DNA of 64,000 nt. It comes from Patescibacteria group bacterium. GTDB taxonomy: Bacteria > Patescibacteriota > Minisyncoccia > Moranbacterales > UBA2206. Under the pieces are notes generated by a model. That model saw only the letters and a list, made by a program, of their open reading frames with translations. It was not told the origin of the DNA and searched no databases. The stretch covers positions 82,988 through 146,987 of the forward strand of contig JAKLFF010000002.1 in the NCBI GenBank assembly GCA_022711335.1, read 5' to 3'. Below, piece after piece: positions 1 through 64,000 of this stretch. Both the position numbers and the translations under genes were made by a program. Each line of letters begins with the position of its first letter. The stretch's first letter is position 1.

Positions 1-1413
<1,413 letters not shown>

Positions 1414-1433
1414 TTATTTTGCTGGCTTAAAAT

Positions 1434-1724
1434 TTATTCCAAAACAGCCAGAATATCGCTTTCGCTTATTAGCAAATATTCTTTGCCGTCGATTTTTATT
1501 TCATCCGGAGAATATTTCTTAAACAGCACTTTGTCTCCAGCTTTCACGCCCATTGGCAAAATTTGCCCATTTTCCGAACGCTTTCCCGGACCGACTGCCA
1601 GAACTTCCCCTTTTTCAGGTTTCTCCTTATCGGCAGTTTCGGGCAAAACAATGCCTGACTTCGTAGTTTTTTCAGCGTCAAGCGGTTCTAAGACAACATT
1701 GTCATGCAGAGGTTTTATATCCAT
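1434..1724 (-). CDS. groES: Co-chaperonin GroES (Cpn10)
   Basis: MDIKPLHDNVVLEPL...GEVLAVGPGKR...GDKVLFKKY matches GroES. I chose the internal Met start (ORF-track start is 1760) to give the usual ~96 aa. It sits upstream of groEL. Confidence 0.88.
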   Translation of the reverse strand: MDIKPLHDNVVLEPLDAEKTTKSGIVLPETADKEKPEKGEVLAVGPGKRSENGQILPMGVKAGDKVLFKKYSPDEIKIDGKEYLLISESDILAVLE

Positions 1725-1936
1725 ATTTATAATTCCTGGCTTTAACTTGGAAAAATTCAAGCTAAAACCGGAAAAATTAATAATTAATTAGCACTCAAGC
1801 AGAAAGACTGCTAATTTGTATTCTAAAAAAATTATATTTTTTGTCAAGGAAGAAACATACAAAAATTTAATTTTGGATCCTTTAATGACTCAAAAAAGCC
1901 ATTTTTTGACTTTTAATATAGCTCCATTTTCCAAAG

Positions 1937-2023
1937 CGGAAGAGGTGGGATTCGAACCCACGGACCCCTTTCGAGGTCAACACATTAGCAGTGTGCTGCT
2001 TTCGACCACTCAGCCACTCTTCC
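1937..2023 (-). tRNA. tRNA-Ser (anticodon GCT), long variable arm
   Basis: The reverse complement reads GGAAGAGTGGCTGAGTGGTCGAAAGCAGCACACTGCTAATGTGTTGACCTCGAAAGGGGTCCGTGGGTTCGAATCCCACCTCTTCCG. It has a 7-bp acceptor stem, the T-arm GGTTCGAATCC, the anticodon loop TGCTAAT and a class II variable arm. Confidence 0.8.
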
Positions 2024-2079
2024 AAAATTTCGTTATAAGGCTTATTTTTACTAGTTTATCTTATCAGCAATGGACGCAA

Positions 2080-2113
2080 TTGTAAACATTGCCCGATATG
2101 CTACAATGCAGTC
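2080..2113 (+). promoter_or_regulatory. Sigma70-like promoter TTGTAA-16nt-TACAAT ending 6 nt before the ATG, so the transcript is probably leaderless
   Basis: TTGTAA at 2080-2085 and TACAAT at 2102-2107, then gcagtc and the ATG at 2114. I see no Shine-Dalgarno sequence. Confidence 0.4.
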
Positions 2114-2719
2114 ATGTATATTGGAGATTCCAACCAAAAAAATATCGATGAAGACAAGCTTTTGAGAATTGAAAAGCTGATGAGAGAGCCGGAAGATATT
2201 GAGGATGAAGACCGGATGCTTTCCGAGCCGGAAGATATTATGATTCCGGAACATTCTATGGATGTTTTGGCTCATTGGCGCGCGCCGGAATACGAAACGT
2301 ATGCTCGTGACAAAAAATGGTATTTGTATATAACGCTGGCCCTTGCGGCGATAGTCGGCTATGCGATATGTAGCAACGGAGTTATAATGGCGATTACTTT
2401 CATCCTCATCGGCGTTGTTGGATACATCCACATCAATAAGGATCCGAGAGTTTTGGATTTTTTGATAACCCCCGAAGGAGTTCTGGCCGGACGCGAACTT
2501 TATGAATTTGAAAACCTTCTTTCTTTTTGGATTTTCTATGAGCCGGACGGAAAAAAAGCGATAAGTCTCCGCACTAAAAGCCGCCTGGTTCCCTATGTCC
2601 ATATTCCGGTTCACAAGGAAAATCCCGTGGAGCTTCGGGAAATTCTGGTGCAATATATTCCGGAAGAAAAACAGGAGGAAGGAATCGTCGAAATCGCGGA
2701 AAGGGTTTTGAGGATATAA
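2114..2719 (+). CDS. Hypothetical membrane protein with an acidic N-terminus and two predicted TM helices
   Basis: The 201-aa ORF has an acidic repeat region (EDIEDEDRMLSEPEDIM) and then hydrophobic helices (YLYITLALAAIVGYAICSNGVIMAITFILIGVVGYI). The overlapping minus-strand ORF 2051-2872 is R/F/N-rich and looks like a low-complexity antisense artefact. Confidence 0.5.
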   Translation: MYIGDSNQKNIDEDKLLRIEKLMREPEDIEDEDRMLSEPEDIMIPEHSMDVLAHWRAPEYETYARDKKWYLYITLALAAIVGYAICSNGVIMAITFILIGVVGYIHINKDPRVLDFLITPEGVLAGRELYEFENLLSFWIFYEPDGKKAISLRTKSRLVPYVHIPVHKENPVELREILVQYIPEEKQEEGIVEIAERVLRI

Positions 2720-2753
2720 AAACAGTTCTTTGGACTGAAAAAGGAGGGGAAAA

Positions 2754-2996
2754 ATGCTAACTATGGAAGAGATTCTGAAATGCTTAAGAAAATTTGGCCA
2801 TAATCCGCGTGATAGAATAATCCATCCGCGAACAGTTTTTTCCAAATCGCACCGGCATGGAGAAAAGATCATTATTCTTTTCCGTCCGTACGGAAACTTT
2901 TTTTCTTCCAGCCTCGTCGTAGCTTCATTCTGGAAACCGCCAGAAGAAAGGAGTGAGATAGAAAAGATTACCTGTCCCTGGCAAAAACCTTTTTGA
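2754..2996 (+). CDS. Small hypothetical protein of 80 aa
   Basis: An ORF with a plausible start after the upstream gene, followed by the hairpin terminator at 3034-3068. I recognise no domain. Confidence 0.3.
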   Translation: MLTMEEILKCLRKFGHNPRDRIIHPRTVFSKSHRHGEKIIILFRPYGNFFSSSLVVASFWKPPEERSEIEKITCPWQKPF

Positions 2997-3033
2997 ACTT
3001 ATGTTCCGCAGGATTAGTTAATCCCCGATCAAA

Positions 3034-3068
3034 AAACACGCGCTAACAAGGGCGTGTTTGTTTTTTGT
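3034..3068. terminator. Bidirectional rho-independent terminator between two convergent transcripts
   Basis: ACACGC at 3036-3041 pairs with GCGTGT at 3052-3057 around a 10-nt loop. An A-tract lies upstream and the T-tract tttgttttttg lies downstream. Confidence 0.5.
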
Positions 3069-3141
3069 GTCCCCGAGAGGACTTGAACCTCTGACCTCAA
3101 GCTCCGCAAGCTTGCGCTCTATCCAACTGAGCTACGAGGAC
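3068..3141 (-). tRNA. tRNA-Arg (anticodon reads GCG)
   Basis: The reverse complement reads GTCCTCGTAGCTCAGTTGGATAGAGCGCAAGCTTGCGGAGCTTGAGGTCAGAGGTTCAAGTCCTCTCGGGGACA. It folds as a cloverleaf with anticodon loop TTGCGGA. Confidence 0.75.
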
Positions 3142-3165
3142 AATTTATTTTTTATTACATAGCGT

Positions 3166-3210
3166 GATACCTGCCTGCCGGCAGGCAGGTATCCACTGAG
3201 CTACAAGGAC
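3166..3210 (-). pseudogene. tRNA 5'-half fragment (21 nt, nearly identical to the 5' end of the adjacent tRNA-Arg) fused to a 28-bp perfect palindrome
   Basis: The minus strand reads GTCCTTGTAGCTCAGTGGATA and then CCTGCCTGCCGGCAGGCAGGTATC. The palindrome GATACCTGCCTGCCGGCAGGCAGGTATC occupies 3166-3193. The intact tRNA begins about 50 nt further on. Confidence 0.6.
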
Positions 3211-3241
3211 ATATAAACACACTAATACAACTGGCTATTTC

Positions 3242-4078
3242 TTACAAATCCGCCTTTTTCGCTTTTATTTTTTCTCCAAAAAATTTACTTCCCAAAATTT
3301 CAAAATTTTTAGTCAGATCCGTTGAATAAAAAAAATTTTTACGCTTTTTCGAAAGTTTTTTTTCTATCTCCGGATGCTTTTTGAGATATTTTTTCAGTTT
3401 TTTTCCTATTATTTTTGATTCGGAAATTATTTTTATATTCTTGCCGGTTATTTTTCTAATCTTTTTTTCCAAAATTCCATAATGGGTGCAACCTAGAATC
3501 AGCGTGTCTATTTTCTTGCTGGTTAGCGGTTTTAGATATTTTTTTAAAACTGCATTCGTAGATTTTTCATCCTGCTCTCCTATTTCTACAATTTTAACCA
3601 GAAGCGGACAGGCTTTCTGGAATGCTTTTATTTCCTGATTTACTTTTCGAAGCTCTCTTACAAAAGCTTCCGATTCCACTGTTCTTTCGGTAGCAATAAT
3701 TCCTACTCTTTTATTTTTAGTTTTGGAGGCGGCAATTTCCGCTGCCGGGATAAGAACTCCCAACACTTTTCTATCAGAGTAACATTTGGGAATATATTCC
3801 TGTTGGATTCGGCGTAATGCTTCGCTCGAGGCAGTATTGCAAGCTAAAATAATCAAACCGCAATTTTTATTAACAAGAAAATTAATTGCTTGTTTTGCAA
3901 ATCTATATATAGCCTCTCTCGGTTTGGTTCCGTAAGGCACACGCGCGCTGTCGCCCAGATATACATAATTATATTCCGGCAAATCTTTCACGATTCCCCG
4001 CATTACGCTCAAACCGCCAAAACCCGAGTCGAATATTCCGATTGATTTATTTCTTAGCATAAATTGCAACTTATACAT
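3242..4078 (-). CDS. murI: Glutamate racemase
   Basis: Carries the motifs IGIFDSGFGGLSV, LACNTAS and LGCTHYG. Length 278 aa. Confidence 0.88.
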   Translation of the reverse strand: MYKLQFMLRNKSIGIFDSGFGGLSVMRGIVKDLPEYNYVYLGDSARVPYGTKPREAIYRFAKQAINFLVNKNCGLIILACNTASSEALRRIQQEYIPKCYSDRKVLGVLIPAAEIAASKTKNKRVGIIATERTVESEAFVRELRKVNQEIKAFQKACPLLVKIVEIGEQDEKSTNAVLKKYLKPLTSKKIDTLILGCTHYGILEKKIRKITGKNIKIISESKIIGKKLKKYLKKHPEIEKKLSKKRKNFFYSTDLTKNFEILGSKFFGEKIKAKKADL

Positions 4079-4097
4079 AATACATTATACTTTATAC

Positions 4098-6275
4098 ATG
4101 ATACATTTGGATACCCCTCTTAAAAACATTTCTAAAATCACCCCTAAATACGCCAAAGTTTTGGAAAAAATGGGCCTCGTTACTGTCCAGGATTTTTTGT
4201 TGTATTTCCCTTTCCGCTATGATGATTTTTCAAAAACCGTGGAATTGGGTCAGAATTATCTGGGTGAAACTATAACGGTCGAAGGAACAATTATAAAAGC
4301 CAAGAATATCAGAATTTTCAGGCGAAAAATGACAATCACGGAAATTGTCATTCAAGATAAAAACAACACCCCGTTAAAAACAGTTTGGTTTAATCAGCCC
4401 TATATTTTAGAAAATTTAAAAGAGGGCGAGTCAATCAGATTGTCCGGAAAATTGGCAATCGATAAAAAGATTTTTTCCATGGCTAATCCCGCCTGGGAAA
4501 AAGCTTCGCGCGATGCGACCAATACTGGAAGACTGGTCCCAGTTTACAGCGAAACTGCCGGCATTTCTTCCAAGTGGATCCGCTGGCAGATAAAGCCGCT
4601 TCTTCGATTTGCCAAAGATATTCCGGATATTTTACCAGAAGAAACAAGAAAAAAATTTAATCTCTATGATCTCCGCACAGCCATAACCCAGATTCATTTT
4701 CCGGATTCCCGCGAAAAACTGGTACGTGCCCAAAAAAGAATGGCTTTTCAAGAAATGTTTTTGGTCCAGCTCAAATCTTTGCAAGTTAAAAAACAATGGG
4801 AGAAAAATAACTCTATTGATATCAAATTCGATGAGAAATTAATCAAGGAATTTGTAGAAAAACTTCCATTCAAATTGACTAACGCGCAAAGAAAAGCCTC
4901 TTTTGAAATTCTAAAAGACCTCGAAAAATCAAAGCCGATGAACCGGCTGCTTGAAGGCGACGTCGGATCGGGAAAAACAGTCGTCGCGGCTATCTCCACG
5001 CTACAATCTATCTCGGCAGGTTATCAAGTAGCCATTATGGCGCCGACAGAAGTCTTGGCGCGGCAGCACTTTGAAAGTTTTTGCAAGTTATTTGAGAATT
5101 ACGGAATAAACATAGCCCTGTTGACAAATTCTTACCAAGAGATTAACAATTTTCAATTTTCAATTTTCAATTTTCAATCAATTTTCAATGACAAAATTTT
5201 AAAAAATAAAAAAAATAGCAGAGAATATTTATTAAAAAGTACAGCAGATGGAAAAATAAATTTAATAGTAGGAACACATGCTCTTATTCAAAAAGACGTA
5301 AGATTCAAGAATTTGGCTTTAATTATTATCGACGAACAGCATCGCTTCGGAGTGGCGCAACGTGCAACTTTGCAACAAGAAACGATGAGTATAAAAGACC
5401 CCGTAAAGTCGCCTAACGGCGACCACGGGGCAAGCGGCGAGATTAAAACTATCTCCCATCTTCTCACTATGACTGCTACGCCTATCCCGAGAACTTTAGC
5501 CATCGCTTTTTTTGGCAGCCTGGGTCTTTCAATTCTTGACGAAATGCCTAAAAACCGAAAGCCGATTGTCACTAAAATTGTCCCGCCCTCTGCCAGAAAT
5601 CAAAATTATAATTTCATCCGGCAGGAAATTGGATCCGGACGGCAGGTTTTTGTCATTTTCCCGCTAATTGAAGAATCAAAGGCTCTCTCGGAAGTGAAAG
5701 CGGCCGCAGAAGAATATAAAAAACTGCAGGATATATTTCCGGATTTTGAAATCGGACTTTTGCATGGACGAATGAAGCCAAAAGAAAAAGAAGAAACTAT
5801 GCAATTTTTTAAAGAGCAAAAAACTAAAATCCTTGTTTCCACTTCTGTTATTGAAGTCGGCATTGATATCCCGAACGCCACAGTTATGATCATTGAAAAT
5901 GCCGAAAGATTCGGGCTTTCCCAGCTTCATCAATTCCGCGGCCGTGTTGGCCGGGGCGAGCATCAGTCGTATTGTTTCCTTTTCACTGAAAGTAACACTC
6001 AAAAATCCATTGAAAGACTAAAAGCCCTTGAAAAAACCAATGACGGATTCGAGATCTCCAAAATCGATCTGGAACTGCGCGGTCCCGGACAATTTTTCGG
6101 CACAATTCAATCCGGCCTTCCAGACATCACCATGGAGAATCTGAGCAATGTGAAACTCATTAAATTCGCCCGCGAGGAAGCCACTAATTTGTTAAAAGTT
6201 GACCCCCGACTAAAAAAGCACCCGCTTTTGGCAGATGCTCTTTTGAGATTTTCAGAGAAGATTCACTTGGAATGA
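4098..6275 (+). CDS. recG: ATP-dependent DNA helicase RecG
   Basis: Has a wedge/OB N-terminal region, helicase motif I GDVGSGKT, motif II DEQHRFG, TATPIPRT and the downstream RecG signature. It also carries two internal insertions (features 5147-5190 and 5399-5430). Confidence 0.9.
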   Translation: MIHLDTPLKNISKITPKYAKVLEKMGLVTVQDFLLYFPFRYDDFSKTVELGQNYLGETITVEGTIIKAKNIRIFRRKMTITEIVIQDKNNTPLKTVWFNQPYILENLKEGESIRLSGKLAIDKKIFSMANPAWEKASRDATNTGRLVPVYSETAGISSKWIRWQIKPLLRFAKDIPDILPEETRKKFNLYDLRTAITQIHFPDSREKLVRAQKRMAFQEMFLVQLKSLQVKKQWEKNNSIDIKFDEKLIKEFVEKLPFKLTNAQRKASFEILKDLEKSKPMNRLLEGDVGSGKTVVAAISTLQSISAGYQVAIMAPTEVLARQHFESFCKLFENYGINIALLTNSYQEINNFQFSIFNFQSIFNDKILKNKKNSREYLLKSTADGKINLIVGTHALIQKDVRFKNLALIIIDEQHRFGVAQRATLQQETMSIKDPVKSPNGDHGASGEIKTISHLLTMTATPIPRTLAIAFFGSLGLSILDEMPKNRKPIVTKIVPPSARNQNYNFIRQEIGSGRQVFVIFPLIEESKALSEVKAAAEEYKKLQDIFPDFEIGLLHGRMKPKEKEETMQFFKEQKTKILVSTSVIEVGIDIPNATVMIIENAERFGLSQLHQFRGRVGRGEHQSYCFLFTESNTQKSIERLKALEKTNDGFEISKIDLELRGPGQFFGTIQSGLPDITMENLSNVKLIKFAREEATNLLKVDPRLKKHPLLADALLRFSEKIHLE
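5147..5190. repeat. Microsatellite (AATTTTC)n of about 6 units inside the recG reading frame
   Basis: caattttcaattttcaattttcaattttcaatcaattttcaatg encodes NNFQFSIFNFQSIFN, in-frame between helicase motifs I and II. Confidence 0.8.
5399..5430. repeat. 32-bp palindromic element inserted in-frame in recG
   Basis: CCCCGTAAAGTCGCCTAACGGCGACCACGGGG encodes PVKSPNGDHGA. It reappears in reverse orientation at 36089-36121 as ccccgtggtcgccgttgaggcgactttacgggg. Confidence 0.75.
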
Positions 6276-7474
6276 TTCTCTATTGCTTTTTCATATACCA
6301 CCAGCATTTTTTTGGCGCAAACTGACGCCGTGAAATTTTCTCTGGCAATTCGCGCAGATTCTTCACCGGTTTTTTCCCTGAGTTTTTTATCCAAAATAAG
6401 TTTTGTGATCATATAGGCAAATTCCTTTTCTCCGGTTACGCAAGTCAGAAATCCGTTTCTGTTGTTTTGGACGAGACTAATCACGCCTGTCGCGCAGACA
6501 GCCACAACCGGAAGCCCCATATACATAGCCTCCGTAAGAACCATCCCTTGAGTTTCTGACTTAGAACCATAAACAAAAATATCTCCAGCCGCGTAGCAGT
6601 CTTTTATCTCCGATCTCGGAATTATTCCGGAAAAAACGACCTGCTCATAAATTCCATTGTCTTTGCAATATTTTTTAAGCTCCGGAAGGAGATATCCGTC
6701 TCCGGAAACCAAAAATTTCACATTTTTTCTTTCTTTGAGTATTTCCCTCACCGAGCGAAAAACAAATTCAATATTTTTTTCCGCCGTAAGCCGCGTTGCC
6801 AGGAACAAAAGAACTTCATTCTCTTTTATTCCATATTTATCACGAGCTTTTTTCCTGTCGGGATTTTTGAATTCTTCCTCGATTACTCCGGTAGGCACCA
6901 CATAGATTTCTTTTTTCACCCTGTTAAATACGCCTTCGGCGTCCCCGCCTTGCGGGGATTTAACAGGATGAACTCCCCAATTTTTGAGAATCGGAATGAC
7001 TGAATCTGTGGGAACCACGACCGCATCCGCCTGATTGGCAAATTTAACTGCTTTCTTGATCATATAGCCGGCAACAAATTTTTTTGGCAGAAACGGAACA
7101 AAATTCGCATAATAATCATAAAGAGTGTGCCAGGTAAAGACCAGCGGAACTTTTTTCCTTTTTGCCCACTTTCGGGCCGCTGATCCTAGAAGATTTGGAT
7201 GCTGGGAGTGGATTACATCGATTTTCAATTCGTTTAAAATTTTGCTAATTTTCCTCGAATATGGAATAACCAAAGGAAATTTTATTTTTATTTCAAGATT
7301 AATGGATGGGTAGCGGAAAATATTCGGATCTTTATCTGCATAGCCCGGAAAGTGCGGCGCGAAAATATATACAGTATGGCCAAGTTTTTCAAATTCCCTC
7401 CGAAAAGTTTCAATTGATGTCGAAACGCCATAGGGATTAGGAAGATAATTGTTCGTAAAAATTGCAATATTCAC
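6263..7474 (-). CDS. Glycosyltransferase family 4 (GT-B fold)
   Basis: Has the N-terminal IAIFTNNYLPNPYGVSTS motif and a C-terminal EXXXXXXXE-like region typical of GT4. The start is ambiguous. The ORF track uses TTG at 7507, but I favour GTG at 7474, which gives MNIAIF and directly abuts the element terminus. Confidence 0.75.
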   Translation of the reverse strand: MNIAIFTNNYLPNPYGVSTSIETFRREFEKLGHTVYIFAPHFPGYADKDPNIFRYPSINLEIKIKFPLVIPYSRKISKILNELKIDVIHSQHPNLLGSAARKWAKRKKVPLVFTWHTLYDYYANFVPFLPKKFVAGYMIKKAVKFANQADAVVVPTDSVIPILKNWGVHPVKSPQGGDAEGVFNRVKKEIYVVPTGVIEEEFKNPDRKKARDKYGIKENEVLLFLATRLTAEKNIEFVFRSVREILKERKNVKFLVSGDGYLLPELKKYCKDNGIYEQVVFSGIIPRSEIKDCYAAGDIFVYGSKSETQGMVLTEAMYMGLPVVAVCATGVISLVQNNRNGFLTCVTGEKEFAYMITKLILDKKLREKTGEESARIARENFTASVCAKKMLVVYEKAIENHSK

Positions 7475-7604
7475 CCGGTAGTGAAATTTTGACTGGCCTT
7501 CCGTCAATAAAGCATAGATGGCTCAGAAAAAATTTTATTAAAAATTATTCTAAATAAAAATTTTTGTAACCCGGGTTCTTTAATGTCAAAATTCTACTAC
7601 CGGG
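7474..7604. mobile_element. Inverted-repeat (MITE-like) element copy 1, 131 bp with 20-bp terminal inverted repeats and a 4-bp target duplication TTCA
   Basis: The left end is cccggtagtgaaattttgac at 7474-7493 and the right end is gtcaaaattctactaccggg at 7585-7604. ttca at 7470-7473 is repeated at 7605-8608 region start, namely 7605-7608. The interior is AT-rich. The glycosyltransferase GTG start overlaps the element terminus. Confidence 0.7.
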
Positions 7605-7611
7605 TTCATAA

Positions 7612-8496
7612 TTAATTTTTGTCGATAAAATTTAAAATTTCCTCAAATACGCTCTCGTTTTTGATATCAGAAATAAAAGTATGATATGCTCTTTTAATAT
7701 ATTTTTTTTCTTTAATTTTCGATCCTACCTGATCATAGATCTTTTCCAAGCTTTTTTTAGTGACAATATGGTCGCTTTTGGATTGAATCACGAAACAGGG
7801 CTGCACAACTTTAGTAACATATTTTCTGGCAATTTCAACCAGCTTGAAAGTTTCAATAGCACTTGAAATCGGATAGGCTTGATAAGCAATTAGCCTGGTT
7901 ATCGTCGTGGAAATTCCAAAAGTCGGCGGATAATATTTTTTGTTATATTCCTTAAAGAAGCTCATGAATTTGGCAAAACGCAGAGCGATTTTTTCATACT
8001 TCAATTTGTACGGCATAGCCATGAGAATAAGTCCGGCTATATCCGTTTTTTTGCCGGCTAAAATTACAGCCAGGCACGCCCCGATTGAAGTTCCAGCCAC
8101 ATACACCTTGTCATGATCTTTCTTAAGCTCATCATAACTTTTCTTTATATCCTCAAGCCAATCGGTCCAATGCACATTTTTAAGATCGCTCTGAACAGTT
8201 CCGTGCCCTCGAAGCATCGGCCCGGAAGCCGTATAGCCGTTTTCATTAAGATATCTTCCGAGCCGCCTTAATTCATAGGGAACTGCTGTCCATCCATGAA
8301 CCAGCAAAACTGCCCTTCCATTTTTTCCTTTAAAATAAAAAGGCTGATTGATCAAATGCTTTTCTTCTTCAAGAAGGAGATCTGGATCAGCAAACAAAAC
8401 ACCTTTTACTGTTTTCAGTATTTTTTTTACCCCGTTAAGCTGTGCTGGTTTTACTCTGCCGCCGACAGCTCCAACGGAGAAGCTTCTCTTTTTCAT
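7612..8496 (-). CDS. Alpha/beta-fold hydrolase (esterase/lipase-like)
   Basis: Has the nucleophile elbow GTSIGA (GxSxG) and HGW near the N-terminus. Length 294 aa. Confidence 0.7.
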   Translation of the reverse strand: MKKRSFSVGAVGGRVKPAQLNGVKKILKTVKGVLFADPDLLLEEEKHLINQPFYFKGKNGRAVLLVHGWTAVPYELRRLGRYLNENGYTASGPMLRGHGTVQSDLKNVHWTDWLEDIKKSYDELKKDHDKVYVAGTSIGACLAVILAGKKTDIAGLILMAMPYKLKYEKIALRFAKFMSFFKEYNKKYYPPTFGISTTITRLIAYQAYPISSAIETFKLVEIARKYVTKVVQPCFVIQSKSDHIVTKKSLEKIYDQVGSKIKEKKYIKRAYHTFISDIKNESVFEEILNFIDKN

Positions 8497-8592
8497 AAAT
8501 AAATTCTAAGGCTAATCCCCTTTTTAGGCAAATTAAAAGGGCTTGCGTATTTTGCTCCTTTTCCATGCGCAAACCCCAGCCAACGTCGAATC

Positions 8593-8682
8593 TTACCATC
8601 TCAAAAGGAGAAGCAAGCTTGTTACAGCAAGCGCTATAACAAAGCTCAACATCATTAATTTGGCTTCCGTGCTTATTTTCAT
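8593..8682 (-). CDS. Possible 29-aa hydrophobic micropeptide
   Basis: Encodes MKISTEAKLMMLSFVIALAVTSLLLLLRW. It is preceded by a strong Shine-Dalgarno sequence, AGGAGGCATTAG then ATG. It falls below the 60-aa cutoff of the ORF track. Confidence 0.3.
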   Translation of the reverse strand: MKISTEAKLMMLSFVIALAVTSLLLLLRW

Positions 8683-8735
8683 CTAATGCCTCCTTGTTCG
8701 GTTATTTTGCAGCCTCTATTTAATAATACAAACAA

Positions 8736-9350
8736 CTAATCGTGTTCTTGATTATTTTCCCTTAATAGCTTCTTGGCCTGCCTATTTTTGTAAACTGTAA
8801 TTGTCAAAAAAGTAATAACTGCCAAAAAAGTTATCGCCCATCCGACCCATTTTATATAATCCCTGATCTCCCGCCAAAGATATCCGTAAAAATACCCCAT
8901 AAAAACCAGAAATCCGCTCCAGATTATACCACCATAAATAGAATATTTAATGAATTTTTTGAAATCCATTTTCACGATTCCCGCCGCAGTAAACGCCGCC
9001 CAGCAAAGACCCGTTGTTGATTTTACCGCAAAAATGGTTTTTCCGCCATGACGCTCGAAATATCTTTCCATTTTCAGAACTAGTTTTTCCGTGATGCCTA
9101 TGTATTTTCCAACTCGCCGCACAAAGCCCATGCCATAATGATATCCAAGACCGAAAAGGATTACATCGCCAACCATATCCCCAATTATGGATAAAATCAA
9201 GACTATCCAGACATTAAAAGCTCCTAGAGACGCCAGGATAGCAGCAGCCAAAGTAGCTACCGGGCCTTCCAAAATCATAAGCGGCAGCATGATTGCATAT
9301 CCATAGCTTTGTAAAAATTGAAATGCGCTTTGTCCAAGCTGTTCCATCAT
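8736..9350 (-). CDS. DedA/SNARE-associated (VTT domain) membrane protein
   Basis: A multi-TM protein with the G-x-x-x-(F/Y) region typical of DedA. Length 204 aa. Confidence 0.7.
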   Translation of the reverse strand: MMEQLGQSAFQFLQSYGYAIMLPLMILEGPVATLAAAILASLGAFNVWIVLILSIIGDMVGDVILFGLGYHYGMGFVRRVGKYIGITEKLVLKMERYFERHGGKTIFAVKSTTGLCWAAFTAAGIVKMDFKKFIKYSIYGGIIWSGFLVFMGYFYGYLWREIRDYIKWVGWAITFLAVITFLTITVYKNRQAKKLLRENNQEHD

Positions 9351-9379
9351 AATTTATATTTTACTATTATTTGGGAAAT

Positions 9380-9403
9380 TATAAAAGCGGCGTAAGATGC
9401 CGC
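9380..9403 (-). terminator. Hairpin terminator separating the tRNA-Glu island from dedA
   Basis: GCGGC-gtaagat-GCCGC at 9387-9403, followed by a T-tract when read on the minus strand. Confidence 0.4.
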
Positions 9404-9414
9404 TTCTCTATTCA

Positions 9415-9485
9415 GTAGCCCTGTTTACAGGATGCCACCCGGAGGGTGGTCAGCCTCTGGCTGAAAAACCGGAAAGTTTTAAAAT
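9415..9485 (-). repeat. Copy W: degenerate tRNA-Glu 3'-half copy carrying the 30-nt insert
   Basis: gtagcc, then an 18-nt T-arm deletion, then cctgtttacaggatg, ccacccggagggtggtcagcctctggctga, aaaaccggaaagttttaaaat. It is a 66-bp perfect direct repeat of 10600-10665. Confidence 0.7.
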
Positions 9486-9671
9486 AGTAGACTACTTGCT
9501 CAATAGTTGGAACTAAGTTATCAAAAAATTGAAAGCGTGGCAAGAATTGAAAATAATTGCAACGGCGGATTTTATTAATTAAACCATATATTTTTCTTTA
9601 AATATAGGGAGTGAATCAAAAAATGTTCTTTGTAGAATTATATCTGCGACGGCCTGTTTGGTATGGAGCAA

Positions 9672-10388
9672 TTAAACTTTAAACTGCCTCTTCCAGTCTC
9701 CGGTGGACTTGTGAATACTTGGGTGGATAGCGCCAACACTCTTTAAGTTTTCAAGTGCTCGATTAATGATATGTCGAGCTCTGCTTTCAGCATCGGAAGC
9801 TTCAAAATCATCCGCTTCGCTGAAAGGCTGATATCCGTACTTTGCGAATATGTTTAGAACTTCACTTTGACGTTTTACAACCCCGACTCTGTCGCTAGGA
9901 TCCTGAAGTTTGCAAAGCCAGTCCAGAACCGAAGCAAAGTTAGTAAAATCCAGATTAGGTAACTGTTGCATCAATTTGTCGTATTCCTGTTGAGCTTTTT
10001 CTATATTTTTTTTGCCCTCGAGAACCCTGCGTTTATTCTCCCGTTTCTTCGTTTCTTTCTGTTTTTTAATTTCAAGAGCTGCGCGCTTCCCTTCAGGCGA
10101 GTTAAGATATCGATCATAACTTTCTTCAACTTTTCTTCTGTAATCATCAATGATATCTTGTGGATTTGATTTCTCATCGGCTGTGAGCATAATTCCATTA
10201 AACTCTTTCTCCACTTTTCCTTTTGTTTTCGCAAGAGCAACCATTCGCTCAGCAAGAATTGTTATATGATTAGCAAGATCTAGTTCATCCATATTCTCTG
10301 GTTTCATTGGTTTCATTCTTTCCATATCTTTTTCACAATAATTATAGCTTATTTTAATTAATTCCCGTTTTTTACTTGAATAAGCCAC
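9672..10388 (-). CDS. Hypothetical coiled-coil protein of 238 aa, the only gene in the repeat-bounded 1.1-kb segment
   Basis: The ORF is K/E-rich and has no recognisable domain. It lies between the direct repeats at 9420-9485 and 10600-10665. Confidence 0.5.
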   Translation of the reverse strand: MAYSSKKRELIKISYNYCEKDMERMKPMKPENMDELDLANHITILAERMVALAKTKGKVEKEFNGIMLTADEKSNPQDIIDDYRRKVEESYDRYLNSPEGKRAALEIKKQKETKKRENKRRVLEGKKNIEKAQQEYDKLMQQLPNLDFTNFASVLDWLCKLQDPSDRVGVVKRQSEVLNIFAKYGYQPFSEADDFEASDAESRARHIINRALENLKSVGAIHPSIHKSTGDWKRQFKV

Positions 10389-10395
10389 TATATGA

Positions 10396-10468
10396 ATTCC
10401 CGCGAAGGCAGGAATCTAGTGTGGTATTTTAGCTTATTTTCTGGATTCCCGGTCAAGCCGGGAATGAC
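10396..10468. repeat. Degenerate copy of the double-hairpin palindromic element seen downstream of trpS
   Basis: attcccgcgaaggcaggaatctag ... ctggattcccggtcaagccgggaatgac, compared with gtcattcccgcgaaagcgggaatcca ... tagattcccgctttcgcgggaatgac at 49559-49635. Confidence 0.55.
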
Positions 10469-10575
10469 AAAATAGGGTTAATGTTAAGTGAGCTCTTATG
10501 TTTATATTTTATCATAAAAAGTTCCAACTGTCCCAAGAGGTACAAAAAACAAGACCTTTGGCCTTATTTTTTCTG

Positions 10576-10665
10576 TGTAGCCCTAAGGGGAATCGAACCC
10601 CTGTTTACAGGATGCCACCCGGAGGGTGGTCAGCCTCTGGCTGAAAAACCGGAAAGTTTTAAAAT
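10576..10665 (-). repeat. Copy Z: tRNA-Glu 3' half carrying the 30-nt insert in the anticodon, preceded by a non-tRNA 17-mer
   Basis: The minus strand reads ATTTTAAAACTTTCCGG, TTTT, [TCAGCCAGAGGCTGACCACCCTCCGGGTGG], CATCCTGTAAACAGGGGTTCGATTCCCCTTAGGGCTACA. It ends immediately before the intact tRNA. Confidence 0.75.
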
Positions 10666-10667
10666 TG

Positions 10668-10739
10668 TAGCCCTAAGGGGAATCGAACCCCTGTTTACAG
10701 GATGAAAACCTGCTGTCCTAACCACTAGACGATAGGGCC
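10668..10739 (-). tRNA. tRNA-Glu (anticodon TTC), intact
   Basis: The reverse complement reads GGCCCTATCGTCTAGTGGTTAGGACAGCAGGTTTTCATCCTGTAAACAGGGGTTCGATTCCCCTTAGGGCTA. It folds as a full cloverleaf with anticodon loop TTTTCAT. Confidence 0.85.
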
Positions 10740-10816
10740 AGTAATTATTCTTCTATATAATAGTATTTTTTAATTTTACTTTTAATGACGTAAACATAAT
10801 TCATAAATTTAAAGTT

Positions 10817-10896
10817 CCTGTTTACAGGATGCCACCCGGAGGGTGGTCAGCCTCTGGCTGAAAAACCTGCTGTCCTAACCACTAGACGATAGGGCC
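10817..10896 (-). pseudogene. Copy X: tRNA-Glu 5' half, the 30-nt insert and the anticodon 3' stem, truncated before the T-arm
   Basis: The minus strand reads GGCCCTATCGTCTAGTGGTTAGGACAGCAGG, TTTT, the same 30-nt insert, CATCCTGTAAACAGG, and then unrelated AT-rich sequence. Confidence 0.75.
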
Positions 10897-10975
10897 GCTT
10901 AACCAAAAGAAAGTGCCCTAAGGCACAATCTGACAGGCTAAATCAAATAGATTCTAACATGGAATTATTGCCTGG

Positions 10976-11665
10976 TCAATCATTATCGCAGCATAAAACG
11001 TTTTGTGCATGAAAAAAACGGCTATTTTGGGGATCTCGGATTCCGACTGCCCTTAGATGCTTCCCCAAAATATCTTCCGCTTTTCCGTCAATACGCGCAC
11101 TGCCATCAAGCTTGAGCTCTACGATTTGCCCATCCTCTTCTTCAATAACTATTTTTTCGAGAGATATGCTTTTTATCCTTCCGTCAATTGCTATTTCCTT
11201 GGGAATTTTACTTATTCCCAATCCTTTAAACATCAACTTATAAATATCTGCTAAAATAAAAACAACCATCAGAAATACGACAACACCAACAAGCGCCAGT
11301 ATGATTAGATTTGGAGACATCCCGGTCTGATAGCACAAATCAAGCTTTTTGGAAAAATAAAGCGTAAGCATCAAAATTCCGATAAAAAGGGCTACTTTTC
11401 CATAAGGGATAGTCAGAAGAAAAACTTTAAGCCCAGGAAAACCGAGAAGCAAAAATTTCATCACCCCTGTCTTTTTTAGGACAAAAAAGAAGATACTCAT
11501 TAGGAAAGCTCCTCCCAAAAGACCAGCAACCATCGCGCATTCCAGTCCCAGTTTCTTAGCTAAAACTGCCGACGGACTGGAAATACAAATCCTCTTTTTC
11601 TTGATTTCATTCATTACTCTGCTTTTCATGTCTATTTGCGATTTCTTAAGTTGTTCTTCTTCCAT
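10976..11665 (-). CDS. Membrane protein immediately downstream of the ECF sigma factor; candidate anti-sigma factor
   Basis: It has a cytoplasmic N-terminal segment of about 45 aa, then several TM helices and a C-terminal soluble domain. It is probably in the same operon as the sigma factor (its start is at 11665 and the sigma gene ends at 11690). The call rests on gene order only. Confidence 0.4.
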   Translation of the reverse strand: MEEEQLKKSQIDMKSRVMNEIKKKRICISSPSAVLAKKLGLECAMVAGLLGGAFLMSIFFFVLKKTGVMKFLLLGFPGLKVFLLTIPYGKVALFIGILMLTLYFSKKLDLCYQTGMSPNLIILALVGVVVFLMVVFILADIYKLMFKGLGISKIPKEIAIDGRIKSISLEKIVIEEEDGQIVELKLDGSARIDGKAEDILGKHLRAVGIRDPQNSRFFHAQNVLCCDND

Positions 11666-11689
11666 TATTTTGCAGATAATTTAAATTTT

Positions 11690-12280
11690 TTATCGCCTTT
11701 TAATTTCTTCCGCAAGCTTCTTTTTGGCGCGGTTGATAAGCGTTCCCACGGTATTAACCGGGCGTCCCAGAATTTCCGCTATCTCCTCGTAGGATTGGTC
11801 CGAATAATATCTAAGCGTCAGGACCTGCTTGTACTTAAAAGGAAGTTTCCCAATTGCTTCATTCACTTCCTTGCTCACTTCTTTCCTTATCCAGGCTTTG
11901 TCGGCCCCTTCTTCTTCGCTTGAAGAATCCAGCTTGTCTTTAGTTGAAACGATTGTTTCCCAAGATATGAATTTTTTGAGAGATTTTCTTTTTATGTAAT
12001 TAACGGATTCATTATGAGCAATCCGATAAATCCAGGAAGAAAATTTCCGGCTGGTATCGTAGCTGTTAAGATTTTTATAGGCTTTCACAAAAACATCCTG
12101 GAGCAAATCCTCAGCTTCTTCCCGATTTCCAATAAGCCGGTATATATAAACGAAAAGCTTTTTTTGATATCGTTCGACGATTTCTGAATACCGCTCCTGG
12201 TTTTTTTTCCTGATTATTTCGACAAGATCGTTGTCGGAAAGTTCCTTGGTTGTTTTTATTTCCTTGTTTTTATCCATCAT
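11690..12280 (-). CDS. ECF-type RNA polymerase sigma factor (sigma-70 regions 2 and 4)
   Basis: Region 2 reads LLQDVFVKAYKNL...SWIYRIAHNESVNYIRK. Region 4 reads LPFKYKQVLTLRYYSDQSYEEIAEILGRPVNTVGTLINRAKKKL. Confidence 0.8.
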   Translation of the reverse strand: MMDKNKEIKTTKELSDNDLVEIIRKKNQERYSEIVERYQKKLFVYIYRLIGNREEAEDLLQDVFVKAYKNLNSYDTSRKFSSWIYRIAHNESVNYIKRKSLKKFISWETIVSTKDKLDSSSEEEGADKAWIRKEVSKEVNEAIGKLPFKYKQVLTLRYYSDQSYEEIAEILGRPVNTVGTLINRAKKKLAEEIKRR

Positions 12281-12437
12281 CTATTACTCCGGATTTGATT
12301 TTAATATTTCATTCCTCTTTTGATTTGCCCGCGCAGTTGCCCGCATCAAATCCGGATATCGCGATTAAACCAGATAAAACTCGCTTTTCGACGCAGGACA
12401 AGCTATAGTGCTATAATAGTAGCATAATTGGAATTTT

Positions 12438-13538
12438 ATGATAATACTGGGCATAGAAACAACTTGTGATGAAACTGCCGCTTCCATAATCAAAGCGGAA
12501 AAGGGCAAAATTGATATTTTATCCAATATCGTTTCCTCCCAAATCGAATTACACGCCAAATGGGGAGGCGTAGTTCCAAATCTTGCAGCCAGAGAACATC
12601 TGAAAAATATCATCCCCGTCCTGAAAGAAGCGTTGGAAAAGTCGAAGAAAACGCCCGGGCAAATCGATCTGATTTCTGTCGCCAATGGACCGGGGCTTAT
12701 TCCCGCTCTTCTTATCGGAGTAAATGCTGCCAAAACATTAAGTTATATTTGGGAAAAACCGCTTATCGGAGTGCATCACATTGAAGGGCACATATACGCC
12801 AATTTCATAAATGAAATTCGTTCAATTCCCAATCCGCAATTGCCAGTTTCCAAGAAATTATTGATTAAATTTCCAGTGTTATGCCTGGTGGTTTCAGGGG
12901 GACATACTCAATTAGTCCTTATAAAAAAACATTTGGATTATCAAATCATCGGAGAAACTTTAGATGATGCGGCAGGAGAAGCTTTTGATAAAGTCGCCAG
13001 AATTTTGGGTCTAAGTTATCCTGGAGGACCAGCCGTAGCTGCTTATGCCAGTGCTTGGACATCGGATGTCCGAAAAGGACATGTGATGTCCATCGACCTG
13101 CCAAGGCCGATGATCAATTCTAAAGATTTTAATTTCTCTTTCTCCGGATTAAAAACTGCCGTGCTTTATGAAACTAAAAAACACCCTGAATTTCTTAAAA
13201 ACAAAAATTACATATCAGGGATATGCCATGAATTCCAGCAATCGGTCTGCGATGTCCTTATTTCAAAAACCATAAAAGCGGCAGCAGAATACAGGCCAAA
13301 AACCATAATGCTGGCTGGCGGAGTAAGCGCTAATCGGGAGCTGAGGAATCAACTCGGCACAACAATTGAAAAAAAACTGGGGAAAACTCTTTATAGGATT
13401 CCGGAAATAAAATATTGCGCTGACAATGCCGCCATGATTGCCGCCGCCGGATTCTACCGCTGGAAAAAAATAGGAAATAGAAAAAAGCTTCATGATAATT
13501 GGAAGACTTTGTCTGCCGATGCTAATTTAAAATTATGA
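12438..13538 (+). CDS. tsaD: tRNA N6-adenosine threonylcarbamoyltransferase TsaD (Kae1/Gcp family)
   Basis: Starts MIILGIETTCDETAASI. It has HxEGH metal-binding (GVHHIEGH) and VSGGVSAN. Confidence 0.9.
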   Translation: MIILGIETTCDETAASIIKAEKGKIDILSNIVSSQIELHAKWGGVVPNLAAREHLKNIIPVLKEALEKSKKTPGQIDLISVANGPGLIPALLIGVNAAKTLSYIWEKPLIGVHHIEGHIYANFINEIRSIPNPQLPVSKKLLIKFPVLCLVVSGGHTQLVLIKKHLDYQIIGETLDDAAGEAFDKVARILGLSYPGGPAVAAYASAWTSDVRKGHVMSIDLPRPMINSKDFNFSFSGLKTAVLYETKKHPEFLKNKNYISGICHEFQQSVCDVLISKTIKAAAEYRPKTIMLAGGVSANRELRNQLGTTIEKKLGKTLYRIPEIKYCADNAAMIAAAGFYRWKKIGNRKKLHDNWKTLSADANLKL

Positions 13539-14107
13539 AAATAATAAATTGTTTTTTTTGGGGAGCAGTAGCTGCATCTTTTGCTCTGGTTATAGAGATT
13601 GCCATTTCAGCGATAGTTCCTGAAAAATATGATGTTCAAACAGTTATTTTTTCAATCAGTTTTTTTTCTGTCATCTTGATATTGGTTGAGGAAATAACTA
13701 AATTCGCGGTCATGTTCAAACTCATCCTGAAAAAAGATCCTAAGGTGTCAATTTTTTTGAAATCTTTTTTCTTCGGGCTGGGGTTCTCTTTTTTCGAAAT
13801 TTTTCTTAATTTGTCAAAATTCGGCTTTAGCTCCATAGAATACTCCCTTCTCTCGTTTCTTTCCGGGATTTTTCTTTTTCATATGCTAACTTCCTGCTAC
13901 ATTGGATATTTTATCGCCATTTCCAGAAATTTTAGAAAGGTTATTTTCGCGCCAATCGTCGCCTTTATGGCTTTTCTGCACCTGGTATACAATCTTGCAA
14001 TTATCCATAATATTTCCTTTTTTATCATATATTCCTTGCTATTTATATTGATAGTTATGCTTTTTGTGCGATATATAGCACTTGATCTTGCTAAATATGA
14101 GAATTGA
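13535..14107 (+). CDS. PrsW-like intramembrane protease-like membrane protein
   Basis: A multi-TM protein with EEITKF (EExxK), LFHML (FxxxH) and HLVYN (HxxxN), arranged as in PrsW/CPBP-type proteases. Confidence 0.45.
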   Translation: MKIINCFFWGAVAASFALVIEIAISAIVPEKYDVQTVIFSISFFSVILILVEEITKFAVMFKLILKKDPKVSIFLKSFFFGLGFSFFEIFLNLSKFGFSSIEYSLLSFLSGIFLFHMLTSCYIGYFIAISRNFRKVIFAPIVAFMAFLHLVYNLAIIHNISFFIIYSLLFILIVMLFVRYIALDLAKYEN

Positions 14108-14129
14108 ATTATAATAGAATTATGATAAG

Positions 14130-14684
14130 TTGTTAAATTTTTTAAATACCATGACCAAAGTAAAAAGATCTTTTTTTGAAAAAATTACCGGTGCTAAGAG
14201 AGTAGACGACAATATCTATGAAAGAGAAGGCGCTATTAATCCCCCCTCCCGCTTCTATGAAGAAGAAAGGAGAGAGGCCTTTATTTCCCCGGAAGTTCCG
14301 CCTGCTGCTCCAATGCCGCCAAGAAATGAAAGCTTTCCGGTCCAGGATGAAAATGAAGGACAGCTGACAATCGATGTTTATCAAACTGAAAATGACATTG
14401 TCATCAAATCCACTATCGCCGGAGTAAAACCGGAAGATTTAGATGTAAGCATAAACAACGATATGATCACTATCCGCGGCGAAAGAAGACAGGATGAGCA
14501 AATCAGTTCCGAAAATTATTATTATCAAGAATGTTATTGGGGAGGATTTTCAAGATCCGTTATCTTGCCAGTTGATGTTCTTCCTGAAAAAATAGAGGCT
14601 TCTATGAAAAACGGCATTCTCACAGTCCGACTCCCGAAAGCTGACACGACAAGAACTAAAAAAATCCAGGTGCGCGGCTTCTGA
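14130..14684 (+). CDS. Small heat-shock protein (Hsp20/alpha-crystallin) with an N-terminal extension
   Basis: Has the alpha-crystallin domain LTIDVYQTENDIVIKSTIAGVKPEDLDVSINNDMITIRGER...GILTVRLPKA. Its start may be the internal Met near 14151. Confidence 0.8.
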   Translation: MLNFLNTMTKVKRSFFEKITGAKRVDDNIYEREGAINPPSRFYEEERREAFISPEVPPAAPMPPRNESFPVQDENEGQLTIDVYQTENDIVIKSTIAGVKPEDLDVSINNDMITIRGERRQDEQISSENYYYQECYWGGFSRSVILPVDVLPEKIEASMKNGILTVRLPKADTTRTKKIQVRGF

Positions 14685-14787
14685 CAATTCTTCCAGATAA
14701 TGAAAAAAGTCGAAAAAGCACGGAATAATTTCTGTGCTTTATTTTCCAATTGTTGATTTCAACTGCATTATATTATATCCTAAGCTT

Positions 14788-16101
14788 ATGGCACTAAGAT
14801 CGACAAAATATTTAATAATATCTGCTTTTTGCTTTTTTTTGGCAAACAGCGCCTGGGGCCAAACCGCGGATTTTTCCGAAAAAATAATTTCCCAGGAAAG
14901 CGCATCTCAAAAAACATCGGTTGATTTAAGATTGAAAGCGGGAGATTACGAATATAAGCTGACCGGTTCTGAAATATCCGCATGGATTCGGGAAGAAACT
15001 GATTTGCTTTTTGCGCCAGATTACCTTTCTGAAATAGAAAATAGCAATTTCTGCGCTTATAAAAAAGAAATTTCCTGCAAAATGACTTTTAGCGAAAAAA
15101 AACAAAATCATATAAAAAAATCTTCGCTGTTTATTTTCGACACAGCTTCAGTTGAAAAATTTGTAGAAAATTTGTCGCAAAAAATCGACAAGGAACCAGA
15201 AGACGCAAAGTTCAAAATAGAAAACGGGAAAGTTTCAGCTTTTTCGCTTAATCAAAAAGGAATAGCTCTTGATAAAGAAAAAAGTCTTGAAATTCTAATT
15301 GATTATCTCGAAAGCAGAGACAAAAAAACTGAAATCGCCCTTCCATACGATTTAATCGACCCGGAAGTATCCATTGATTCTATAGACAGCATGGGAATTG
15401 CCAGTCTTATTGGCGAAGGGCGTTCCAATTTCAAGGGATCGCCTAAAAACAGAGTTTTCAATATTAAAGTTGCTTCCAATCGTTTCGATGGAATTCTGAT
15501 AAAGCCCAAGGAAGAATTTTCTTTCGTAAAAACTCTGGGAGAAGTCGATGGGGAGCACGGCTACCTTCCAGAACTTGTAATAAAAAAGGATAAGACCGAG
15601 CCGGAATTCGGAGGCGGAATCTGCCAGGTTTCCACTACCGCTTTCCGCGCTGCCATAAATTCGGGGCTTGAAATAACTGCCCGAAGAAATCATGCTTATC
15701 CGGTTTCCTACTATAATCCGCAGGGGATGGATGCCACAGTTTATGTCCCCAAGCCCGACTTGAGATTTATAAACAATACTCCGGGATATATTCTGATCCA
15801 AGTTAAAATCGAGGGAACAGAGCTGGTTTTTTATTTCTACGGCGCTGATGACGGAAGAAAAGTGAATATAATTGGCCCAAAAATTACCGAACGAAATTCC
15901 GACGGTTCCATGAAAACAACATTCACCCAGCAAGTTTATAGCAAAGACGGAGATATTGTGAGAGAAGACGTTTTTAAATCCAGTTATGATTCACCATCTA
16001 AATATCCCCATCCAGGATCATCCAATGATATTCTAACTGTAAAGCCCAATGGATGGTCAGATCGAGAATGGAAGGAATATAAAAACAAGCACGGGATCTA
16101 A
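14788..16101 (+). CDS. VanW-family protein, secreted
   Basis: Has a signal-peptide-like start MALRSTKYLIISAFCFFLANSAWG and the VanW core GGGICQVSTTAFRAAINSGLEI. The ORF-track start at 14734 is probably too early. Confidence 0.72.
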   Translation: MALRSTKYLIISAFCFFLANSAWGQTADFSEKIISQESASQKTSVDLRLKAGDYEYKLTGSEISAWIREETDLLFAPDYLSEIENSNFCAYKKEISCKMTFSEKKQNHIKKSSLFIFDTASVEKFVENLSQKIDKEPEDAKFKIENGKVSAFSLNQKGIALDKEKSLEILIDYLESRDKKTEIALPYDLIDPEVSIDSIDSMGIASLIGEGRSNFKGSPKNRVFNIKVASNRFDGILIKPKEEFSFVKTLGEVDGEHGYLPELVIKKDKTEPEFGGGICQVSTTAFRAAINSGLEITARRNHAYPVSYYNPQGMDATVYVPKPDLRFINNTPGYILIQVKIEGTELVFYFYGADDGRKVNIIGPKITERNSDGSMKTTFTQQVYSKDGDIVREDVFKSSYDSPSKYPHPGSSNDILTVKPNGWSDREWKEYKNKHGI

Positions 16102-16190
16102 AAAACGGGCTGTGCGGTTTTTTGGCGTCCCGCATCAGTTTGTTGTTGACCGCAAATTCAATATTTGGTAAGATTTAATTTGTTGTTTTT

Positions 16191-16263
16191 GCGCCGTTAG
16201 CTCAGTCGGTAGAGCAGTTGGCTCTTAACCAAACGGTCGGGGGTTCGAATCCCTCACGGCGCA
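16191..16263 (+). tRNA. tRNA-Lys (anticodon CTT)
   Basis: GCGCCGTTAGCTCAGTCGGTAGAGCAGTTGGCTCTTAACCAAACGGTCGGGGGTTCGAATCCCTCACGGCGCA has anticodon loop CTCTTAA and a layout similar to E. coli tRNA-Lys. Confidence 0.8.
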
Positions 16264-16273
16264 CAAATTAATT

Positions 16274-16345
16274 CTCCCTGTAGTTCAACGGATAGAACAC
16301 CAGCCTTCTAAGCTGGATATGGAGGTTCGATTCCTCCCGGGGAGA
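16274..16345 (+). tRNA. tRNA-Arg (anticodon TCT)
   Basis: CTCCCTGTAGTTCAACGGATAGAACACCAGCCTTCTAAGCTGGATATGGAGGTTCGATTCCTCCCGGGGAGA has anticodon loop CTTCTAA. Confidence 0.78.
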
Positions 16346-16377
16346 CAAAATGAATGATAGAAATAGGATCTCTATAT

Positions 16378-16450
16378 GGCGGTCATCGTCTAGCGGCTAA
16401 GACATCGGTTTGTGGTACCGAGAATCTGGGTTCGATTCCCAGTGACCGCC
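16378..16450 (+). tRNA. tRNA-His (anticodon GTG) with an encoded G-1
   Basis: GGCGGTCATCGTCTAGCGGCTAAGACATCGGTTTGTGGTACCGAGAATCTGGGTTCGATTCCCAGTGACCGCC has anticodon loop TTGTGGT. Confidence 0.82.
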
Positions 16451-16466
16451 CTGTCAGCAAAAAAAT

Positions 16467-16539
16467 GCGCCCTTAGCTCAATGGATAGAGCGTCTGGCTT
16501 CGGACCAGAAGGTTGGGGGTTCGAGTCCCTCAGGGCGCA
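16467..16539 (+). tRNA. tRNA-Arg (anticodon TCG)
   Basis: GCGCCCTTAGCTCAATGGATAGAGCGTCTGGCTTCGGACCAGAAGGTTGGGGGTTCGAGTCCCTCAGGGCGCA has anticodon loop CTTCGGA. Confidence 0.78.
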
Positions 16540-16565
16540 CAATCAATTCTTTTGCTAAATCCAAC

Positions 16566-16907
16566 TTACTCCGGCTTTTTTTCTCCAAGCCTAAAAATAT
16601 CTTCTTCCTTTTCACTTTCTTTTTCAAATTCGGATTTTCTTTTTTCTTGCTGTGAAACGACATTATTAAATCTTTCTTTGTCAAAAAGAACGCCTCTTTC
16701 CTGAGAATTCAAATATTCCTTTTTCGCTTCCTCGCTCCACTCTGAATGATATATATATTTATACCACAAATTTATGCAAAAAAGCGTCATGCAGATAAGA
16801 GAAACAAAAATAATCCAGCGGTTTCCTTCATTCAGCATCCCAAAAAACAGCTCCCTATAATTAACAGAGCGTATTTTTTTAACAATATCTTTTAAATTAA
16901 TTTTCAT
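16566..16907 (-). CDS. Hypothetical small membrane protein at the distal end of the pilus cluster
   Basis: 113 aa with one TM helix and a charged C-terminus. It overlaps the stop of the upstream PilO-like gene, which suggests an operon. Confidence 0.4.
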   Translation of the reverse strand: MKINLKDIVKKIRSVNYRELFFGMLNEGNRWIIFVSLICMTLFCINLWYKYIYHSEWSEEAKKEYLNSQERGVLFDKERFNNVVSQQEKRKSEFEKESEKEEDIFRLGEKKPE

Positions 16908-17599
16908 TTTTTCTTATAAACAATAATTCCAATTTTGCTGGATAAAAAATTTTTTTCTATCTTTTCTTCAACAGACTTTTCATTTGGACGAGGCTGCAAA
17001 ACGGAAAACATGGAAGGGTTTTGGGAAACTGATGGTTTGGGGTTATTTTTAACTTCCGTTTCTTTTTTCAATTCAATAGAAATTATATTTACATAGCTAT
17101 TGAAGTTTTCCAGCTTGCGTACAAAATCAAGCATTTCCTGATAATTCCCCTCCAAACTTATTTCCATAGAAATGTAGGAGTCGTAAGATAAATTTTCCCT
17201 TATTGTCTTTTTCTCGTTCTTTTTTTCGCTCGAACTTTTTTTAGTTTTAACATCGGAGGCCTTTTCCAAATCGTTAATTTTAATAGCCATTTTATTGCCT
17301 GTCGCTTCCGCTATGCCTTCCAGGTCTTCTATAAATTCAACCTCGTCTTCGCTGTCCAGCATTACATCTAATTCATCGCTCTTTGATTGAATTAGCTTGT
17401 CAATTTCCTCCATCTGGGGAATTTTTTCTATTCTTTCTTTGCTAATCTCATTATCAATTTTTTTTCTTTGTATGTTGTCCGCTTTCTCCCTGATCCTTCC
17501 AATAAATGGGCTGACCAGGAAAAACAATGCCAAGAAAACCGCCAGACAATAGCCCGCTGCTATAATAGCTAGTTTGTGATTTTTCCAAATTTCTTTCAT
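16904..17599 (-). CDS. PilO-like pilus assembly protein (bitopic, coiled-coil)
   Basis: Has an N-terminal TM helix and coiled-coil periplasmic region and follows the pilM and pilN homologues. The call is from position and topology, not sequence identity. Confidence 0.45.
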   Translation of the reverse strand: MKEIWKNHKLAIIAAGYCLAVFLALFFLVSPFIGRIREKADNIQRKKIDNEISKERIEKIPQMEEIDKLIQSKSDELDVMLDSEDEVEFIEDLEGIAEATGNKMAIKINDLEKASDVKTKKSSSEKKNEKKTIRENLSYDSYISMEISLEGNYQEMLDFVRKLENFNSYVNIISIELKKETEVKNNPKPSVSQNPSMFSVLQPRPNEKSVEEKIEKNFLSSKIGIIVYKKK

Positions 17600-17638
17600 T
17601 TTTTGGTTTTTTATCGCTGTTTCAAATGTAAAGACTTT

Positions 17639-18202
17639 CTATTTTCTGTTTTTTATCTGAACACATTCTTCCCTTATTTCCAGATCTATTTGGAAATCAA
17701 CGCTTCCCTTGGAAACTAAATTCGAAAGAGGAAGGTTGACGCCGGAAAAACATTCATCTCTTTCTAATTTTTCCTTAAACGCGATGAGGCTTTCACGGCT
17801 GTCCGCTTTACCAACTAAAAATACCGCGTAATCTTTAGTGGCTAAATTTTGAATTGAAACTCCCGGAAGAATCGACTGGCTGAAATGAAAAAACATGTTC
17901 GACCAATAGAGTTGGTCTCCTTTTATTTTGGCAATATCCACAATTTGAGAATTAATTTCTTTGAACCGTTCGTCATAATGCCTGATCTTTTCATATTGTC
18001 CTTTTTCTCTGGAAGCTTCAGCGCCTTGTTCGACAATCTCCATATTTAGATCCAAAATATGACCCAAACCAAGAAGAAAAACAAAAAAAACTATGACAAA
18101 AACGGACAAAATCGCCTCCATCTTAATAATCAATTTCAAGTATTGGGCTTTTTTTATTTCTTCTTTTTTATATGGCGGAATCAGATTAAGTTTTATTTCC
18201 AT
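17639..18202 (-). CDS. PilN-like pilus assembly protein
   Basis: A short cytoplasmic N-terminus, a single TM helix and a periplasmic domain, placed immediately after pilM with overlapping stop and start. Confidence 0.5.
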   Translation of the reverse strand: MEIKLNLIPPYKKEEIKKAQYLKLIIKMEAILSVFVIVFFVFLLGLGHILDLNMEIVEQGAEASREKGQYEKIRHYDERFKEINSQIVDIAKIKGDQLYWSNMFFHFSQSILPGVSIQNLATKDYAVFLVGKADSRESLIAFKEKLERDECFSGVNLPLSNLVSKGSVDFQIDLEIREECVQIKNRK

Positions 18203-19268
18203 AAGTATTCCCTGCTGACGCCAGCCCGATAGCTGTCGCGTAGCAAACGGATTCTTCTTTGTTTATTATCGGCAAATTGTTTCCTAAATTTAAATTGATC
18301 CACGGATCTCCAACAGCCACTTCTTTGCAAAGCCGGGTAGTAAGATACGGAATGAGTCCAAGAAGATTGGCTCCTCCTCCGCACATCACAATCCTTTTTA
18401 TGGAAGCATTTTTTTGCGGCATACTTTGATAAAAATCAATTGTTTTTTCTATTTCCACAGAAAGATTTTCCAACAGCGGTTTTATAGAATTAAAAATCGA
18501 ACTGCTCTCAAAAGAATGTTCTATCCCCTGCGTTTTTTTTATCTTTTCCGCTTCATTTCTGGTTATATTAAAAGATTTGGAAATAGCATCAGTTATCATT
18601 TCGGAAGAAAAAAGCACGCTAGAGGTAAAATAAGGAATACTGCCTTCGGCTACTATAAAACTGGTTTTAGCGGCTCCGAAATCAACCAAAAGGGAAATGT
18701 CATCCCGGCCGATACTTTTTGGAACCAAACTTCTCAGCGTAGCGACAGACTCGATTTCCAATCCATAAACATCCAGTCCAGCCATCGTTAAAACATCCAT
18801 TGTCTCGTCCACCACCTCCTTAGAAACAGCCGCTGTGAGAACATTCTGCTTTCCATCGCAAACATCCAGAAATTGCCAGTCAAAATAAACCTGATCGCAA
18901 GAAAGCGGAATGCTGGCTTCAATTTCCCATCGAACCGCTTCCTGAGCTTCTTCGCTGCTCATCTGAGGAATATTCACAATTCTCAAAAAGGCTTTCGATT
19001 CAGGAAGAGAACAAATTACCTTTTTGGTGTTGATTTTTTTCGGACCGGCCTTTTTTACCGCCTCCATTATCACCCCAGCGACTTTTTCTTTTTCAATTAT
19101 CCTTCCATCGTCAATATAGCCTCTTGGCAATTCCAAGTTGGAATAGCCCCTTATGCTGTCATGTCCGGCTGATTTCTCAATTTGAAAAGCCTTCACCGAA
19201 AGATCGCTTAGATCCAAAGCGAATGTCCGATCTCCCAACCCTATTATTTTTTTATCCAAAAAACCCAC
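18186..19268 (-). CDS. pilM: Type IV pilus assembly protein PilM (actin-like ATPase fold)
   Basis: 360 aa with PilM/FtsA-like N-terminal motifs (IGLGDRTFALDLSDLSVKAFQI...) and an HSP70/actin-fold glycine-rich region VMCGGGANL. Confidence 0.8.
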   Translation of the reverse strand: MGFLDKKIIGLGDRTFALDLSDLSVKAFQIEKSAGHDSIRGYSNLELPRGYIDDGRIIEKEKVAGVIMEAVKKAGPKKINTKKVICSLPESKAFLRIVNIPQMSSEEAQEAVRWEIEASIPLSCDQVYFDWQFLDVCDGKQNVLTAAVSKEVVDETMDVLTMAGLDVYGLEIESVATLRSLVPKSIGRDDISLLVDFGAAKTSFIVAEGSIPYFTSSVLFSSEMITDAISKSFNITRNEAEKIKKTQGIEHSFESSSIFNSIKPLLENLSVEIEKTIDFYQSMPQKNASIKRIVMCGGGANLLGLIPYLTTRLCKEVAVGDPWINLNLGNNLPIINKEESVCYATAIGLASAGNTYGNKT

Positions 19269-19376
19269 AATGTATGGAACGCGGAATATATAATATGTGA
19301 CAGAATCAATAAACTATTTTCATGTTACTCTTTTATTCTTATTTTTATATGTCCCGCATTTTATGTTACATAGTTA

Positions 19377-21005
19377 TTATAGCTCTTCCCACGAATCCAT
19401 GGAATATCCCACTCCGGTCGGGAAAAAGGGAGGAGGATTATAGAGAAGATTATTGTCAAAATTCAAATAGGAGTGCTGATAGCCGACATCTATTGTCGGA
19501 ATTATGCCTTTGCCCACATTAAATTTGCCATTGGTCATAATCGACCCGTAAAAAGTAACTGAATTCCGTGAATCTAAATAATACAAATCTCTTCCCACTC
19601 GGCCATATCTGGCCATAAGCGCTCCATCGATCCTCAAGTTGTCCTGGCTGGCTTTTATAATTTCCACGTTATTCTGTCCCAAAAGACCCAGCATATCGCT
19701 CCCATCATAGCTGGAATAGGTGAGATTATTTTCTCCCAAAAACATGCTTGGTCCCGGGTTTAATGACATGTCTGCCGCCAATATGCTGACTCTTTTATGG
19801 TTTGAAGACGCTCCGAGAGTTCCTCCAAGCCAAACATTATCTTCAACATAAATCACTCCATTATTAGGAATAGCATAAGGCCCTCTGGCAGCGCATTGTC
19901 CGGAACAAGACGAACAAGTTCCAGAAGTTCCATCAGTTCGCTTATAATTAATTATGGAATATTTATTGCAATAATTAGTGCAAATAACACCCAAAATCCA
20001 TGTTCCTTGGCAACATCCCAGATTAAAAGGAAAAGTATAGCCGCCCAAATCAACATTTATCGTTTTACAATTTCCGCAATAAGAATTGACATCGCAGGCG
20101 CTGAAAGTTCCCCCATTCAAGGTTATTTTTCTACCTTCTCCGGTATTATTAAAATAGCATCCATTTGAATCGCAAGGAGTATTAGGAGGAGAAACTCCCT
20201 CCAAAGATTTAGTTCTGGCAAAATTGATATACGGATCTACCGAAGGAAAATCCCAGTGCGTCGCCCCCTGGCTTGTCCCGATTTGTTTTCCCACTTGAAA
20301 GACATCTTTGTTCAGAGTGTTGTTATATTCTCCGGACCAATAGGTCCACACTCCGTTTTTCCATCCCCATTGTCCCCAAGGTATGAGAGCGTCAGAATAA
20401 TAATAGGTATCCGCCTCGCTGGAAACAGTGTTGTAAGCCACGCCGTTGAAATGAATTCCTTCATTGGAATGAAGCCTGCCATGAACCTCTGCCTGGTCAT
20501 TTAAGGTAAACTGTTTATCTCCCACAATCATAAACTCGCTAAAAGACGGCCTTCGAAACCTAGCCTGGATAGTTCTTTTCAAGTTGGAATTTCCTTCAGT
20601 CCAGCCAACCGACCGCACGGTGAAAACAGTCGACCATTCATCTGGAGGATCAACTTCAATGCAATATTGCCCCTTAACATTTCCGGATTCGTAATCGGAA
20701 ATATAGGCGCCAGTTTCGTCACAGTCATAATCAATTCCAATCGGATCGCCATTCCAATAATCCAAAACTTCCTGGGGGGTAGTCAATGTATTCATCTCCT
20801 TGGCCAGATACCATTTATAGAAATTAATTCCCGATTCAGCTATCTGAAGGGATTCTTCTCTGTCGTAGCTATGAAATCCATATCTCATCTGTGAAGAAAT
20901 ATATTGCAGAATAGAAACCAGGATAATGGTAATAGCCGTCATAATAACCAGCATAAAAGCCAGTACCGATCCTTTTCTATTTTTGATATTAATTCTAATT
21001 GCCAT
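19377..21005 (-). CDS. PilX-like N-terminal domain protein, a large minor pilin or tip-associated protein with a Cys-rich C-terminal region
   Basis: The N-terminus KGSVLAFMLVIMTAITIILVSIL matches the PilX N-terminal family, which is pilin-like but lacks Glu5. The 542-aa C-terminal region has many Cys and Gly/Asn/Tyr-rich repeats. Confidence 0.55.
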   Translation of the reverse strand: MAIRINIKNRKGSVLAFMLVIMTAITIILVSILQYISSQMRYGFHSYDREESLQIAESGINFYKWYLAKEMNTLTTPQEVLDYWNGDPIGIDYDCDETGAYISDYESGNVKGQYCIEVDPPDEWSTVFTVRSVGWTEGNSNLKRTIQARFRRPSFSEFMIVGDKQFTLNDQAEVHGRLHSNEGIHFNGVAYNTVSSEADTYYYSDALIPWGQWGWKNGVWTYWSGEYNNTLNKDVFQVGKQIGTSQGATHWDFPSVDPYINFARTKSLEGVSPPNTPCDSNGCYFNNTGEGRKITLNGGTFSACDVNSYCGNCKTINVDLGGYTFPFNLGCCQGTWILGVICTNYCNKYSIINYKRTDGTSGTCSSCSGQCAARGPYAIPNNGVIYVEDNVWLGGTLGASSNHKRVSILAADMSLNPGPSMFLGENNLTYSSYDGSDMLGLLGQNNVEIIKASQDNLRIDGALMARYGRVGRDLYYLDSRNSVTFYGSIMTNGKFNVGKGIIPTIDVGYQHSYLNFDNNLLYNPPPFFPTGVGYSMDSWEEL

Positions 21006-21014
21006 TTTTTTGTT

Positions 21015-21647
21015 TTATAATCCTATATTTCTAAGCTGAGCGAAAGATTCTACAGTGATATGATCCGGGGATTGATAAGGCCTTATGTCAACCCAAAGGC
21101 TGGTTTTGATAATCCTTATGTTTACTATTTCCCCGGAACTGACCGGAGTGCCAAACGGAGTATTGTCAGAAAAATAATTATTTCCAAAATAGCTGAAGAC
21201 AGGATGTTCAGAATCATTGACAACGTGCGCGGCTAAAGTAGAAACTGCATCATCTCCGGAAGGATAAGTTATCGAGGATCCGCTTCCGGACGGATTAGAA
21301 ATTCCCACATTTAATTCATCCTCGCTTTCATCCAAATAATAATGCACTTTTTCAGTTACACTGTCATTGTCAATATCAATATAAATAACTAAATCCATAT
21401 CCGAAGCCGAACTTATAAGATAGTCTCCGTTATCCGCCTGCCTCGCTCTTCTCAAATCATCAACCAATATTCTCACCGCTCGGGAAGCTATGAAAGAATC
21501 CTGTCCGGTTTCAAAAATATAAGAATTCATCTGCCAGCTTTTTACAAATAAAACCGAAAAACCGGCCATAGCTATTGACATAATTCCGATAGCTACCATC
21601 ATTTCCATAAGGCTCATGCCTTTTATTTTTTTATATTTTTTTTCCAT
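21015..21647 (-). CDS. Type IV pilin-like protein (minor pilin) with a prepilin-peptidase-type N-terminus
   Basis: ...KKIKG|MSLMEMMVAIGIMSIAMAG has Glu at +5. I chose the internal Met start; the ORF track starts at 21674. Confidence 0.6.
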   Translation of the reverse strand: MEKKYKKIKGMSLMEMMVAIGIMSIAMAGFSVLFVKSWQMNSYIFETGQDSFIASRAVRILVDDLRRARQADNGDYLISSASDMDLVIYIDIDNDSVTEKVHYYLDESEDELNVGISNPSGSGSSITYPSGDDAVSTLAAHVVNDSEHPVFSYFGNNYFSDNTPFGTPVSSGEIVNIRIIKTSLWVDIRPYQSPDHITVESFAQLRNIGL

Positions 21648-21648
21648 T

Positions 21649-23061
21649 TTATTGGGGATCCAAACTGATATCACTTTTAGTAAGCTTATCTACAATTACT
21701 GTATCATTTTTTGTTTGATATCCGCTTGCCTGGATTTCCAAATCGTAAGTGCCTGCAGCCAGTTCAGGCAGAGACTCCGGAAAATAAACCAGTCCAAAAT
21801 CATCTGAATTCAAGGTTGCGTCATAAGGGGTAGGAAGGGATAAGTTATATAATCTTATCGAAGCATTTTTTATCGGAAGAGAATTGCTGCTGTCTGTTAT
21901 AGCCGCAAGAAAAGAATTTGTATTTTTATTTGCGAAAAGAGCTTTTTCCTCAATATCCGCCCCCGGATCGACACTGAATTTTGCCTTATCGTTGAGAGCC
22001 GCATCGTACGGATACATTTTGACAAATTCATAATCGGCTCCGGGATCAGAAACGGTAATTGTATAGGCTCCATAGCCTATATCGTTAATTTCATTTTTTC
22101 CTTCTGATCCGGAATCTAAATCTTCATCGAAATAAAAAATAGCAACGGGCGGATCATCAAGAGTATCTCCCTTTTTAATTCCCCCTTCCAAATTATACTC
22201 GACACCCGAAACAGCTTCTCCCAGGAAAGTTTCGGTTATAAGATCGATATCCGAAGTCAGGTCAGTCGTAATTGAATATATGTTCCTTTCTCCCTCAGTC
22301 ACTGAAGCATGCACATAGGCTGGATGAAATGAAGTTGTTGGATATGGAGGGAGAGTGTCTATCCCGAAATAATTGGATTTTGAAACTGAAATTTCATAAT
22401 CATTTCCGTCAGCCGGAATTCCGGGCAAAGATACCCCTCCGTTGGAATCTGTGGCATAATTTTCACTTATTCCCAATCCGCTGTTTGCCAGATGAACATT
22501 GAAACCGGAAATTCCATTTGAATCCTTGTCAAAAACTTTGATTACTAAAGTTCCTCCTCCGGCACTCGACTCGACCCCCGGAGGAGCAAAATCGGAAGCG
22601 AGAGAAACTGCCCTATCTGAATTTGCGTCATTTTCCCAAGCGACTTTAACCGTTGCTCTTTTATAGTCAGTCGGCACAGTGTCATCAACAGTTCCGCCTT
22701 CGGTTCCATCATGAGAATCATCAATATAAACAACGCTGTTAAAAACATAAAAAGTTCTGCCCGCTACTGTAATTTGCTCGGAATCAGGAATATCTCCGCC
22801 TATATATCCGCTTCCGGATATTCCTATTTGGCTATAGTCCAGACTTCTTATTATCTCCATTCTTTCGTTGGCCACGGAAATTGCACCCAGGCGATATTTG
22901 GATTCAAGTATATATCTCGCTCCTAACGAAAAAGCTTGATAAAAAGCCACAGTTATAAGGGAAAAAATAAAAAGAACAATAAGGGCTTCGATAATTGTAA
23001 AACCGGCTTTTTTGCATTTATTAGCTGCCGCGAAGCGGCATAAAAATTTTAACTTTTTCAT
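21649..23061 (-). CDS. Large type IV pilin (470 aa) with a classical prepilin leader
   Basis: KKAG|FTIIEALIVLFIFSLITVAF is a canonical class III signal with Glu5. It is followed by a long Gly/Asp/Ser-rich C-terminal domain. Confidence 0.65.
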   Translation of the reverse strand: MKKLKFLCRFAAANKCKKAGFTIIEALIVLFIFSLITVAFYQAFSLGARYILESKYRLGAISVANERMEIIRSLDYSQIGISGSGYIGGDIPDSEQITVAGRTFYVFNSVVYIDDSHDGTEGGTVDDTVPTDYKRATVKVAWENDANSDRAVSLASDFAPPGVESSAGGGTLVIKVFDKDSNGISGFNVHLANSGLGISENYATDSNGGVSLPGIPADGNDYEISVSKSNYFGIDTLPPYPTTSFHPAYVHASVTEGERNIYSITTDLTSDIDLITETFLGEAVSGVEYNLEGGIKKGDTLDDPPVAIFYFDEDLDSGSEGKNEINDIGYGAYTITVSDPGADYEFVKMYPYDAALNDKAKFSVDPGADIEEKALFANKNTNSFLAAITDSSNSLPIKNASIRLYNLSLPTPYDATLNSDDFGLVYFPESLPELAAGTYDLEIQASGYQTKNDTVIVDKLTKSDISLDPQ

Positions 23062-23076
23062 TTTTAATTTTGGCTT

Positions 23077-24297
23077 TTATTTTACATTCTCCATTATGCT
23101 GTACATCGGCTGCATCATAGAAACAGCGAAAAAACCAACAGCTGAGCCGATAAAAAGCATCAGAACTGGCTCAATTATAGAAGATAAATTTTTGCTGATT
23201 TGCAAAACTTCATTTTCATAAAATTCGGCTAGCTTCATGAGGATTTCTTCAGTTTTCCCGGTTTCTTCTCCCACCTCTATCATTTGGGAAACCAAAATTG
23301 GAAAAGCCTGGGTGTTTTGGGCTATAACTCGGCTCAAATTGACTCCCTTTTGAACTTGTTCCATTCCTTCTTCAATTGTCTTTCTATAATAATAGTTGGT
23401 TATAGTTCTGGAAACTATCCTCAATGATTCGATTACCGGCACTCCGCTTTTAAGCAACGAGCTGTAAATTCTTGAGAAGCGAGCGCAGTTTATTTTGACT
23501 ATTATGTTGCTGACCAGGGGGATATTTATCGACAAGTAGCTGATTATTTTCTTCCCCGTTTCGGTTCCAATAAATATTTTTCCCGCTGCTAAAACAAATA
23601 CCAGAATAAAAACCGCTAAAATGCTCCTTTCTCTTAAAAAATCGCTCAAGGCAATCACAAATTGGGTTGATTTGGGAAGTTCTACATTCATATCCTTAAA
23701 AATTCCAGTGAGTTTTGGAAGAACATACGTAAGCATGACGAAGCCGATTCCAATCATCGCTACCAAAATCACCGCTGGATAAGTAAACGCTCCTTTCACT
23801 TTGCTCATAAGCTCATGCTCCTTTTCCAGCTGGTCTGCCAAAATTATTAAAACTTCCTCCAGATTTCCGCTAGTTTCTCCCACCCGTATCATATTGACGA
23901 AAAGTTCGTTGAAATATCCGGGATATTTTGAAAGGCTATCGGCGAAAGTCATGCCTGACTGAATATCATCGAAAATATTGCCCAATATTTGGGCAAATCT
24001 CTTGTTTTTGGTTTGCACAGCAAGATTTTTCACGGCTCTTGAAAGGGAAAGTCCTGAAGCAATCATCACGCTTAGGTTTCGCGTGAACATTAGCTTGTCT
24101 TTTATGCTTAAACCGAAAACGCGATTCAAAAAATTTATTTCTGTTTTCTTTTTTTCCTCGCTCTCTATTTCTTTGCTAGAGGTTAAAACATAACCTTCCT
24201 GGCGGAGCTGCTGTGAAAGTTCTGCCTCGTTTTTGACATCTACTTCTCCGCTTTTTGTTTCTCCTGAATAGCTTTTGGCAGTATAAAATAATTTCAT
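23077..24297 (-). CDS. pilC: Type IV pilus inner-membrane platform protein PilC (GspF family)
   Basis: 406 aa with two repeats of the T2SS-F domain (...GETSGNLEEVL..., ...GEETGKTEEIL...) and 3 TM segments. Confidence 0.85.
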   Translation of the reverse strand: MKLFYTAKSYSGETKSGEVDVKNEAELSQQLRQEGYVLTSSKEIESEEKKKTEINFLNRVFGLSIKDKLMFTRNLSVMIASGLSLSRAVKNLAVQTKNKRFAQILGNIFDDIQSGMTFADSLSKYPGYFNELFVNMIRVGETSGNLEEVLIILADQLEKEHELMSKVKGAFTYPAVILVAMIGIGFVMLTYVLPKLTGIFKDMNVELPKSTQFVIALSDFLRERSILAVFILVFVLAAGKIFIGTETGKKIISYLSINIPLVSNIIVKINCARFSRIYSSLLKSGVPVIESLRIVSRTITNYYYRKTIEEGMEQVQKGVNLSRVIAQNTQAFPILVSQMIEVGEETGKTEEILMKLAEFYENEVLQISKNLSSIIEPVLMLFIGSAVGFFAVSMMQPMYSIMENVK

Positions 24298-24323
24298 CCC
24301 GATTTTAAATTTAGCCTTTAAAA

Positions 24324-26078
24324 TTATTCTTTGGTTACCCTTAAAATTTCTTCAAATGACGTTATTCCCTGAACCGCTTTTATAAATCCGTCTTCCACCA
24401 TAGTGTTCATGCCTTTCTCCCTTGCTTTTTTTTCTAACTCATCAGAAGTTGCTTTTTGGGATATCATTTTCTTGATATCTTCGTCAATTTCAAGAACTTC
24501 AAAAATACCCAGCCTTCCCCGATAGCCTCCGTGGCACTGATCGCACCCTTGGGGCTTGAATAATTTAATATCTTCCCATTTGCTTTTAGATTTAAGGCTT
24601 TTTTCCAAATCCTTGTTTTTCAAAACAATTTTAAGAATTGCATCCATGTCATAATTTTCATAAAAATTCTTCAGCTCTTTTTCTCCCATCTTATATTCTT
24701 TTTTGCAATCCGGGCACAGTTTTCTAACTAACCTCTGGGCAATAATTACATTGGCTGTTGAAGCCACTAAAAAGGGTTCGGCTCCCATATCCAAAAGCCT
24801 GGGCAAAGTTCCAGCCGCGCTGTTGGTATGCAAAGTGGAAAGCACCAGATGTCCGGTCATGGCCGCATTAATCGCCATTCCCATAGTTTCATTATCTCTA
24901 ATTTCTCCAACCATTATGATATCCGGATCCTGGCGAAGAAGCGCCCGAAGCCCATTTGCAAAAGTCAAGCCGACTTTCGGATATATCTGAGTTTGGTTTA
25001 TTCTCGGCATCCTGTATTCAACCGGATCTTCCACAGTGCTTATGTTAACTCCTGGAATATTCAGGATATCCATGATTGTATAGAGAGTCGTAGTCTTTCC
25101 GCTGCCAGTCGGACCAGTAACCAGGATCATTCCGTTGGGCCTTTTTATTTCACGATGGATTATTTCCAAATCCCTGCCGACAAGCCCCATTGCTTCTAAT
25201 GTCATTCCTTTCGAAGATTCATCCAAAAGACGCATGACTATTTTTTCTCCGTCAAAAATAGGAAGAATACTGACGCGAAAAGACATTTTTTTTCCTTCTT
25301 TTTCAATCTTAAACCGGCCGTCTTGCGGAACTCGGTGCTCGTCCAATTTCAAACTTGAAAGCACTTTTATGCGGGCAATTATTCCATCCGCTACCTGCCT
25401 GGGAAGCACCATAGCCTCATGGAGAATTCCATCTATCCTATATCTGACTCTCAACTCCTTCTCATCCGGTTCTATGTGGATATCGCTGGCGCTTTGCAAA
25501 ATAGCGTGTTTTATCAAAGTATCGACTATTCTTATTATCGGCAATCCTTGAGCTATCTTTTCCAAATCCTCCTTTGAATCATTGCCGGAAATTTCTTCGG
25601 AATTTTTGCTTATAATATCGCCGAATTCGGCTTTCAAGCTTTTGCTATATTGCCGCAGAACCGACTCAATACTCTCCTCGGTAGTCAGGCAAGTAATGAT
25701 TTTAAGTCCGGTTTTCTTTCTTATAAAATCAATGGTCTGGATGTCCTCCGGATTGAGCATAGCCACTTTCAGGGTATGCCCGTCCTTTCCAAATGCCACG
25801 ACTTTATATTTCTTGGCAATCGGCTCCGGAACTATCTGGAGAATATCATGTGAAACAATTTCTTTTTTAAGATCAAAAAAGGGGATGCCCAGAATATAGG
25901 CATAGAGTTTTCTAAGCTGCTCGTCATTAATAAGCTTTTTCTCCAAAAGAAGCTCTCCCAGCCTGACTTTTTTGGCCTGCGCCTCAAGAAAAGCTTCTTC
26001 CAGCTGATTCTGATCTATCACCCCCGCGTCCTGGATAAAACTTTTTAATTGATCATTTTCTATTCGCATACTTGTCAA
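24324..26078 (-). CDS. pilB: Type IV pilus assembly ATPase PilB (GspE family)
   Basis: Has Walker A VTGPTGSGKTTTLY, Asp/His boxes and the tetracysteine CPDC...CDQC zinc motif. Length 584 aa. Confidence 0.9.
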   Translation of the reverse strand: MTSMRIENDQLKSFIQDAGVIDQNQLEEAFLEAQAKKVRLGELLLEKKLINDEQLRKLYAYILGIPFFDLKKEIVSHDILQIVPEPIAKKYKVVAFGKDGHTLKVAMLNPEDIQTIDFIRKKTGLKIITCLTTEESIESVLRQYSKSLKAEFGDIISKNSEEISGNDSKEDLEKIAQGLPIIRIVDTLIKHAILQSASDIHIEPDEKELRVRYRIDGILHEAMVLPRQVADGIIARIKVLSSLKLDEHRVPQDGRFKIEKEGKKMSFRVSILPIFDGEKIVMRLLDESSKGMTLEAMGLVGRDLEIIHREIKRPNGMILVTGPTGSGKTTTLYTIMDILNIPGVNISTVEDPVEYRMPRINQTQIYPKVGLTFANGLRALLRQDPDIIMVGEIRDNETMGMAINAAMTGHLVLSTLHTNSAAGTLPRLLDMGAEPFLVASTANVIIAQRLVRKLCPDCKKEYKMGEKELKNFYENYDMDAILKIVLKNKDLEKSLKSKSKWEDIKLFKPQGCDQCHGGYRGRLGIFEVLEIDEDIKKMISQKATSDELEKKAREKGMNTMVEDGFIKAVQGITSFEEILRVTKE

Positions 26079-26449
26079 ATATGAAGCGTTTCTTTTATTT
26101 TTTTAACAACGTCTTCCAACCGATAATTGGATTTCACGAGATAAGTGGTCGCCCCGGCATTGAAAGCCCGTTCTATGTCTTCGGCGCTTTCTAAATTGGT
26201 CAGCAAAATAACTGGGATTTTTTTGGTTTTCTCGTCATTTTTTATCTCTTCTAAAACCTGATAGCCGTCTTTTTTAGGAAGAACTATATCCAAAAGAATT
26301 AGATCGGGTTTTTTAGCTTTGGCAAAAGAAATTCCTTCTTCCCCGTCCATGGCGCTCACGACTTCAAAATTCTCATCTATCAAAAATTCGCTCAACGCCC
26401 GTTGAAGCATCGCTTCATCTTCAATAACTAGAATTTTTTTCTTATCCAT
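26075..26449 (-). CDS. Stand-alone response-regulator receiver (CheY-like)
   Basis: ILVIEDEAMLQRAL...DLILLDIVLPKKDGYQVL...PVILLTNL...TTYLVKS has the conserved Asp pocket and T/K residues. It overlaps the pilB start. Confidence 0.85.
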   Translation of the reverse strand: MDKKKILVIEDEAMLQRALSEFLIDENFEVVSAMDGEEGISFAKAKKPDLILLDIVLPKKDGYQVLEEIKNDEKTKKIPVILLTNLESAEDIERAFNAGATTYLVKSNYRLEDVVKKIKETLHI

Positions 26450-26542
26450 AGGATTTCTCTGCGAATTACGAATTTAGTACAAACGCCGGCAGCGGGCAGG
26501 CAATTTATAGAGAAAGCGCAGTTCGCGATAATTAAATTAATT

Positions 26543-27481
26543 TCAATTTTTAATTGGCAGCGAAAAGCTAAAAATGCTGCCCAAGCCTTCCACTGACTGG
26601 AACCAGATTTCCCCTCCCAGCTGCCCAATGATGTTTTTCGATATATAAAGGCCCAGTCCCGTTCCTTCTGTCTGGTATTTTACAATATTGTCGCTTCGAA
26701 AAAATTTGTCGAAAACCCTGCCTTGCTGTTCTTCAGGTATGCCCACTCCGTTATCTTTTATGCTGAAAACCAGAGAATTATTTTTTTTAATCAGCTTTAT
26801 TTCTATTTTTCCCCTGTTAGTCGTATATTTAATAGCGTTATTAAATAAATTATCCACTACCATTTTCAACCGTCCGGCATCACTTGTAATTTTGGGGATA
26901 TTTTTAGAACAATTGAGAAGAATTTCGACATTTCTCGCATTAGCCAAGGGAAGGATGTCTTCTTTTGCTTCGTACACTATTTTATATAAATCTACCGGAC
27001 TTTTCTTAAAAATCATCCTTCCTTGTTCTATTCTGGCCACATCCAGCAGATCGTTTACCAGTTTTATCATCCGGGTAGTAAGAGAATCGATATTTTCAAT
27101 ATTGATAAGCTGCTTTTTGTTAAGGCCTTTCTTGAATTTTGAAAGCATCAGCTCTGTTTCCCACTTGATGGCAGAAAGCGGGGTGCGCAGCTGGTGAGAA
27201 GCTACGGAAACAAACTCGCTTTTCATTTTGTTAAGCCTTATAATTTGATCAATGAGCCTAATTACTGAATTTCCAATAATTAGTATGATAACTACTACCA
27301 ATGACTCGGAAATTATAATGAACTCGGGACTGTCATAATTTTTGGATATAAAATAGGTAACTGTCATCACAAAGATAGTTATGACTCCGAGGATAATAAA
27401 AAGAAACCCCGGTGTTTGCCAAATTTTAACACCCAATTCTTTGGCTTGTTTTTTCAAATCCAAATCATTAACAAATTGCAT
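26543..27481 (-). CDS. Sensor histidine kinase with two TM helices
   Basis: The H-box is ASHQLRTPL and the N and G boxes are DNLFNNAIKYT...DNGVGIP...GTGLGL. Confidence 0.8.
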   Translation of the reverse strand: MQFVNDLDLKKQAKELGVKIWQTPGFLFIILGVITIFVMTVTYFISKNYDSPEFIIISESLVVVIILIIGNSVIRLIDQIIRLNKMKSEFVSVASHQLRTPLSAIKWETELMLSKFKKGLNKKQLINIENIDSLTTRMIKLVNDLLDVARIEQGRMIFKKSPVDLYKIVYEAKEDILPLANARNVEILLNCSKNIPKITSDAGRLKMVVDNLFNNAIKYTTNRGKIEIKLIKKNNSLVFSIKDNGVGIPEEQQGRVFDKFFRSDNIVKYQTEGTGLGLYISKNIIGQLGGEIWFQSVEGLGSIFSFSLPIKN

Positions 27482-27510
27482 TTTGCTTTTATTTTATTTG
27501 TGTTTGTTCT

Positions 27511-27529
27511 ACAGCTAAATTATACCACA
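27511..27529 (-). promoter_or_regulatory. Extended -10 promoter (TGgTATAAT) for the kinase operon
   Basis: The reverse complement ttgTGGTATAATttagctg lies about 35 nt upstream of the kinase ATG. Confidence 0.4.
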
Positions 27530-27555
27530 AAAAAAACAAAATGAAACAGAGGCAA

Positions 27556-27700
27556 GCCATGCCTACCTCTCGATAAAATGCAATTTACCCCGCACCCAGA
27601 ATACTCCGAGCGCAAACTCGGAGATGAATGGTTCCAAGCGCGAAGCGAATTGCTCCAATGCCCGTGGCGGTCGCCCGTGGGTACGGGGTTTCCGGCATCT
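27556..27700 (-). other. GC-rich structured intergenic element, either a 3' UTR or a small RNA, ending in a U-tract
   Basis: Local GC is far above the surroundings. It contains the hairpins ccgagcgcaaactcgg and gcccgtggcggtcgcccgtggg, with gaggtaggcatggcttgcctctg followed by tttcattttgtttttttt on the minus strand. Confidence 0.3.
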
Positions 27701-27708
27701 TTTTCCGT

Positions 27709-28707
27709 TTAGCCGGAATGCTTTAATTTTTCAAGATATTTTTCTTCTATTTCCAATCCTTGCGGTTTTGGAAAAAAAATTAATTCTTTATCATTAGCGG
27801 TTACGAAGCTTCCTGATTGATGAGTGCGCGAATCGCTCATTATCCTGGCCATTTGCCATTTTTTCAATTTTTTCTCAACAAAGCCGAACCCCAGAATAAA
27901 CTCTCCCATTTTTCTTATGATTGCTGAAACATTCGAATCCTTAATTGTTTTTAGCCCGAAAACTTCATCTTGCCGATAATTTATTTTGTAACTTTTTACC
28001 CATTCATTGGCTTTCTGAAACTTTTGGAACAAATCCCGCCCAAAAACAGGGTAAATAAAAGAATATTCCGAAGAAGCAAAAAGGTGCAGCGCCTGTGAAT
28101 TGTCTGAAGAGAAAAAAAGCTCATCGAGGCCCGATTTCAAATTTTCATCTGCCATAAAATAGTTCAGGCATATTCTGTTTTTAATTTTATTTTCATATCT
28201 TCTGATCCCAAGCACGTGCACCAAAAGAGTGACCAGGACTCTTCCGGTAAAAATTCTTCCGTTTTCCAGCACAATCAGCAAATCCAAATCGCTTTTTTTA
28301 TCGGCGTTTTTCATTGCCATTCTGCCAGTTATCGCAATCATTTTGACATAAGGAACGAAGCGAAGCCACCAAACAGCCCGTTTTATTGTCTTAAATTTTT
28401 TCTCGCTGATTTTATTTTTCTCTATCCTCTGCCTTACAAGATTTTTTCTGCCTTTTAAAAAATAAAAGCCTCGAAATTCATCAAGCTTTTCCCTAAGTTC
28501 CGCGCTTTCCAACTCTTTTATTATATCGCCTAAAGCAGTTTCATCCCCGCTTCCAAATGCCCCGCGCTTTATGTCATGCGGCGTTAGGTATTTCCAGATT
28601 TCAAAAGAAGTCATGGGATAATCCAGGATGTCATAATAAGTTACCGTAGCTAATATATTTTTTAACAGTTTATTTTGCATAAAAAGACCAGGCCATTCAA
28701 TCCCCAA
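27709..28707 (-). CDS. Hypothetical protein with a nucleotidyltransferase-like motif
   Basis: ITGRMAMKNADKKSDLDLLIV resembles the G[SR]x9-13DhD signature of pol-beta-type nucleotidyltransferases. There is no other recognisable domain. Confidence 0.4.
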   Translation of the reverse strand: MGIEWPGLFMQNKLLKNILATVTYYDILDYPMTSFEIWKYLTPHDIKRGAFGSGDETALGDIIKELESAELREKLDEFRGFYFLKGRKNLVRQRIEKNKISEKKFKTIKRAVWWLRFVPYVKMIAITGRMAMKNADKKSDLDLLIVLENGRIFTGRVLVTLLVHVLGIRRYENKIKNRICLNYFMADENLKSGLDELFFSSDNSQALHLFASSEYSFIYPVFGRDLFQKFQKANEWVKSYKINYRQDEVFGLKTIKDSNVSAIIRKMGEFILGFGFVEKKLKKWQMARIMSDSRTHQSGSFVTANDKELIFFPKPQGLEIEEKYLEKLKHSG

Positions 28708-28800
28708 TTACTAATTTTTTGAATATTTGGATTTTGACATTTTTAATTTTTATTAGGAATTAGAAAATAAATATTAGAAATTTCTTTAAATCCTAAGGTT

Positions 28801-31608
28801 TTAAAGGTAGCGCCCTGTCCAGCTTCTTTTGCACTTTTTGAGCCCCGAAGGATTTCCTTCATAAACTATCTCTCCGCCCCTGTTTCCGCCTTCCGGCCCA
28901 AGATCAATCACCCAATCAGAATTTTTAATCACATCTGGATTATGTTCGACAACCAAAACCGTATTGCCTTTTTCGCAAAGCGCATTGAGAACTCCCAGGA
29001 GTTTTTTAACATCCTCAAAGTGAAGCCCGATAGTCGGCTCATCTAAAATATACAAGGTTTTTCCGGCAGAACGCCGCGAAAGCTCCGTCGCCAATTTTAT
29101 CCTCTGTGCCTCTCCTCCGGATAAATTCGTTGCGCTCTGCCCCAGCTTGAGATAGCCCAGGCCTACCTCTTCCAAAGTCTTGAGTTTTTCAAAAATCAAC
29201 GGGGATTTCTTGAAAAAATGGAGCGCGTAAGAAATGCTCATATCGAGAACTTGAGCGATGTTCACTCCTTGATATTCAATATCAAGCGTTTTCTGATTAT
29301 ATCTGGTTCCGCCGCAAGTCTCACAGCGCACATACATGTCAGGAAGCATGTGCATTTCTATTTTTTTGGTCCCGTCCCCCTGGCAATCCTCGCAACGTCC
29401 GCCGCGGATATTGAAACTGAAACGGCTTGAGTCATATCCGCTATTTTTTGATTCGGGAGTTTGAGAAAACAGCTCCCGAATATGGGAAAATACTCCGGTA
29501 TACGTCGCTGCGTTGGATCTGGGAGTTCTTCCGATCGGAGACTGGTTGATGCTGATTACTTTGCCTATGTTTTCAATGCCCCTTATTTCCTTATGTTCTC
29601 CCGGAATATCTTTTGATTTATAAAAATATCTGGAAAGCGCTTTGGACAAAATGTCAGCCACTAAGGTCGATTTTCCTGATCCGGAAAGTCCGGTAATAGC
29701 CACAAAATTTCCCAGCGGTATTTTCACATTGATATTTTTGAGATTATGCTCCGTTGCTCCCCTTATTTCCAAAAACTTCCCGCTTCCTTTGCTCGGTTTC
29801 TTTTTTTTGTTATTTTTTTCCTTCTCAGTCAGGAATTTTGCCGTAAGCGTTCTGGATTTAAGAAGTTTTTTTATGTTTCCCGAAAAAATAATTTCTCCTC
29901 CAGATGTTCCCGCTCCCGGTCCCATATCAATAATCCAATCTGCCTGGCGGATTATATCTTCGTCATGTTCAACAACAATCAGAGAATTGCCGGTGTTTTT
30001 CAATTTAATCAAAGTATTTATCAGTTTCTTGGTGTCGCGGCTATGCAAGCCGATCGAAGGCTCATCGAGAACATAGATAATTCCGGAAAGTTCCGAATCC
30101 AGCTGGGTTGCCAGGCGGATTCTCTGCGCCTCTCCTCCTGAAATCGAATCTGCTCCCCGGGACAGCGATAAATAATCAAGGCCGACATTTTTGAGAGATT
30201 GCGCCCTCAAAATCATTTCTTTTATAAGCGGCGCGACTATTTCTTTTTTGGACTGGCTCAGCTTATTTTTTTCAACTTCTTTGAGAAATGCGATAAAATT
30301 ATCCGCATCCATATTAGAAACATCATCAATTGATTTTTCTGAAACTAAAATAGATAAATAATCCTTTTTCAGCCTTTTCCCGAGGCATTCCGGACAAATC
30401 TTTCTTATCATATATCTTTCCAGGTCACTTCGAACTCCAAGCGTCATGGATTCATCATATTTCTTCTTAAGCGCTGGTATTACCCCCGAAAACTTTCCGG
30501 CCGGCAAGGCAGGATCGTCGCATCCGTAAAAAATCATGTCTAAGTGCTTTCGACTCATTTTTTTGACTGGCACATTTACTGAAAATCCGTGCCTTTCGCC
30601 CAAAGTTTTCAAAATTCCTCCGCTGCCATTTAATCCGCTTTTTCCATTCGATTTTCCCCAGGCTAAAATTGCTCCTTCCGCTATCGTCAGTTTTTTATTG
30701 GGAACCAGAAGATCTTCATCTATCTCTCTTATCATCCCTAACCCAGAACATTTTATACAAGCCCCTTCCGGATTGTTAAAAGAAAAATTTTTCGGCGTTA
30801 CATCGGAAATTTTAAAATAGCATTGGTTGCAGCAAAAATCCCGATTATATAACTTTTCCGTATCATTATCAATTATTACCGACATAAAGCCTTTTCCCAA
30901 ACGAAAAGCTGTTTCCACGGAATCTAAAATTCTTTCTTTATCAGGATTATTTCTTTTGAAAGTCAGCCGGTCGATTACAATTTCAATCGCATTTTCTCCG
31001 ATATCTTTGGCTAGATTTAGAGCTTCCTGGACAGTTATTATTTTTCCGGAAAATCGCACTCTGGCATATCCCAGATGATTGACATTGCGAAGAATTTCAG
31101 CAGTATTCTTTTCTTTCTCTAAAATTCTTGAGAGGATCACTAGCTGCGTATTATCCGGCATTTTTAAAATCTCTTCCAGTATTTCCCGGTTGCTGACTCT
31201 TTTGAGAACATTTCCGCAATTTGGGCAATAGGGCGTTCCGACCTTGGAAAATAAAACGCGGAGATAGTCATATATCTCCGTCAGTGTTCCTACGGTAGAA
31301 CGAGGGCTTTTTGTCACACTTTTTTGGTCTATGGAAATAGTCGGGCTTAAATTTTCAATTTTGTCCACATCCGGCTTGGCCGAAACGTCCATAAATTGGA
31401 GTGCATAGCTCGACATGCCTTCAAGATAGCGGCGGTTGCCTTCCGCATAAATCACGTCGAAGGCCAGCGAAGATTTCCCTGATCCGGAAAGTCCGGTGAT
31501 GACTACTAATTTATTCTTAGGGATAGAAACGTTGATGTTTTTAAGATTGTTCGTACGAGCTCCGTAAACGTTAATGCTTTCCTTGGATTTTAAAATATTT
31601 TTAGGCAT
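28801..31608 (-). CDS. uvrA: Excinuclease ABC subunit A (UvrA), canonical paralogue
   Basis: Has two ABC ATPase modules ([12 protein letters not shown] and [11 protein letters not shown]), [12 protein letters not shown] twice and zinc-finger Cys clusters. The start was chosen at [18 protein letters not shown]. Confidence 0.9.
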
Positions 31609-31708
31609 ATGCGTAAAGAAGCAGCTTTTTAACAAAATGCGCTACTAAAGAAGCATTTTACATTAGTTTTAGAGATTTGTAAAGAAGGCTGTCAGCTTAA
31701 ATTCTGAG

Positions 31709-33043
31709 CTAGTCCAGTATGCTTTTTTTTCTTAATTTTTTATGATAAGTTATTGCAAACCGATGCGCCTCATCACGCACTTGTTCAATTATAGTTTTTG
31801 GAATTTCTGGAACGGTTCCAAAAGAATAAATGTCTAATTTTTTTCGAGACAGTCCTTTGGCCACGGCTACAAGCGGAATTTCCAGATGGAAGTTGCGAAG
31901 AATTTTTCGAGCCATGTTTAAATGCCCTTTTCCGCCGTCAAGGATTATAAGATTAGGTTTCGGCCAGTTATTTTTGAGTCTTCGCGCCAACACCTCTTCC
32001 ATAGCGCCAACATCATTGGCGCCGAAAACAGTTTTAATCCTGAATTTCCGGTATTGGGATTTATTTGGCTTTATTTCGCCTTCCGAATTATCAAAAACCG
32101 CCATCGATCCAACAGAATATTTCCCAGAGATATTGGATATATCATAACCCTCTACTCGGAATTTTTCTTTTTTGTTATATGTTTCATGTTCTATGTTATA
32201 TGACATGAGCGCTATGTCTTGTATGTGCTGCAGCGCAAAAATTTTATTCCTCACCTCTCCTGCTTTTTCAAATTCATGCTTCCGGCTATATTCTTCCATC
32301 TCTTTTTTCATTCTGCTAATCAAACTTTTTTTCTTTCCTTCCAAAATCATCTGGATTCCCCGAATATTTTTCTGATAATCTTCTCTTGTAATTGCCCCAT
32401 CATACGGCCCGGGGCACAATCCTATTTGATAATCCAAGCAGCCCTTTTCCGTTTTTTGCGGCCTGGCGTGATATGGAAAAATTTTCCTTAATATTTTTAG
32501 AGCTGTTTCAATTTGGTGTTTTGACGTGTACGGACCGTAGATTTTTTTATATTGTATTTTTTGTAGGGACAGACCTTGTGTCTGTCCTTTCCGGGCGGAT
32601 GCAAGATCCGCCCCTACGTTTTTATCTAAATCCGTCTTCCTCATCACCACAAATCTTGGCCATTCTTCTTTTGTAACAGCCACGTAACAAAATGACTTAT
32701 CATCTTTCCCGTCTACATTGCATTTCGGCTGGAATTTCTTGATCAGTTCCTGCTCCAAAATATAGGCTTCGAGAACCGTGTCGGTTTTTCTGATTTCCAA
32801 GTCTTTCACTTCAGAAATGAACATTTCAATGGGCCGATTTCCATATCCCATTGATCGTAGGGACAGACCTTGTGTCTGTCCTTTCCGGGCGGATACAAGA
32901 TCCACCCCTACAAAATACGACCCGACCCGATCTTTCAAGCTCCCCGCCTTCCCCACATACAAAATCTTCCCGAATATATCCTTAAAAATATACACGCCAG
33001 GCGAAAATGGAAGATATTTGAGTTTTTTATTCAGATTTAACAT
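31709..33043 (-). CDS. uvrC: Excinuclease ABC subunit C (UvrC), short form lacking the C-terminal HhH, with two in-frame repeat insertions
   Basis: Has the GIY-YIG domain YLPFSPGVYIFKD...LYVGKAGSLKDRVGSYF, a UVR-like region and the C-terminal RNase H-like endonuclease region EGYDISNISG. The inserted peptides VGVDLVSARKGQTQGLSLRSM and VGADLASARKGQTQGLSLQKI derive from the 55-bp repeats. Confidence 0.8.
   Translation of the reverse strand: MLNLNKKLKYLPFSPGVYIFKDIFGKILYVGKAGSLKDRVGSYFVGVDLVSARKGQTQGLSLRSMGYGNRPIEMFISEVKDLEIRKTDTVLEAYILEQELIKKFQPKCNVDGKDDKSFCYVAVTKEEWPRFVVMRKTDLDKNVGADLASARKGQTQGLSLQKIQYKKIYGPYTSKHQIETALKILRKIFPYHARPQKTEKGCLDYQIGLCPGPYDGAITREDYQKNIRGIQMILEGKKKSLISRMKKEMEEYSRKHEFEKAGEVRNKIFALQHIQDIALMSYNIEHETYNKKEKFRVEGYDISNISGKYSVGSMAVFDNSEGEIKPNKSQYRKFRIKTVFGANDVGAMEEVLARRLKNNWPKPNLIILDGGKGHLNMARKILRNFHLEIPLVAVAKGLSRKKLDIYSFGTVPEIPKTIIEQVRDEAHRFAITYHKKLRKKSILD
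32563..32617. repeat. 55-bp double-hairpin repeat, copy 1, in-frame within uvrC
   Basis: GTAGGGACAGACCTTGTGTCTGTCCTTTCCGGGCGGATGCAAGATCCGCCCCTAC. Confidence 0.8.
32857..32911. repeat. 55-bp double-hairpin repeat, copy 2, in-frame within the uvrC GIY-YIG region
   Basis: GTAGGGACAGACCTTGTGTCTGTCCTTTCCGGGCGGATACAAGATCCACCCCTAC. Confidence 0.8.
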
Positions 33044-36000
33044 TATTTTTTATTTTCAAAAATTTCCTCAAATACTTCCCCGTCCAGCTTTCTTTGTGAT
33101 ATTTGACTACTTCTTCCGGCGTGCCGGTTACCACAATTTTTCCGCCGTTTTCTCCGCCTTCCGGTCCAAGGTCGATTATCCAATCGGCAGTTTTTATCAC
33201 ATCCATATTATGCTCGATTACCACTACGCTATTTCCTGAATCAACCAGCCTATTTAGCACATTTAATAATTTTTTTATATCGTCGAAATGAAGTCCGGTG
33301 GTCGGCTCGTCAAGAATATACAGTGTATCGCCGGTAGCACGTCTCGCTAGTTCTGTCGCCAGTTTTATTCTCTGCGCTTCTCCGCCAGAAAGAGTTGTGG
33401 CCGATTGGCCGAGTTTGATATATCCCAGCCCAACTTCATCCAAGATTTTAAGCTTAGCATAGATTTCCGGATAATTTTCAAAAAATATTTTTCCTTCTGC
33501 CACTGTCATTTCAAGAACTTCAGCAATATTTTTGCCCTTATATTTCACTTGGAGCGTTTCGCTATTATATCTCTTTCCGTGGCAGACATCGCACGGCAGA
33601 TAAACATCCGGCATAAATTGCATTTCGATCTTGAGATATCCATCGCCCTTGCAATTATCGCACCGGCCTCCATTCACGTTGAACGAAAATCTTCCCGGCC
33701 CATACCCTTTTCCTTTGGCATCACGCGTAGCAGAAAACAATTCTCTTATCGGCGTAAATAATCCTGTATAAGTAGCTGGATTGGAGCGTGGAGTGCGTCC
33801 GATCGGCGACTGGTCGATCATTATGACTTTATTAATATGATGCATTCCGATAATCTCACTGTGGCTCCCCGGCCTGTCCAAAGAACGCATGATTTTGGAA
33901 GCCAAGGATTTATAAAGAACATCTTCAACCAAAGTGGATTTCCCGGAGCCGGAAACTCCAGTAACACAAGTAAAAACTTTCAGGGGAAATTCAGCCGTAA
34001 TATTTTTCAAATTATTTTCGCGCGCTCCGCGAACAGTTATCCATTTTTTGTTCTTGATTGGACGCCGGAAAGCCGGAATTTCTATTTTCAAATCACCCCG
34101 AAGATAGGCTGCTGTCAAAGATTTTTTGTTTTTTATAACTTCTTTTGGAGAACCTTCGACAATAATTTTTCCGCCTAAATTTCCAGCGCCGAGTCCAATA
34201 TCAACAATGTGATCAGCGGCGCGAATTGTCTCTTCATCATGTTCGACAACAATCACGCTATTGCCAACATTTTTAAGTCTCAAAAGGGTTTCCAATAATT
34301 TAGAATTATCCCTAGCATGAAGCCCAACCGATGGTTCATCTAAAATATATAATACTCCGACTAGTTGCGATCCGATCTGCGAAGCCAAGCGGATTCTTTG
34401 CGTTTCTCCTCCGGCCAAAGTGTTGGCCGCGCGTCCTAAAGTTAGATATCCTAATCCGACATTTTCCAAAAAACCCAGCCGATTTTGAATTTCCTTCAAA
34501 ATTCTTCCAGCAATTATTTCTTCACGCTTGTTTATTTTAAGTTCTTTAAAAAATTTTAAAGTTAGATCAACGCTGTCTCTTGACAGCTCATATATATTTT
34601 TATTCCCAACTGTAACTAATAGCGCTTCTTTTTTATATCTCGACCCATGGCAAACCGAACAGGGGTTTTGCGACATATATTTTTCAATATCTTGCCGCAC
34701 TGCTTCTGAATCCGTTTTTTTATAACGATCTTCAAGATAGCCGATAACACCTCTCCATTCCATATTATATTTCCAAACTGAACCGCTTTTTGACCGCAAA
34801 GAAACAGCGACATCCTCATAATCATATTCGTAGGTCAATTCACCTTTATTTTTATTATTATCATCGGTTTCCGGCCTGCCATGCATCAATAAATTAAAAT
34901 CATCGCTCGATAAATCGCGAAGGCGTATATTTTCAGAAATATGAAAATGATTGGCTACGGATCGCAAAATTGTTCCCTGCCAATTATTCTTTTTATAGCT
35001 CCACGGCATTAGTCCCCCTTGAGATATGGTTTTATTTATGTCCGGAGCCACCAGATCCGGATCAATTTCCCGCTTTGTGCCCAAGCCCTCGCAAGCCGGG
35101 CAAGCGCCATAGGGGCTATTAAAGGAGAAGAGTCTCGATTCGAGCGCTGGAAAAGTTATTTCGTGGATCGGACAGGATAGGTTTTGATTGAAAATTAGAT
35201 CTTCTTTTTTTTGATTTTTTGCCCTACTCAGTAAATTTTGCTCTGCAAAATTATTTTTCTTACTAGAAAAATACTCAACAGGATGAATTTTCACTAAGCC
35301 TTGCGAAAGTTTCAACGCCTTTTCCACATCCTCAAAAATTCTGGAAATATTCCGATCACTGATTTCCACTTCATCAACAACTATATCTATGTCGTGCTTT
35401 TTATACCGTTCTAACTTTATTTTCTCGCTGATTTTAGAATCCAGTTCGATTTTTTTTCCATTCACATAGGCTCCGGAAAATCCGCGCCGGAACATTTCAC
35501 TCATCATCGTGGAATATTCACCTTTCCGACTGCGAACAACCGGAGACAAAATTTCTATCTTACAATTATTTTGTAGGGACAGGCCTTGTGCCTGTCCTTT
35601 TTGGGCGGATACAAGATCCGCCCCTACATTTTTCCCCGTACATAAATCTAAAATCCTATCCACAATTTCATCCACTGACAATTTTTTTATTTCCTGATTG
35701 CATATGGGACAGTGCGGAATTCCGATTTTAGAATAAAGAAGCCGGAGATAATCATGGATTTCTGTCACTGTTCCCACAGTCGATCTGGGATTATGTGAAG
35801 CTGATTTTTGATCAATGGAAATGGCCGGACTCAAACCCTGAATCAGATCCACATCCGGTTTGTCCATCTGGCCCAAAAATTGGCGAGCATAAGATGACAA
35901 ACTTTCTAAATATCTTCTCTGCCCTTCAGCAAAAATGGTATCGAAAGCCAGCGTGCTCTTTCCCGAACCGCTTATGCCTGTAAAAACAATAAACTTGTTA

Positions 36001-36071
36001 CGAGGTAAGTTTAAATTTATATTTTTTAGGTTGTGCTCCCTGGCACCTCGTATAATAATTTCTTCTTCCAT
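33027..36071 (-). CDS. UvrA paralogue (UvrA2, 1014 aa) carrying an in-frame repeat insertion
   Basis: Has the UvrA architecture with two ABC modules ([23 protein letters not shown]), Zn-finger cysteines and ABC signature motifs. It contains the insert GKNVGADLVSAQKGQAQGLSLQ, which comes from the 55-bp repeat. Confidence 0.85.
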   Translation of the reverse strand: MEEEIIIRGAREHNLKNINLNLPRNKFIVFTGISGSGKSTLAFDTIFAEGQRRYLESLSSYARQFLGQMDKPDVDLIQGLSPAISIDQKSASHNPRSTVGTVTEIHDYLRLLYSKIGIPHCPICNQEIKKLSVDEIVDRILDLCTGKNVGADLVSAQKGQAQGLSLQNNCKIEILSPVVRSRKGEYSTMMSEMFRRGFSGAYVNGKKIELDSKISEKIKLERYKKHDIDIVVDEVEISDRNISRIFEDVEKALKLSQGLVKIHPVEYFSSKKNNFAEQNLLSRAKNQKKEDLIFNQNLSCPIHEITFPALESRLFSFNSPYGACPACEGLGTKREIDPDLVAPDINKTISQGGLMPWSYKKNNWQGTILRSVANHFHISENIRLRDLSSDDFNLLMHGRPETDDNNKNKGELTYEYDYEDVAVSLRSKSGSVWKYNMEWRGVIGYLEDRYKKTDSEAVRQDIEKYMSQNPCSVCHGSRYKKEALLVTVGNKNIYELSRDSVDLTLKFFKELKINKREEIIAGRILKEIQNRLGFLENVGLGYLTLGRAANTLAGGETQRIRLASQIGSQLVGVLYILDEPSVGLHARDNSKLLETLLRLKNVGNSVIVVEHDEETIRAADHIVDIGLGAGNLGGKIIVEGSPKEVIKNKKSLTAAYLRGDLKIEIPAFRRPIKNKKWITVRGARENNLKNITAEFPLKVFTCVTGVSGSGKSTLVEDVLYKSLASKIMRSLDRPGSHSEIIGMHHINKVIMIDQSPIGRTPRSNPATYTGLFTPIRELFSATRDAKGKGYGPGRFSFNVNGGRCDNCKGDGYLKIEMQFMPDVYLPCDVCHGKRYNSETLQVKYKGKNIAEVLEMTVAEGKIFFENYPEIYAKLKILDEVGLGYIKLGQSATTLSGGEAQRIKLATELARRATGDTLYILDEPTTGLHFDDIKKLLNVLNRLVDSGNSVVVIEHNMDVIKTADWIIDLGPEGGENGGKIVVTGTPEEVVKYHKESWTGKYLRKFLKIKNNVKSE
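35573..35627. repeat. 55-bp double-hairpin repeat, copy 3, in-frame within uvrA2
   Basis: GTAGGGACAGGCCTTGTGCCTGTCCTTTTTGGGCGGATACAAGATCCGCCCCTAC. Confidence 0.8.
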
Positions 36072-36088
36072 ATTTTTTAAGTTGCCTG

Positions 36089-36165
36089 CCCCGTGGTCGC
36101 CGTTGAGGCGACTTTACGGGGTGTTCTCTCGCACCTCGTATAATTATTTCGTCCATATTCATTCG
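36089..36165. repeat. 32-bp palindromic element, copy 2, followed by a duplicated uvrA2 start region (pseudo-start)
   Basis: ccccgtggtcgccgttgaggcgactttacgggg at 36089-36121. At 36128-36165, ...cgcacctcgtataattatttcgtccat repeats ...gcacctcgtataataatttcttcttccat at 36040-36071, which is the uvrA2 start codon and first 12 codons, with a few mismatches. Confidence 0.7.
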
Positions 36166-36185
36166 TACATTCGTATATTTGTATT

Positions 36186-36222
36186 AGATTCGTAATTCGT
36201 AGAGAAAACCAAAAACATTCCC
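36186..36222. repeat. Direct repeat 1 of AGATTCGTAATTCGTAGAGAA(A/C)(A/C)CAAAAA, with tandem ATTCGTA heptads
   Basis: attcgtacattcgtatatttgtattagattcgtaattcgtagagaaaaccaaaaaca matches 38961-39005 at about 26 of 28 positions. It lies upstream of uvrA2 and downstream of lexA. Confidence 0.6.
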
Positions 36223-36291
36223 CAAATTGGGTACTCTAGTATTCAACTTTTTCTAATACACATTAGTACAACAGAATATTTTAATCAAGTT

Positions 36292-36954
36292 CTATAAGCT
36301 AACATATTTCACCGGTAAAACCTTCTTATACACTCCAGCAACAAGAATAGAGTCTGACTCGTGGATAAAAATCGGCTGATGGAAAGTGTTGGTCGAGTGC
36401 GGGAAAAGACCGATGATATCATCACTGACTTTTTTATATTTTTTAATCGTTGCCATGCCATTTATCACCGCCACCACGATTTTTCCCTCCAGCTCGTCTT
36501 TTCCTTCATATTTTTCAAAAATCACGTAGTCACCGTCATTGATGCTTGATTTGTCCATAGAATCCCCAAGCGCTTTTACGGCAAAGAGATCAGCCGGTTT
36601 GGCATTTCGAAAAAGCGCCTTTGAAATTTGAAGAAATCCATCCACATTGTCTTCCGCATAAGCCAGCGCGTCTCCGCAGGAAGCCAGGCCATAAACCGGA
36701 ATAGAAAAAATATTTTTGAAATTGGAAAAGCTTTGATTTTTAATCAGATAAATTTTTTTGTCATCATCGCGCTTGATTAAGTCTTTTCTTTCTAGAGCTT
36801 CTATTACTTGCATAATTGATTTCAGACAATCTTTCGATCCTCGTTCAGACAAAAATTTATGCAGTCCATAGCTGGTCGGATTTTCTCTTTTTTGATCAAT
36901 GTACTCCTTGATGATTTCAAGGATGCCGTTTTGTTTCGATGTTAATTTTTGCAT
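36292..36954 (-). CDS. lexA: LexA repressor (S24 peptidase, SOS regulator)
   Basis: Has an N-terminal winged-helix region (MQKLTSKQNGILEIIKEY...), the cleavage-site region GLASCGDALAY and catalytic GDSM...K (ALGDSMDKSSINDGD...ATIKKY). The ORF-track start at 37137 reads through an upstream palindromic element and is not credible. Confidence 0.82.
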   Translation of the reverse strand: MQKLTSKQNGILEIIKEYIDQKRENPTSYGLHKFLSERGSKDCLKSIMQVIEALERKDLIKRDDDKKIYLIKNQSFSNFKNIFSIPVYGLASCGDALAYAEDNVDGFLQISKALFRNAKPADLFAVKALGDSMDKSSINDGDYVIFEKYEGKDELEGKIVVAVINGMATIKKYKKVSDDIIGLFPHSTNTFHQPIFIHESDSILVAGVYKKVLPVKYVSL

Positions 36955-36974
36955 AATTTTATCAAGCACGAATA

Positions 36975-37110
36975 ACCAAATCCGAAATTCGAAACAAATT
37001 ATAATTTTCAAAATTATAAATTCAAAACTATTTCGCCTGCCTGCCGGCAAGAATTTTATGTCATTTGAATTTTGATATTGTTTCGAATTTCGCGCTTCGG
37101 ATTTCGAATT
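36975..37110. repeat. Imperfect palindrome of about 135 bp centred on the GC core cgcctgcctgccggcaag, in the lexA 5' region
   Basis: The left arm is ccgaaattcgaaacaaattataattttcaaaattataaattcaaaac. The right arm is gtcatttgaattttgatattgtttcgaatttcgcgcttcggatttcgaattt. TTCGAAT-type heptads occur on both arms. Confidence 0.55.
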
Positions 37111-37241
37111 TAAAAGTTTACAGTGGTATTCTATCACTTATATACTACCACTGTCAACCGCCTGCTGTGGATAACTCTAAAACAAAATCCCGTCTTGCGG
37201 GATTTTGGCTTTATTCTTTATTCTTAATTCTTGCTTCTTTT

Positions 37242-38228
37242 CTAGTTTCCACAACTAGCATCTGAATTAGAACCAGCTACAGTCCCTTCTCCGAATCCCG
37301 GAGAAGGAGAGGCGCTCGACAGCTCTTTTCCGCACTCGACCGGAGGATTATTGAACGCTCCACAAATAGTTTTCAAGATTGAAGCTGAATCGCGTCCAGC
37401 TGAAGCCGCCTGGCCGTTGACCACTAGGGTTGGAGAACCCTGCACTCCATATTTTTGAACATCTGTTTTATCCACATCAAAAGGAGGATAAGTTCCGTTG
37501 CTCCACTTGCTTTTATCGTTATAGCTTTCAGTAATTTTAAGCTGGGTGTCTGTCGCAGAAATACAACTTACAACCTGCGCGGCATTGACTCCCGCTGAAG
37601 TCATACAATCATTTTCTGTTCCTTGTCCTTTTTTGAGAAAACAAGTGAGATAGCTTGCCAATTTTGCCGGTTGATTTTTCTGGATGCAGTACTGGCGCAA
37701 ATTTTCATCAAGCTCTTTCTTGTCATGCATCGCATAATCGACAAATTTCAAAGTAAACTTAATTTTGTTTCCAAGAGTTTCCAAAACCGGCAAAATTCCT
37801 TTTTCTGCCTGCGTTCCATAAGGGCAATAACTCATTACAAACAAATTGACTTCCGGAACATCAGTTTTAGGAACAGCAGCATTCTTCGCCTCCTCTTTCT
37901 TGCCGCTTTCAGCTGCTTGTTTTTCTACTTCAGACATATCCATCGCCTGCGGAAAAAACTTGCTTCCGTCTTTAGTTATATAAGTATCCACGCTCTGTCC
38001 GCCAACTTTGAAAGAAACTTTATAAAGTCCGTTCTCAAGTGATGTGTCAGTCACGTCAACTTTTGTTCCCGGTTGAACCAAATTTTTTTCCACAAATTCC
38101 GTTACTTTGGTTTTGGCTCCTTCAAGACCAATGTCAGTTTGCCTTTTTGGTCCGAATTTTACATACCAGATTCCAGCCGCCAAAACACCGACTACCAATA
38201 TTAAAGCGGCAATATTGTTTTTATTCAT
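37242..38228 (-). CDS. Secreted DsbA-like thioredoxin-fold protein with a degenerate CPYG active-site motif
   Basis: Has an N-terminal signal or TM segment MNKNNIAALILVVGVLAAGIW, then ...FVMSYCPYGTQAE... and GSPTLVVNGQ, which resembles the DsbA cis-Pro loop. The single Cys in the motif is unusual. Confidence 0.5.
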   Translation of the reverse strand: MNKNNIAALILVVGVLAAGIWYVKFGPKRQTDIGLEGAKTKVTEFVEKNLVQPGTKVDVTDTSLENGLYKVSFKVGGQSVDTYITKDGSKFFPQAMDMSEVEKQAAESGKKEEAKNAAVPKTDVPEVNLFVMSYCPYGTQAEKGILPVLETLGNKIKFTLKFVDYAMHDKKELDENLRQYCIQKNQPAKLASYLTCFLKKGQGTENDCMTSAGVNAAQVVSCISATDTQLKITESYNDKSKWSNGTYPPFDVDKTDVQKYGVQGSPTLVVNGQAASAGRDSASILKTICGAFNNPPVECGKELSSASPSPGFGEGTVAGSNSDASCGN

Positions 38229-38235
38229 CTTTTGC

Positions 38236-38282
38236 TTGAGCGCATTCGAGTCATTCGAGTGTCCATTCGAATCATTCGAGTC
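38236..38282. repeat. Tandem repeat of about 9 bp (TCATTCGAG), roughly 5 units
   Basis: gcattcgagtcattcgagtgtccattcgaatcattcgagtcgcg. Confidence 0.7.
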
Positions 38283-38419
38283 GCGTTAAAGAAAGTTACT
38301 TGCTTATTTTAGCTTAATAAAAAAATTAAGGCAAGAAAAAAGGGAGCTTGCCGCTATATAAGCCGGCAGCTCCCCAAAGTTGGCGCAGACCAAGCGCATT
38401 CTGGTCTCCTTTAGAAAAT

Positions 38420-38749
38420 TTAGGAAAAATCGATTGAGATTTGACCCTGGCCATAATCAACGTATTTCTCCTGCCTAGCATATCCAGCAGGAAGTTGATT
38501 GAGTTCCGGACCCAGTTCCATAGGAGGTTCGGGTTTCAGGCAAATTTCTCTATATCTGCAATTTGTCTGGTCGCAAAAGCCAGACGCTTTTGCAAAACAA
38601 TCGAAATTGCCTTCGGCCAGTTGCTGTTTTCTGTATGTTCTTGCCAGAGCCTCTTTTGTGCATCGCACGCAGAGACCATGAGAATATCCCTCTACTTCAG
38701 GGTTACCCTCTCCCCATACTCTCCTGCAATTGAAGCACTGATATTTCAT
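38420..38749 (-). CDS. Cys-rich small protein (zinc-ribbon-like), locally GC-rich
   Basis: 109 aa with CFNC...CVRC and then CFAKASGFCDQTNCRYREIC. The coding GC content is visibly higher than in neighbouring genes. Confidence 0.4.
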   Translation of the reverse strand: MKYQCFNCRRVWGEGNPEVEGYSHGLCVRCTKEALARTYRKQQLAEGNFDCFAKASGFCDQTNCRYREICLKPEPPMELGPELNQLPAGYARQEKYVDYGQGQISIDFS

Positions 38750-38786
38750 CCCATCCTCCCTCTGGCTTAGCCAGAATTAAGGTTTA

Positions 38787-38858
38787 AACCAAACCAACAA
38801 GCCTAATTTGATTATTTTTATAATCCTCTTAAGCCTGTTGGTTTGGCTTATTTGTGCG
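38787..38858 (-). promoter_or_regulatory. Long stem-loop (about 17 bp stem) in the 5' region of the Cys-rich gene
   Basis: aaaccaaaccaacaagcc ... ggcttgttggtttggctt. Confidence 0.4.
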
Positions 38859-38960
38859 CCAAGCTATGAAAGAACTATTAAACTATTGAAACTTCTGATT
38901 ATACACCAAAACCGTCAAAAAGTCAATCGTTAATTATCTACAATTCGCCTGCCTGCCGGT

Positions 38961-39005
38961 AGGTAGGTATATTCGTAAAGATTCGTAATTCGTAGAGAAC
39001 AACAA
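38961..39005. repeat. Direct repeat 2 of AGATTCGTAATTCGTAGAGAA..., preceded by a GC palindrome cctgcctgccggtaggtagg
   Basis: cgcctgcctgccggtaggtaggtatattcgtaaagattcgtaattcgtagagaacaacaaaaaaaca. Confidence 0.6.
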
Positions 39006-39227
39006 AAAAACACGCCTAAAGCGTGCTCAACCTGCGATCCTAAAAACAATATGTAACTTGTAATAATTAGAATACAGCATATTATTGGGTCTATTGGGTT
39101 TTATATTTATTTTTGAACCCATTGCTGATTTCAAGATATTTTCAAGATTTTAAGGAATAGCTGACGTGCCTTTATTATATACTTGGCTTATTTAAACGCA
39201 AGCCGAGTTATGCACACCCCGCCATTT

Positions 39228-39279
39228 CCCCTTCTCCCTCCGGGAGAAGGTGGTCCGCCTAGGCGGACCGGATGAGGGA
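39228..39279. repeat. Hairpin element G, copy 2, immediately downstream of the uvrB stop
   Basis: ccccttctccctccgggagaaggtggtccgcctaggcggaccggatgaggga contains the 18-bp perfect palindrome GGTCCGCCTAGGCGGACC. Confidence 0.65.
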
Positions 39280-39284
39280 AAAAT

Positions 39285-41408
39285 TTATTTTATTTGCAAC
39301 TTCCTCAGCTCCCCTATTTCATCCCGAATTATCGCCGCTTTTTCAAATTCCAGATTTCTGACTGCGTCTTTCATTTCTTTTTCCTTCTGTTTCACATATC
39401 CCGCAATATCTTCCAATGATTCCAGCTCCGAAAAATCCCGGATCACCTGCGGATTGATTTCATGATCTACAATAGACTGGATTTTCTTTTTGATGGTCTT
39501 GGGAGTAATATGATTCTTTCTATTATATTCCATCTGCAGCTTTCTTCTTCTTTCAGTTTCCGCAATCGCCCGCTTCATAGAACCGGTAATTTCATCGGCG
39601 TATAAAATTACTTTCCCGCTGACATTTCGAGCTGCCCGCCCGATGGTTTGAATAAGTGATGTTTCGCTTCGTAAAAATCCTTCCTTATCAGCATCAAGTA
39701 TGGCAACTAGCGACACTTCCGGAAGATCCAGTCCTTCGCGAAGCAGATTCACTCCGACCAAAACATCAAACTCTCCTCGCCGCAATTTTTCTAATATTCT
39801 AATCCGATCTAGCGTGTCCACCCCGCTGTGCAGATATTCCGCCTTGATTTTCGACTCTTTTAAGAAATCAGAAAGGTCTTCAGCCATTTTTTTAGTGAGC
39901 GTGGTTATCAGCACTCTTTCTTTCTTTTTCATTACTTCCTTAATTTCTTCCGTCACGTCCTTTACTTGTCCACGAGTCGGCTTGATTTCCAGTTCCGGAT
40001 CAATGAGTCCTGTAGGACGAATAATCTGTTCGACTACATTATTCCCCTTCTCCCTCCGGGAGAAGGTGGCCCGCTTAGCGAGACGGATGAGGGAGGAGTT
40101 CTGTGTTTTATCCCTCTCCTTCCCTTCGGGCATCCTCTCCCTAAGGGAGAGGAGGATTTTTTTAGATTTTTCCAATTCATACTTCCCGGGAGTCGCCGAT
40201 GTAAAAACTACTTGATTTATCTTCTGCTCAAATTCACTAAATTTGAGGGGACGATTGTCATAAGCTGAAGGAAGCCTAAAGCCATTGTCTATAAGAGCTG
40301 TTTTCCGAGCATGATCTCCATTATACATTCCATTTAACTGCGGAATAGTTACATGCGACTCATCTATTACTATTAGAAAGTCCTCCGAAAAATAGTCGAT
40401 AAGAGCATACGGCGGTTCGCCTTTTTTTCTGTCAGTTAAATATAAAGAGTAATTTTCAATTCCATTACAATATCCGATTTCGCGCATCATCTCCAGATCT
40501 TGCCTGGTTCTTCTAGAAAGTCTCTCGGCTTCCAAAATTTTATTGTTATCCTGCAAATATTTGAGCTGTTCTTCCAATTCATTCTCTATTTTCTTAAGCG
40601 CTTCTTCCATCACCGGTTCCGGCACCACGAAATGCTTGGCCGGATAAATCAAAGTTTTTTCCAGCTTTCCCAGCTCTTCGCCTGTCAGAAAATCATACTC
40701 TTGGATTTTAATAATCCTATCTCCTTCAATATTTATTCTAGTCACCACTTCTCTGCCTGGAGTCATAATTTCTAAAGTGTTTCCAGTGAAACGGAATTTT
40801 CCGCGGCTTAATAAATCGCTCCGGTTGTATTGCATGTCAATCAATCTTTTTATCGTCTTTTCACGATCAAATCCTAAGGCGAGGCCTTTGGATTCCAAAG
40901 GCCTCGCCTTAGGATTGACTTTTAATTCCAGCGCGATATCCCGATAATATTCCGGCGATCCCAAGCCATAGATGCAAGAAACTGAAGCGCAGATGATTAC
41001 ATCCCGGCGCGAAAGTAATGCCGCCGTGGAAGCATGGCGCAACCGGTCAATTTCTTCATTAATCTGGGCTTCTTTTTCAATGTAAGTATCAGTTGAAGCA
41101 ATGTAGGCTTCCGGCTGATAATAGTCATAATAAGAAACAAAATACTCCACGGCGTTTTTTGGGAAAAAAGTGCGAAACTCCTGAGCCAGCTGCGCCGCGA
41201 GAGTCTTGTTGGGTGCGATTACCAAAGTCGGTTTTTGCACCTTTTCAATCACATTGGCAATGGTAAAAGTCTTTCCTGACCCTGTCACGCCCAAAAGCGT
41301 CTGAAATTTCTGTCCGGACCGAAGACCTTCCGCCAGTTTTAAAATAGCCTGCGGTTGGTCGCCTTCAGGCTTAAATTTTGAATTTATTTTAAATTTATTA
41401 ACATTCAT
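39285..41408 (-). CDS. uvrB: Excinuclease ABC subunit B (UvrB) with an in-frame insert of about 40 aa
   Basis: Has Walker [11 protein letters not shown], helicase motifs, the UvrB beta-hairpin region and the C-terminal UVR domain. The insert [42 protein letters not shown] lies between SATPG...ELE and [10 protein letters not shown]. Confidence 0.9.
40044..40156. repeat. Hairpin element G, copy 1 (about 113 bp), in-frame inside uvrB
   Basis: ccccttctccctccgggagaaggtggcccgcttagcgagacggatgagggaggag...cctctccctaagggagaggagg shares about 50 nt with 39228-39279. Confidence 0.7.
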
Positions 41409-41419
41409 AACACGGATTT

Positions 41420-42460
41420 TTATAAATACTTGTCTAGCTTTTTAATCTTCATCTCCTTCACAAGCTCTGAAATCCGCACCACATTGTCTTTATGCACCAC
41501 TACAATCGCATCTTCGGTGTTGACTACCACCATGCCCTTAAGATCAACAGTGGCCACCACTTTTTTATTTTCCAGATTATAAATCAAACTATCTGTTGTT
41601 CCTAGATTATATACATTTCCTTTGGTCACATTTCCTTCGCTGGATTCTTCAAGGGCTTCCTTGAGCGCATAAAGCGTTCCCGGATCGCTCCAGCCCATAT
41701 TGGTTTTAAGAATAACCGCGTTTTTGAGATCTACTTTTTCAATAATCGCATTGTCAAAAGAAAGTTTGGGGCACTTATCATATCTTCCGGCCGTTACACA
41801 GTTCCAAATTTCCGGTGCCAGTTTTTTGTAACAACTTGTAATAAATTCCAAAGAAGTAATAAAATAACCGGGATTCCAGAAATAGTCACCTGATTTGAAC
41901 ATTTTGTCACAAAGCGCTTTTTTTGGCTTATATTTCCAGCCTTTGAATTTGAAATATTCCTGTTTATTTATTTCCCCGGCTTTTTCCCCGACATGAATCC
42001 AGCCCAGGTTGTTATTGGCAAACCGGGGACGTTCGGCCATGAAAATAAACAGACGAGAATCTTTTTCAATCAGTTTTTTTCCCATTTTAAGTCCATCTCG
42101 AAATTCACTAACACGATCCATTAAATGGTCCGCCCAGACAATCGCCACTGGGCCAGAGTATTTCATTTTGTTCAACTTATTCACTGCAAAACAGACTGCC
42201 GGGCCAACATCCCGCCGGGCCGGTTCTATAAAAATATTTTTTGGGAGAAGTTTCGGCAACTGCTTCTGGATAATTTTCTGATATAATTTCGTAGTCTGGA
42301 TGTATATATTTTCAGATCCGAAGGCTGGTGCCACCCGGTCCCAAGCCAACTGGATTGTAGATTTTCCGTTAAATATCTGGTCAAATTGCTTGGGCGAATT
42401 TTCCCTTGATAATGGCCACATCCTGGTTCCGATTCCGCCTGCAAATATAACTACTTTCAT
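41420..42460 (-). CDS. Mannose-1-phosphate guanylyltransferase (GDP-mannose pyrophosphorylase)-like nucleotidyltransferase
   Basis: Has the N-terminal [23 protein letters not shown] nucleotidyl-transferase signature and a C-terminal left-handed beta-helix-like region. Confidence 0.75.
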
Positions 42461-42643
42461 AAATTTGAATTAATTATTATTTTCCCATATAATTTAACCA
42501 TATGGGAATAAAAAAGACAAAAGCCGAAATAAGAGAAACGAAAAAGAAAATTAAAATGAAAGTTTCCGGCAAAAGCGTTTTAAAAATAAAAAATATCATT
42601 GATAGCAAAAGCAGCAAAAAATAACCTATTTGAGAGCATGCAA

Positions 42644-42672
42644 TTGACTTTTTATCTTTTTTTTGCTATCAT
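42644..42672 (+). promoter_or_regulatory. Sigma70-like promoter TTGACT-17-TATCAT upstream of secG
   Basis: TTGACT at 42644-42649 and TATCAT at 42667-42672. Confidence 0.4.
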
Positions 42673-42699
42673 GCCTTGAGTTGGAAAAATCTTTTATTT

Positions 42700-42918
42700 A
42701 TGCTAAAAATAATAACTATTGCTGAAATAATAACGGCAATCCTGCTAACCGCTTCCATTCTGCTTCAAAACCGCGGTGCCGGACTTTCTGGGGCTTTTGG
42801 AGGAAATTTTGGCGGATACTATACCAAGAGAGGGATGGAAAAATTCCTGTTTTTTCTTTCAACCTTCCTCTCTTCTCTTTTCATAATTCTAGCCATAGCC
42901 AGTGTCGCTGTTTCTTAG
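42700..42918 (+). CDS. secG: Preprotein translocase subunit SecG
   Basis: ILLQNRGAGLSGAFGGNFGG matches the SecG signature. The protein has two TM helices and the start was chosen at MLKIITIAEII. Confidence 0.7.
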   Translation: MLKIITIAEIITAILLTASILLQNRGAGLSGAFGGNFGGYYTKRGMEKFLFFLSTFLSSLFIILAIASVAVS

Positions 42919-43012
42919 ATAAAATCTTAATAATCAGTAGCGAAAATTTATTAGCGATCAAGATTCTAAAAAGTGGCCGAGGCTAAGCCAATGGCCAAAA
43001 ATAAACAGGATA

Positions 43013-44659
43013 TTGTCTATAAAGGAAAAGTTTGTTTTTTATTTCCTGGTTTTTATTTTTGTTTCTTCTGCCATAGCCTGGGCTTCTATTTTTTATTTTT
43101 CAAAAACCCAGGTTATTCCGAAATATGGAGGCGAATATATCGAAGGAATTGTGGGTCAGCCGACTTACATAAACCCGCTTCTTTCCCAATCTAATGATGT
43201 TGACGGAGATATTTCTCAAATCATCTATAATGGGATTATGAAATATGACGGCCAAGGAGAGGTAATTTCAGATTTAGCTGAAAGCTATGAAATTTCTGAA
43301 GATAAAACCCGCTATACTTTTCACCTGAAACAAAATGTCCTGTGGCACGACGGAGTTCCTTTCAGCGGCCAGGATGTTATCTTCACCATAAACACTCTGT
43401 CTGATCCCTCGTTTAAAAGCCCCTTGAGATCCAACTGGCAGGGAATCCAAACGACTCTTGTCGACGATTACACGCTAGAGTTCAAAATTGAATCCCCTTA
43501 CGCCGGATTCCTTAATAATCTGACTTTCGGAATATTGCCCAAGCATATTTGGGAATCGGTCCAACCGGAGAATTTCCATTTGGCTAAAATGAATTTAGAG
43601 CCTATCGGAACAGGGCCATATAAATTTCTTGCGCCTGTCCAAAAAGATTCTAAGGGAAACGTTTTGTCATACAAGTTGATTGCCAATCCTAATTATTTCG
43701 AAGGAAAGCCGTACATTTCAAAAATTACTTTCAATTTTTATTCCGATGAAGATTCAGTTCTCCAAGCCTATAACCGCAAGGAGGTAATGGGGATATCCAA
43801 TCTTTCTTCGCAAAAAATTTCGGAAATAAAAAATACCCAGAGCACAGATGTCCGCAAATTCAACATCCCTAGATATTTTTCCGTTTTTTTCAATCAAACT
43901 AAAAGCGTTCCTCTGGCCAATGATGAAGTGCGTGAAGCTTTGTCCTATGCGACAAACCGGGATGAAATAATCGAAAAAGTCCTTTTCGGAAATGGCAGTC
44001 CGGCTTATTCCCCTTTTCTTCCTGGAATGCTCGGCTATTTGGAAAACTCCGATAAAAAAGAATTCAACCTGGATAAAGCCAATGAGATTTTAGAAAAAAA
44101 AGATTGGAAAAGGGGCGATGACGGGATACGAACAAAAAATAACATCCCGCTAAAAGTAAGCCTGGTCACTACCGATTGGGACGAGCTTAACAAAACGGCT
44201 CAAATTCTGAAAGCGCAGTGGGAAAAAGCGGGAGCGCAAATTGATATCAATACCTATTCGATATCAGACATCCAGCAAAATTATATCCGCCCGCGGGAAT
44301 ATGAGGCTCTTCTTTTCGGACAAGTTTCCGGAGGCGATCCTGATCCATATTCTTTCTGGCACTCAACTCAGAAAAAAGATCCCGGGCTCAATCTTTCCCT
44401 TTTCGGAACCAGCGACACCGACAAACTCATCGAGAATGGCAGGGTTGAATTTGAAAAAAATAAAAGAGCTTCGCTTTATGAAGAATTTCAGAAAAAGCTC
44501 AATGAGGAAGTCCCGGCTGTTTTTCTTTATACGCCAAGCTACATCTATCCGCTTAACAAAAGTTTGAAAGGCATTAATATCGAAACCCTAATTGCTCCCT
44601 CGGAACGATTTTTTGACATTAGCCGCTGGTATATCAAAACTAAAAGGATTTGGAAATAA
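43013..44659 (+). CDS. ABC transporter substrate-binding protein, family 5 (peptide/nickel type)
   Basis: 548 aa with an N-terminal signal or TM and the SBP_bac_5 layout (..ESYEISEDKTRYTFHLKQNVLWHDG.., ..ILPKHIWESV..). Confidence 0.78.
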   Translation: MSIKEKFVFYFLVFIFVSSAIAWASIFYFSKTQVIPKYGGEYIEGIVGQPTYINPLLSQSNDVDGDISQIIYNGIMKYDGQGEVISDLAESYEISEDKTRYTFHLKQNVLWHDGVPFSGQDVIFTINTLSDPSFKSPLRSNWQGIQTTLVDDYTLEFKIESPYAGFLNNLTFGILPKHIWESVQPENFHLAKMNLEPIGTGPYKFLAPVQKDSKGNVLSYKLIANPNYFEGKPYISKITFNFYSDEDSVLQAYNRKEVMGISNLSSQKISEIKNTQSTDVRKFNIPRYFSVFFNQTKSVPLANDEVREALSYATNRDEIIEKVLFGNGSPAYSPFLPGMLGYLENSDKKEFNLDKANEILEKKDWKRGDDGIRTKNNIPLKVSLVTTDWDELNKTAQILKAQWEKAGAQIDINTYSISDIQQNYIRPREYEALLFGQVSGGDPDPYSFWHSTQKKDPGLNLSLFGTSDTDKLIENGRVEFEKNKRASLYEEFQKKLNEEVPAVFLYTPSYIYPLNKSLKGINIETLIAPSERFFDISRWYIKTKRIWK

Positions 44660-44675
44660 TAACTTTAATAAAAAA

Positions 44676-45698
44676 ATGAACAACCAACAAAACATTGACA
44701 AGGAAAATCTGCGTCAAGTCATTATTGATTCCCCGCTTCAATTTAAAAAAGGATTAGAAATTGCAAAAAACATAAAAGCCGATGGGAATTTTAGATTTTT
44801 AGAAATTTCCGGCATGGGAGGCTCGTCCTTGCCAGCCAATATCTTGAGGATATATATCAGTTCCATAACTAAAAATATTCCTAAAGACCAAAAAAAAATA
44901 AGTATCTTTCAAAATAGATTTTATTCTCTGCCGCATGAGGCTTATCAGAATTGCCTTAATTTTTTTGCATCATATTCAGGAAATACCGAAGAAACCATCG
45001 AGTCGCTTATGACAGCCGTGGAACACAAGCTGCCCAGCATAGGCTTTGCCACCGGAGGAAAACTTCTTTCTATCTGCAGAGAAAACAACATTCCCTGCGT
45101 TCTTCTGCCTTCAGGAATTCAACCGCGATTCGCTACCGGATATTTTTTCGCTTCTATGTATCAGGTATTGGTAAATTCGGGGCTTTTGGAGGACCATGCA
45201 CACCAGATATTGAAGCTAGCCGACAAGCTGAAAGATAACGCGCTCCATCTTGAAGAAAAAGGGAAAATGCTAGCCAAAAAATTAGTAGGCAAAACTCCAA
45301 TCATATATTCATCAACAAATTTCAAATCACTGGCTATGATTTGGAAAATAAAAATAAACGAGAATGCCAAAACTCCCGCTTTTTGGAATTTTTTCCCAGA
45401 ACTAAACCATAATGAAATGGTCGGATATACTCTTCCTCAAGAAAAATTTCATATTCTAACCCTCTTGGATAAGAATGATCATCCTCAAAATATCAAAAGA
45501 ATGAGAGTAACCGCCAAGCTTCTCGAAGAAAAAGGGATTAAAACAGACATAATCGAAATGGCCGATGATGATGTTTTTAACACAATTTTTGATACTCTGC
45601 TTTTGGGAGACTGGGTCGCTTACTATCTGGCGCTGGAATATGGCCAGGATCCAACGCCGGTAGATATGGTAGAGGACCTAAAAAAATTACTGGTGTAA
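44676..45698 (+). CDS. SIS-domain bifunctional phosphoglucose/phosphomannose isomerase-like protein
   Basis: EISGMGGSSL is a SIS phosphosugar-binding motif, and the C-terminal region resembles archaeal-type PGI/PMI. The start was chosen at MNNQQNID, after the stop of the upstream gene. Confidence 0.65.
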   Translation: MNNQQNIDKENLRQVIIDSPLQFKKGLEIAKNIKADGNFRFLEISGMGGSSLPANILRIYISSITKNIPKDQKKISIFQNRFYSLPHEAYQNCLNFFASYSGNTEETIESLMTAVEHKLPSIGFATGGKLLSICRENNIPCVLLPSGIQPRFATGYFFASMYQVLVNSGLLEDHAHQILKLADKLKDNALHLEEKGKMLAKKLVGKTPIIYSSTNFKSLAMIWKIKINENAKTPAFWNFFPELNHNEMVGYTLPQEKFHILTLLDKNDHPQNIKRMRVTAKLLEEKGIKTDIIEMADDDVFNTIFDTLLLGDWVAYYLALEYGQDPTPVDMVEDLKKLLV

Positions 45699-45780
45699 TC
45701 TTTCAAACTTCAAAAATAAAAATGACAGTGTAAAATTTAAAAAGAATTGAGACATTTTTCATTTTGATTTGTCATTTTTC

Positions 45781-45803
45781 ATTTTCCTGCCTACCGGTAG
45801 GCA
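45781..45803. repeat. Degenerate copy of the GC palindrome family (cctgcctaccggtaggcatgg)
   Basis: Related to the palindromes at 3166-3193, 37033-37050 and 38944-38965. Confidence 0.5.
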
Positions 45804-45901
45804 TGGGATATTTATATTTTAATATAATATTATTTTTAATTAACTTTTTTAATTTTTAACCAACCTGCTTATAATCAATAAGCATCTTGCTTGATAAATT
45901 T

Positions 45902-47677
45902 ATGTTTAGAAAAACTTCAGCGGTTTCCGGACTGGCACAGACCTTTCCGGGCGTAGCCGTAACACCGAAAACCGCCGAAAAAAAGGCGCCTTCTTTCCGT
46001 CCGGCCGGAAAAAGCAACCTTAAAATTATCCCTCTCGGAGGATTAGAAGAAGTCGGACGCAATATGACCATATTTGAATACGGCCATGATATTATTATTG
46101 TCGATATGGGCCTCCAATTCCCTGACGAAGACATGCCGGGAATTGACTACATCATTCCCGATGTGTCCTATCTCAAAGGAAAAGAAAAAAATATTTTGGG
46201 AGTCATCATTACTCATGGACATTACGACCACATCGGAGCTATTCCGCACATTATGGAAAAAATCGGCAACCCGCCGATTTATATGACGGAACTTACCCGC
46301 GGGATTGTAATGAAAAGGCAAGAAGAATTCAAAGATAAATCCCCGCTCAACATCCATACTGTAAAAAAAATAGACCGCATGCGATTGGGATCTTTTAATA
46401 TTGAATTTTTTCATGTCAATCATACTATTCCTGACGCGGTTGGATTGTCGATATCAACCCCGGTTGGAACCATAATTCATACCGGTGATTTTAAATTCGA
46501 TCATTCTCCGATATCCGACGCTCCAGCCGATATTGCCAAAATTGCGCGGCTGGGAAGCGAAAATATTCTGGCTCTCATGAGCGATTCGACTGACTCGCGC
46601 ACTCCCGGATATTCCCTCTCCGAATCGAGAATTTCCAAAACTTTGGAAGAAATATTCGAACACACCGAAGGACGGCTGATTATCGCCACTTTTTCCGCCC
46701 TTATTTCCCGTATCCAGTCAGTAGTAAATGCCGCGGAAAAATATGGAAGAAAACTGGCAGTCGACGGATATTCCATGAAAACCAACGTTGAAATCGCGAG
46801 AACCTTGGGATATATCCAGGCCAGAAAAGGAACTTTCATCCCTATTGGAAAAGTCAATGAATATCAGGACAACAAGGTGGCAATAATCTGCACCGGAGCG
46901 CAAGGAGAATCCAACGCTGTTCTTATGCGGATCGTAAACGGAGAACACCGATTCGTGAAAGTCCATAAAGACGACACCTTTGTGCTTTCCTCTTCGGTCA
47001 TTCCGGGAAATGAACGAACTGTCCAGGCCATTATGGACACGATTTATAGAAAGGACGCTAAAGTGATAAATTACAAAATGATGGATGTCCATGCCGGAGG
47101 GCACGCCCGACAGGAAGATCTCAAAATGATGATCAATCTCGTCCGTCCAAAATACCTGATCCCCATTCACGGAAACTATTTTATGCTAAAGCTCCATGGT
47201 GAACTGGGTACATCAGTGGGCATGGATCCGAAAAATATCTTGATTGGAGAAAATGGAAAAGTGATTGAATTCGATTATCGCGGAAACGGAAAGGTGACAA
47301 ACGAAAAAGTCCCAACCAATCATGTCATGGTGGACGGATTGGGCGTTGGCGACATCGGGCAAGTTGTTCTTCGCGACCGCCAGGTTCTGGCCAAAGACGG
47401 CATGTTTGTAATCACAACTATTGTTGACGGGAAAACAAACAAAATCATCGGAAAGCCGCAAGTAACCTCGAGAGGTTTCATATTCGTCAAGGAAAATTTC
47501 GACCTGGTTAATGCCACGAAAAAGAAAGTGGAAGAAGTCATTACCCAGAAAACCACGCCTAACGAACCGGCCAATTGGGATTATGTAAAAAACAACATTA
47601 GGGAAGTCGTCGGACAATTCCTCTATGCCAAAACCCAACGAAGACCGATGGTGCTGCCTGTTATCATAGAAGTTTAA
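45902..47677 (+). CDS. rnj: Ribonuclease J (metallo-beta-lactamase / beta-CASP RNase)
   Basis: Has the HxHxDH motif IITHGHYDHIGAIP and beta-CASP motifs. The N-terminal extension is unusual and the alternative TTG start at 45887 is possible. Confidence 0.85.
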   Translation: MFRKTSAVSGLAQTFPGVAVTPKTAEKKAPSFRPAGKSNLKIIPLGGLEEVGRNMTIFEYGHDIIIVDMGLQFPDEDMPGIDYIIPDVSYLKGKEKNILGVIITHGHYDHIGAIPHIMEKIGNPPIYMTELTRGIVMKRQEEFKDKSPLNIHTVKKIDRMRLGSFNIEFFHVNHTIPDAVGLSISTPVGTIIHTGDFKFDHSPISDAPADIAKIARLGSENILALMSDSTDSRTPGYSLSESRISKTLEEIFEHTEGRLIIATFSALISRIQSVVNAAEKYGRKLAVDGYSMKTNVEIARTLGYIQARKGTFIPIGKVNEYQDNKVAIICTGAQGESNAVLMRIVNGEHRFVKVHKDDTFVLSSSVIPGNERTVQAIMDTIYRKDAKVINYKMMDVHAGGHARQEDLKMMINLVRPKYLIPIHGNYFMLKLHGELGTSVGMDPKNILIGENGKVIEFDYRGNGKVTNEKVPTNHVMVDGLGVGDIGQVVLRDRQVLAKDGMFVITTIVDGKTNKIIGKPQVTSRGFIFVKENFDLVNATKKKVEEVITQKTTPNEPANWDYVKNNIREVVGQFLYAKTQRRPMVLPVIIEV

Positions 47678-47695
47678 AATCTGATTGTATTGTAG

Positions 47696-47722
47696 AGACG
47701 CCCCAATGGGGCGTCTTTTTTG
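47696..47722. terminator. Bidirectional rho-independent terminator
   Basis: agacgcccc-aat-ggggcgtct followed by ttttttg. A convergent gene ends on each side. Confidence 0.7.
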
Positions 47723-47731
47723 TTCTATGTT

Positions 47732-48085
47732 TTATGTTATTCTCCGAAAAGTTATCTTATAAACCGGCTCGTAGGAATTGTCATATTGGTCTTTGACGGC
47801 CACCGTTTTTCCGTCCATAAGCGTGCTCATGGCGACATCCGTTATCATCTCGTTCAGTTCCTTGGCTCTGGCCTTCAGTTTTTCAAATTCATCCCATCTT
47901 CCGCCCATTCTTGACTGGGTTATGCTTTCGATTTGCTTCTTTTTTTCTTTTAACTCTTTAAGTTTTTCTTCAGTTTCTGGAAACTCGTTGGCATTGCCCA
48001 GCGCGTCTTTATATTCCTTTCTTATTTCCTTTTGCTGCTTTTTATTTTCTTCGAGTTCGCTATAAATCTCCTGGATGTCTCGCAT
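47732..48085 (-). CDS. Hypothetical coiled-coil protein of 117 aa
   Basis: K/E-rich with no recognisable domain. Its ATG lies inside the 4-bp target duplication of inverted-repeat element copy 2. Confidence 0.5.
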   Translation of the reverse strand: MRDIQEIYSELEENKKQQKEIRKEYKDALGNANEFPETEEKLKELKEKKKQIESITQSRMGGRWDEFEKLKARAKELNEMITDVAMSTLMDGKTVAVKDQYDNSYEPVYKITFRRIT

Positions 48086-48087
48086 AC

Positions 48088-48214
48088 CCGGTAGTAGAAT
48101 TTTGACTTTTGAATATAAAAATCAAAATCCCATGTTATTATTTAATTAATTATTTTTAACCACGTTTAACCTCAAAACACTGACTCCCGGATCAGTCAAA
48201 ATTCTACTACCGGG
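48088..48214. mobile_element. Inverted-repeat (MITE-like) element copy 2, 127 bp with perfect 20-bp terminal inverted repeats and target duplication CATA
   Basis: cccggtagtagaattttgac ... gtcaaaattctactaccggg. cata lies immediately outside both ends; on the minus strand it reads TATG and supplies the start codon of the gene at 47732-48085. Confidence 0.7.
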
Positions 48215-48363
48215 CATAATCTAAATTTTAAAAAATTAAAATATAGCCGGATCGGCTACAGAAATATTTTAGCATGAATTTAAAATGTAGGGAACGCATA
48301 TATGCGTTCCCTGATACTTGATACTTGATACTTTATGCCCATTACTTTATACTAAAACCATGA

Positions 48364-48504
48364 CCCGGTAGTGAAATTTTGACTGGCTTTTCTACAGAAA
48401 AGCCAACAACCGGGCTAATGTTTTTTTGCAAAAAATAATTATTTTGTGCATAAATAAAAATTTTGGCTTTTATAAGCAATAGATGTCAAAATTCTACTAC
48501 CGGG
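48364..48504. mobile_element. Inverted-repeat (MITE-like) element copy 3, 141 bp with 20-bp terminal inverted repeats and target duplication ATGA
   Basis: cccggtagtgaaattttgac(tggc) ... gtcaaaattctactaccggg. atga at 48360-48363 is repeated at 48505-48508, and the right-hand copy is the trpS ATG. Confidence 0.72.
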
Positions 48505-49506
48505 ATGAGCAAACAGCGCATCTTTTCCGGCGTTGCGCCGTCCGGAAACATACATATAGGCAACTATCTTGGAGCCATTAAAAACTGGGTTAAGCTTCAA
48601 GACGAATGCGACTCTATTTTTTGCGTGGTTGATATGCATGCTATTACCCTGCCAAGAGATCCGGAGGAGCTTAGAAAAAAAACTATCGAAGTAGCTAAAA
48701 TTTATCTGGCTAGCGGAATCGACTTAGAAAAATCGACTTTATTTATACAATCTCATATACCCGAACACGCGGAATTATCCTGGATATTAAACACAATCGC
48801 CCGAACCGGCGAAATGTCCCGCATGACCCAATTCAAGGATAAAGCTGAACTTCACAGTGGAAATAGCAGCACCATGGAAAGTGTGCCGCTTGGAATATTT
48901 AATTATCCGGTATTAATGGCCGCTGATATTTTACTCTACGACACGCAAGTGGTTCCTGTCGGAAAAGACCAGCTGCAGCATATTGAAATTACCAGAACCC
49001 TGGCTAATAGATTTAACAAAAGATTCGGCAATACCTTTATTGTTCCTGAACCTTATATCACAAAAGAAGGAGCTAATATCATGGGCCTCGACGATCCAAC
49101 TAAGAAAATGTCAAAATCCGCTAAATCTGACTACAATTACATTGCTCTTAATGACTCCGAAGAAGATGTCCGGAGAAAAATCAAAAAAGCTGTCACTGAC
49201 AGCGGATCGGAAATAGTTTATAGAGATGATAAACCGGCGCTGATGAATCTGATTAATATTTATTCCCTACTCTCAGATAAACCCGCCAAAGAGATTGAAA
49301 AACAATATAAAGGTAAAGGCTACGCTGAATTCAAAACAGATTTAGCTGAAGTTATTATAAAATTTATGAATCCTTTTCAGGAAAAAATGAATGATCTTTC
49401 GGATGAAAAAGTTCTTGAAATCCTTCGCGAAGGCGCCGAAAAAGTCCGCCCGATCGCCAAAAATAAGCTTGATGAAGTCAAAAAAAAAATCGGCTTTGTA
49501 TTGTAA
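48505..49506 (+). CDS. trpS: Tryptophan--tRNA ligase
   Basis: MSKQRIFSGVAPSGNIHIGNYLGA has the HIGH-class motif and KKMSKSAKS is the KMSKS motif. The start was chosen at the ATG abutting the element; the ORF-track TTG at 48463 reads through the element. Confidence 0.9.
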   Translation: MSKQRIFSGVAPSGNIHIGNYLGAIKNWVKLQDECDSIFCVVDMHAITLPRDPEELRKKTIEVAKIYLASGIDLEKSTLFIQSHIPEHAELSWILNTIARTGEMSRMTQFKDKAELHSGNSSTMESVPLGIFNYPVLMAADILLYDTQVVPVGKDQLQHIEITRTLANRFNKRFGNTFIVPEPYITKEGANIMGLDDPTKKMSKSAKSDYNYIALNDSEEDVRRKIKKAVTDSGSEIVYRDDKPALMNLINIYSLLSDKPAKEIEKQYKGKGYAEFKTDLAEVIIKFMNPFQEKMNDLSDEKVLEILREGAEKVRPIAKNKLDEVKKKIGFVL

Positions 49507-49558
49507 AAAATACGTGTTAAAATATAACCAACTGAACTCATATCCAATTTCTTTTTTT

Positions 49559-49635
49559 GTCATTCCCGCGAAAGCGGGAATCCAGTGGATAAGCTGTAAA
49601 ATTTAAGGCTAGATTCCCGCTTTCGCGGGAATGAC
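49559..49635. repeat. 77-bp double-hairpin palindromic element downstream of trpS
   Basis: gtcattcccgcgaaagcgggaatc ... gattcccgctttcgcgggaatgac has perfect 24-bp inverted arms, and each arm contains its own palindrome TCCCGC-GAAA-GCGGGA. Confidence 0.7.
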
Positions 49636-49719
49636 CCGGTCAATAGTTTTGTCTTAGTATGAGCTTATTTAAAATAAAAATTAGGATTAATTAAGTATCA
49701 GCTAACTAAAATAAAATCT

Positions 49720-50547
49720 ATGCAAATAAGAGAAATAATGACACGTGATGTCATTTATGCATCACCTGACACAAACATTTCTGACGTGGCTGACATTATT
49801 TTTCGCAATAAGTTTCATGCCATACCTATCGTGGAAAATAATAAGGCAGTCGGGATAATTACCGAAGATGATTTTTTCTTGAAAGGGCACAATGACATGT
49901 ATTTGCCTTCCTTCATCCGGTCTATCCAGCAAAATAAAGTTGCCGAAAGAATCCCCCGGGATATAAAAGACAATATAAAAAAGCTCCTGGATGCCAAAGC
50001 CAGTGATCTTATGACAAAAGATCCGGTTTGCGTTCCCGAAGATCTTCCTGTTTCGGAGCTTATGGAACTTATCCGAAAGACAAAATTCACTACCTTTCCA
50101 GTAGCCGATCGAGACAACAATATTTTGGGAATTGTCACTTTAGTTGATGTTATCGGAACCGTAAGCGACGGATCAAAGGAAATACGAAAAATAATTTCCC
50201 AAAATGGCGAAATAAGAGAAATCGACAAACTGGTCCAGGCAGTCCATCCCTACTGGCGCGATACCTTTGTTCTTATGAACAAAAAGAAGGTACAGAGCTG
50301 GAAAGGCATGGCTTATATAGGCATTGTAACTGCAGCAGTTGCAATTATGGCTTCCGTGTTTATATTGAAAAACAAAAGCGCTTGCGAGCTGGATAATCAA
50401 AAAGATGCGCCGATAAGTTGTCTGCGGTTCACTTACACGGATTGGAGTCCATGCAATGACTTAGGGACGCAAACCAGAGAAGTCGTTGAAAAATTGCCCC
50501 AGGGATGCACTGGAGGATATCCGGAAATTTCTAGAAAATGCCAATAA
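49720..50547 (+). CDS. CBS-pair domain protein with a TM segment and a Cys-containing C-terminus
   Basis: Has two CBS motifs (IMTRDVIYASPD...HAIPIV and LMTKDPVCVPED...TTFPVAD), a TM helix MAYIGIVTAAVAIMASVFIL and a C-terminal domain with 5 Cys. Confidence 0.65.
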   Translation: MQIREIMTRDVIYASPDTNISDVADIIFRNKFHAIPIVENNKAVGIITEDDFFLKGHNDMYLPSFIRSIQQNKVAERIPRDIKDNIKKLLDAKASDLMTKDPVCVPEDLPVSELMELIRKTKFTTFPVADRDNNILGIVTLVDVIGTVSDGSKEIRKIISQNGEIREIDKLVQAVHPYWRDTFVLMNKKKVQSWKGMAYIGIVTAAVAIMASVFILKNKSACELDNQKDAPISCLRFTYTDWSPCNDLGTQTREVVEKLPQGCTGGYPEISRKCQ

Positions 50548-50574
50548 CCGGCAAATATATCTTAAAAATACCAA

Positions 50575-50606
50575 AAAACTCCCATATGGGGAGTTTTATT
50601 TTTTCT
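50575..50606. terminator. Bidirectional rho-independent terminator
   Basis: aaaactccc-atat-ggggagtttt followed by a T-tract. Confidence 0.6.
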
Positions 50607-50625
50607 CGCTAAACAAAATAATTTG

Positions 50626-51117
50626 CTAAAAACCTTCTTTCTTGCATCCGGTGTTAGTGCACCAGATGTGTTTTGTATCTTTTATAAGACCGTAGCAGAA
50701 CTGTCCGGTTTCGGAACTTCCTCCGCAAGAACCATTATTATATGCCCCGCAAGGAGCTGGAAAGGAATTGTTATTGTAGCTTGGATTACACCAAATAAAA
50801 TCAGGATTATTATAGCTCCATCCATCTCTTGATATATCAGGCCAATCAGAATATGCCCCGACGGAACACATACTGGTTGAAGCACCAGCAGGACTCGTCA
50901 GCTGGGGAGTCCCTCCATCCGTGAGACACATGTAAGCCGCTGAAGCCGTGCTTTTTAAGGAAGTAAGGGCTGCATTGTTGGCTGCTTTTTCCCGAGAAGA
51001 GCCGATGCTAACCAAAATAACTGAAGCCAAAATCCCAATAATACATATTACTACCAATATTTCTATCACTGTAAAACCCCTCTTCTCAAAAAAAACATTT
51101 TTTTTGTTTTTTCCCAT
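50626..51117 (-). CDS. Type IV pilin (major-pilin candidate, 163 aa) with a Cys-rich C-terminal domain
   Basis: The classical prepilin N-terminus is KRG|FTVIEILVVICIIGILASVILVSI. The C-terminus has 10 Cys. Confidence 0.72.
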   Translation of the reverse strand: MGKNKKNVFFEKRGFTVIEILVVICIIGILASVILVSIGSSREKAANNAALTSLKSTASAAYMCLTDGGTPQLTSPAGASTSMCSVGAYSDWPDISRDGWSYNNPDFIWCNPSYNNNSFPAPCGAYNNGSCGGSSETGQFCYGLIKDTKHIWCTNTGCKKEGF

Positions 51118-51179
51118 AAATAATCTTTTAACTTATTCTGACTTCATTTTATCTTACTTTATAAAAAAAGCCAAACTGT

Positions 51180-52526
51180 CTAACTTCTGATTATTTTCAA
51201 AACCTCATCTCTTTTTTCTTCCATAAGCTCTTTTGTCTTTGCTTCAAGATTCATTCGCAGTTTTGGTTCAGTATTGCTTGGCCGGACATTGAACCACCAG
51301 TCCGGAAAGTCAATTCGAATTCCATCCAGCTCGTCTAGTTTTCCGTCGCTGTATTTTTCCTTGAGCTTATTCATAACCGCTGTCTTGTCAGCAACATCGG
51401 AATTAATTTCCCCGCTATGAAAATATCTTTTAAGTTCCCCAGCTAGTTCCGACATTTTTTTTCCAGTTTCGCCCATAAGATTGAGAACGGTAAGCACTGC
51501 AAGTGTTGTCATTTCTGTTTTTTTGTTTTCTTCGAAAAAATAATGTCCGGAAAGCTCTCCGGCAAAAATAGCCCCCTCATCGCGCATTTGCTTCTTTATA
51601 AGCGAATGTCCCACCCGGCAGTTATGCACTTTTCCACCCGCTTCCAGGATAACTTCTCTAACAGCATTGGAAGAACGAAGATCCATCAGAACTAGTCCGC
51701 CTGGATTTTCTGCAAGAATCTCCTTGGCCAAAATAGCAATCAAATAATCCATCGGCACTATCTCCCCTTTTTCATCAACAAAACCGACTCTGTCCGCATC
51801 GCCGTCATAAGCCACTCCCAGATCGGCTTTTTCCGAAATTACTTTTTCCTGCAATTTTTTCAAAGTTTCCAGCTTTATCGGATTGGCCTCATGATTCGGA
51901 AAAGATCCGTCCAGCGTATCATACATATAGACAGCTTCTATAAATTCTGGAAATTTTTCATAAATTTTCTTATCCAAAATGCCTGCAGCATTAGCAAAGT
52001 CGATAACAATTCTCTTTTTTCCTTTTTTTTCAAAAAAACCGGAAACATATTCAACATATTCATCCCGAAGCTTTTCATTTTCTGAAACACTGCCTTTTTT
52101 TTCAACGCTTGGAAAACTGCCTTCAACCGCTAAATCCCTAATTTCTTCCATCCCATCTCCTTCTCCGATCGGAATGGCGTTTTTCCTGCAAAGTTTGAAG
52201 CCATTATACTGAGCCGGGTTGTGCGAGGCTGTAATCATAACTGCTGCATCCACATCCATTTTCCAGGAAGCGAAATAGAGCATAGGAGTTGTGGAAAGGC
52301 CTATTTTTACCACATCAGCTCCCTGACCAGCCAATCCTCTTGTTAAACTTTTTTCCAGCTCCAATGAAGAACCTCGCATATCAAATCCAACGGCTACTTT
52401 TTTGGCTCCTGTATAAGCAATAAGCGCTCGTCCGATATTATAGGCGGCGTTTTTATTTATTTCTTCCGGATAAATTCCTCGAATATCATAAGCCTTAAAA
52501 ACGACTGGATTTATTGTTTTTTCCAT
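51180..52526 (-). CDS. Phosphoglucomutase/phosphomannomutase family protein
   Basis: Has the active-site Ser motif TASHNPAQYNGFK and the metal-binding DGDADR. Confidence 0.85.
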   Translation of the reverse strand: MEKTINPVVFKAYDIRGIYPEEINKNAAYNIGRALIAYTGAKKVAVGFDMRGSSLELEKSLTRGLAGQGADVVKIGLSTTPMLYFASWKMDVDAAVMITASHNPAQYNGFKLCRKNAIPIGEGDGMEEIRDLAVEGSFPSVEKKGSVSENEKLRDEYVEYVSGFFEKKGKKRIVIDFANAAGILDKKIYEKFPEFIEAVYMYDTLDGSFPNHEANPIKLETLKKLQEKVISEKADLGVAYDGDADRVGFVDEKGEIVPMDYLIAILAKEILAENPGGLVLMDLRSSNAVREVILEAGGKVHNCRVGHSLIKKQMRDEGAIFAGELSGHYFFEENKKTEMTTLAVLTVLNLMGETGKKMSELAGELKRYFHSGEINSDVADKTAVMNKLKEKYSDGKLDELDGIRIDFPDWWFNVRPSNTEPKLRMNLEAKTKELMEEKRDEVLKIIRS

Positions 52527-52722
52527 AAAATAAGTTAATGATTATTGCCTTTATAATAACAAATAAACCGCTATTTTTCCACTTTTTTACAAAAATCTTA
52601 TTTATACACTATATATAGTATGAAAATAAGAAATTCAATTGTTTGCTGTTAGATCTGCGGACTATTGCTTTAGCTTTGATAATATTATATGTTAGTAACA
52701 CTGGAATAAAAAAAATAATCGT

Positions 52723-53772
52723 ATGAAGATAGGAATTGTCGGCCTTCCTAACGTCGGAAAGTCTACCCTTTTCAAGGCTCTTACCAAAAATCCGGTGGAT
52801 ATTCAAAATTATCCTTTTTGCACCATAGAACCGAATGTCGGAATTGTTAAGGTACCTGACGAAAGACTCCAGAAACTGGCTGAGATGTCGAAATCTAAAA
52901 AAATTATTCCGACCGTCATCGAATTTGTCGACATCGCCGGACTTGTTAAAGGCGCTTCGACCGGAGAGGGCTTGGGCAACAAATTTCTGGCCAATATCCG
53001 CGAAGTGGATGCCATTGCGCAAGTGGTCAGGGCCTTTGACAATGATAAAATCATCCATGTTCACAACAAAATAGATCCCGCGTCTGATATTGAGATTATT
53101 AACACTGAACTGATTCTGGCTGATCTTGAAACCGTAAGGAAAGTTAGAACGAGATTAGAAAAAGATGTGCGTGGGATGAAAAAAGATGCCAAGAAACAAT
53201 TATCAATTTTAGAAAAAATTCAAAAAACACTCGAGGAAGGAAAATTGGCCGTAGAGACGCAATTTATTGCGTCTTCCGATGAAATTACACGGCAAATCGT
53301 CCGCGAATTATCTCTTTTGACTGCAAAACCATTTTTATATGTATATAACGTCAGTGATATTGATAATAAGCTGACTGATGCGCTTGAAGATAGAAGCCAT
53401 GTCAAGCTCGATATTAAAATCGAAGAAGAACTGATTGAAATGTCGAAAAAAGAAGCCCAGGAGCTGGGAATTAGATCAAATTTAGATGAGTTGGTTTTGA
53501 AAGCTTATGAAATCCTTGGCTTAATCACCTTTCTAACCACCGGTGAAGACGAAAGCCGCGCCTGGACGATTAAAAAAGATTCTACCGCTCCCCAGGCTGG
53601 AGCTGCTATTCATACCGACTTTCAAGAAAAATTCATCCGGGCGGAAGTGATAAATTGGGAAGAATTATTAAATTGCGGCTCCTGGAGCAAAGCCCGAGAA
53701 ATGGGAAAATTAAGATTGGAAGGAAAGGAATATGTTGTTCAAGACGGCGATGTAGTAGAATTTAAAATCTAA
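52723..53772 (+). CDS. ychF: Ribosome-binding ATPase YchF (Obg-like GTPase family)
   Basis: Has the G1 motif MKIGIVGLPNVGKSTLF, G4 NKID and a C-terminal TGS domain. Confidence 0.9.
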   Translation: MKIGIVGLPNVGKSTLFKALTKNPVDIQNYPFCTIEPNVGIVKVPDERLQKLAEMSKSKKIIPTVIEFVDIAGLVKGASTGEGLGNKFLANIREVDAIAQVVRAFDNDKIIHVHNKIDPASDIEIINTELILADLETVRKVRTRLEKDVRGMKKDAKKQLSILEKIQKTLEEGKLAVETQFIASSDEITRQIVRELSLLTAKPFLYVYNVSDIDNKLTDALEDRSHVKLDIKIEEELIEMSKKEAQELGIRSNLDELVLKAYEILGLITFLTTGEDESRAWTIKKDSTAPQAGAAIHTDFQEKFIRAEVINWEELLNCGSWSKAREMGKLRLEGKEYVVQDGDVVEFKI

Positions 53773-53789
53773 AAACCATTTGATTTATA

Positions 53790-53819
53790 AAAAAGGCCAG
53801 GGAAATCCCTGGCTTTATC
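53790..53819. terminator. Bidirectional terminator hairpin
   Basis: ggccaggg-aaa-tccctggc followed by tttat. Confidence 0.55.
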
Positions 53820-54240
53820 ACTGGTAAAAAAGTTCAATGCAACGATCCGTGTCTGCTATTATATCGAATATTTCGATTTTGTCCGGATCGACAAATTTCC
53901 ATTTGACATGCTCTTTGGAAAGCTGGATTTTAATCCTTCGTCCGTCCAGATCATGGCGGTATACATAATAAACGAAACTCAGTCTGGGAAATATCAGATA
54001 AACCTTACCCAGTGAATCAAGGTTATCCGTTCTGATTCCAGTTTCCTCTTCAAGTTCCCGACGTATTGCATCATCGGGTTTTTCATCTGCCTCTATCTTG
54101 CCTGAAGGAATTCCCCATTTGTTGGGATAAAGATCATCTTCCGGTCTTTTAAGAAGAAGGATTTTCTTCTTGCAAACGACCAGGCACCCAACAGCTTCCA
54201 AATCCGGTTCAAATTCCGGCGGTTTTTCAAGGTATAGCAT
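53818..54240 (-). CDS. NUDIX hydrolase
   Basis: The Nudix box is GKIEADEKPDDAIRRELEEETGI. The start was chosen at the internal Met (MLYLEKPPEF); the longer ORF begins at 54354. Confidence 0.68.
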   Translation of the reverse strand: MLYLEKPPEFEPDLEAVGCLVVCKKKILLLKRPEDDLYPNKWGIPSGKIEADEKPDDAIRRELEEETGIRTDNLDSLGKVYLIFPRLSFVYYVYRHDLDGRRIKIQLSKEHVKWKFVDPDKIEIFDIIADTDRCIELFYQ

Positions 54241-54250
54241 ACTTAGCTCC

Positions 54251-55468
54251 TTATCCTTTCTGAGGAGGGGGTGGAAAAAAACCAGCCCATTTCTTATATT
54301 CCCGAGACCGGCGCCCTGCTGGACGAAATGAAATAACTTTAGTAATTGCTTCAAAGCAATATTTTTCCCGAATCGCAGGATCTTTGATATCTACTTCATC
54401 CCACGATCCCCCTTCTTCCAGTTTCCGAGTGGGAATCTCCTTGCCGATAACAACCTTGAAAAAATATTCTTCCATAGTCGAAATCGCAGGATTTGGATTG
54501 AACTCGACTTGATATTCGTCCTTAAACCCACTTTTTGTTTGAAGGGTTACCCAATACATTCCCCCTTTATGGGGTTTTTTCTTATCAGCCGGTTTCCACT
54601 GGATGATTATTTTATCGCCGTTAGCGCAAATAACTTCCTCTGAATCAGAAGTGCCGGATACGACCGTTTTGACCTTGTCCAGAACCATTTGTGCTAACAA
54701 GTTACTACCTTCCAATGGCTGGATATTTTGGGGAACATTAGGATTTCCCGGACCAAGGCGAGTAAACATTCCGTCATGCCAAAGAATAAATTTGACAGGA
54801 CGCTTCACTGAACTGTAATGACCAGTGGATACATAGTCATCAATAGTTTTAATCCCCCAGCATGTCTTGATTTGCGGTACTTCGCCCCAGTAATTCTCCG
54901 GATGGACTACGAATTTACGCCCAAACTGAAAAATTCCATATTCCTCTAACTCGGAAGGAATAACCAGATCGCCTGACACGGCTTGATCTCCGATGGCAAA
55001 AAACCAGGGTTGAAACGGTCCGCAACGTACTCGGCGCTTGCATCCCGGTTCTCTTTCCAGATCTCTTTTTCCATTTTTGTATTTCCCCCAGGCAACAATA
55101 GCTAATTCCTCCGTTTCAAATTCATAGAACGAATTGGCACCGATACGGCCGGCCGGAAAATCATACTCGTCCTGCGCATAGACAATAATTTCCCATTTTC
55201 CTTCTGGAGGATTTTCGATTTTCAACGCTCCCTGAAATCCATCAAAAAGCTTTTTTCCTTCTTTCTCCAGGGGATGAATTATGTATCTCGAAAGACGCTC
55301 GAAACCATCGCCAACCCATCGAGTTGTGGCCGGTTCAATACTGTTAACTTTAGCGCCAAGAACTTGTTTTATTTCTTCAACATCTTCACTCGTAGGACAA
55401 ATAAAATGCACTATTTGTCCGTCTCTTGTCAGGCTTTCTCCCAAACATCCTCCACTTTTCTGTCTCAT
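54251..55468 (-). CDS. Hypothetical protein of 405 aa with no recognisable domain
   Basis: A long ORF with good coding appearance and a W/G/P-rich soluble protein, upstream of and co-oriented with the NUDIX gene. Confidence 0.5.
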   Translation of the reverse strand: MRQKSGGCLGESLTRDGQIVHFICPTSEDVEEIKQVLGAKVNSIEPATTRWVGDGFERLSRYIIHPLEKEGKKLFDGFQGALKIENPPEGKWEIIVYAQDEYDFPAGRIGANSFYEFETEELAIVAWGKYKNGKRDLEREPGCKRRVRCGPFQPWFFAIGDQAVSGDLVIPSELEEYGIFQFGRKFVVHPENYWGEVPQIKTCWGIKTIDDYVSTGHYSSVKRPVKFILWHDGMFTRLGPGNPNVPQNIQPLEGSNLLAQMVLDKVKTVVSGTSDSEEVICANGDKIIIQWKPADKKKPHKGGMYWVTLQTKSGFKDEYQVEFNPNPAISTMEEYFFKVVIGKEIPTRKLEEGGSWDEVDIKDPAIREKYCFEAITKVISFRPAGRRSREYKKWAGFFPPPPQKG

Positions 55469-55724
55469 GGCTTATTGCTCCAATATTTATGGGTTATGGG
55501 TTAACCGAAAAAATTCTATTGTCAAAAAGCTAGACCCATACTATCACCTCAGAAACAAATAAATCAAGTCGAGCATCGCTTGACTTTCTTTCCAAACTTA
55601 TTGTATACTATCCTTAACCTAGAAAGTCCCATGATTTCTCGCTTTGATATCATATCGAAGATAAGAAATCAGATTCCGCTAAAAGGGCTTTCTTTGGCGG
55701 ATTTATTAATTTATAAGAAAATTT

Positions 55725-56192
55725 ATGAAATACGAAATTTTTTATCTGATCGGCGGCACGCGAGAAGCTGACGCGGAAAAAATAAGGAAAGAAGTTTCTG
55801 AAATAATCGCCGGAGCAGGAGGAGTTTTTGAAGAAAAGGAAACTTTAGAAAAAAGAAAGCTTTCCTACAAGATCAAGCACGAGACTCACGGCATCTATAT
55901 CGCCCAAAGGTTTGAGCTGGAAGATAATCAAAAGATTGGCGACATAGTGGGAAAGATGAATCTTAATCATGAAGTTTTACGATTCATCTTAAGCCGGGCT
56001 TCGGAACTTCCGCCCCTCAAGTCGAAAGAAGAAAGGATAGCCGATCAGGAAAAAAGATCAGCTCCGGCTGAAAGAAAAAAGGAAGAAAAAAAACCGATTG
56101 TCCCTGAGGTGAAAAAACCGATAGAGCAAAAATCTGCAGATGTAAATAAGGAAGACATTGACAAAAAATTGGAAGAAATACTTAACATATAA
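55725..56192 (+). CDS. rpsF: 30S ribosomal protein S6 with a K/E-rich C-terminal extension
   Basis: MKYEIFYLIGGTREADAEKIRKEVSEII...GIYIAQRFELEDN is the S6 fold. Confidence 0.85.
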   Translation: MKYEIFYLIGGTREADAEKIRKEVSEIIAGAGGVFEEKETLEKRKLSYKIKHETHGIYIAQRFELEDNQKIGDIVGKMNLNHEVLRFILSRASELPPLKSKEERIADQEKRSAPAERKKEEKKPIVPEVKKPIEQKSADVNKEDIDKKLEEILNI

Positions 56193-56261
56193 CATATAAC
56201 ATGCAACATAAGCAGAAATATTTTGCTCCATGTTCCATGTTTCATGTTTCATGAATTTATG
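56193..56261 (+). promoter_or_regulatory. Triplicated intergenic leader motif, copy 1 (rpsF-ssb spacer)
   Basis: catataacatgcaacata...ttccatgtttcatgtttcatgaattt, then ATG. Confidence 0.5.
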
Positions 56262-56741
56262 AATGTCAACAAAGTCCTCCTGGTGGGCCGCCTCACTCGG
56301 GATCCCGAAATAAGAAACACAGCCACCGGACAAACAGTTGCCTCGATTTCTCTGGCTACCGGATATACCTGGAAAGACAAAAATGGCCAGAAACAGGAAA
56401 AGACAGAATTCCACAATATCGTCCTCTGGGGACGCTTAGCTGAAATAGCGGGACAATACCTCATTAAAGGCCAAGAGGCTTATTTTGAAGGCAGGCTTCA
56501 GACCCGAAAATATACTGACAAAAGCGGCGCAGATCGATATCGAACAGAAATAATCGCTGAAAATATGCAGCTTGGTTCCAAACCAAGAAGTGCTTACGAA
56601 TCGGGGGCGTCATCCGGGTATAGCCAGTCCGCTCCACAATCCCGCCCTGCCGCTCCAAAAACAGAAATGCCGGCTGAAGAAATACCTACCATAAATTTAG
56701 ACGAGGAAGAAGAAGTAAAAATTGAAGACGTGCCGTTTTAA
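56262..56741 (+). CDS. ssb: Single-stranded DNA-binding protein
   Basis: MNVNKVLLVGRLTRDPEIRNTATGQTVASISLA... is the OB fold. There is a Gly/Ser-rich tail and a C-terminal acidic ...EEEVKIEDVPF tip. Confidence 0.9.
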   Translation, partial: NVNKVLLVGRLTRDPEIRNTATGQTVASISLATGYTWKDKNGQKQEKTEFHNIVLWGRLAEIAGQYLIKGQEAYFEGRLQTRKYTDKSGADRYRTEIIAENMQLGSKPRSAYESGASSGYSQSAPQSRPAAPKTEMPAEEIPTINLDEEEEVKIEDVPF

Positions 56742-56815
56742 CCATATAACACATAACATAGAACATATAACAAAAGCTTTGAAAAAAATTGTTCCATGTT
56801 TCATGTTTCATGACA
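56742..56815 (+). promoter_or_regulatory. Triplicated intergenic leader motif, copy 2 (ssb-rpsR spacer)
   Basis: catataacacataacatagaacatataaca...ttgttccatgtttcatgtttcatgacaATG. Confidence 0.5.
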
Positions 56816-57037
56816 ATGAATGAAATTCAACAAGAAAAAAAAGAGTGCTATTTCTGCCAGAACAAAATCAGCAAGATTGATTTTAAGGACGCTTATCTTT
56901 TGCGGCGCTTTATGAATTCCCAGGGGAAGATTTATCCTCCAAAGCGCCATGGCACCTGCGCTAAACATCAGCGAATTTTGGCCAATGCAATCAAAAAAGC
57001 TCGCGTTATGGCCCTTGTGCCTTTCGTAGCCAGATAA
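56816..57037 (+). CDS. rpsR: 30S ribosomal protein S18
   Basis: MNEIQQEKKECYFCQNKISKIDFKDAYLLRRFMNSQGKIYPPKRHGTCAKHQRILANAIKKARVMALVPF. Confidence 0.85.
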   Translation: MNEIQQEKKECYFCQNKISKIDFKDAYLLRRFMNSQGKIYPPKRHGTCAKHQRILANAIKKARVMALVPFVAR

Positions 57038-57114
57038 GATCATACAACACATAACATAAAACATATAACAAATATGTTTTTGTTATTATTAAATTGTTAT
57101 ATATTCCATGTTTT
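57038..57114 (+). promoter_or_regulatory. Triplicated intergenic leader motif, copy 3 (rpsR-efp spacer)
   Basis: catacaacacataacataaaacatataaca...tattccatgttttATG. Confidence 0.45.
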
Positions 57115-57669
57115 ATGAATTTAAACGAAATTAAAGCCGGAAAAAACATAATTCTTGATAGCCTGCCTTTTACTGTTTTATACCATGAACATTCAAAAAC
57201 TGGCCGAGCTGGATCGGTTTTGAGGACGCGCCTCAAAAACCTTGTGACTGGCGCTATCCTGGAAAAAACTTTTCAGGGATCAGACCAAGTCGCAGAAGCC
57301 GATATCCAAAAATCTAAAGCGCAATATATATACAAAGAAGAAAAAAATTATTATTTCATGGACACTGGGAGCTACGAACAGTTTTCTCTTTCTGAAGAAG
57401 CATTGGGAAATGCCGTAAAATATATAAAAGAAGAAATAGAGGTTACCCTTCTTAATTTCAACGGCGAACCGATTAATATCGAGCTCCCAATCAAAATAAA
57501 ACTGAAAGTAACCCAGTCGCCTCCCGGAATAAAAGGCAATACTGTCTCAACTGGAGGAAAGGTGGTAACACTCGAAACCGGACTTCAAGTATCCACCCCT
57601 CTTTTTATCAAAGTCGGAGATGAAATCATAATAAACACCGAAAAAGGAGAATACGTTTCAAGAGCTTAG
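57115..57669 (+). CDS. efp: Elongation factor P
   Basis: MNLNEIKAGKNIILDSLPFTVLYHEHSKTGRAGSVLRTRLKNLVTG has the EF-P KOW-like N-terminal domain with conserved Lys in the loop, plus OB domains. Confidence 0.9.
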   Translation: MNLNEIKAGKNIILDSLPFTVLYHEHSKTGRAGSVLRTRLKNLVTGAILEKTFQGSDQVAEADIQKSKAQYIYKEEKNYYFMDTGSYEQFSLSEEALGNAVKYIKEEIEVTLLNFNGEPINIELPIKIKLKVTQSPPGIKGNTVSTGGKVVTLETGLQVSTPLFIKVGDEIIINTEKGEYVSRA

Positions 57670-57687
57670 CCGGACAGTGCAAAAAAA

Positions 57688-57717
57688 CAAAAACCTTTTT
57701 CTCCAAAAGGTTTTTTT
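57688..57717 (+). terminator. Rho-independent terminator after efp
   Basis: aaaccttttt-ctcc-aaaaggttt followed by ttttt. Confidence 0.6.
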
Positions 57718-57762
57718 AATTCAAATTTGTGTTTAGATAAAAATAAATGCTAAACTTAAGCT

Positions 57763-58209
57763 ATGACAGCCCTAACCATCAACAAACGAGCCCATTTTGA
57801 CTATGAGATCAAAGAGACTTTTGAAGCCGGTTTGGCGCTCAAGGGCTACGAGGTAAAATCTATAAAAACCGGGCATATCAGCCTCAAGGAAAGCTTTGTC
57901 ACCATTAAGGGGAACGAATTGTATCTGACTAATGCCCATATTCCGCTTTATAAGCAAGCTGGGATAGTGTCCAATTATGATCCAGCCGCGCCAAGAAAAC
58001 TGCTTGTTAAAAAATCAGAGATAAGGCAGCTTATCGGGAAAGTAAGAATCCAAGGCTTGACATTAGTGCCGATTAAATTGTATACTAAAAGACGCTTTAT
58101 AAAGCTCAGTTTCGGCCTCGGAAAGGGAAAAAAAGAATATGACAAGCGGGAGAATATCCGGAAAAAAGACGCCAGAAGGAAAATAGATAGGGCACTGAAA
58201 AATTTCTAA
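57763..58209 (+). CDS. smpB: SsrA-binding protein SmpB
   Basis: INKRAHFDYEIKETFEAGLALKGYEVKSIK...LYLTNAHIPLYKQ and the basic C-terminal tail. Confidence 0.9.
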   Translation: MTALTINKRAHFDYEIKETFEAGLALKGYEVKSIKTGHISLKESFVTIKGNELYLTNAHIPLYKQAGIVSNYDPAAPRKLLVKKSEIRQLIGKVRIQGLTLVPIKLYTKRRFIKLSFGLGKGKKEYDKRENIRKKDARRKIDRALKNF

Positions 58210-58329
58210 TTAATGGCCAATGTAAAAATGACCACCTGAAATATTCTATGATTATTTGGTCATTAAAAAATTGGAAATTGTTTAGAAATTAGAAATTAAA
58301 AATTAGAAATTCTCGCCGAAGGCGAGTTT

Positions 58330-58810
58330 GGGGATGTTTTGGTTTCGACAGGTTGTACATTTAAAATAGGCAAGCCGAGCTCGATAGCGCCTCGTTAAAC
58401 CGCTGTCAAAATTACAAGTGCAAACTTCGTAACAAAAGCAAAGAATGCGATTGCGCAAGCTTTCAGCACCAACTTTGCCTACGCTTTAGCCTAATTTTTT
58501 AGGCTTTAGCCATCGAACCGCTGATTTCTAATAAGCGAACTTCGGTGCCAACTATTAGAATAGCGCGTATTGCATTTCCTTGGCAATATGCGTAAAATTT
58601 ACCCCCCACCACTTATTGCTAATTATAAAATAGGAATCTATAATAATAACAAAATAACGGCGGGTTATAAGTGGTGGGGGGTGAACATAGGAATAAATCA
58701 AAGTAATTTTTCTTATTTCTATCTTTGATCGAAAACAATAAATAAGATAAGCTTGTAGATTGTTTTGAATGAATAATTTTGGACGCGAGTTCGATTCTCG
58801 CCATCTCCAC
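58330..58810 (+). ncRNA. ssrA: tmRNA (ssrA), encoded directly downstream of smpB
   Basis: The 5' end GGGGATGTTTTGGTTTCGACAGG pairs with the 3' end GGACGCGAGTTCGATTCTCGCCATCTCCACC to form a tRNA-like acceptor and T-arm. The internal tag frame GCAAACTTCGTAACAAAAGCAAAGAATGCGATTGCGCAAGCTTTCAGCACCAACTTTGCCTACGCTTTAGCCTAA encodes ...NFAYALA and a stop. Pseudoknot-like ccccccaccac / gtggtggggg pairing is present. Confidence 0.7.
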
Positions 58811-58811
58811 C

Positions 58812-58906
58812 GCGTAAAATGAAATTTTTTTGAAAAAAATTTCATCACGCGGTAGGCACGTGGTGAAAAAAATTTAAAGATTTTTTTCACTTTACGTGCC
58901 ACCGTA
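58812..58906 (+). terminator. Two consecutive hairpins after tmRNA
   Basis: cgcgtaaaatgaaattttttt / gaaaaaaatttcatcacgcg, and ggcacgtggtgaaaaaaa...tttttttcactttacgtgcc. Confidence 0.45.
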
Positions 58907-58960
58907 CAAATAAATATTAAGTTAAAAACTATCAGACGAGCATTTTTTAAAAAACCTTTT

Positions 58961-59473
58961 ATTAGAAAAGGTCCAAAAACAAGGATAAACGAACAGATTT
59001 GGGCGCGCGAAATAAGAGTCATCGATGAAGACGGGTCGCAGCTGGGAATTATGCCTCCTTTCAAAGCGCTTGAGATAGCCAGAGGAAAAATGCTGGATCT
59101 TGTTGAAATAGCTCCTAAAGCTGTTCCGCCTGTTTGCAGGATAATGGATCATGGCAAATATCAATATCAAAAATCGCGAGAAGAAAGGCAAAATAAAGCT
59201 AAACAAAAAAAAGTTGATATAAAAGGGATTAGGATCGGAGTCAGAACGGACGAGCATGATTTAGATTTCAAAAAAAATCAGGCCGATAAATTTCTTAAAA
59301 AGGGCCACAAAGTAAAGCTTGAAATAGTTATGCGCGGACGCGAAAAGGCCCACCAGGATCTGGCAAGAAAAAATTTGATTGATTTTATTAAAACGATCTC
59401 TGTTCCTTATAAATTGGAGCAGGAGATAAAGAGATATCCGGGAGGTTTTAATGTAATTATTGCACCTAACTAG
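58961..59473 (+). CDS. infC: Translation initiation factor IF-3, probably with a non-ATG (ATT) start
   Basis: ...INEQIWAREIRVIDEDGSQLGIM...VRIMDHGKYQYQ... is the IF3 N- and C-domains. There is no in-frame ATG upstream of the conserved N-terminus. ATT at 58961 is my proposed start, and infC is known to use AUU. Confidence 0.75.
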   Translation: MRKGPKTRINEQIWAREIRVIDEDGSQLGIMPPFKALEIARGKMLDLVEIAPKAVPPVCRIMDHGKYQYQKSREERQNKAKQKKVDIKGIRIGVRTDEHDLDFKKNQADKFLKKGHKVKLEIVMRGREKAHQDLARKNLIDFIKTISVPYKLEQEIKRYPGGFNVIIAPN

Positions 59474-59559
59474 TAAATATTTACGAATTTAGAAAGAATA
59501 GGCAATTATAAATATTCAAAACTTTATCCGTTCTTATTCGTAATAATTTGCAAATTCCT

Positions 59560-59757
59560 ATGCCGAAACTTAAAACTAAAAAAGCGCTGGTAAAAAAAAT
59601 AAAGATTACCAGGAAAAAAAAGGTAATCAGAAGATTCACCAACCAAAACCATTACAATTCCAAAGAGACTGGGAAAACTGGACGCAACAAAAAAAGAGAC
59701 AGGCGGCTTTTTAGGACTGACGAAAAGAACGTTTTGAAAGCCCTGCCATACTTATAA
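59560..59757 (+). CDS. rpmI: 50S ribosomal protein L35
   Basis: MPKLKTKKALVKKIKITRKKKVIRR... Confidence 0.85.
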   Translation: MPKLKTKKALVKKIKITRKKKVIRRFTNQNHYNSKETGKTGRNKKRDRRLFRTDEKNVLKALPYL

Positions 59758-59907
59758 ATAGTTAAAAATTCAAAATTAAAAGTTAAAAGTTTAGGTGTCG
59801 CTTCGCGACAGATTATATACAAAAAATAATCACGAGTCCCGCTAAGCGGGACAAGTACTAAAATTTTGCACTTTGCACTTTTAACTTTTAACTTGAGCGA
59901 AGCGAAT
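59758..59907 (+). promoter_or_regulatory. Structured rpmI-rplT intergenic region with several hairpins
   Basis: gtcgcttcgcgac, gtcccgctaagcgggac and aagttaaaagt...acttttaactt. Confidence 0.35.
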
Positions 59908-60252
59908 ATGACTAGAGTAAAACGCGGAGTTTCTGCATCAAAAAGAAGAAAAAATTTATTAAAAGACGCCAAAGGATACCGCTGGAAAAGGAAATCCCAC
60001 TATCGCGCCGCCAAACAAGCCGTGATAAAAGCCGGAAGTTATGCGCTTCGCGACAGGCGCGCTAAAAAAAGAACCTTTCGGGCGCTTTGGATAACCAGAC
60101 TCAATATCGCATGTCGAGAGATGGGACTCAAATATAGCCAGTTGATAAAAATTCTTTCTGACAAAAAAATTGTCCTTGATCGAAAGATACTTTCTCAAAT
60201 GGCTTTGGAAAATCCGACTATTTTCAAAAAATTCATTGAAAGCGTAAAATAG
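59908..60252 (+). CDS. rplT: 50S ribosomal protein L20
   Basis: MTRVKRGVSASKRRKNLLKDAKGYRWKRKSHYRAAKQAVIKAGSYALRDRRAKKRTFRALWITRLNIA... Confidence 0.9.
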   Translation: MTRVKRGVSASKRRKNLLKDAKGYRWKRKSHYRAAKQAVIKAGSYALRDRRAKKRTFRALWITRLNIACREMGLKYSQLIKILSDKKIVLDRKILSQMALENPTIFKKFIESVK

Positions 60253-60278
60253 CCGCTTGCAGGAGCCAGCCCACGTAA

Positions 60279-60307
60279 AAAAACTGCCAAAAAGGCAGTT
60301 TTTTTTG
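60279..60307. terminator. Bidirectional rho-independent terminator
   Basis: aaactgcc-aaaaa-ggcagttt followed by tttttt. Confidence 0.65.
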
Positions 60308-60327
60308 GATCACTTGTTTGAAATATC

Positions 60328-60516
60328 TTATTTTTTATCGAAAAACATCTCCCTTACCAGCCGCCGCAAAGCATAAAATGGCAGCCAAAGCCAAAGCGTT
60401 TTCTTGACCCACTTGTCGAGAAAAGCGTTGAGATTGGAACTCGCCAAATCATAAACCAAGTAAAGTATGAAAAAAAATAAAAATATTGACACTCCCAAAA
60501 TAATATAACCAGCCAT
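60328..60516 (-). CDS. Small hypothetical membrane protein of 62 aa
   Basis: One TM helix and a basic C-terminus. No recognisable family. Confidence 0.3.
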   Translation of the reverse strand: MAGYIILGVSIFLFFFILYLVYDLASSNLNAFLDKWVKKTLWLWLPFYALRRLVREMFFDKK

Positions 60517-60549
60517 AGTTTTATTATCAAGCGATTAATTCAGCTATCT

Positions 60550-61242
60550 TTAACAATTTATTTCATAAATAACATCTTTTTTTTCCACGACAATCTTCCA
60601 TCCTCTCTCTTCGGCAATCTTTTTGAGATTAAGATTGGGATTGAATGCGATTGGATTTTCAACTATTTCTAAAAATTTAGCATCTGATTCCGTATCCCCG
60701 ACTCCGTATGATTCCGAAAGCGTCAGGTTATTTTCCACTACATACTGTTTGACAACATGGCCCTTGTGAAGCGTCGGCTCAAAAACCGCTTTTCCAGTAT
60801 AAATTCCATGATCGTCAATTTCATAAACCGAACCAAAAGCAGCATTAAACCCGAGGTATTTGTTATACTCTTGAACAATTTCCGAAGGTGAGCCAGAAAC
60901 GGCGACTATATGATATCCTTCTTTTTTAAGCTTACTTACAAGTTCGCTGGTGAAAATATAGGATCTGTTTTTATAAAACGGAACTACTTCTTTGCTAGCT
61001 TCTAAAATTTGCTCTTTTTTGCATCCTTTTATATTTTCCGCATAAAGCGCCACCAAAGCTTTTCTGTATTCTTCGTAAGTCCCCTCATGATTAAGCCACT
61101 TAGTATAAAGCGAAACTAAGGTATTTCTTACTTCTTTTTTAAATATTCTCATCCACGCCAACTCGTCAATCAGCTCAAAAGCCAAATTTTTACGAAATAT
61201 CGTTCCGTCTATGTCAAAGACGGCAATTTTTTGTTGCTGCAT
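60550..61242 (-). CDS. HAD-superfamily hydrolase (subfamily IB-like)
   Basis: Motif I reads IAVFDIDGTIF, with motif II/III-like regions downstream. Confidence 0.68.
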   Translation of the reverse strand: MQQQKIAVFDIDGTIFRKNLAFELIDELAWMRIFKKEVRNTLVSLYTKWLNHEGTYEEYRKALVALYAENIKGCKKEQILEASKEVVPFYKNRSYIFTSELVSKLKKEGYHIVAVSGSPSEIVQEYNKYLGFNAAFGSVYEIDDHGIYTGKAVFEPTLHKGHVVKQYVVENNLTLSESYGVGDTESDAKFLEIVENPIAFNPNLNLKKIAEERGWKIVVEKKDVIYEINC

Positions 61243-61258
61243 ATATCGATTGCGCAAA

Positions 61259-61450
61259 TTAACCAACCTTTTCTTCTCTCATCTTGAGATACATTGCATA
61301 CATTCCCAGCACTATTCCAATGAGTATCAATTGGGTTCCGGCTAGTCCGAAGAGGCCGTTTTTTACATCCATAACATTAACATATCCCGCAGCTAAAACT
61401 GTAACGACCGACAACCCCGCCAAAATATCAGGTATTTTTTTCATATCCAT
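61259..61450 (-). CDS. Small hypothetical membrane protein of 63 aa
   Basis: Two predicted TM helices. It overlaps the start of the HAD gene by 8 nt. Confidence 0.3.
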   Translation of the reverse strand: MDMKKIPDILAGLSVVTVLAAGYVNVMDVKNGLFGLAGTQLILIGIVLGMYAMYLKMREEKVG

Positions 61451-61506
61451 AATATCACCTTCTTTCTAGTTTCTATTTTTTATTTCGATATTTCTATTAT
61501 ATCATA

Positions 61507-62301
61507 TTATTCCAGAACTATCATAGCTTTTCTGCCTTTTTCAATATTTTCCGGTTTTCCCGGAAAATCATGAATAGCGCCATATAGAATATTCATATCG
61601 TATTTATATCCTTCGCCTTTTCGCGTTCCAGGATCATTGGCGATTATAATATTGCCGTCATATCCGACCAAAACCAGGTTATGATAAAGGGGCCCGGGCG
61701 GAGTAAAATTGGGATTGCCCAATTTTCTTCCAGCCGCTGGAACAACAATCGGTTTTCCCTTGGCCAGATATTTTTTAATGTCATCCGGTTTGAAATCATA
61801 AACTACTTTGAGATTTTTTATCCCGTAATAATCTTCGGCCAGCCGGGCAGTTTCTTCGGCGTCAGTATCTTTGTAATCCCCGTATTTTTTTATTTCAAAT
61901 TTTATCATATCCTGAATTTCTTTTTCTGCAATATCTTTGTTTAATATTTTTTTGTCTAAATAATATTTAACCATAATAAGCGACGCCTCTTCGCAGGCTT
62001 CCTCGTGATATTCGTCCCATTTAGAAAAAGGGGCTTGCGAGGTAAAGGGAACTTTAATGAATATTTTATCCGGAGTTTTTTCTTTTTTCGGTTCTTTTAT
62101 TTTTTCTTCATTGCTGGCTTGAGAAATATTAATTTCTTCTTTTGGAGTCGCGCTATTTTGGTTATCAGCAATTTCTTGATTTTTTACTTCTATTTTTATC
62201 GGAGTCGTTTTGTTTTTATAGCAGGCAAAGCAAAAAACAAGACCTGCTAAGGTCGCAATTATGATATAAATTAATTTTCTGCTATTTAAAAATTTAATCA
62301 T
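61507..62301 (-). CDS. Peptidase C39-like domain protein with an N-terminal membrane anchor
   Basis: An N-terminal TM helix, then VPFTSQAPFSKWDEYHEEACEEASLIMV and ...YHNLVLVGYDGN..., which fit the C39-like/BtrH-like papain-fold family. Confidence 0.5.
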   Translation of the reverse strand: MIKFLNSRKLIYIIIATLAGLVFCFACYKNKTTPIKIEVKNQEIADNQNSATPKEEINISQASNEEKIKEPKKEKTPDKIFIKVPFTSQAPFSKWDEYHEEACEEASLIMVKYYLDKKILNKDIAEKEIQDMIKFEIKKYGDYKDTDAEETARLAEDYYGIKNLKVVYDFKPDDIKKYLAKGKPIVVPAAGRKLGNPNFTPPGPLYHNLVLVGYDGNIIIANDPGTRKGEGYKYDMNILYGAIHDFPGKPENIEKGRKAMIVLE

Positions 62302-62397
62302 TAAAAATTGGAAATTTAAAAATTTAAAATTTGAGCAGTTAATGGTTGTTACATAAATTCACCAAAGAATCGAGGCTCGCATTTATAAAATTATACT

Positions 62398-63561
62398 TTA
62401 ATAAATGACAACAGGCGTTCCGATTTCCGCCCATTCATAAGTAATTTTAGCCGAACCTACCCCCAGCCGCACGCATCCGTGAGACACAGGTGTTCCCAAA
62501 TGAGCAGCACCTTCTTTGTAGCCTCCCGGCCATTCCGGAAGCTCATGAATTCCATGCCCCTGTCCGGTAAAAAGCATAAACCAAGGCATATAAAGAGCGT
62601 ATTTTTTTGACCAGGGACGGGTTCTTTTTTCTAAAATCTTAAATGTTCCCTTGGGAGTATCCATCCCTCTCTTGCCAGTGGAAATTAGATAGGAATCCAG
62701 GATCTTTCCATCTTGAAAAGTTGAAAGGATCTGCTGGGATAAATTAATATCGATATATTTTCCGCTGGCAATCTGCGCCGGCGTGAATTTTCTGGCTTGT
62801 TCAATCCGAGCGGTGAAATCTCTTTCCCAAGTTTTTGGTGGAGGCGCTTTTGTCCTGAAGCTGCTGGAGATAATTTCTTTTTTATTTTTTGCACTGTCGT
62901 TTTTATATCTGATGTAAACTTTGAGGCTATAAGCAGTGCCTTCCTCGAGTTTTTCCCCTGGAAGCAGCTTGAACTCAGTCTTTTTATCGTTGCTTTGGTA
63001 AGTCAGATCAGTTTTGGGTTCCAGTGAAAAATCAACTAAGAAATCCTGGGTTGATTTATCAAAAATGATGACTATCGGATCTTCAATCTCCACCATTACG
63101 TCTTTTGCTCCGTCAGCAGGCAATACGCTTTTAACTTTTGGAAATTTGGCTGTAGCAAATTCAAGTTTTTCAGAATTTACCGCAGCAAACATCTTATTTT
63201 TCCCTTCTGGAAGATATATTTCATATCGGCTTTCTGCTTTCCAGAAATTTTCCGGATAAATTAACAATCTGCGGTTCGAATTTTCCCACTTTAATATCGT
63301 TTTTTCCTCTTCGCCAAGATCTTTATTGACCACCCTTATTTTTGAATATCCGCCTTCAAAAACAGGATTGGAAAAAGTAATAACCAAGGGTTCTTCGGGA
63401 TTTATTTCTGCGGTTTTTTCGATAAAAATTCCCGTTTTAAAAACTTCCGGATAAGCCTGGATGCTGTAGGCCATGCCAAAAACCCCGCCAATGATTATAG
63501 CTAAAGTAAAAAATAAATGCTTGGGATGGTTTATATAATGGAGCCCGATATGACGCCTCAT
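62398..63561 (-). CDS. L,D-transpeptidase (YkuD domain) with an N-terminal anchor and Ig-like region
   Basis: The catalytic region is ...LYMPWFMLFTGQGHGIHELP...GTPVSHGCVRL. Confidence 0.75.
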   Translation of the reverse strand: MRRHIGLHYINHPKHLFFTLAIIIGGVFGMAYSIQAYPEVFKTGIFIEKTAEINPEEPLVITFSNPVFEGGYSKIRVVNKDLGEEEKTILKWENSNRRLLIYPENFWKAESRYEIYLPEGKNKMFAAVNSEKLEFATAKFPKVKSVLPADGAKDVMVEIEDPIVIIFDKSTQDFLVDFSLEPKTDLTYQSNDKKTEFKLLPGEKLEEGTAYSLKVYIRYKNDSAKNKKEIISSSFRTKAPPPKTWERDFTARIEQARKFTPAQIASGKYIDINLSQQILSTFQDGKILDSYLISTGKRGMDTPKGTFKILEKRTRPWSKKYALYMPWFMLFTGQGHGIHELPEWPGGYKEGAAHLGTPVSHGCVRLGVGSAKITYEWAEIGTPVVIY

Positions 63562-63584
63562 AAATTTAAAAATTAGAAAATAAA

Positions 63585-64000
63585 TTATCTCATTTTTTGC
63601 CGACTATCAAATAAATCTCTGGCCGTGTTCCATAGTTCCGGATATCCTTGATTGATTCTCAGCCAATACCACCATTCCGCTCCCCAAAGATAAATTTCAG
63701 GAAAACCTGCCTTTCTGGCAAATGAAACGTTGTTCCTAAGCTTCTCGGCATCCATGGATTTGAATTGTTCATCCAGCGGTTGCTCTGTGGTATACCCGGA
63801 AATCCACGGTTCTCCCTGAAGCTCGATAACTATGTTATTTTCCTGATGAGCCAGAATTTTATTGAAATATGCTTTGAACTGAAAAAAACGTGGCCCAATC
63901 GGGTAATCAAAATATCCCAGTCCTTTTTTGTATATTGTCCGATACATTGTCGTTCCAAATACATCTGCTCGCGATGCGGCGCGCACCCAAAGACTGAGCT
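63585..64000 (-). CDS. Hypothetical protein, possibly N-terminally truncated by the window edge
   Basis: An ORF of at least 133 aa (..EIYLWGAEWWYWLRINQGYPELW..). The frame stays open up to the window end. Confidence 0.35.
   Translation of the reverse strand, partial: LSLWVRAASRADVFGTTMYRTIYKKGLGYFDYPIGPRFFQFKAYFNKILAHQENNIVIELQGEPWISGYTTEQPLDEQFKSMDAEKLRNNVSFARKAGFPEIYLWGAEWWYWLRINQGYPELWNTARDLFDSRQKMR

Follow-up and report, generated by a model that had tools for sequence, protein, structure and literature searches.

Why should the gene for a DNA-repair helicase carry, in frame, a GC-rich palindrome that most of its orthologues lack? In the window analyzed here (the whole stretch of 64,000 nt from a Patescibacteria group bacterium), a 32-nt palindrome, CCCCGTAAAGTCGCCTAACGGCGACCACGGGG, occupies positions 5399 to 5430 of the plus strand within recG, between the segments encoding DEQHRFG and TATPIPRT, exactly where an earlier note on this DNA had placed it, and none of 100 shuffles yielded a match. 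The note was also right that the palindrome is GC rich against its background, but the 32-mer measures 69% GC (versus approximately 39% in the window), not the roughly 60% given there. Nor is the insert 11 amino acids long, as had been claimed: together with a tail, CAAG, the palindrome makes up a unit of 36 nt that splits the codon of Asp434 (GA / C) and adds 12 residues, PVKSPNGDHGAS, to the protein (the predicted RecG peptide covering the unit is DPVKSPNGDHGASG). The answer that we consider probable is that the palindrome in recG belongs to a family of non-autonomous, selfish, miniature mobile hairpins, similar to the REP and RPE repeats and tolerated in the surface loops of proteins.

Table 1. 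Repeat copies in the window, their host genes, and the rebuilt start of uvrA2
Feature	Position	Strand	Description and basis
recG, 725 aa	4098..6275	+	Pfam RecG_wedge/DEAD/Helicase_C; 100% match to RecG, Candidatus Moranbacteria
Element copy A	5399..5434	+	36 nt, inside recG; covariance model (E 3e-9), fold, tandem-derived bounds
Present uvrA2 ORF, 1014 aa	33027..36071	-	UvrA_inter, UvrA_DNA-bind
Continuation of interrupted uvrA2, C AAC TTA AAA AAT AT (..NLKNI)	36070..36084	-	Joins copy B to the present start codon
Element copy B, 37 nt	36085..36121	-	Stems of copy A, TCAAC loop where copy A has TAAC, tail CAGG; covariance model (E 5e-9)
Original uvrA2 5' coding end, MDEIIIRGAREH	36122..36156	-	Leader of orthologue L138; N-termini of orthologues

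Copy A is laid out as an outer stem (CCCCGT), an AAA bulge, an inner hairpin (GTCGCC-TAAC-GGCGAC), a single C, the closing strand of the outer stem (ACGGGG), and the CAAG tail. As single strands, copies A and B are both predicted to form this nested hairpin, with a folding energy for the unit of -11.4 kcal/mol as DNA (z -4.4) and -21.4 kcal/mol as RNA (z -5.9). Scanning the window with a covariance model built from unrelated genomes returned exactly two sites, copies A and B (Table 1), which differ from one another by a single base in the loop and another in the tail. The copy that had been reported at 36089 to 36121, in reverse complement and longer by one base, is thus present, the additional base lying in the loop; a supposed degenerate relative near 27652 to 27680 does not belong to the family, as the segment from 27652 to 27688 gives no covariance-model match even at an E value of ≤10 with filters off and folds no better than shuffled sequence (z -0.4 to -0.5). 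Nothing in the window reached the gathering score of an Rfam family, and the element itself drew only chance-level matches there (E > 4).

The palindrome is far from unique to these two sites. A scan of contigs representing one genome per species located the unit at 118 or more loci, a total that is a lower bound, against about 6 expected by chance (our own estimate). These loci come from many phyla of the Candidate Phyla Radiation (CPR) and from metagenome-assembled genomes labeled WOR-3, Omnitrophota, and others (labels as deposited), and among the matches listed the family occurs mainly in CPR/Patescibacteria; 14 metagenome loci have the same inner stem as the window copies. Density is low, with two copies in the 64-kb window and usually one per 8-kb locus. 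Units range from 30 to 39 nt in length, and all of those among the matches listed start with CCCC(G/A)TAAA and end with ACGGGGCARG, such that the shared anatomy consists of a near-invariant CCCCGT/ACGGGG outer stem, a 3-nt AAA bulge opposite one base, an inner stem-loop that varies while pairing, and a CARG 3' tail. Of 112 unique units, 59 form an inner stem of 4 bp or more (versus 4.6% of shuffles); 46 units have AU as the first inner pair and 40 have GC, and the matches listed include at least 30 different, compensating inner stem sequences; the resulting covariation score was unmatched by any of 500 shuffles.

The ends of the unit are fixed by head-to-tail tandems at four loci (L002, L029, L049, and L093) and by an empty recG site at a fifth (L005), which reads TCA GAT|GGA AAA and reveals no duplicated flank when set against the filled site. 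Comparison of filled and empty sites thus uncovered no target-site duplication at recG, and the only signals in the flank logo are A at position -1 (74% of left flanks, with weak preferences further out) and a pyrimidine (Y) at +1. Where units are paired, they are arranged head to tail, and there are no inverted dimers among the matches listed; at one locus (L030), the 14 nt between units are themselves repeated. Copies in WOR-3 and Stahlbacteria are bordered by 14-nt repeats.

Template switching can create palindromes, and the data are metagenome assemblies, so we considered whether the palindrome was made locally, by templated quasi-palindrome mutation, or is an artefact of assembly. The same asymmetric unit, complete with AAA bulge and CARG tail, nevertheless recurs at unrelated loci in assemblies of independent projects (NCBI, JGI, ENA, and Logan), and four separate contigs carry the recG insert in identical form. 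Copies at so many loci and in so many projects effectively refute this explanation, whose probability we place close to nil.

In RecG, the insert falls in the loop between helicase motifs II (DEQH) and III (TATPIPRT), where residues 434 to 449 are predicted to be coil with a pLDDT of <50. The RecG of T. maritima (1GM5) has an 18-residue gap at this position, and the same loop holds unrelated insertions in other orthologues, one of which is a domain of approximately 140 aa. About 110 of 120 Moranbacteria orthologues are devoid of the segment, and relative to them the insert amounts to exactly 36 nt, or 12 aa. The earlier view of a lineage-specific, in-frame insertion holds insofar as the insert is in frame and dispersed, but not in the simple sense of a single lineage: at least five separate lineages of Moranbacteria have related units at the identical nucleotide of recG, and Fitch parsimony on a neighbor-joining RecG tree requires five changes from an empty root state. 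The sisters of two carriers (P0046 and P0102, at distances of 0.07 and 0.12) have no insert, with identical flanking residues. Conversely, the recG of L136 has only 78.9% nucleotide identity to that of the window, and 59% at third positions, yet its unit is identical at 36 of 36 nucleotides and occupies the same site, which suggests that the unit may be younger, or more constrained, than the gene that hosts it. Spread of the insert by homologous recombination is disfavored, as the codons on either side of it in L136 are divergent as far as the element itself, and in P0046 and P0113 the presence or absence of the insert makes no difference to the flanking protein sequence. The repeated use of one nucleotide could alternatively reflect an old insert that has been precisely excised, or undetected homing.

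Elsewhere, units reside in the genes for RecG, UvrA, MetRS, IleRS, TrpRS, SecD, the CCA-adding enzyme, and a nuclease, as well as at intergenic sites, and 57 of 132 instances among the matches listed lie within long ORFs. Within ORFs of at least 150 aa, sense copies outnumber antisense copies by 47 to 11 (among the matches listed). Intergenic copies are oriented with the flanking genes in 19 cases and against them in 12 (P = 0.28); because this is no significant strand bias, we attribute the bias inside ORFs to selection. Length is filtered as well as strand: the frame encoding PVKS is used by 39 of 58 intragenic copies, the length being divisible by 3 in 36 of those 39 (among the matches listed). 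Considering only units that share the inner stem of the window copies, those in frame are 36 nt long, and outside long ORFs most measure 35 or 37 nt. In this frame the unit encodes a hydrophilic, Pro/Gly/Ser-rich peptide of the form (D/N/H/Y)-PVKS...(D)HGA(S/G).

The recurrence of one frame, and with it of the PVKS and HGA(S/G) ends, is what might be expected if PVKS..DHGAS were a functional protein module, for instance a motif for modification or interaction, that repair and housekeeping enzymes have acquired. A peptide motif, however, has no need of base-pair covariation in a DNA palindrome, and the same DNA is also found in a second sense frame (PRKV..RGR), in antisense, and outside long ORFs. 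The peptide is hypervariable in its central part, disorder is predicted for the segment, and the nearest orthologues lack it altogether, all of which makes a functional module very unlikely. As had been proposed, in-frame repeats in repair genes are not limited to this family, and other in-frame palindrome families are present in uvrC, uvrA2, and uvrB of the window. The repair-gene hosts match those published for intragenic REPs, and this agreement may be read as an association, not as a causal link.

Copy B presents the opposite case, of a unit that was not accommodated in frame. It does lie upstream of the present uvrA2 ORF, as the earlier note stated, but its position is more than merely upstream: it interrupts the original 5' coding end of the gene, and a duplicated start bypasses it. 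The original end (ATG GAC GAA ATA ATT ATA CGA GGT GCG AGA GAA CA) is located upstream of copy B, out of frame with the present gene; the conserved leader of an orthologue (L138) joins directly to its ATG, and the N-terminus that it encodes is found in two further orthologues (P0124 and P0129). On the other side of copy B the interrupted gene continues for a short segment, whose last AT combines with the next G to form the present ATG (36069 to 36071). The first 17 codons of the present uvrA2 are a diverged duplicate of the interrupted start, identical at 44 of 50 nt after removal of the extra GAA codon. The extra base in copy B shifts the reading frame, and from the arrangement of these segments copy B appears to have broken the original start of uvrA2, with the duplicated 5' segment restoring the gene. 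The 120 closest orthologues contain no in-frame unit at the uvrA2 N-terminus.

This locus also bears on the idea that the unit is an intron-like miniature intervening sequence, removed from the transcript and absent from the protein. A discrete, stable hairpin with sharp ends would suit such a role, and unusual insertions in rRNA genes are known from CPR genomes. The frameshifting 37-nt copy in uvrA2 was nonetheless bypassed by a new start instead of being tolerated, the strong enrichment of intragenic copies for lengths divisible by 3 and for frames free of stops would be needless if they were spliced, and the unit matches no known splicing motif or Rfam family. We regard splicing as extremely improbable.

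A more serious contender is that the hairpin is a signal in mRNA or DNA that benefits the host (a protein-binding or processing site, an mRNA stabilizer, or a pause or cruciform site) and is kept by selection, with the reading frame only limiting where it can be placed. Its outer stem, bulge, and tail are near-invariant at more than 100 loci of many phyla, whereas the inner stem keeps only its pairing; two recG genes whose third positions diverge by 41% share a fully identical unit; its RNA fold is very stable; and published REPs can work as RNA elements (PMC3733652). The approximately 20 near-invariant outer nucleotides exceed what most REP families conserve across phyla and, together with the identity at recG, could hint at a host-level function. 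Against this, close relatives lack the unit at the same site with nothing else changed, the hosts and positions are unrelated (from RecG and the tRNA synthetases to intergenic sites), intergenic copies have no strand preference relative to flanking genes, no Rfam family matches, and a mobile element equally predicts a conserved recognition structure. We therefore judge a host signal to be unlikely.

Under the selfish-hairpin reading that we favor, units would insert without target-site duplication, usually between an A and a pyrimidine, and only some genic insertions would persist, namely those whose length is divisible by 3 and which occupy a permissive loop on the protein surface, mostly in the PVKS sense frame. 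At the recG site, the unit would have entered a single NAY codon (Asp, GA|Y) of the hypervariable loop between motifs II and III and would be carried as a neutral or near-neutral 12-aa extension of that loop, of no service to RecG. From their comparative distribution we infer that the units are mobile, and the hairpin is presumably the structure recognized by an enzyme acting in trans, for which an HUH/tyrosine single-stranded DNA transposase such as RAYT or the TnpA of IS200/IS605 could be a candidate. Searches for TnpA (IS608, ISDra2, and 2EC2 as queries) in the window and 138 loci, totaling 1.09 Mb, gave no tblastn match below an E value of 0.4 and none by hmmsearch at an E value of ≤1, and clustering of the ORFs within 2.5 kb of the 118 loci recovered only housekeeping families and no recurrent protein family. 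These negative results count against mobility, as do the low density of copies and the fact that the sequences compared showed neither a filled/empty polymorphism within one population nor an excision product. A viral origin was rejected after pattern searches of IMG/VR contigs returned 0 matches and blastn of phage genomes returned none.

Among known systems, the closest are the GTAG/CGTC REPs (Di Nocera et al. 2013, PMC3733652), which are likewise dispersed, GC-rich, imperfect palindromes of 20 to 40 nt that end in a short unpaired tail, are found alone or in groups, and at times lie entirely within ORFs, where they encode short peptides. The 36-nt unit falls within this size range and folds into a stable stem-loop, and the hosts are strikingly similar: REPs and RPEs have been recorded inside uvrA, uvrB, and recB and inside genes for aminoacyl-tRNA synthetases and pseudouridine synthase, and CGTC REPs, too, occur without a dedicated transposase (PMC3733652). 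By definition, however, one end of a REP bears an unpaired tag, GTAG or CGTC (PMC3733652), which is missing from the present unit, its CGT being paired in the outer stem. It further differs in its two-tier hairpin (a 6-bp outer stem, AAA bulge, and hypervariable inner stem, versus a single stem of 8 to 13 bp) and in being sparse and often intragenic, whereas REPs are of high copy number and mostly extragenic.

The resemblance to RPEs is one of behavior, both being selfish palindromic repeats in frame in conserved protein genes, with one frame and orientation dominant, encoding a surface loop compatible with function, and variably present among related species; the 12-aa RecG segment is just such an in-frame palindromic insert in a conserved gene, absent from orthologues. 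RPE-1, which Ogata et al. are said to have described in 2000, is reportedly about 100 to 150 bp long and confined to Rickettsia. The present units, at 30 to 39 nt and in many phyla, are set apart from RPEs by description, and they cannot be the same lineage-restricted family because the host is a member of the Moranbacteria and the family occurs mainly in the CPR. Cyanobacterial SDR4 to SDR6, attributed to Elhai et al. in 2008, are reportedly dispersed hairpin inserts of 21 to 27 nt, sometimes inside other repeats, genes, or short tandem repeats. They share very small size with the present units, and their tandem-repeat setting recalls that of the WOR-3 and Stahlbacteria copies; compared by description, they differ in sequence, size, and host phyla.

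REPIN-RAYT systems include a single-copy gene for RAYT, a Y1 HUH transposase, typically flanked by the repeats. These systems and IS200/IS605 have in common with the present family a hairpin as the recognition structure (presumed in the present family), no target duplication, a short specific flank, and short non-autonomous units; here, by contrast, the apparent target is only A|Y and not a tetra- or pentanucleotide, and the 1.09 Mb examined yielded no RAYT or TnpA homologue. Elements of the IS200/IS605 type insert strand-specifically and have subterminal hairpins; the present unit has a single hairpin, and its intergenic copies show no orientation bias. REPINs are moreover inverted dimers, whereas only head-to-tail tandems are seen here, and they are described as vertically inherited, in contrast to a family that crosses phyla. 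Three other classes were rejected: MITEs, which carry the terminal inverted repeats of a parent IS and a target-site duplication (no such duplication at recG, and a unit of 30 to 39 nt versus 50 to 500 bp), CRISPR repeats (copies are singletons or directly abutting tandems, without regular unique spacers), and intrinsic terminators, in which a T run follows the hairpin downstream of a gene (the unit is followed by CARG and coding sequence and sits inside ORFs). Exact sequence strings matched only unrelated primers in the literature, and no paper was found that ties CPR/Patescibacteria to REP, RAYT, or REPIN. The family is apparently undescribed; the phenomenon of in-frame palindromic repeats is already known.

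A bolder reading, which we offer tentatively and consider doubtful, is that the family spreads horizontally across phyla, that the enzyme moving it is structure-specific and widespread among CPR and other uncultured bacteria, and that the unit inserts at A|Y without duplication, revisits the same nucleotide of the same gene, and prefers repair genes (UvrA, RecG, and nucleases), with a hit at the essential 5' end of uvrA bypassed by a duplicated start in three genomes. If true, it would provide a tractable system for studying how RAYT-less, REP-like elements move and why repair genes are favored.

An analog of the in-frame, palindromic selfish DNA known earlier from Rickettsia and from some proteobacterial REPs is now recognized in bacteria of the Candidate Phyla Radiation. 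The hairpin family is one visible source of the large variation in length among orthologues (667 to 886 aa in RecG and 944 to 1073 aa in UvrA, among the closest orthologues), and annotation should not mistake such inserts for functional domains or for adaptations of repair enzymes in particular lineages. With sharp ends, a simple covariance model, and many filled and empty orthologous sites, the family lends itself to a search for the enzyme behind the movement of tag-less, REP-like hairpins and to tests of why uvrA, uvrB, uvrC, and recG accumulate elements of this sort.

The recG gene of the window contains a nested 32-nt palindrome at 5399-5430, exactly where the earlier note had placed it, and 100 dinucleotide-preserving shuffles yielded no match. 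Its host is a 725-aa ORF assigned to RecG by Pfam (RecG_wedge, DEAD, Helicase_C, and RecG_dom3_C) and 100% identical to a protein named RecG from Candidatus Moranbacteria. The palindrome is GC rich as described, at 69% (not the ~60% claimed) versus ~39% for the window. Alignment with the 120 closest RecG orthologues shows a clean, lineage-specific, in-frame insert, which comprises 12 residues (PVKSPNGDHGAS) rather than 11 and is flanked by ...ETMSIKD and GEIK...; about 110 of the 120 read ...D-G... ungapped, with no insert. Comparison of the empty site (TCA GAT|GGA AAA in locus L005) with the filled sites (GA|CCCCGT...ACGGGGCAAG|Y GG) defines the unit as 36 nt, the palindrome plus a CAAG tail, inserted within the Asp codon such that the third base of the former GAY now closes a new Ser codon (AGC in the window; AGT in L001-L003 and L136), with no target-site duplication. 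Head-to-tail pairs of units (L002, L029, L049, and L093) have identical unit boundaries. The feature is real, and the interpretation as an in-frame repeat is largely correct.

A second, reverse-complement copy with one additional loop base occurs, as reported, at 36089-36121, and these are the only two copies that R1, a covariance model of the family built from genomes unrelated to the window, detects there (E values of 3e-9 and 5e-9); R1 finds no unit anywhere in the empty-site locus L005. A "degenerate" third copy had been proposed at ~27652-27688, but the model reports nothing there at E values up to 10 with filters off, and both strands of this stretch fold no better than shuffled sequence (z about -0.5). 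Beyond the window, the pattern CCCCRTAAARTC-N8-18-ACGGGGCARG, scanned against one genome per species of the GTDB collection, matched at least 118 loci, versus ~6 expected by chance (our estimate, based on the information content of the pattern and the size of the database), so the palindrome is not limited to two sites. Among the matches listed, record titles name the Candidate Phyla Radiation (CPR) lineages Moran-, Yanofsky-, Portnoy-, Harrison-, Falkow-, Kerfeld-, Nomura-, Wolfe-, Woese-, Uhr-, Kaiser-, Vogel-, and Taylorbacteria and Saccharibacteria, and, by MAG label alone, WOR-3, Stahlbacteria, Omnitrophota, Thermodesulfovibrionia, Bdellovibrionales, Planctomycetes, and Gammaproteobacteria; three enterobacterial matches look like an unrelated conserved locus. 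A local origin or an assembly artefact is contradicted by this occurrence in independent assemblies at unrelated loci.

Each unit consists of a 6-bp outer stem, an AAA facing a single base, an inner stem of 4 to 7 bp with a 3- to 5-nt loop, and a CARG tail, and lengths among the matches listed cluster at 33, 36, 39, and 30 nt. The inner stem is free to vary in sequence while its pairing is kept: among the matches listed, 112 unique units contain 30 distinct inner-stem sequences, and 59 of them have at least four contiguous inner pairs (versus 4.6% of shuffles). When 110 hits are aligned with the model, 46 units have AU as their first inner pair and 40 have GC, and none of 500 shuffles reached the observed covariation score, in an alignment fitted to the model and with the outer stem fixed beforehand by the search pattern. 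A second subfamily, common in non-CPR MAGs among the matches listed, has a conserved nonpalindromic interior, GTCGCTNCGCTCC. Units in MAGs labelled WOR-3/Stahlbacteria (L030, 451-530; L019, L032, L065, L069, L110, L012, and L104) belong to this subfamily and lie between short repeated flanks (e.g., CAGACATCAGACAA), making arrays with a 47-nt period.

In-frame repeats are a phenomenon more than 20 years old. Within stop-free frames of at least 150 aa, the matches listed include 39 units in the sense reading (D/N/H/Y)PVKS...(D)HGA(S/G), 36 of them with a length that is a multiple of 3, as well as 8 in the sense reading PRKV...RGR and 11 in antisense. Metagenome units with the exact inner stem of the window are 36 nt long when in frame and mostly 35 or 37 nt outside long ORFs. 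Since intergenic units between co-directional genes have no significant orientation preference (19 with and 12 against the genes; p=0.28), we attribute the sense-frame bias to selection acting on the encoded peptide and not to insertion itself. Pfam-confirmed hosts are RecG (of a Harrisonbacteria genome, at a second insertion site), UvrA, a PD-(D/E)XK nuclease, MetRS, IleRS, the CCA-adding enzyme, and SecD; TrpRS, ATP synthase alpha, a YchF-like GTPase, and an RluA-type pseudouridine synthase were assigned by eye. UvrA is a recurrent host (L058, L063, L084, L106, L119, P0232, and the window). That the unit is a functional peptide module is contradicted by DNA-level covariation, by the occurrence of units in several frames, and by predicted disorder.

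The history of the recG site is patchy. Fitch parsimony on a neighbor-joining tree of these 120 proteins, computed from well-occupied columns alone, requires five changes from an empty root. The sisters of P0046 and P0102 (at distances of 0.07 and 0.12) are without the insert, with flanking residues unchanged. The inserts of different lineages have the outer stem and tail in common and differ in their inner stems (GTCGCC/GGCGAC, GTCCG/CGGGC, GTCCG/CGGAC, and TCGCC/GGCGA), and one lineage has a tandem pair. L136, a sixth occurrence, has a recG with 78.9% nucleotide identity to that of the window (59% at third positions) and an identical unit (36/36) at the same nucleotide, while its flanking codons diverge right up to the unit ends; P0023, the nearest of the 120 proteins to L136 RecG, has no insert. 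Together with the patchy presence, L136 speaks against a neutral insert that was simply inherited vertically, and its diverged flanks speak against transfer via long homologous tracts. Two histories fit the pattern: a conserved master sequence that inserted repeatedly, or a unit under strong constraint that was repeatedly and precisely lost. The 36/36 identity and the extreme conservation of the outer stem would suit an RNA or DNA signal that benefits the host, an explanation weakened by the patchy presence, the unrelated hosts, and the lack of strand bias in intergenic copies.

The insert lies in a permissive loop. Residues 434 to 449 are modeled as coil with pLDDT of <50, between a helix (419 to 430) and a strand (454 to 459) (AlphaFold2, 45-sequence alignment, mean pLDDT of 69.7), and Thermotoga maritima RecG (1GM5) has an 18-residue gap at this loop. 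A PF13366 domain of ~140 aa is inserted at the same loop, between motifs II and III, in P0106 and P0107, and P0027, P0028, P0118, P0050, and P0120 also have unrelated insertions there, some short and SASSPR-like; the loop is a general insertion hot spot. The favored flanks of 121 instances among the matches listed are an A at -1 (in 74%) and a pyrimidine at +1 (in 82%), and Asp is the sole NAY codon in the loop of the window's RecG. An A|Y target, a tolerated frame, and a permissive loop thus leave essentially one usable nucleotide in recG, which could account for the recurrence with no homing mechanism involved. The coding sequence for another lineage-variable stretch of RecG, FQFSIFNFQSIFNDKILKNKKNS (residues about 353 to 371), is an AT-rich tandem heptamer, (TTTTCAA)n, and the stretch is predicted to be disordered (pLDDT of <50); the closest orthologues range from 667 to 886 aa.

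The second copy had been described as upstream of uvrA2, which holds for the present ORF, but comparison of the leader with that of the orthologous locus L138 (P0129, 80% identity) shows that it interrupts the gene's original start. The conserved leader directly abuts the start codon in L138 (ATGGATGAG..., MDEIIIRGAREHNLKN). Its counterpart in the window abuts ATGGACGAAATAATTATACGAGGTGCGAGAGAACA (36156-36122, minus strand), coding for MDEIIIRGAREH, which this match identifies as the original uvrA2 start. It is broken after the CA of a His codon by the 37-nt unit, which shifts the frame, and resumes beyond it as CAACTTAAAAAATAT (NLKNI). There follows a second copy of uvrA2 codons 1 to 17, whose ATG (36071-36069) arises at the junction and opens an intact 1,014-aa ORF. 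The two 5' copies are identical at 44 of 50 positions, with five of the six substitutions synonymous, and the upstream copy agrees with the outgroup at four differing sites. Two other CPR genomes share the architecture of window positions 36070-36156, with an N-terminal uvrA segment, a unit, and a repeated, diverged N-terminal segment (L058, ~4300-4480, VIKIRG|unit|FIKIRGARVHNLKN; L119, ~3780-3960, IKIRGARVH|unit|FIRIRGARVHNLKN), and in both the upstream ATG is in frame with the unit. No in-frame unit occurs at the position of the window's second copy in the 120 closest UvrA2 orthologues. Insertion into the conserved UvrA strand leading into the Walker A site would probably be harmful and may persist only if an intact N terminus is restored by duplication or by patching from a related allele. 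A spliced mini-intervening sequence is contradicted both by this bypass of a frameshifting copy and by the multiple-of-3 filter.

Several other repeats occur in the window (see the table). The ~74-nt family, which is the earlier note's first in-frame family, is distinct and consists of two adjacent GC-rich hairpins (GGACAGACC..GGTCTGTCC and GGGCGGAT..ATCCGCCC); its in-frame translation, ..VGADLVSARKGQTQGLSL.., occurs two times in UvrC and once in UvrA2. The GT4 glycosyltransferase insert is a nested palindrome (CCTGTTAAAT..ATTTAACAGG) that encloses two hairpins; the window and its close relative L004 have it, and the L005, L002, and L003 orthologues do not. By manual base count, the first 27 nt of this insert share 67% identity with the recG unit; they encode the same PVKSP, and R1 does not detect the insert. 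The uvrB hairpins, among them a 41-nt palindrome (CCTAAGGCGAGGCCTTTGG.TTCCAAAGGCCTCGCCTTAGG), coincide with odd peptide stretches, and ~9 of ~25 strong GC-rich hairpin sites in the window lie in uvrA, uvrB, and uvrC (~15% of the sequence). Two uvrA paralogues flank uvrC in a single minus-strand cluster; the ORF just upstream of uvrA2 is LexA-like by eye, and L138 has a gene with a Peptidase_S24 hit upstream of uvrA, not immediately adjacent. At 483 nt, the tmRNA gene is longer than the 374-position Rfam model that it matches in full and probably contains inserted segments. The 39-nt repeat matches the 3' part of a tRNA gene and is overlapped by the 72-nt repeat; the two could be attachment-site remnants of an integrated element.

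Positions of hairpin units, other repeats, and associated genes in the window
Feature	Position	Strand	Context
Hairpin unit, 36 nt	5399-5434	+	recG (4098..6275, +)
Hairpin unit, 37 nt	36085-36121	-	Original uvrA2 start
~74-nt family	32544-32617, 32838-32911	-	uvrC
~74-nt family	35554-35627	-	uvrA2
Clean in-frame insert VHPVKSPQGGDAEGVFNR, 54 nt/18 aa	6920-6973	-	GT4 glycosyltransferase gene (6263..7507)
GC-rich perfect hairpins	40046-40066, 40133-40153, 40873-40913		Inside uvrB (39285..41408, -)
GC-rich perfect hairpin	39230-39269		Just downstream of uvrB
Small palindrome family CCTGCCTGCCGGCAGGCAGGTAT, 3-4 copies	3170-3192, 38948-38970, 45786-45808; partial, 37036-37058		
72-nt sequence, three copies	9419-9490, 10599-10670, 10816-10887		
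39-nt repeat, two identical copies	10576-10614, 10666-10704		
tRNA gene	10668-10739	-	
RecG variable segment	5146-5174		recG
uvrA	28801..31635	-	uvr cluster
uvrC	31709..33043	-	uvr cluster
uvrA2	33027..36071	-	uvr cluster
LexA-like ORF	36292..37137		Just upstream of uvrA2
tmRNA gene	58330-58812	+	

The best-supported reading of the unit is a nonautonomous, selfish hairpin element resembling REPs and Rickettsia palindromic elements (RPEs). We infer that it is mobile: the invariant outer stem, bulge, and tail would form a recognition structure for an enzyme acting in trans, and the apical stem would drift freely as long as pairing holds. No recurrent gene was found next to units among the matches listed, and no IS200/IS605 TnpA homologue was found in 1.09 Mb (the window plus 138 loci). 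REPs occur inside genes of several species, including tRNA synthetase and pseudouridine synthase genes, a host spectrum very similar to that seen here; CGTC-type REPs, with which Rickettsia RPE-4 and RPE-6 have been equated, have no dedicated transposase (Di Nocera et al. 2013, PMC3733652). The present unit lacks the unpaired GTAG or CGTC that defines REPs, and it differs from them in its two-tier hairpin, its head-to-tail tandems in place of inverted dimers, and its occurrence mainly in the CPR. It behaves like an intragenic REP/RPE yet is not placed in those named families. Among the papers of the library searched, none has the unit sequence and none joins REP/RAYT terms to the CPR, and Rfam has no matching family. 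The element is of a known kind, and the family is new; what merits following up is its breadth across the CPR, the single nucleotide of recG at which it recurs, the sharpness with which the unit is defined, and the bypassed uvrA start.

Follow-up and report, generated by a model that had tools for sequence, protein, structure and literature searches.

Inverted-repeat elements bracketed by start codons in Patescibacteria, probable miniature relatives of a GIY-YIG nuclease cassette

Three short inverted-repeat elements located at start codons of a Patescibacteria contig are, on the combined evidence, probably MITE-like, non-autonomous members of a family of very small mobile elements that spans the Patescibacteria. 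The family has terminal inverted repeats, and its full form is a cassette that encodes a GIY-YIG nuclease and inserts at host (T)ATG sequences. The window analyzed here is a stretch of 64,000 nucleotides (assembly GCA_022711335.1, contig JAKLFF010000002.1, positions 82,988 to 146,987). Judged from their sequence, the window copies are ORF-less derivatives of the cassette in which the terminal repeats (arms), the hairpin adjoining an arm and a CnGGGC motif have been retained. That the nuclease is the transposase has not been shown and is inferred only. The elements and their surroundings in the window are as follows.

6263 to 7474, minus strand: host gene 1, a GT4-family glycosyltransferase (Pfam Glyco_transf_4 / Glycos_transf_1), which now starts at GTG
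7470 to 7473: gene-proximal duplication of copy 1, TTCA (TGAA on the gene strand), the same 4-mer as at 7605 to 7608
7474 to 7493, plus strand: arm of copy 1, GA variant CCCGGTAGTGAAATTTTGAC, from sequence reading and pattern match
7494 to 7584: interior of copy 1, AT-rich, with an internal CCCGGG at 7571 to 7576
7585 to 7604, minus strand: arm of copy 1, AG variant, from pattern match
7605 to 7609, minus strand: distal duplication of copy 1 (7605 to 7608) and original glycosyltransferase ATG (7609 to 7607)
41406 to 41408, minus strand: empty target site at the uvrB ATG, filled in L014/L065 (78% aa identity) and in L144
42458 to 42460, minus strand: empty target site at the ATG of an NTP-transferase gene (41420 to 42460), whose L107 orthologue carries a 130-bp element
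47732 to 48085, minus strand: host gene 2, a 117-aa protein without a Pfam match
48083 to 48086: duplication of copy 2, CATA (TATG on the gene strand), including the host ATG (48085 to 48083, minus strand)
48087 to 48214: copy 2, 128 bp, with arms at 48087 to 48106 and 48195 to 48214, both of the AG variant
48215 to 48218: distal duplication of copy 2, the same 4-mer CATA
48325 to 48353, plus strand: promoter-like site TTGATA-17-TATACT, 10/12 matches
48360 to 48363, plus strand: upstream duplication of copy 3, ATGA, repeated at 48505 to 48508
48364 to 48383, plus strand: left arm of copy 3, GA variant, from pattern match
48384 to 48405, plus strand: hairpin adjoining the arm of copy 3, TGGCTTTTC-TACA-GAAAAGCCA, predicted fold of -11.7 kcal/mol
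48407 to 48415, plus strand: internal CAACCGGGC motif of copy 3, resembling the outer end of the right arm
48485 to 48504, minus strand: right arm of copy 3, AG variant, abutting the trpS ATG, from pattern match
48505 to 49506, plus strand: host gene 3, trpS (Pfam tRNA-synt_1b)

A search of the window with the arm pattern CCCGGTAGTRRAATTTTGAC gave six matches without a mismatch (7474-7493 plus, 7585-7604 minus, 48087-48106 plus, 48195-48214 minus, 48364-48383 plus and 48485-48504 minus), against 0.03 expected from shuffles, and none of 100 shuffles reached six. The three elements (7474-7604, 48087-48214 and 48364-48504) measure ~130 bp each (about 127-141 bp), and all three carry 20-bp terminal inverted repeats, are flanked by perfect 4-bp direct repeats and have a duplication that overlaps a start codon. 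A preliminary description of this DNA, made from the letters alone, had reported the shared inverted repeats, the direct repeats TTCA, CATA and ATGA, and their position on or next to the start codons of the glycosyltransferase, the 117-aa gene and trpS. The six arm matches agree with the first of these claims, and the other two were confirmed by direct reading at all three elements. Its coordinates stand for copies 1 and 3, but copy 2 starts at 48087 and not at 48088. The interiors are AT-rich, as it had stated, but are not unrelated to each other, since they have a layout in common with the wider family: in the direction away from the GA-variant arm, a hairpin directly beside that arm is followed by a CnGGGC(A) motif, the form in which the CAACCGGGC motif of copy 3 is kept across the family, and then by an AT-rich core.

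With respect to its host gene, copy 1 lies in the orientation opposite to that of the majority. Read on the minus strand, the terminal G of its GA arm, the last base of the element, is the G of the new GTG start (7474-7472), from which the glycosyltransferase runs for 403 codons, and the protein is called as 403 aa in assembly GCA_035453105.1. The original ATG, now upstream of the element, opens a 7-codon ORF (MNPVVEF, then a stop) running into it. The arms of copy 2 form a perfect 20-bp inverted repeat, and the ATG of its distal duplication (48217-48215, minus strand) opens a 23-codon ORF into the element. The ATG of the upstream duplication of copy 3 now opens a mini-ORF (MTR, then a stop), and the first four bases of trpS, ATGA, are the downstream duplication; the identical trpS locus is present on 19 contigs. 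ORFs within the window elements are of 3-23 codons only, and no GIY-YIG gene or signal was found across the window. The longest-ORF listing extends both trpS and the glycosyltransferase into the elements. The promoter-like site ends 6 nt before the upstream ATG of copy 3, a position which predicts that the trpS transcript was leaderless before the insertion. The absence of a Shine-Dalgarno sequence had been put down to the insertions in the preliminary description; this is not so, because Shine-Dalgarno sequences are rare in this genome anyway.

The family was then defined in public contigs, with 35 loci sampled from species-representative genomes and at least 120 from metagenomes. At least 98 non-redundant paired copies with flanks were recovered, almost all on Patescibacteria-type contigs, in support of the earlier proposal of a new family of non-autonomous inverted-repeat elements with a 4-bp duplication. 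Among the matches listed, the 98 copies fell into size classes of 64-88, 112-159 and 231-385 bp, and 66 of them had a perfect 4-mer duplication, with ~14 more showing a 3-bp overlap (~9 of these ATG); the flanks were TATG on both sides in 47 cases, ATGA in 4, TGAA in 2, AATG in 1 and a 3-bp ATG in ~9. An ATG on both sides together with a downstream ORF was seen in 66/98 of the matches listed. Among these same matches ~75% of copies sit between two (T)ATGs, the downstream one opening a real gene, ~10% sit on the TTGA of a -35 promoter hexamer, and ~14/98 are at neither an ATG nor a -35 box. The host genes are unrelated to each other and include trpS, uvrB, ssb, rpsL, adk and glycosyltransferases. 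Copies lacking both flanking repeats and any link to start codons would have refuted the preliminary description, and family-wide this is not what is observed. The arms pair in 92.7% of cells and 8/20 pairs have changed on both sides (matched by 0/500 shuffles); this co-variation may partly reflect subfamily descent rather than a pairing requirement. A central G.U/A.C mismatch between the arms is conserved in the family.

A broad phylum range (Deltaproteobacteria, cyanobacteria, Bacteroidia, gut contigs and viruses) was considered and rejected, the single-arm matches being at about chance level by a rough estimate for a pattern with 15-18 fixed bases; no partner arm was found for the single-arm matches in other phyla. 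Paired copies in MAGs labelled as non-Patescibacteria were limited to L009, L011 and L015, and the flanks of L009 match a Moraniibacteriota locus. A "sticky-end memory", by which the donor site would pass on the target 4-mer, was also rejected because the cut register (TATG, ATGA, TGAA or ATG) differs among otherwise ordinary copies. Full-text literature searches gave no account of GIY-YIG cassettes bounded by repeats, of MITEs at start codons or of leaderless initiation in these lineages.

Mobility is supported by seven pairs of filled and empty orthologous starts (L107/window, L014-L065/window uvrB, L029-L012/L021, L121/L033, L028/L034, L157/L025 and L078/L018) and by in-silico excision, which restores colinearity; such empty sites had been named in the preliminary description as the evidence to look for. 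Specifically, removal of the L107 element together with one ATG gave a colinear alignment with the window NTP-transferase start. No within-species presence/absence polymorphism was found, with 19, 1 and 21 contigs with identical host proteins sharing the same filled or empty state. Where two species have the start codon filled, arm identity is 93-97%, as compared with 37-75% at neighbouring third-codon positions. Constraint on fixed copies was not retained as a conclusion, the orthology of the insertions being uncertain, the junction registers different and copies at different loci about equally similar.

This arm identity would suit a vertically inherited, structured 5' RNA (an attenuator, thermosensor or processing site) that is not mobile, as would the hairpin adjoining the arm, which often has a UUCG or GAAA loop, and the long stem that stops exactly at the AUG. 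Folding of the 5' UTRs, suggested in the preliminary description, predicted this 20-bp stem (z = -4.8 to -5.9); the RNase III processing and the re-juxtaposing of upstream signals that the same description had tied to it are hypothetical. Such a leader is very improbable given the empty orthologous sites and perfect target duplications, the occurrence of the same element before genes as unrelated as trpS, uvrB, ssb, rpsL and glycosyltransferases, the two orientations relative to the host gene (57 versus 9 among the matches listed), the tandem stacking of copies at one start codon, and the copies at -35 boxes or after terminators. No Rfam family was matched at the gathering threshold, with only sub-threshold hairpin-like matches to plant miRNA precursor models. 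As the sole explanation, a regulatory leader is already contradicted. Strand asymmetry of folding, as a guide to an RNA or a DNA role, gave no signal (P=0.13 and 0.73). Inverted repeats around an AT-rich segment upstream of genes, including glycosyltransferases, and in both orientations across loci, also recall invertons, promoters flipped between such repeats by a site-specific recombinase, switching the gene on or off. This is extremely improbable here, as nine independent assemblies of the trpS locus show one orientation for both copies, flanking direct repeats and empty sites are marks of insertion and not of inversion, and the arms of full-length members enclose a nuclease ORF.

Two further readings of the interiors were discarded. 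An outward promoter inside the element (a -35-like TTTTGnC with CAAAAT in the right arm) fits some copies but is not supported: GTCGAA arms, found in ~40% of copies, abolish the -10, and TCTACT/CTACTA, the hexamer at the leaderless position, is without the essential A at -11. An archaeal TATA-box/leaderless reading was dropped because tmRNA, RecG and RNase J show the window to be bacterial.

The mobile elements are far from evenly distributed over their possible targets. Of the 47 TATG copies among the matches listed, 40 lead into an ORF of 100 codons or more, the background being 20% (P=1.7e-21), and 43 lie at gene starts, where 37% would be expected if non-genic TATG sites were all alike (P=1e-14). 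The start-codon preference, which the preliminary description had called unusual, is upheld by these excesses (P ~1e-21 relative to all TATG and ~1e-14 relative to non-genic TATG). In the TTGA class, 8 of 9 copies among the matches listed lie on TTGAC(A)-N16-17-nAnnnT, against a background of 8.6% (P=2.5e-8). A -10 box is present 5-8 nt upstream of 52% of targeted starts as compared with 21% of untargeted starts (P=4e-7), the control being crude "first ATG" starts, which dilute the background, and Shine-Dalgarno-like motifs precede 0% of targeted and 6% of untargeted starts. With a -10 box ~6 nt before the ATG and no Shine-Dalgarno sequence, the targeted genes look leaderless, so that the cassette would capture a promoter together with a start codon.

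Such a distribution could also arise if the element had a mere preference for TATG (or, in AT-rich DNA, for a TG step) and these compact genomes were purged by purifying selection of all insertions except those whose duplication rebuilds a start codon or -35 box. T at -1 is the one feature that sets targeted starts apart from the rest, cuts fall in more than one register (TATG, ATGA, TGAA), TG is present in most perfect duplications, and the TGAA cases survive only through the terminal G of the element recreating a GTG, which resembles a selective filter. However, non-start sites are the commoner among non-genic TATG (569 versus 339 start sites) yet received 4 of the 47 insertions among the matches listed, the -35 class lies exactly on TTGA rather than at equally harmless positions farther upstream, and a correctly spaced -10 box is enriched at targeted starts. 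Selection alone is therefore considered rather unlikely, and the choice of target is inferred to be tied to promoter/initiation structure and not to the 4-mer alone.

Full-length members of the family, of ~340 bp, encode a single GIY-YIG nuclease of ~95-106 aa and of the Slx1/UPF0213 type (Pfam PF01541 with E=3.6e-15 for the L017 copy). Eight full-length loci read ATG, arm, GIY-YIG gene, TAA, arm and (T)ATG, followed by the host gene; independent members have the nuclease stop codon directly against the right arm, and an internal ATG serves in two full-length copies. L017 has a full-length copy 1.5 kb from a miniature, and the arm centres of the two match. About 75% of 120 homologues begin with MPGS/MPSS/MPGR...TTSN, which is the translated arm, and this use of the arm as N-terminal coding sequence argues for a long co-evolution of gene and arm. 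The third-codon positions C3, T6 and T9 of the arm are invariant, a sign that the DNA itself is under constraint. The N-terminus encoded by the arm is not part of the nuclease fold and is found only in a small clade of a 3,806-cluster family. The nuclease core matched UPF0213/Slx1 proteins (1zg2, E=6e-5; 1ywl, E=5e-4; SLX1, E=4e-3), and Foldseek placed 1zg2 and Slx1 at 1.9-3.9 A, with I-TevI ranking well below Slx1. The GIY-YIG proteins (75-115 aa) consist of the catalytic domain only, and the NCBIfam model grpIintron_endo scored 18 bits, below its cut-off of 56. Full-length cassettes and window copies have the outer 9 nt, the layout and the target in common, whereas the inner arm sequence differs, with five inner positions distinguishing the window arms GTGAAATTTTGAC from the full-length arms GTACAACTTCGAA. 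Given these differences and the lack of a GIY-YIG gene in the window, mobilisation in trans is assumed and not shown.

The cassette consists of two 20-bp arms (outer 9 nt CCCGGTAGT) around a nuclease gene without a start codon of its own. In the proposed mechanism, integration would involve a 3-4-bp staggered cut centred on the host (T)ATG, so that the upstream ATG copy, under the (mostly leaderless) host promoter, would start the nuclease, the left arm providing codons 2-8 (MPGSTTSN), while the downstream ATG copy, directly after the right arm, would keep the host ORF intact. For the minority of copies on the TTGA of a -35 hexamer, the duplication would rebuild the hexamer; with its signal duplicated, the host gene would survive. 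The GIY-YIG protein is inferred to cut both the target and the hairpin or cruciform formed by the arms, the latter at its base, and to act in trans on miniatures. The window elements are inferred to be transcribed as the 5' part of host mRNAs, in which the 20-bp stem would run up to the host AUG, the point where translation would begin without a Shine-Dalgarno sequence.

The GIY-YIG protein could be a passenger. The miniatures may be mobilised by a conventional transposase encoded elsewhere, for example a DDE enzyme, with the GIY-YIG gene as cargo or as an independent selfish gene with the same arms. The window is without a GIY-YIG gene, some arm-bounded copies contain unrelated cargo (L080, 231 bp; L100, 297 bp), the 3-4-bp duplications vary as is typical of the DDE transposases of IS families, and we know of no strand-transfer activity for a lone 95-aa nuclease domain. 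Against this, no other protein was found between arms in ~0.9 Mb of family-contig DNA, the arm codes for the N-terminus in most of the close GIY-YIG homologues, and in independent members nothing separates the nuclease stop codon from the right arm. Arm pairs 400-6000 bp apart enclose no gene and all represent two separate small elements, and no DDE, HUH, serine or tyrosine transposase gene was found between the repeats. A conventional transposase is thus regarded as unlikely. A more far-reaching proposal, possible but held only tentatively, is that the cassette represents a new class of prokaryotic DNA transposon with the Slx1-like nuclease of ~95 aa as its sole protein, hairpin/cruciform ends, promoter-landmark targeting and an AUG-bracketed RNA stem. 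The element ends would be set by a hairpin or cruciform cut at its base by the structure-specific nuclease. Two sites would serve as targets: in leaderless genes the +1 ATG, where the open-complex bubble has its downstream edge, and in the -35 hexamer its 5' edge. By integrating at such promoter landmarks the element would parasitise the host promoter and start codon, and the stem between two identical AUGs would let 5'-loaded ribosomes shunt or hop to the host AUG. To our knowledge, a nuclease of ~95 aa without a DNA-binding or strand-transfer domain is unprecedented as the sole protein of transposition.

The family resembles several known systems in part. Correia elements (CREE/NEMIS) of Neisseria have a 26-bp repeat and a TA duplication, and their hairpins are RNase III substrates. 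Like these and other bacterial MITEs, the window copies are of ~100-160 bp, ORF-less and bounded by terminal inverted repeats with a short duplication, occur in many copies, and adjoin genes with which they are co-transcribed (inferred for the window copies), with repeats that fold into a long hairpin in the RNA. The preliminary description's comparison with Correia elements is fair as an analogy of working but not as membership: the repeat is unrelated, the host phylum is Patescibacteria, the duplication is a 3-4-bp ATG/TTGA and not TA, the target is a start codon or -35 edge instead of a generic intergenic TA, the enzyme encoded by the full-length form is a GIY-YIG nuclease rather than a DDE transposase, and the family has a conserved central G.U/A.C mismatch and a hairpin next to the arm. 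GIY-YIG homing endonuclease genes (I-TevI, T4 seg) are likewise selfish units with a nuclease as sole product, located beside conserved host genes. Homing endonucleases, however, have a long C-terminal DNA-binding domain whereas the cassette protein is a bare catalytic domain of ~95 aa, and they spread by double-strand-break repair into a cognate allele without inverted repeats or duplications, both of which the cassette has, at many unrelated genes. Slx1/UPF0213 (YhbQ-type) proteins are the best match of the cassette nuclease in both sequence and fold. Slx1 cuts branched, flap and stem-loop DNA, and by analogy such cutting would be apt for an element that ends at the base of a hairpin or cruciform. 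Slx1 and YhbQ themselves belong to the repair-type proteins of the host and are not, as far as we know, mobile or bounded by inverted repeats.

Like Ty3 at RNA polymerase III starts, the family inserts at a transcription-initiation landmark with survival of the host gene, and the choice seems to follow initiation architecture without an extended sequence motif. Ty3, in contrast, is a eukaryotic LTR retroelement with a TFIIIB-tethered integrase, whereas the link to initiation in the window family is statistical only and no tethering factor is known. Phage T4 gene 60 contains mobA and a 50-nt coding gap, with hopping between internal GGA codons that needs a nascent-peptide signal. Both cases involve a nuclease-associated insertion in a translated region, identical flanking codons and a hairpin for the ribosome to pass; in the window family, unlike gene 60, the codons repeated are the AUGs of initiation, and there is no evidence of bypassing.

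The known transposition chemistries are those of DDE, HUH, serine recombinase, tyrosine recombinase and Cas1 enzymes. If the GIY-YIG protein does mobilise the family, a further nuclease class would be added to these, and the cassette, at ~340 bp, would be the smallest autonomous DNA transposon described. The elements are a cause of start-codon mis-annotation and the source of the recurrent "MPGSTTSN" N-terminus in GIY-YIG annotations, and in the population genetics of Patescibacteria they would be useful as markers; genome engineers may also take an interest in a nuclease or integration system able to locate gene starts. They offer a natural test bed for bacterial initiation without a Shine-Dalgarno sequence and, after insertion, without a 5'-terminal AUG. 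Insertion that rebuilds the signal it interrupts would be a way for a parasite to persist in extremely compact genomes, the cassette taking the promoter and ATG of its host while sparing essential genes such as trpS, uvrB, ssb, rpsL and adk.

The 20-bp arm CCCGGTAGT(GA/AG)AATTTTGAC matched the window six times, as three inverted pairs, against 0.03 matches expected in a shuffled window (six were reached in 0/100 shuffles). On reading the sequence, the 4-bp target duplications given in the preliminary description proved perfect for all three pairs; copy 2 starts at 48087, one base earlier than the 48088 reported there.

Inverted-repeat elements of the window, with the junction left after removal of the element and one repeat copy
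7474-7604, copy 1: arms 7474-7493 and 7585-7604; repeat TTCA; ...TAAttATGAATATTGCA; glycosyltransferase, minus strand
48087-48214, copy 2: arms 48087-48106 and 48195-48214; repeat CATA; ...ttagattATGCGAGAC; 117-aa gene, minus strand
48364-48504, copy 3: arms 48364-48383 and 48485-48504; repeat ATGA; ...aaaaccATGAGCAAA; trpS, plus strand

Removal restored a simple gene start in all three cases. The duplication of copy 1, TGAA on the gene strand, is offset one base into the ATG, and the glycosyltransferase now begins at a GTG that takes its first G from the final base of the element; this copy is in the inverted minority orientation, with the GA arm downstream relative to the gene. Mechanical ORF calling ran into the elements for both trpS (48463-49506, TTG at 48463, 347 aa) and the glycosyltransferase (6263-7507, TTG at 7507, 414 aa), so that wrong N-termini are likely in automated annotation of such loci. 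The window DNA, which is matched by assembly GCA_035453105.1, is bacterial (tmRNA gene, RecG and RNase J are present), and a search of it found no encoded GIY-YIG protein.

Scanning species-representative genomes gave 35 arm loci, and a metagenome scan with a looser arm pattern not including ATG gave at least 120. Pairing arms by complementarity yielded, among the matches listed, 99 non-redundant elements of three size classes (64-88, 112-159 and 231-385 bp), 98 of them with usable flanks, which were oriented by the longest ORF beginning at the junction. The start-codon association first described from the window extended to the family: among the matches listed, 66/98 copies had ATG on both sides and a downstream ORF, and 74/98 a downstream ATG or GTG ORF. 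Flank pairs in these 98 listed copies were TATG|TATG in 47, ATGA in four, TGAA in two and AATG in one, with about nine TATG|ATGN copies corresponding to a 3-bp ATG duplication. An ORF of at least 100 codons was opened by 40/47 listed TATG copies vs 20% of all TATG sites (P=1.7e-21). With elements excised and genes called crudely, 339 TATG sites lay at start codons and 569 were intergenic and non-start; despite this non-start majority, 43 of the 47 TATG insertions among the matches listed were at starts (P=1e-14). The GA arm was upstream of the gene in 57 listed copies and downstream in nine.

Single-arm matches in non-Patescibacteria MAGs and in gut and viral contigs had a partner arm in no case, and by our rough estimate were about as frequent as chance. 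At L015:7146-7230 (L-numbers denote fetched public loci), in a MAG with a Pseudomonadota label, paired arms and a perfect duplication (TAAG) delimit an 85-bp copy beside a GC-rich terminator; GC at this locus is 47%. Either the contig was mis-binned or the element does, rarely, occur beyond Patescibacteria. A further arm type, CCCGGTGGGACAACTTCGAA ... TTCAAAGTAGTACCACCGGG, occurs at L100:3751-3873 and L112:2613-2739, where it follows a standard element in a tandem stack on one start codon, so the search pattern captures only part of the family.

Window genes mostly lack Shine-Dalgarno (SD) motifs and often carry TAnAAT 5-7 nt before the ATG, and a promoter scan of trpS returned TTGATA-17-TATACT, with 6 nt between it and the upstream ATG. 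Among the matches listed, a -10-like hexamer lay 5-8 nt upstream of 52% of targeted vs 21% of untargeted starts, the latter crudely called on the same contigs (odds ratio 4.1, P=4e-7); SD-like motifs preceded 0% vs 6%, and T stood at -1 in 83% vs 52%. Apart from this T, reconstructed targets resemble ordinary gene starts. The commonest exception to ATG targeting was a TTGA duplication. In 8/9 such copies among the matches listed, TTGA opens a -35/-10 promoter, TTGAC(A)-N16-17-nAnnnT, vs 8.6% of all TTGA sites (P=2.5e-8). Both favoured sites thus form the 5' border of an expression signal, and the duplication rebuilds that signal. Remaining exceptional copies lie just past terminators or in intergenic DNA. 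A TTGA sub-family with arms CCCCGTAGTGAATTTTCGGC and invariable TTGA flanks sits on the first four bases of the -35 hexamer (TTGACA-N17-TATAAT), without orientation bias relative to the promoter (about 5 vs 4), at L014:3775-3844 and 4392-4528, L024:1342-1414, L025:3958-4030 and 6948-7082, and L065:682-753.

Host proteins encoded after an element were compared against the whole of the fetched DNA. Empty orthologous sites, a check put forward in the preliminary description, do exist, with orthologous start codons filled in one genome and empty in another in seven cases.

Filled and empty orthologous start codons (aa identity of host proteins)
Filled L107; empty window 42460, minus strand; 82%
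Filled L014/L065 (uvrB); empty window uvrB; 78%
Filled L029 and L012; empty L021; 88%
Filled L121; empty L033; 84%
Filled L028; empty L034; 75%
Filled L157 (ssb); empty L025 and window; 65% and 57%
Filled L078 (rpsL); empty L018; 69%

After in-silico excision of the L107 element with one ATG, both flanks of that locus ran colinear with the empty site in the window. The trpS and uvrB start codons carry different-sized elements in several lineages, and L100 and L112 each hold two stacked elements (TATG[el]TATG[el]TATG, then the gene), as expected if every insertion rebuilds its target. No filled/empty variation was found within the window's species among contigs with identical TrpS (19), glycosyltransferase (1) or NTP-transferase (21). 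The comparison between genomes shows a mobile element with terminal repeats, whose insertion duplicates 3-4 bp centred on a start codon or the opening bases of a -35 box. Decayed arm remnants (e.g. cgaagttgttctactgggg) at L012:2035-2079 and L034:1286-1355 lie 20-60 nt upstream of otherwise empty-looking start codons, which suggests old, eroded insertions with a newly acquired leader.

Read from the GA arm, miniatures (ORF-less copies) consist of the arm, an adjacent hairpin, a CnGGGC(A) motif similar to the outer end of the right arm, and an AT-rich core. The outer 9 nt of the arm are invariant; inner positions 13, 14, 17, 19 and 20 vary between copies, with the arms of one copy agreeing in at least 93%. 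Positions 10-11 show a fixed asymmetry (G/A and A/G) in 86/98 copies among the matches listed, giving a G.U and an A.C pair mid-stem, and are symmetric (AC/AC) in full-length copies. The hairpin varies in sequence, frequently with a UUCG or GAAA loop, and has a mean MFE of -5.9 kcal/mol vs -3.2 shuffled and -2.2 at the opposite end. Arm pairing reached 92.7% of cells vs 85.6% shuffled, with two-sided changes at 8/20 paired positions (80 such cells vs 24.5 expected, 0/500 shuffles), a signal that subfamily descent can mimic. The stem proposed earlier is borne out in silico: in predicted RNA folds of the window copies, the arms form one long stem, with its end at the start codon of the host gene (z = -5.8, -5.9 and -4.8). 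No strand asymmetry in folding energy was detected, which leaves a role as RNA indistinguishable from one as DNA (hairpin or cruciform). No Rfam family matches the elements.

Other repeats and features were seen in the window.

49559-49635: two adjacent copies of a different palindromic repeat, ATTCCCGC-GAAA-GCGGGAAT, downstream of trpS, forming a 27-nt inverted repeat (96% complementary)
10396-10415: third copy of this repeat (3 matches vs 0.33 expected in the window), a motif also in L136
40870-40916: perfect 23-nt palindrome AATCCTAAGGCGAGGCCTTTGGA / TCCAAAGGCCTCGCCTTAGGATT within the uvrB coding region
48313-48335: three short tandem heptamer-like GATACTT repeats on the upstream side of a promoter, overlapping the trpS -35 box
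56190-56260: short repeats of this kind, likewise upstream of a promoter, as CATGTTT/ACATATA runs ahead of ssb
58330-58812: full-length tmRNA by Rfam (483 nt vs a 374-position model), none by ARAGORN; the gene may have an insertion or unusual domain

In almost every copy the upstream ATG reads directly into the GA-variant arm (MPGSEILT...). In the 345-bp copy of L017 the product of this frame, 106 aa long, carries a Pfam GIY-YIG domain (E=3.6e-15), and about three quarters of its best 120 homologues (75-115 aa) start MPGS/MPSS/MPGR-TTSN, a peptide that is the translation of ATG plus CCCGGTAGTACAACTTCGAA. Eight full-length loci (L017, L036, L132, L139, which is decayed, L175, L176, L177, between secY and adk, and L178) share the order (T)ATG|arm...GIY-YIG...TAA|arm|(T)ATG, then the host gene, with the nuclease stop codon 0-7 nt ahead of the right arm. 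Full-length copies at L074/L151 (duplication TAAA; apparently a single insertion on two contigs) and L164 occupy non-ATG sites and use an internal ATG. No arm pair in the fetched loci encloses any other gene; two mid-sized copies hold unrelated cargo. The full-length form encodes a GIY-YIG nuclease only, and the host's ATG serves as its start codon.

The nuclease matches UPF0213 proteins and SLX1 in sequence, and 1zg2 and Slx1 in fold (1.9-3.9 A), with I-TevI and UvrC ranking behind; the arm-encoded N-terminal ~18 residues have low model confidence and lie outside the fold. Positions 3, 6 and 9 of the arm fall on third-codon positions and do not vary; conservation of the peptide thus follows from that of the DNA. 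The wider nuclease family comprises 3,806 clusters at E<=1e-10, and the arm-encoded N-terminus occurs in only a handful of the top 150 representatives, so cassettes with arms make up a single clade. Some full-length cassettes contain a tiny palindrome made of arms alone, CCCGGCGCTACAAC-CAA-GTTGTAGTAACCGGG, placed either immediately internal to the left arm or inside the right one (L036:1524-1557, L176:883-939, L178:623-655); at the protein level it shows up as a variable insert, NPALQPSCSNRANK, following MPGSTTS. Other GIY-YIG genes of the wider family (L057:3797-4066, minus strand; L160:2525-2770, plus strand; proteins P0200 and P0227) lie within or adjoining tRNA-like sequence, with GGTTCGAATCC just downstream; in L057 a direct repeat GGTAGGACAT flanks them, and some predicted N-termini of such nucleases resemble translated tRNA. 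These tRNA-associated relatives may have a different insertion habit.

We infer, as a rather probable reading, that cutting is the work of the Slx1-like nuclease, which would recognise the arm's invariant outer sequence when this is part of a hairpin or cruciform, and would act in trans on miniatures. With a slightly weaker leaning, at even odds or a little better, we infer that promoter/initiation architecture guides the choice of target (the open complex's downstream fork at a leaderless +1 is one example) and that more than the 4-mer is involved, selection then purging signal-breaking insertions. TGAA insertions would survive through the GTG supplied by the element. Transcripts from the host promoters in the window would now contain, in order, AUG, element, AUG and gene. 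An ORF of 3-23 codons opens at the upstream AUG of the window copies, and the host AUG directly after the stem would be used through SD-independent initiation; the stem itself might be neutral, RNase III-processed, or helpful in a shunt or hop between identical AUGs.

In their way of working the elements resemble Correia-type MITEs, but they do not belong to that family. Homing endonucleases are domain-fused, and their genes lack the repeats and duplications seen in the cassette; the nuclease here belongs to the Slx1/UPF0213 type. No such cassettes or start-codon-targeting MITEs were described in the full-text literature searched, although journal coverage was incomplete. A more radical reading also stays possible, in which a GIY-YIG nuclease would underlie a new class of transposon that targets promoter landmarks.

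Follow-up and report, generated by a model that had tools for sequence, protein, structure and literature searches.

The locus considered here raises the question of what can leave a single intact tRNA-Glu gene among incomplete copies of itself, each carrying the same 30-nt insert in the anticodon. It lies in the window, that is, the whole 64,000-nt stretch of DNA from a Patescibacteria group bacterium that was analyzed. The best explanation, to which a probability of about 0.6 can be given, is that a selfish GIY-YIG cassette, of a kind that invades tRNA-Glu genes, survives here as a dead copy. Judging from the related loci, the active form of this cassette probably comprises the gene of an 81-aa GIY-YIG nuclease and an intact tRNA-Glu gene, with a palindrome, the double hairpin (DH), at each end, and each terminal 30-bp DH appears to be embedded in anticodon stem-loop sequence. 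The parts of the locus, in minus-strand order, are as follows.

10862..10896, minus strand: copy X, a pseudo 5' half equal to tRNA-Glu nt 1-35 (35/35 identity with 10705-10739)
10832..10861, minus strand: DH (30-nt double hairpin) copy 1, TCAGCCAGAGGCTGA followed by CCACCCTCCGGGTGG, between tRNA nt 35 and 36
10817..10831, minus strand: remnant of tRNA-Glu nt 36-50 (CATCCTGTAAACAGG) that closes copy X
10745..10804, minus strand: remnant of the GIY-YIG nuclease ORF, 19 codons and a stop (alignment to the ORF of locus L005; tblastn)
10668..10739, minus strand: intact tRNA-Glu(TTC), the functional copy (ARAGORN; Rfam tRNA, 66.6 bits)
10645..10665, minus strand: leader of copy Z, about 15 nt of non-tRNA sequence and GGTTTT (tRNA nt 30-35)
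10615..10644, minus strand: DH copy 2, inside Z
10576..10614, minus strand: copy Z, a complete pseudo 3' half equal to tRNA-Glu nt 36-76 (39/39 identity with 10666-10704)
10544..10565, minus strand: terminator-like hairpin and T-run 3' of Z (AAGGCC AAA GGTCTT GTTTTTT; read from the sequence)
9672..10388, minus strand: cargo ORF between Z and W, 238 aa, without a family match
9465..9485, minus strand: leader of copy W, the same as that of Z
9435..9464, minus strand: DH copy 3, inside W
9415..9434, minus strand: copy W, a truncated pseudo 3' half of nt 36-50 and GCTAC with an 18-nt T-arm deletion
9383..9405, minus strand: terminator-like hairpin that belongs to the resident flank and lies just upstream of a VTT-domain gene (read from the sequence)

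ARAGORN and Rfam gave one single tRNA-Glu(TTC) call at the locus (10739-10668). The order of X, intact tRNA, Z, and W on the minus strand, together with the insert and the 18-nt T-arm deletion of W, had been described in a sequence-only reading of the same DNA and was confirmed. The same applies to the interruption of the anticodon by two hairpins, each of which has a 6-bp stem and a 3-nt loop; the position of the insert between tRNA positions 35 and 36 is unambiguous. The Z leader does begin with non-tRNA sequence, but its first part spans about 15 nt before GGTTTT instead of the 17 nt given earlier, and the exact direct repeat of Z and W, put at 66 bp, shows identity across 67 nt. Missing from X are nt 51-76, and from Z nt 1-29. 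The three members of a 72-nt repeat family lie at 9419-9490, 10599-10670 (99%), and 10816-10887 (78%), and a 52-nt core composed of GGTTTT, the insert, and CATCCTGTAAACAGG is common to X, Z, and W. Three perfect copies of the 29-nt insert core are present, against none in 100 shuffles. The pattern of half copies and inserts at these positions is far beyond chance. Moreover, the same arrangement was found in at least five independent assemblies, which rules out an assembly artefact.

The element that gives this pattern its meaning was missed by the earlier reading: a 60-nt remnant of a GIY-YIG ORF (10804-10745) lies between X and the intact tRNA. In the near-identical strain represented by L005, an intact 81-aa GIY-YIG ORF (5489-5734) occupies the space between X and the intact tRNA. 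Alignment of the two loci showed that 60 nt of this gene are left in the window after a 186-nt in-frame internal deletion, and tblastn with P0007 gave a match from 10804 downward, so that the window holds 19 codons and a stop instead of an intact ORF. The nuclease matches Pfam PF01541 (GIY-YIG) at 5.3e-17. In an alignment of 43 homologs, residues Y5, Y16-I17-G18, R26, H30, E62, and N68 vary little or not at all, and catalytic roles may be assigned to them by analogy with I-TevI. The AF2 model (pLDDT 92.6) has the alpha/beta GIY-YIG fold, for which the best Foldseek matches are the UPF0213 structure 1zg2 (3.7e-11), Slx1 (TMq 0.65-0.70), the I-TevI catalytic domain, and the UvrC N-domain. With a dN/dS of about 0.07, the protein looks like a working nuclease. 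Its catalytic domain spans the whole 81-aa chain (Pfam residues 1-71), with no separate DNA-binding domain, and both sequence and model suggest a minimal GIY-YIG nuclease of the UPF0213/SLX1-like type. UPF0213/YhbQ and the SLX1 domain are its best sequence and structure matches and share its minimal domain size. The UPF0213 structures entered the database as hypothetical proteins to which no function had been assigned, and SLX1 requires SLX4 and acts on branched DNA. No report linking UPF0213/YhbQ/COG2827 or SLX1 to tRNA genes or double hairpins was found in literature outside subscription journals. The nuclease family has no member in INPHARED or PLSDB and one partial match in IMG/VR; given these results, a phage or plasmid origin is without support.

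The association between this nuclease and tRNA-Glu is widespread. The comparison set consisted of 81 loci with nuclease homologs from phyla of the candidate phyla radiation (CPR), Cytophagales, and Flavobacteriales, including Marivirga tractuosa. A same-strand tRNA-Glu adjoins the nuclease gene in 69/81 loci: at most 40 nt downstream in 49/81, 41-400 nt downstream in 12/81, and upstream in 8/81. X precedes the nuclease gene in 52/81 loci, and the usual 5' context of the gene is tRNA nt 1-35, the 30-nt DH, and then CATCC. The remnant of the nt 36-50 type that closes X measures from 6 to about 20 nt and differs among loci, which is consistent with the erosion of a formerly complete copy. Z-type 3' halves also recur 3' of the tRNA in related loci; Z is present in eight loci (8/61 of those with a downstream tRNA) and a T-loop Z in five, and leaders resembling that of Z precede the Z copies of L010, L015, L024, L026, L069, and L071. 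Tandem nuclease genes occur in 6/81 loci; tandem arrays were seen in L008, L048, L065, L071, and L050, and the cultured host M. tractuosa has five tandem copies.

Loci L024 and L026 show how the cassette is related to the gene that it interrupts. In both, X and Z pair as one tRNA (GGCCCGT / ACGGG(T/C)(C/T)), whereas the intact tRNA between them is of another type (GCCGCCA / TGGCGGT). X and Z are therefore the two parts of one resident tRNA, into which a DH-bounded cassette of nuclease and tRNA has been inserted at 35/36. Z of L024 is itself chimeric, the type switching within the T arm, and looks as a conversion tract would leave it. Such chimeric junctions are found in L024 and L026. In the window there is no difference between X, Z, and the intact tRNA wherever they overlap, and for this reason neither chimeric junctions nor a foreign origin can be demonstrated for its own copy. 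On this comparison the primary inserted unit appears to run from X to Z, with the nuclease and the intact tRNA, and not from Z to W.

The sequence-only reading saw in the locus the likely scar of at least one site-specific, integrase-mediated integration into tRNA-Glu and took the 1.1-kb segment between Z and W for a minimal island devoid of its integrase. Integrases often target tRNA genes, direct repeats do flank a variable one-gene segment, and comparison of synteny, as that reading had proposed, confirmed that four relatives have no cargo gene in the corresponding anti-sigma/VTT slot. However, no recombinase domain was found in the ten ORFs around the locus (about 5 kb), and no recombinase is listed among the genes of the loci L001, L005, and L085-L094. 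The repeats consist of the DH with both sides of the anticodon loop instead of a plain tRNA 3' segment, and the intact tRNA lies inside X-Z and not at one boundary. In dozens of genomes the same junctions stand beside a GIY-YIG gene and, in the tables inspected, never beside an integrase; an exact search of IMG/VR with the insert gave 0 matches. The integrase explanation is thus very unlikely. What stands of it is a mobile insertion in the anticodon loop of tRNA-Glu with tRNA halves at the junctions; the enzyme gene is that of a GIY-YIG nuclease. Integrative elements that target tRNA genes often insert in the anticodon loop, carry tRNA sequence that restores the gene, and have partial repeats at their ends. 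The cassette resembles such islands and prophages in inserting into a tRNA gene, in the restoration of a functional gene, and in its partial terminal tRNA repeats, but has no integrase and no att-type crossover, bears a palindromic insert in its junctions, and includes a whole tRNA and a nuclease in only about 0.4-0.5 kb. The cargo ORF gave no credible Pfam match (one weak sub-threshold match to SAS4) and no NCBIfam match. Its homologs are restricted to its own lineage and L001-L004. It was accordingly rejected as a part of the cassette and is regarded as a chance passenger in a variable region.

The comparison with relatives also provided an empty site. At L093, a plain tRNA-Glu gene differing by 1 nt occupies the same intergenic slot without X, nuclease, DH, or cargo gene, and a hairpin comparable to that at 9383..9405 in the window (GAAGCGG...CCGCTTTTT) precedes the VTT gene. 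Within the species, the three-copy arrangement varies between strains. L005 carries a cargo gene 99% identical to that of the window and lacks the 90-bp Z block, so that the terminator-like sequence found after Z in the window directly follows the intact tRNA; its copy W has a different, independent T-arm deletion. The nuclease gene, whole in L005, has been deleted from the window and from L085-L092. Further differences are an extra D-arm hairpin and DH changes that are confined to the loops. As a separate observation, the tRNA-Glu block is inverted relative to L093 and L001, and the tRNA-Glu locus of this lineage shows inversion, gene gain, and recombination boundaries.

A remnant of a split or intron-bearing tRNA-Glu ancestor, or a working gene of this kind whose insert is removed at the RNA level, had also been proposed. 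The composite of the X 5' half, the insert, and the Z 3' half folds as a cloverleaf with both hairpins in the anticodon loop, and inserts in D, anticodon, and T loops recall archaeal non-canonical introns. This explanation is nevertheless extremely improbable. X has no 3' half and Z no 5' half; Z occurs in just the eight loci mentioned and is absent from most. The intact tRNA-Glu is nearly always present near the cassette, and a metagenome scan for a full-length insert-bearing tRNA-Glu of the same lineage gave 0 matches. The leaders and inserts of X and Z are identical instead of complementary, W decays by differing deletions in different strains, and the 30-nt insert is not ribozyme-sized. 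At the gathering and E<=1 thresholds, Rfam returned no family except tRNA with a meaningful score.

The insert itself, rather than crossover debris or an intron, appears from the family-wide comparison to be a conserved, covarying double-hairpin module found at one position in dozens of genomes. Compensatory changes were found in 10/12 stem pairs with 99.2% of cells paired, and compensatory cells numbered 91 against 26.6 in shuffles (0/500). Within tRNA sequences the DH sits at 35/36 (58 copies), at 56/57 (18 copies), or in the D-loop. It is not confined to tRNA-Glu: it was found in tRNA-Asn, Pro, Thr, and Ala, and also at 35/36 in tRNA-Ser, the local sequence of which is unlike that of tRNA-Glu. 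Up to two DHs occupy different loops of one pseudo-tRNA copy (L084, L069, L039, L046).

The most likely mechanism by which the cassette spreads is the repair of nuclease-induced breaks, that is, homing. Where a tRNA-Glu gene has no cassette, the nuclease would cut its anticodon loop, either at position 35/36 or close to it, and the break would be repaired from a cassette-bearing allele, with the conserved tRNA sequence on both sides serving as homology arms. The resident gene would be left in two pieces, the 5' pseudo-half X and the 3' pseudo-half Z, with a DH plugging the broken end of each. This plug may abolish the target site and block tRNA folding, while the imported or rebuilt intact tRNA would sustain the cell. 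Repeated breaks and recombination among the repeats could then give rise to tandem copies, deletions, and rearrangements. In the window, the nuclease gene has lost 186 nt and W its T arm, and a duplication of the Z junction would have produced W, with a variable segment carrying one hypothetical gene in between. Several findings speak against homing in this form. The intact tRNA beside the nuclease shares its anticodon-loop sequence with the presumed target, and the 81-aa protein is a catalytic domain alone without a DNA-binding domain. The phage and plasmid collections gave no vector for spread between lineages, DH-like elements abound far from any tRNA or nuclease gene, and a role beneficial to the host would fit the strong purifying selection too.

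Among the closest known systems is SegB of phages T4 and T6, a free-standing GIY-YIG homing endonuclease of a tRNA gene cluster, which cuts inside tRNA genes at the T-loop motif RAWTSGAAC, is not bound to one tRNA isotype, and drives the recombination-dependent tandem amplification of tRNA and segB units; the truncated SegB-short is non-toxic, showing that the C-terminal part matters (PMC13096335). As with SegB, a GIY-YIG gene stands beside tRNA genes and adjoins its presumed target without an intron or intein (69/81 loci), and tandem units occur here in L008, L048, L065, and L050; the presence/absence polymorphism with an empty site (L093) is likewise that of a homing cassette. In contrast to the phage-borne SegB, the present family is chromosomal and, apart from the partial IMG/VR match, absent from phage and plasmid collections. 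SegB has about 220 aa; the protein studied here has 81 aa, is a catalytic domain only, and is mostly specific for tRNA-Glu, and unlike I-TevI and the Seg proteins it has no separate DNA-binding domain for long-site specificity. It also leaves pseudo-halves plugged by a conserved DH, which has not been described for SegB. In collaborative homing, the free-standing F-CphI cuts the insert-free allele, and the neighboring group I intron of the cyanophage psbA gene, by splitting the target, protects its carrier. The nuclease of the cassette would similarly cut the insert-free allele at the site of a neighboring insertion. However, the psbA intron is self-splicing and keeps its gene functional, whereas the 30-nt non-splicing palindrome kills the copy in which it resides, and function is kept by the second, intact tRNA of the cassette.

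The distribution of the DH permits a different order of events, in which the DH is the primary mobile element, a 30-bp palindromic miniature of the MITE-like or REP-like kind. An SLX1-like nuclease would see it as a cruciform or three-way junction and mobilize it in cis or in trans; the DH would favor hairpin loops, including the D, anticodon, and T loops of tRNAs, and the tRNA duplications with a linked nuclease would be the survivors of selection after a DH had hit an essential tRNA. In the metagenome sample, 79/83 DH-like elements among the matches listed have no tRNA or nuclease gene nearby, and this abundance means that the DH may have a life of its own. Among the same matches listed, about half lie in long ORFs, 28/41 of the ORF-borne DHs read SAxGGSAxGG, and flanking stems are commoner around the DH (9.6% vs 2.3%). 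The glycosyltransferase gene of the window holds one DH in frame. The double occupation of single pseudo-tRNA copies, the use of 35/36 in both tRNA-Ser and tRNA-Glu despite their differing local sequence, and the presence of the structure-specific nuclease Slx1 among the nearest solved relatives point in the same direction. On the other hand, no target-site duplication or defined end was seen past the DH itself, and we know of no mechanism by which a GIY-YIG nuclease alone inserts DNA. The loop position that a DH occupies largely goes with the clade of the nuclease (the T-loop type belongs to one Cytophagales clade), as is expected for inherited cassettes and not for free hopping. A primary role of the DH is therefore possible but not probable. 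As the position types track the clades, there is also no evidence that close protein relatives use different sites, and guide-like retargeting was rejected.

Elements of similar form are known elsewhere. The double-hairpin elements (DHEs) of fungal mitochondria are, according to the summary of Paquin et al. (2000) in PMC10085805, short, GC-rich, and composed of two adjacent hairpins; they are dispersed, some in rRNA genes, differ mainly in their loops, and show a cross-species identity that suggests mobility. The DH likewise consists of adjacent short GC-rich hairpins and is dispersed, with some copies in genes, a likeness of form only. Unlike the mitochondrial elements as described there, it is bacterial, is found at fixed tRNA loop positions, and has a GIY-YIG gene linked to it. 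Allomyces reportedly has, near its DHEs, a mobile endonuclease ORF that gave rise to a partial duplication of atp6. The non-tRNA copies of the DH, reading as SAxGGSAxGG, can also be likened to the Rickettsia palindromic elements (RPEs) of about 100-150 bp, from which the DH differs in sequence, size, and host group; to our knowledge, RPEs have no link to tRNA genes or a nuclease.

A module that benefits the host has to be weighed as well. The nuclease would then serve the cell, for instance in repair or defence, and share a transcript with tRNA-Glu, and the DH pseudo-tRNA would be a structured leader or trailer that controls expression or stability. The low dN/dS, the tight same-strand linkage (4-25 nt from the nuclease stop codon to the tRNA), a promoter-like site upstream of X, and the conserved DH structure would all agree with such a role. 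However, this strain and most sampled strains of the species have lost the gene with no apparent consequence, relatives do not have it, and the DH is placed upstream of the nuclease ORF in one type of locus but downstream of it in another. A selfish nature is indicated by the tandem arrays, the chimeric X/Z junctions, and the patchy distribution across phyla. Among 648 stem pairs there were 5 G.T and 4 C.A, and this lack of a strand-specific G.U excess gives no support to an RNA-only function of the DH. Host benefit is an unlikely explanation of the module.

Returning to the selfish cassette, its target might be set by the DH and not by the protein. The SLX1-like nuclease would recognize a DH looped out when plugged and unplugged copies pair, in a DNA heteroduplex or an RNA-DNA hybrid, and would cut the unplugged partner opposite the loop, which would turn the DH-bearing sequence into a self-templated homing site. 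Although rather doubtful, this variant, if true, would explain how one protein family serves three loops of tRNA-Glu and other tRNAs and how the DH spread into protein-coding genes, and it would represent a new class of structure-guided mobile element.

Summarizing, cassettes of this kind appear to be common in the genomes of the CPR and Bacteroidota, and no description of the nuclease-tRNA-DH arrangement was found in literature outside subscription journals. Their recognition would explain odd tRNA fragments and small ORFs annotated as "GIY-YIG / excinuclease C domain" in these groups. The 30-bp double-hairpin palindrome would be a new repeat family, also present in frame inside proteins, and the nuclease would be among the smallest candidate site- or structure-specific nucleases. 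M. tractuosa is a cultured organism with five tandem copies, which makes both the specificity of cleavage and the part played by the hairpins open to direct testing. In the lineage of the window, the tRNA-Glu locus would be a hot spot of rearrangement. The selfish strategy would be one in which an essential and conserved gene offers both the target and the homology arms across phyla, and the spare copy of that gene keeps the element harmless.

The tRNA-Glu locus at 9415-10896 holds a degenerate member of a family of nuclease-tRNA cassettes, and the cassette in the window is dead. Rereading of the minus-strand sequence bore out the layout of the sequence-only reading, in which partial tRNA copies with a common insert surround one intact gene. 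The features, all read along the minus strand, are as follows:

10896-10817: copy X, a pseudo 5' half of tRNA-Glu, with the first 35 nt of the tRNA repeated exactly (10896-10862)
10804-10745: remnant of the nuclease ORF
10739-10668: tRNA-Glu(TTC), the single tRNA-Glu called at the locus (ARAGORN and Rfam)
10665-10576: copy Z, a 3' half, with the last 39 nt of the tRNA repeated exactly (10614-10576)
10388-9672: hypothetical ORF, the cargo, between Z and W
9485-9415: copy W, a truncated repeat of Z

These copies belong to a 72-nt repeat family consisting of W (9419-9490), Z (99%) and X (78%), and share a 52-nt core composed of GGTTTT, the insert and CATCCTGTAAACAGG. The insert core occurs three times in the window with 0 mismatches and was absent from 100 shuffles. 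Its position between tRNA positions 35 and 36 was likewise confirmed, as was its structure of two hairpins, each with a 6-bp stem and a 3-nt loop (double hairpin, DH). A composite of X and Z folds into a cloverleaf with both hairpins within the anticodon loop. Between the terminator following Z and the cargo ORF, at 10400-10480 on the minus strand, there are two ATTCCC...GGGAAT palindromes, gtcattcccggcttgaccgggaatcc and attcctgccttcgcgggaat, which are conserved in the near-identical strain L005. The anti-sigma ORF overlaps at its end with a promoter-like site (TTGACC-17-TAGAAT, TG included), and a terminator-like hairpin stands between this site and X (10913-10926 and 10951-10979, minus strand). 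The tmRNA gene (154 bits) and the Lys, Arg, His, Arg tRNA cluster of the window (58330-58812 and 16191-16540, plus strand) are ordinary, and neither double hairpins nor half copies were found in them.

The genome from which the window is taken belongs to Candidatus Moranbacteria (CPR), and the locus is identical in L086 (GCA_035453105.1). L005, with a cargo protein of 99% identity, has an unbroken 81-aa GIY-YIG ORF between X and the intact tRNA; compared with it, only the first 51 and last 9 nt are left in the window, the rest having gone by a 186-nt in-frame deletion at a short repeat. L005 is without the 90-bp Z block, and the T-arm deletion of its W differs from that in the window. Further strains, in which the flanking anti-sigma protein is 100% identical, add to the variation: X may have an additional D-arm hairpin of 20 nt, and DH loops are altered by transitions only. 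In one of them, L089, the sequence downstream of Z is wholly replaced: from ~1390 on, the 100% identical anti-sigma gene and X-remnant-tRNA-Z are followed by unrelated genes (NDK, endonuclease V, Ham1). Either the assembly is chimeric at this switch just after Z, or recombination has a boundary there, at the tRNA-Glu locus. The strains thus differ in the nuclease, Z, W and the DH loops, so the arrangement is variable and decaying, which contradicts a functional, conserved split tRNA gene. The D-arm hairpin is an insert of another kind, sited in the D-arm or D-loop of X: one GC-rich hairpin ~20 nt long (CCTGCC...GGCAGG type), present in L089, L090, L092 (~20 nt past the X start), L017, L018, L022, L032, L045 and L071; in strains of the window's own species it reads CCTGCCTGCCGGTAGGAAGG and follows tRNA nt 12.

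The nuclease is a bare GIY-YIG catalytic domain (Pfam, 5e-17) with invariant motif residues and a confident structure model (pLDDT 92.6). The closest solved structures are the UPF0213 proteins 1zg2 and 1ywl, followed by SLX1, I-TevI and UvrC-N. The dN/dS of the nuclease is ~0.07, and the family was absent from the phage and plasmid collections searched. Homologs of ~80 aa are numerous in CPR phyla and Bacteroidota; scanning one genome per species gave 79 loci, and 81 together with L001 and L005.

Features of the 81 nuclease loci (number of loci)
tRNA-Glu on the same strand, at most 40 nt downstream of the nuclease: 49
tRNA-Glu on the same strand, 41-400 nt downstream of the nuclease: 12
tRNA-Glu on the same strand, upstream within 200 nt: 8
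tRNA-Ser, Arg or Ala in place of tRNA-Glu: 4
No tRNA called (contig ends in several cases): 8
Copy X: 52
Copy Z, following the tRNA: 8
Copy Z of the T-loop kind: 5
Nuclease genes in tandem: 6

The architecture recurs closely, since X in the 52 loci is built as in the window, with tRNA nt 1-35, a DH of ~30 nt, CATCC with a few further nt, and the start codon. Z copies were found in L010, L015, L024, L026, L055, L066 and L069, and L071 has three in tandem. In one Cytophagales clade the T-loop (56/57) holds the DH and the order is tRNA - nuclease - 3' fragment; the units of this clade form tandem arrays, five in Marivirga tractuosa. The Marivirga locus (L050 2531-4700, CP159478) comprises two tRNA-Glu genes and then the tandem units of 383 bp, each made of a GIY-YIG ORF, a T-loop double hairpin, the tRNA 3' end and a terminator. 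DHs occur in the D-loop too. In tRNA-Ser the DH likewise sits at 35/36 despite a different local sequence, and cassettes with homologous nucleases are also found at tRNA-Asn, Pro and Thr/Tyr.

The origin of the half copies is visible in L024 and L026, where X and Z pair with each other, the acceptor arm GGCCCGT of X with the Z 3' end ACGGGTC / ACGGGCT, and the intact tRNA between them belongs to another type (GCCGCCA / TGGCGGT). What split the resident gene at 35/36 was therefore a segment composed of DH - nuclease - own tRNA-Glu - DH. In the Z copy of L024, the imported type switches to the resident type inside the T arm, and this junction looks like a conversion tract. X differs from the adjoining tRNA in L020, L030 and L074 also. 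Relatives with an anti-sigma protein 52-55% identical retain the gene order TsaD / sigma / anti-sigma / VTT / hydrolase / glycosyltransferase, and at the position of X...W they have only 229-430 bp or a different 155-aa ORF. In one of them, L093, this position is occupied by a plain tRNA-Glu with a 1-nt difference, on the opposite strand, and DH, nuclease and cargo are all lacking there; this slot is an empty site. The suspicion that the cargo gene lies in a variable region is borne out by this synteny comparison, in which the gene is missing from the empty site. Its sole other homolog (L001, 67% identical) is again downstream of an X-nuclease-tRNA-Glu unit, with different flanks. Relative to the anti-sigma and VTT genes, the tRNA-Glu of L093 (3743-3815) lies on the opposite strand, and L001 has the same relative orientation; set against 9415-10896, this points to an apparent inversion of the tRNA-Glu block in the lineage of the window.

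The DH itself is constrained in its pairing. Among 55 distinct 30-nt DHs, 99.2% of stem cells are paired, a percentage that is partly circular because the set was filtered at >=9/12 stem pairs. The compensatory changes are not circular: double changes occurred in 10/12 stem pairs, and in 91 cells both sides had changed, where shuffles gave 26.6 +/- 3.4 (0/500). The two loops tend toward complementarity, so that the DH comes close to a hairpin plus its own reverse complement, in effect a palindrome of palindromes 30 bp long. Non-Watson-Crick pairs have no strand bias; nothing favours an RNA-only role, and no Rfam family matched the DH.

A generic DH pattern was also scanned in metagenome contigs. 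Among the matches listed, 79/83 DHs lay outside tRNA-Glu and were without a nearby nuclease gene, ~15 adjoined other tRNAs and 6 a homologous nuclease. About half were in long ORFs, of which 28/41 read SAxGGSAxGG, recalling the Rickettsia palindromic elements. TCCGCC/TCAGCC-type 30-nt DHs were common far from tRNAs and GIY-YIG genes among these matches (L096-L175). The window's own glycosyltransferase, a GT4 enzyme (ORF 6263-7507), likewise contains a related double hairpin in frame, CCCCGCAAGGCGGGG + ACGCCGAAGGCGT (6930-6957, minus strand). The inverted repeat CCTGTTAAAT/ATTTAACAGG borders this hairpin pair, which occupies the linker between the enzyme's domains (peptide HPVK-SPQGGDAEGV-FNRV, aa 184-193). 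L005 has it too, at 9432, and in L008 (7628) the stems are different, with pairing kept (peptide SSAGGGGSPEAK). The DH thus belongs to a widespread family of palindromic elements, and the insert can no longer be regarded as debris of a single event.

Most likely, the putative nuclease would cut tRNA-Glu DNA that lacks the DH, at the loop that the DH otherwise occupies, and repair would copy the cassette from a carrier, with the conserved tRNA halves as homology arms. The displaced tRNA halves would be plugged by the DH, and the intact tRNA, which the cassette would carry or rebuild, would preserve function. Arrays, deletions and rearrangements would afterwards arise by recombination among the repeats. 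One crossover or conversion event 5' of the DH would yield X-nuclease-tRNA, and one 3' of it tRNA-nuclease-Z; both forms are observed among the loci. In the window, Z is seen duplicated as W around the variable segment, and the T arm of W is lost.

Collaborative homing, which combines a free-standing nuclease with a protective insertion, is among the closest known systems. The phage GIY-YIG enzyme SegB, a driver of segmental amplification with cut sites inside tRNA genes (PMC13096335), is another, as are, for the DH, the mitochondrial double-hairpin elements (PMC10085805). The present cassette is chromosomal, tied to tRNA-Glu, and unites a minimal nuclease with a spare tRNA and, at fixed positions in the loops, a conserved DH plug. 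No description of this combination was found in the literature covered, which mostly excludes subscription journals, and an earlier one is possible. Marivirga tractuosa is a cultured organism, in which the system is testable.
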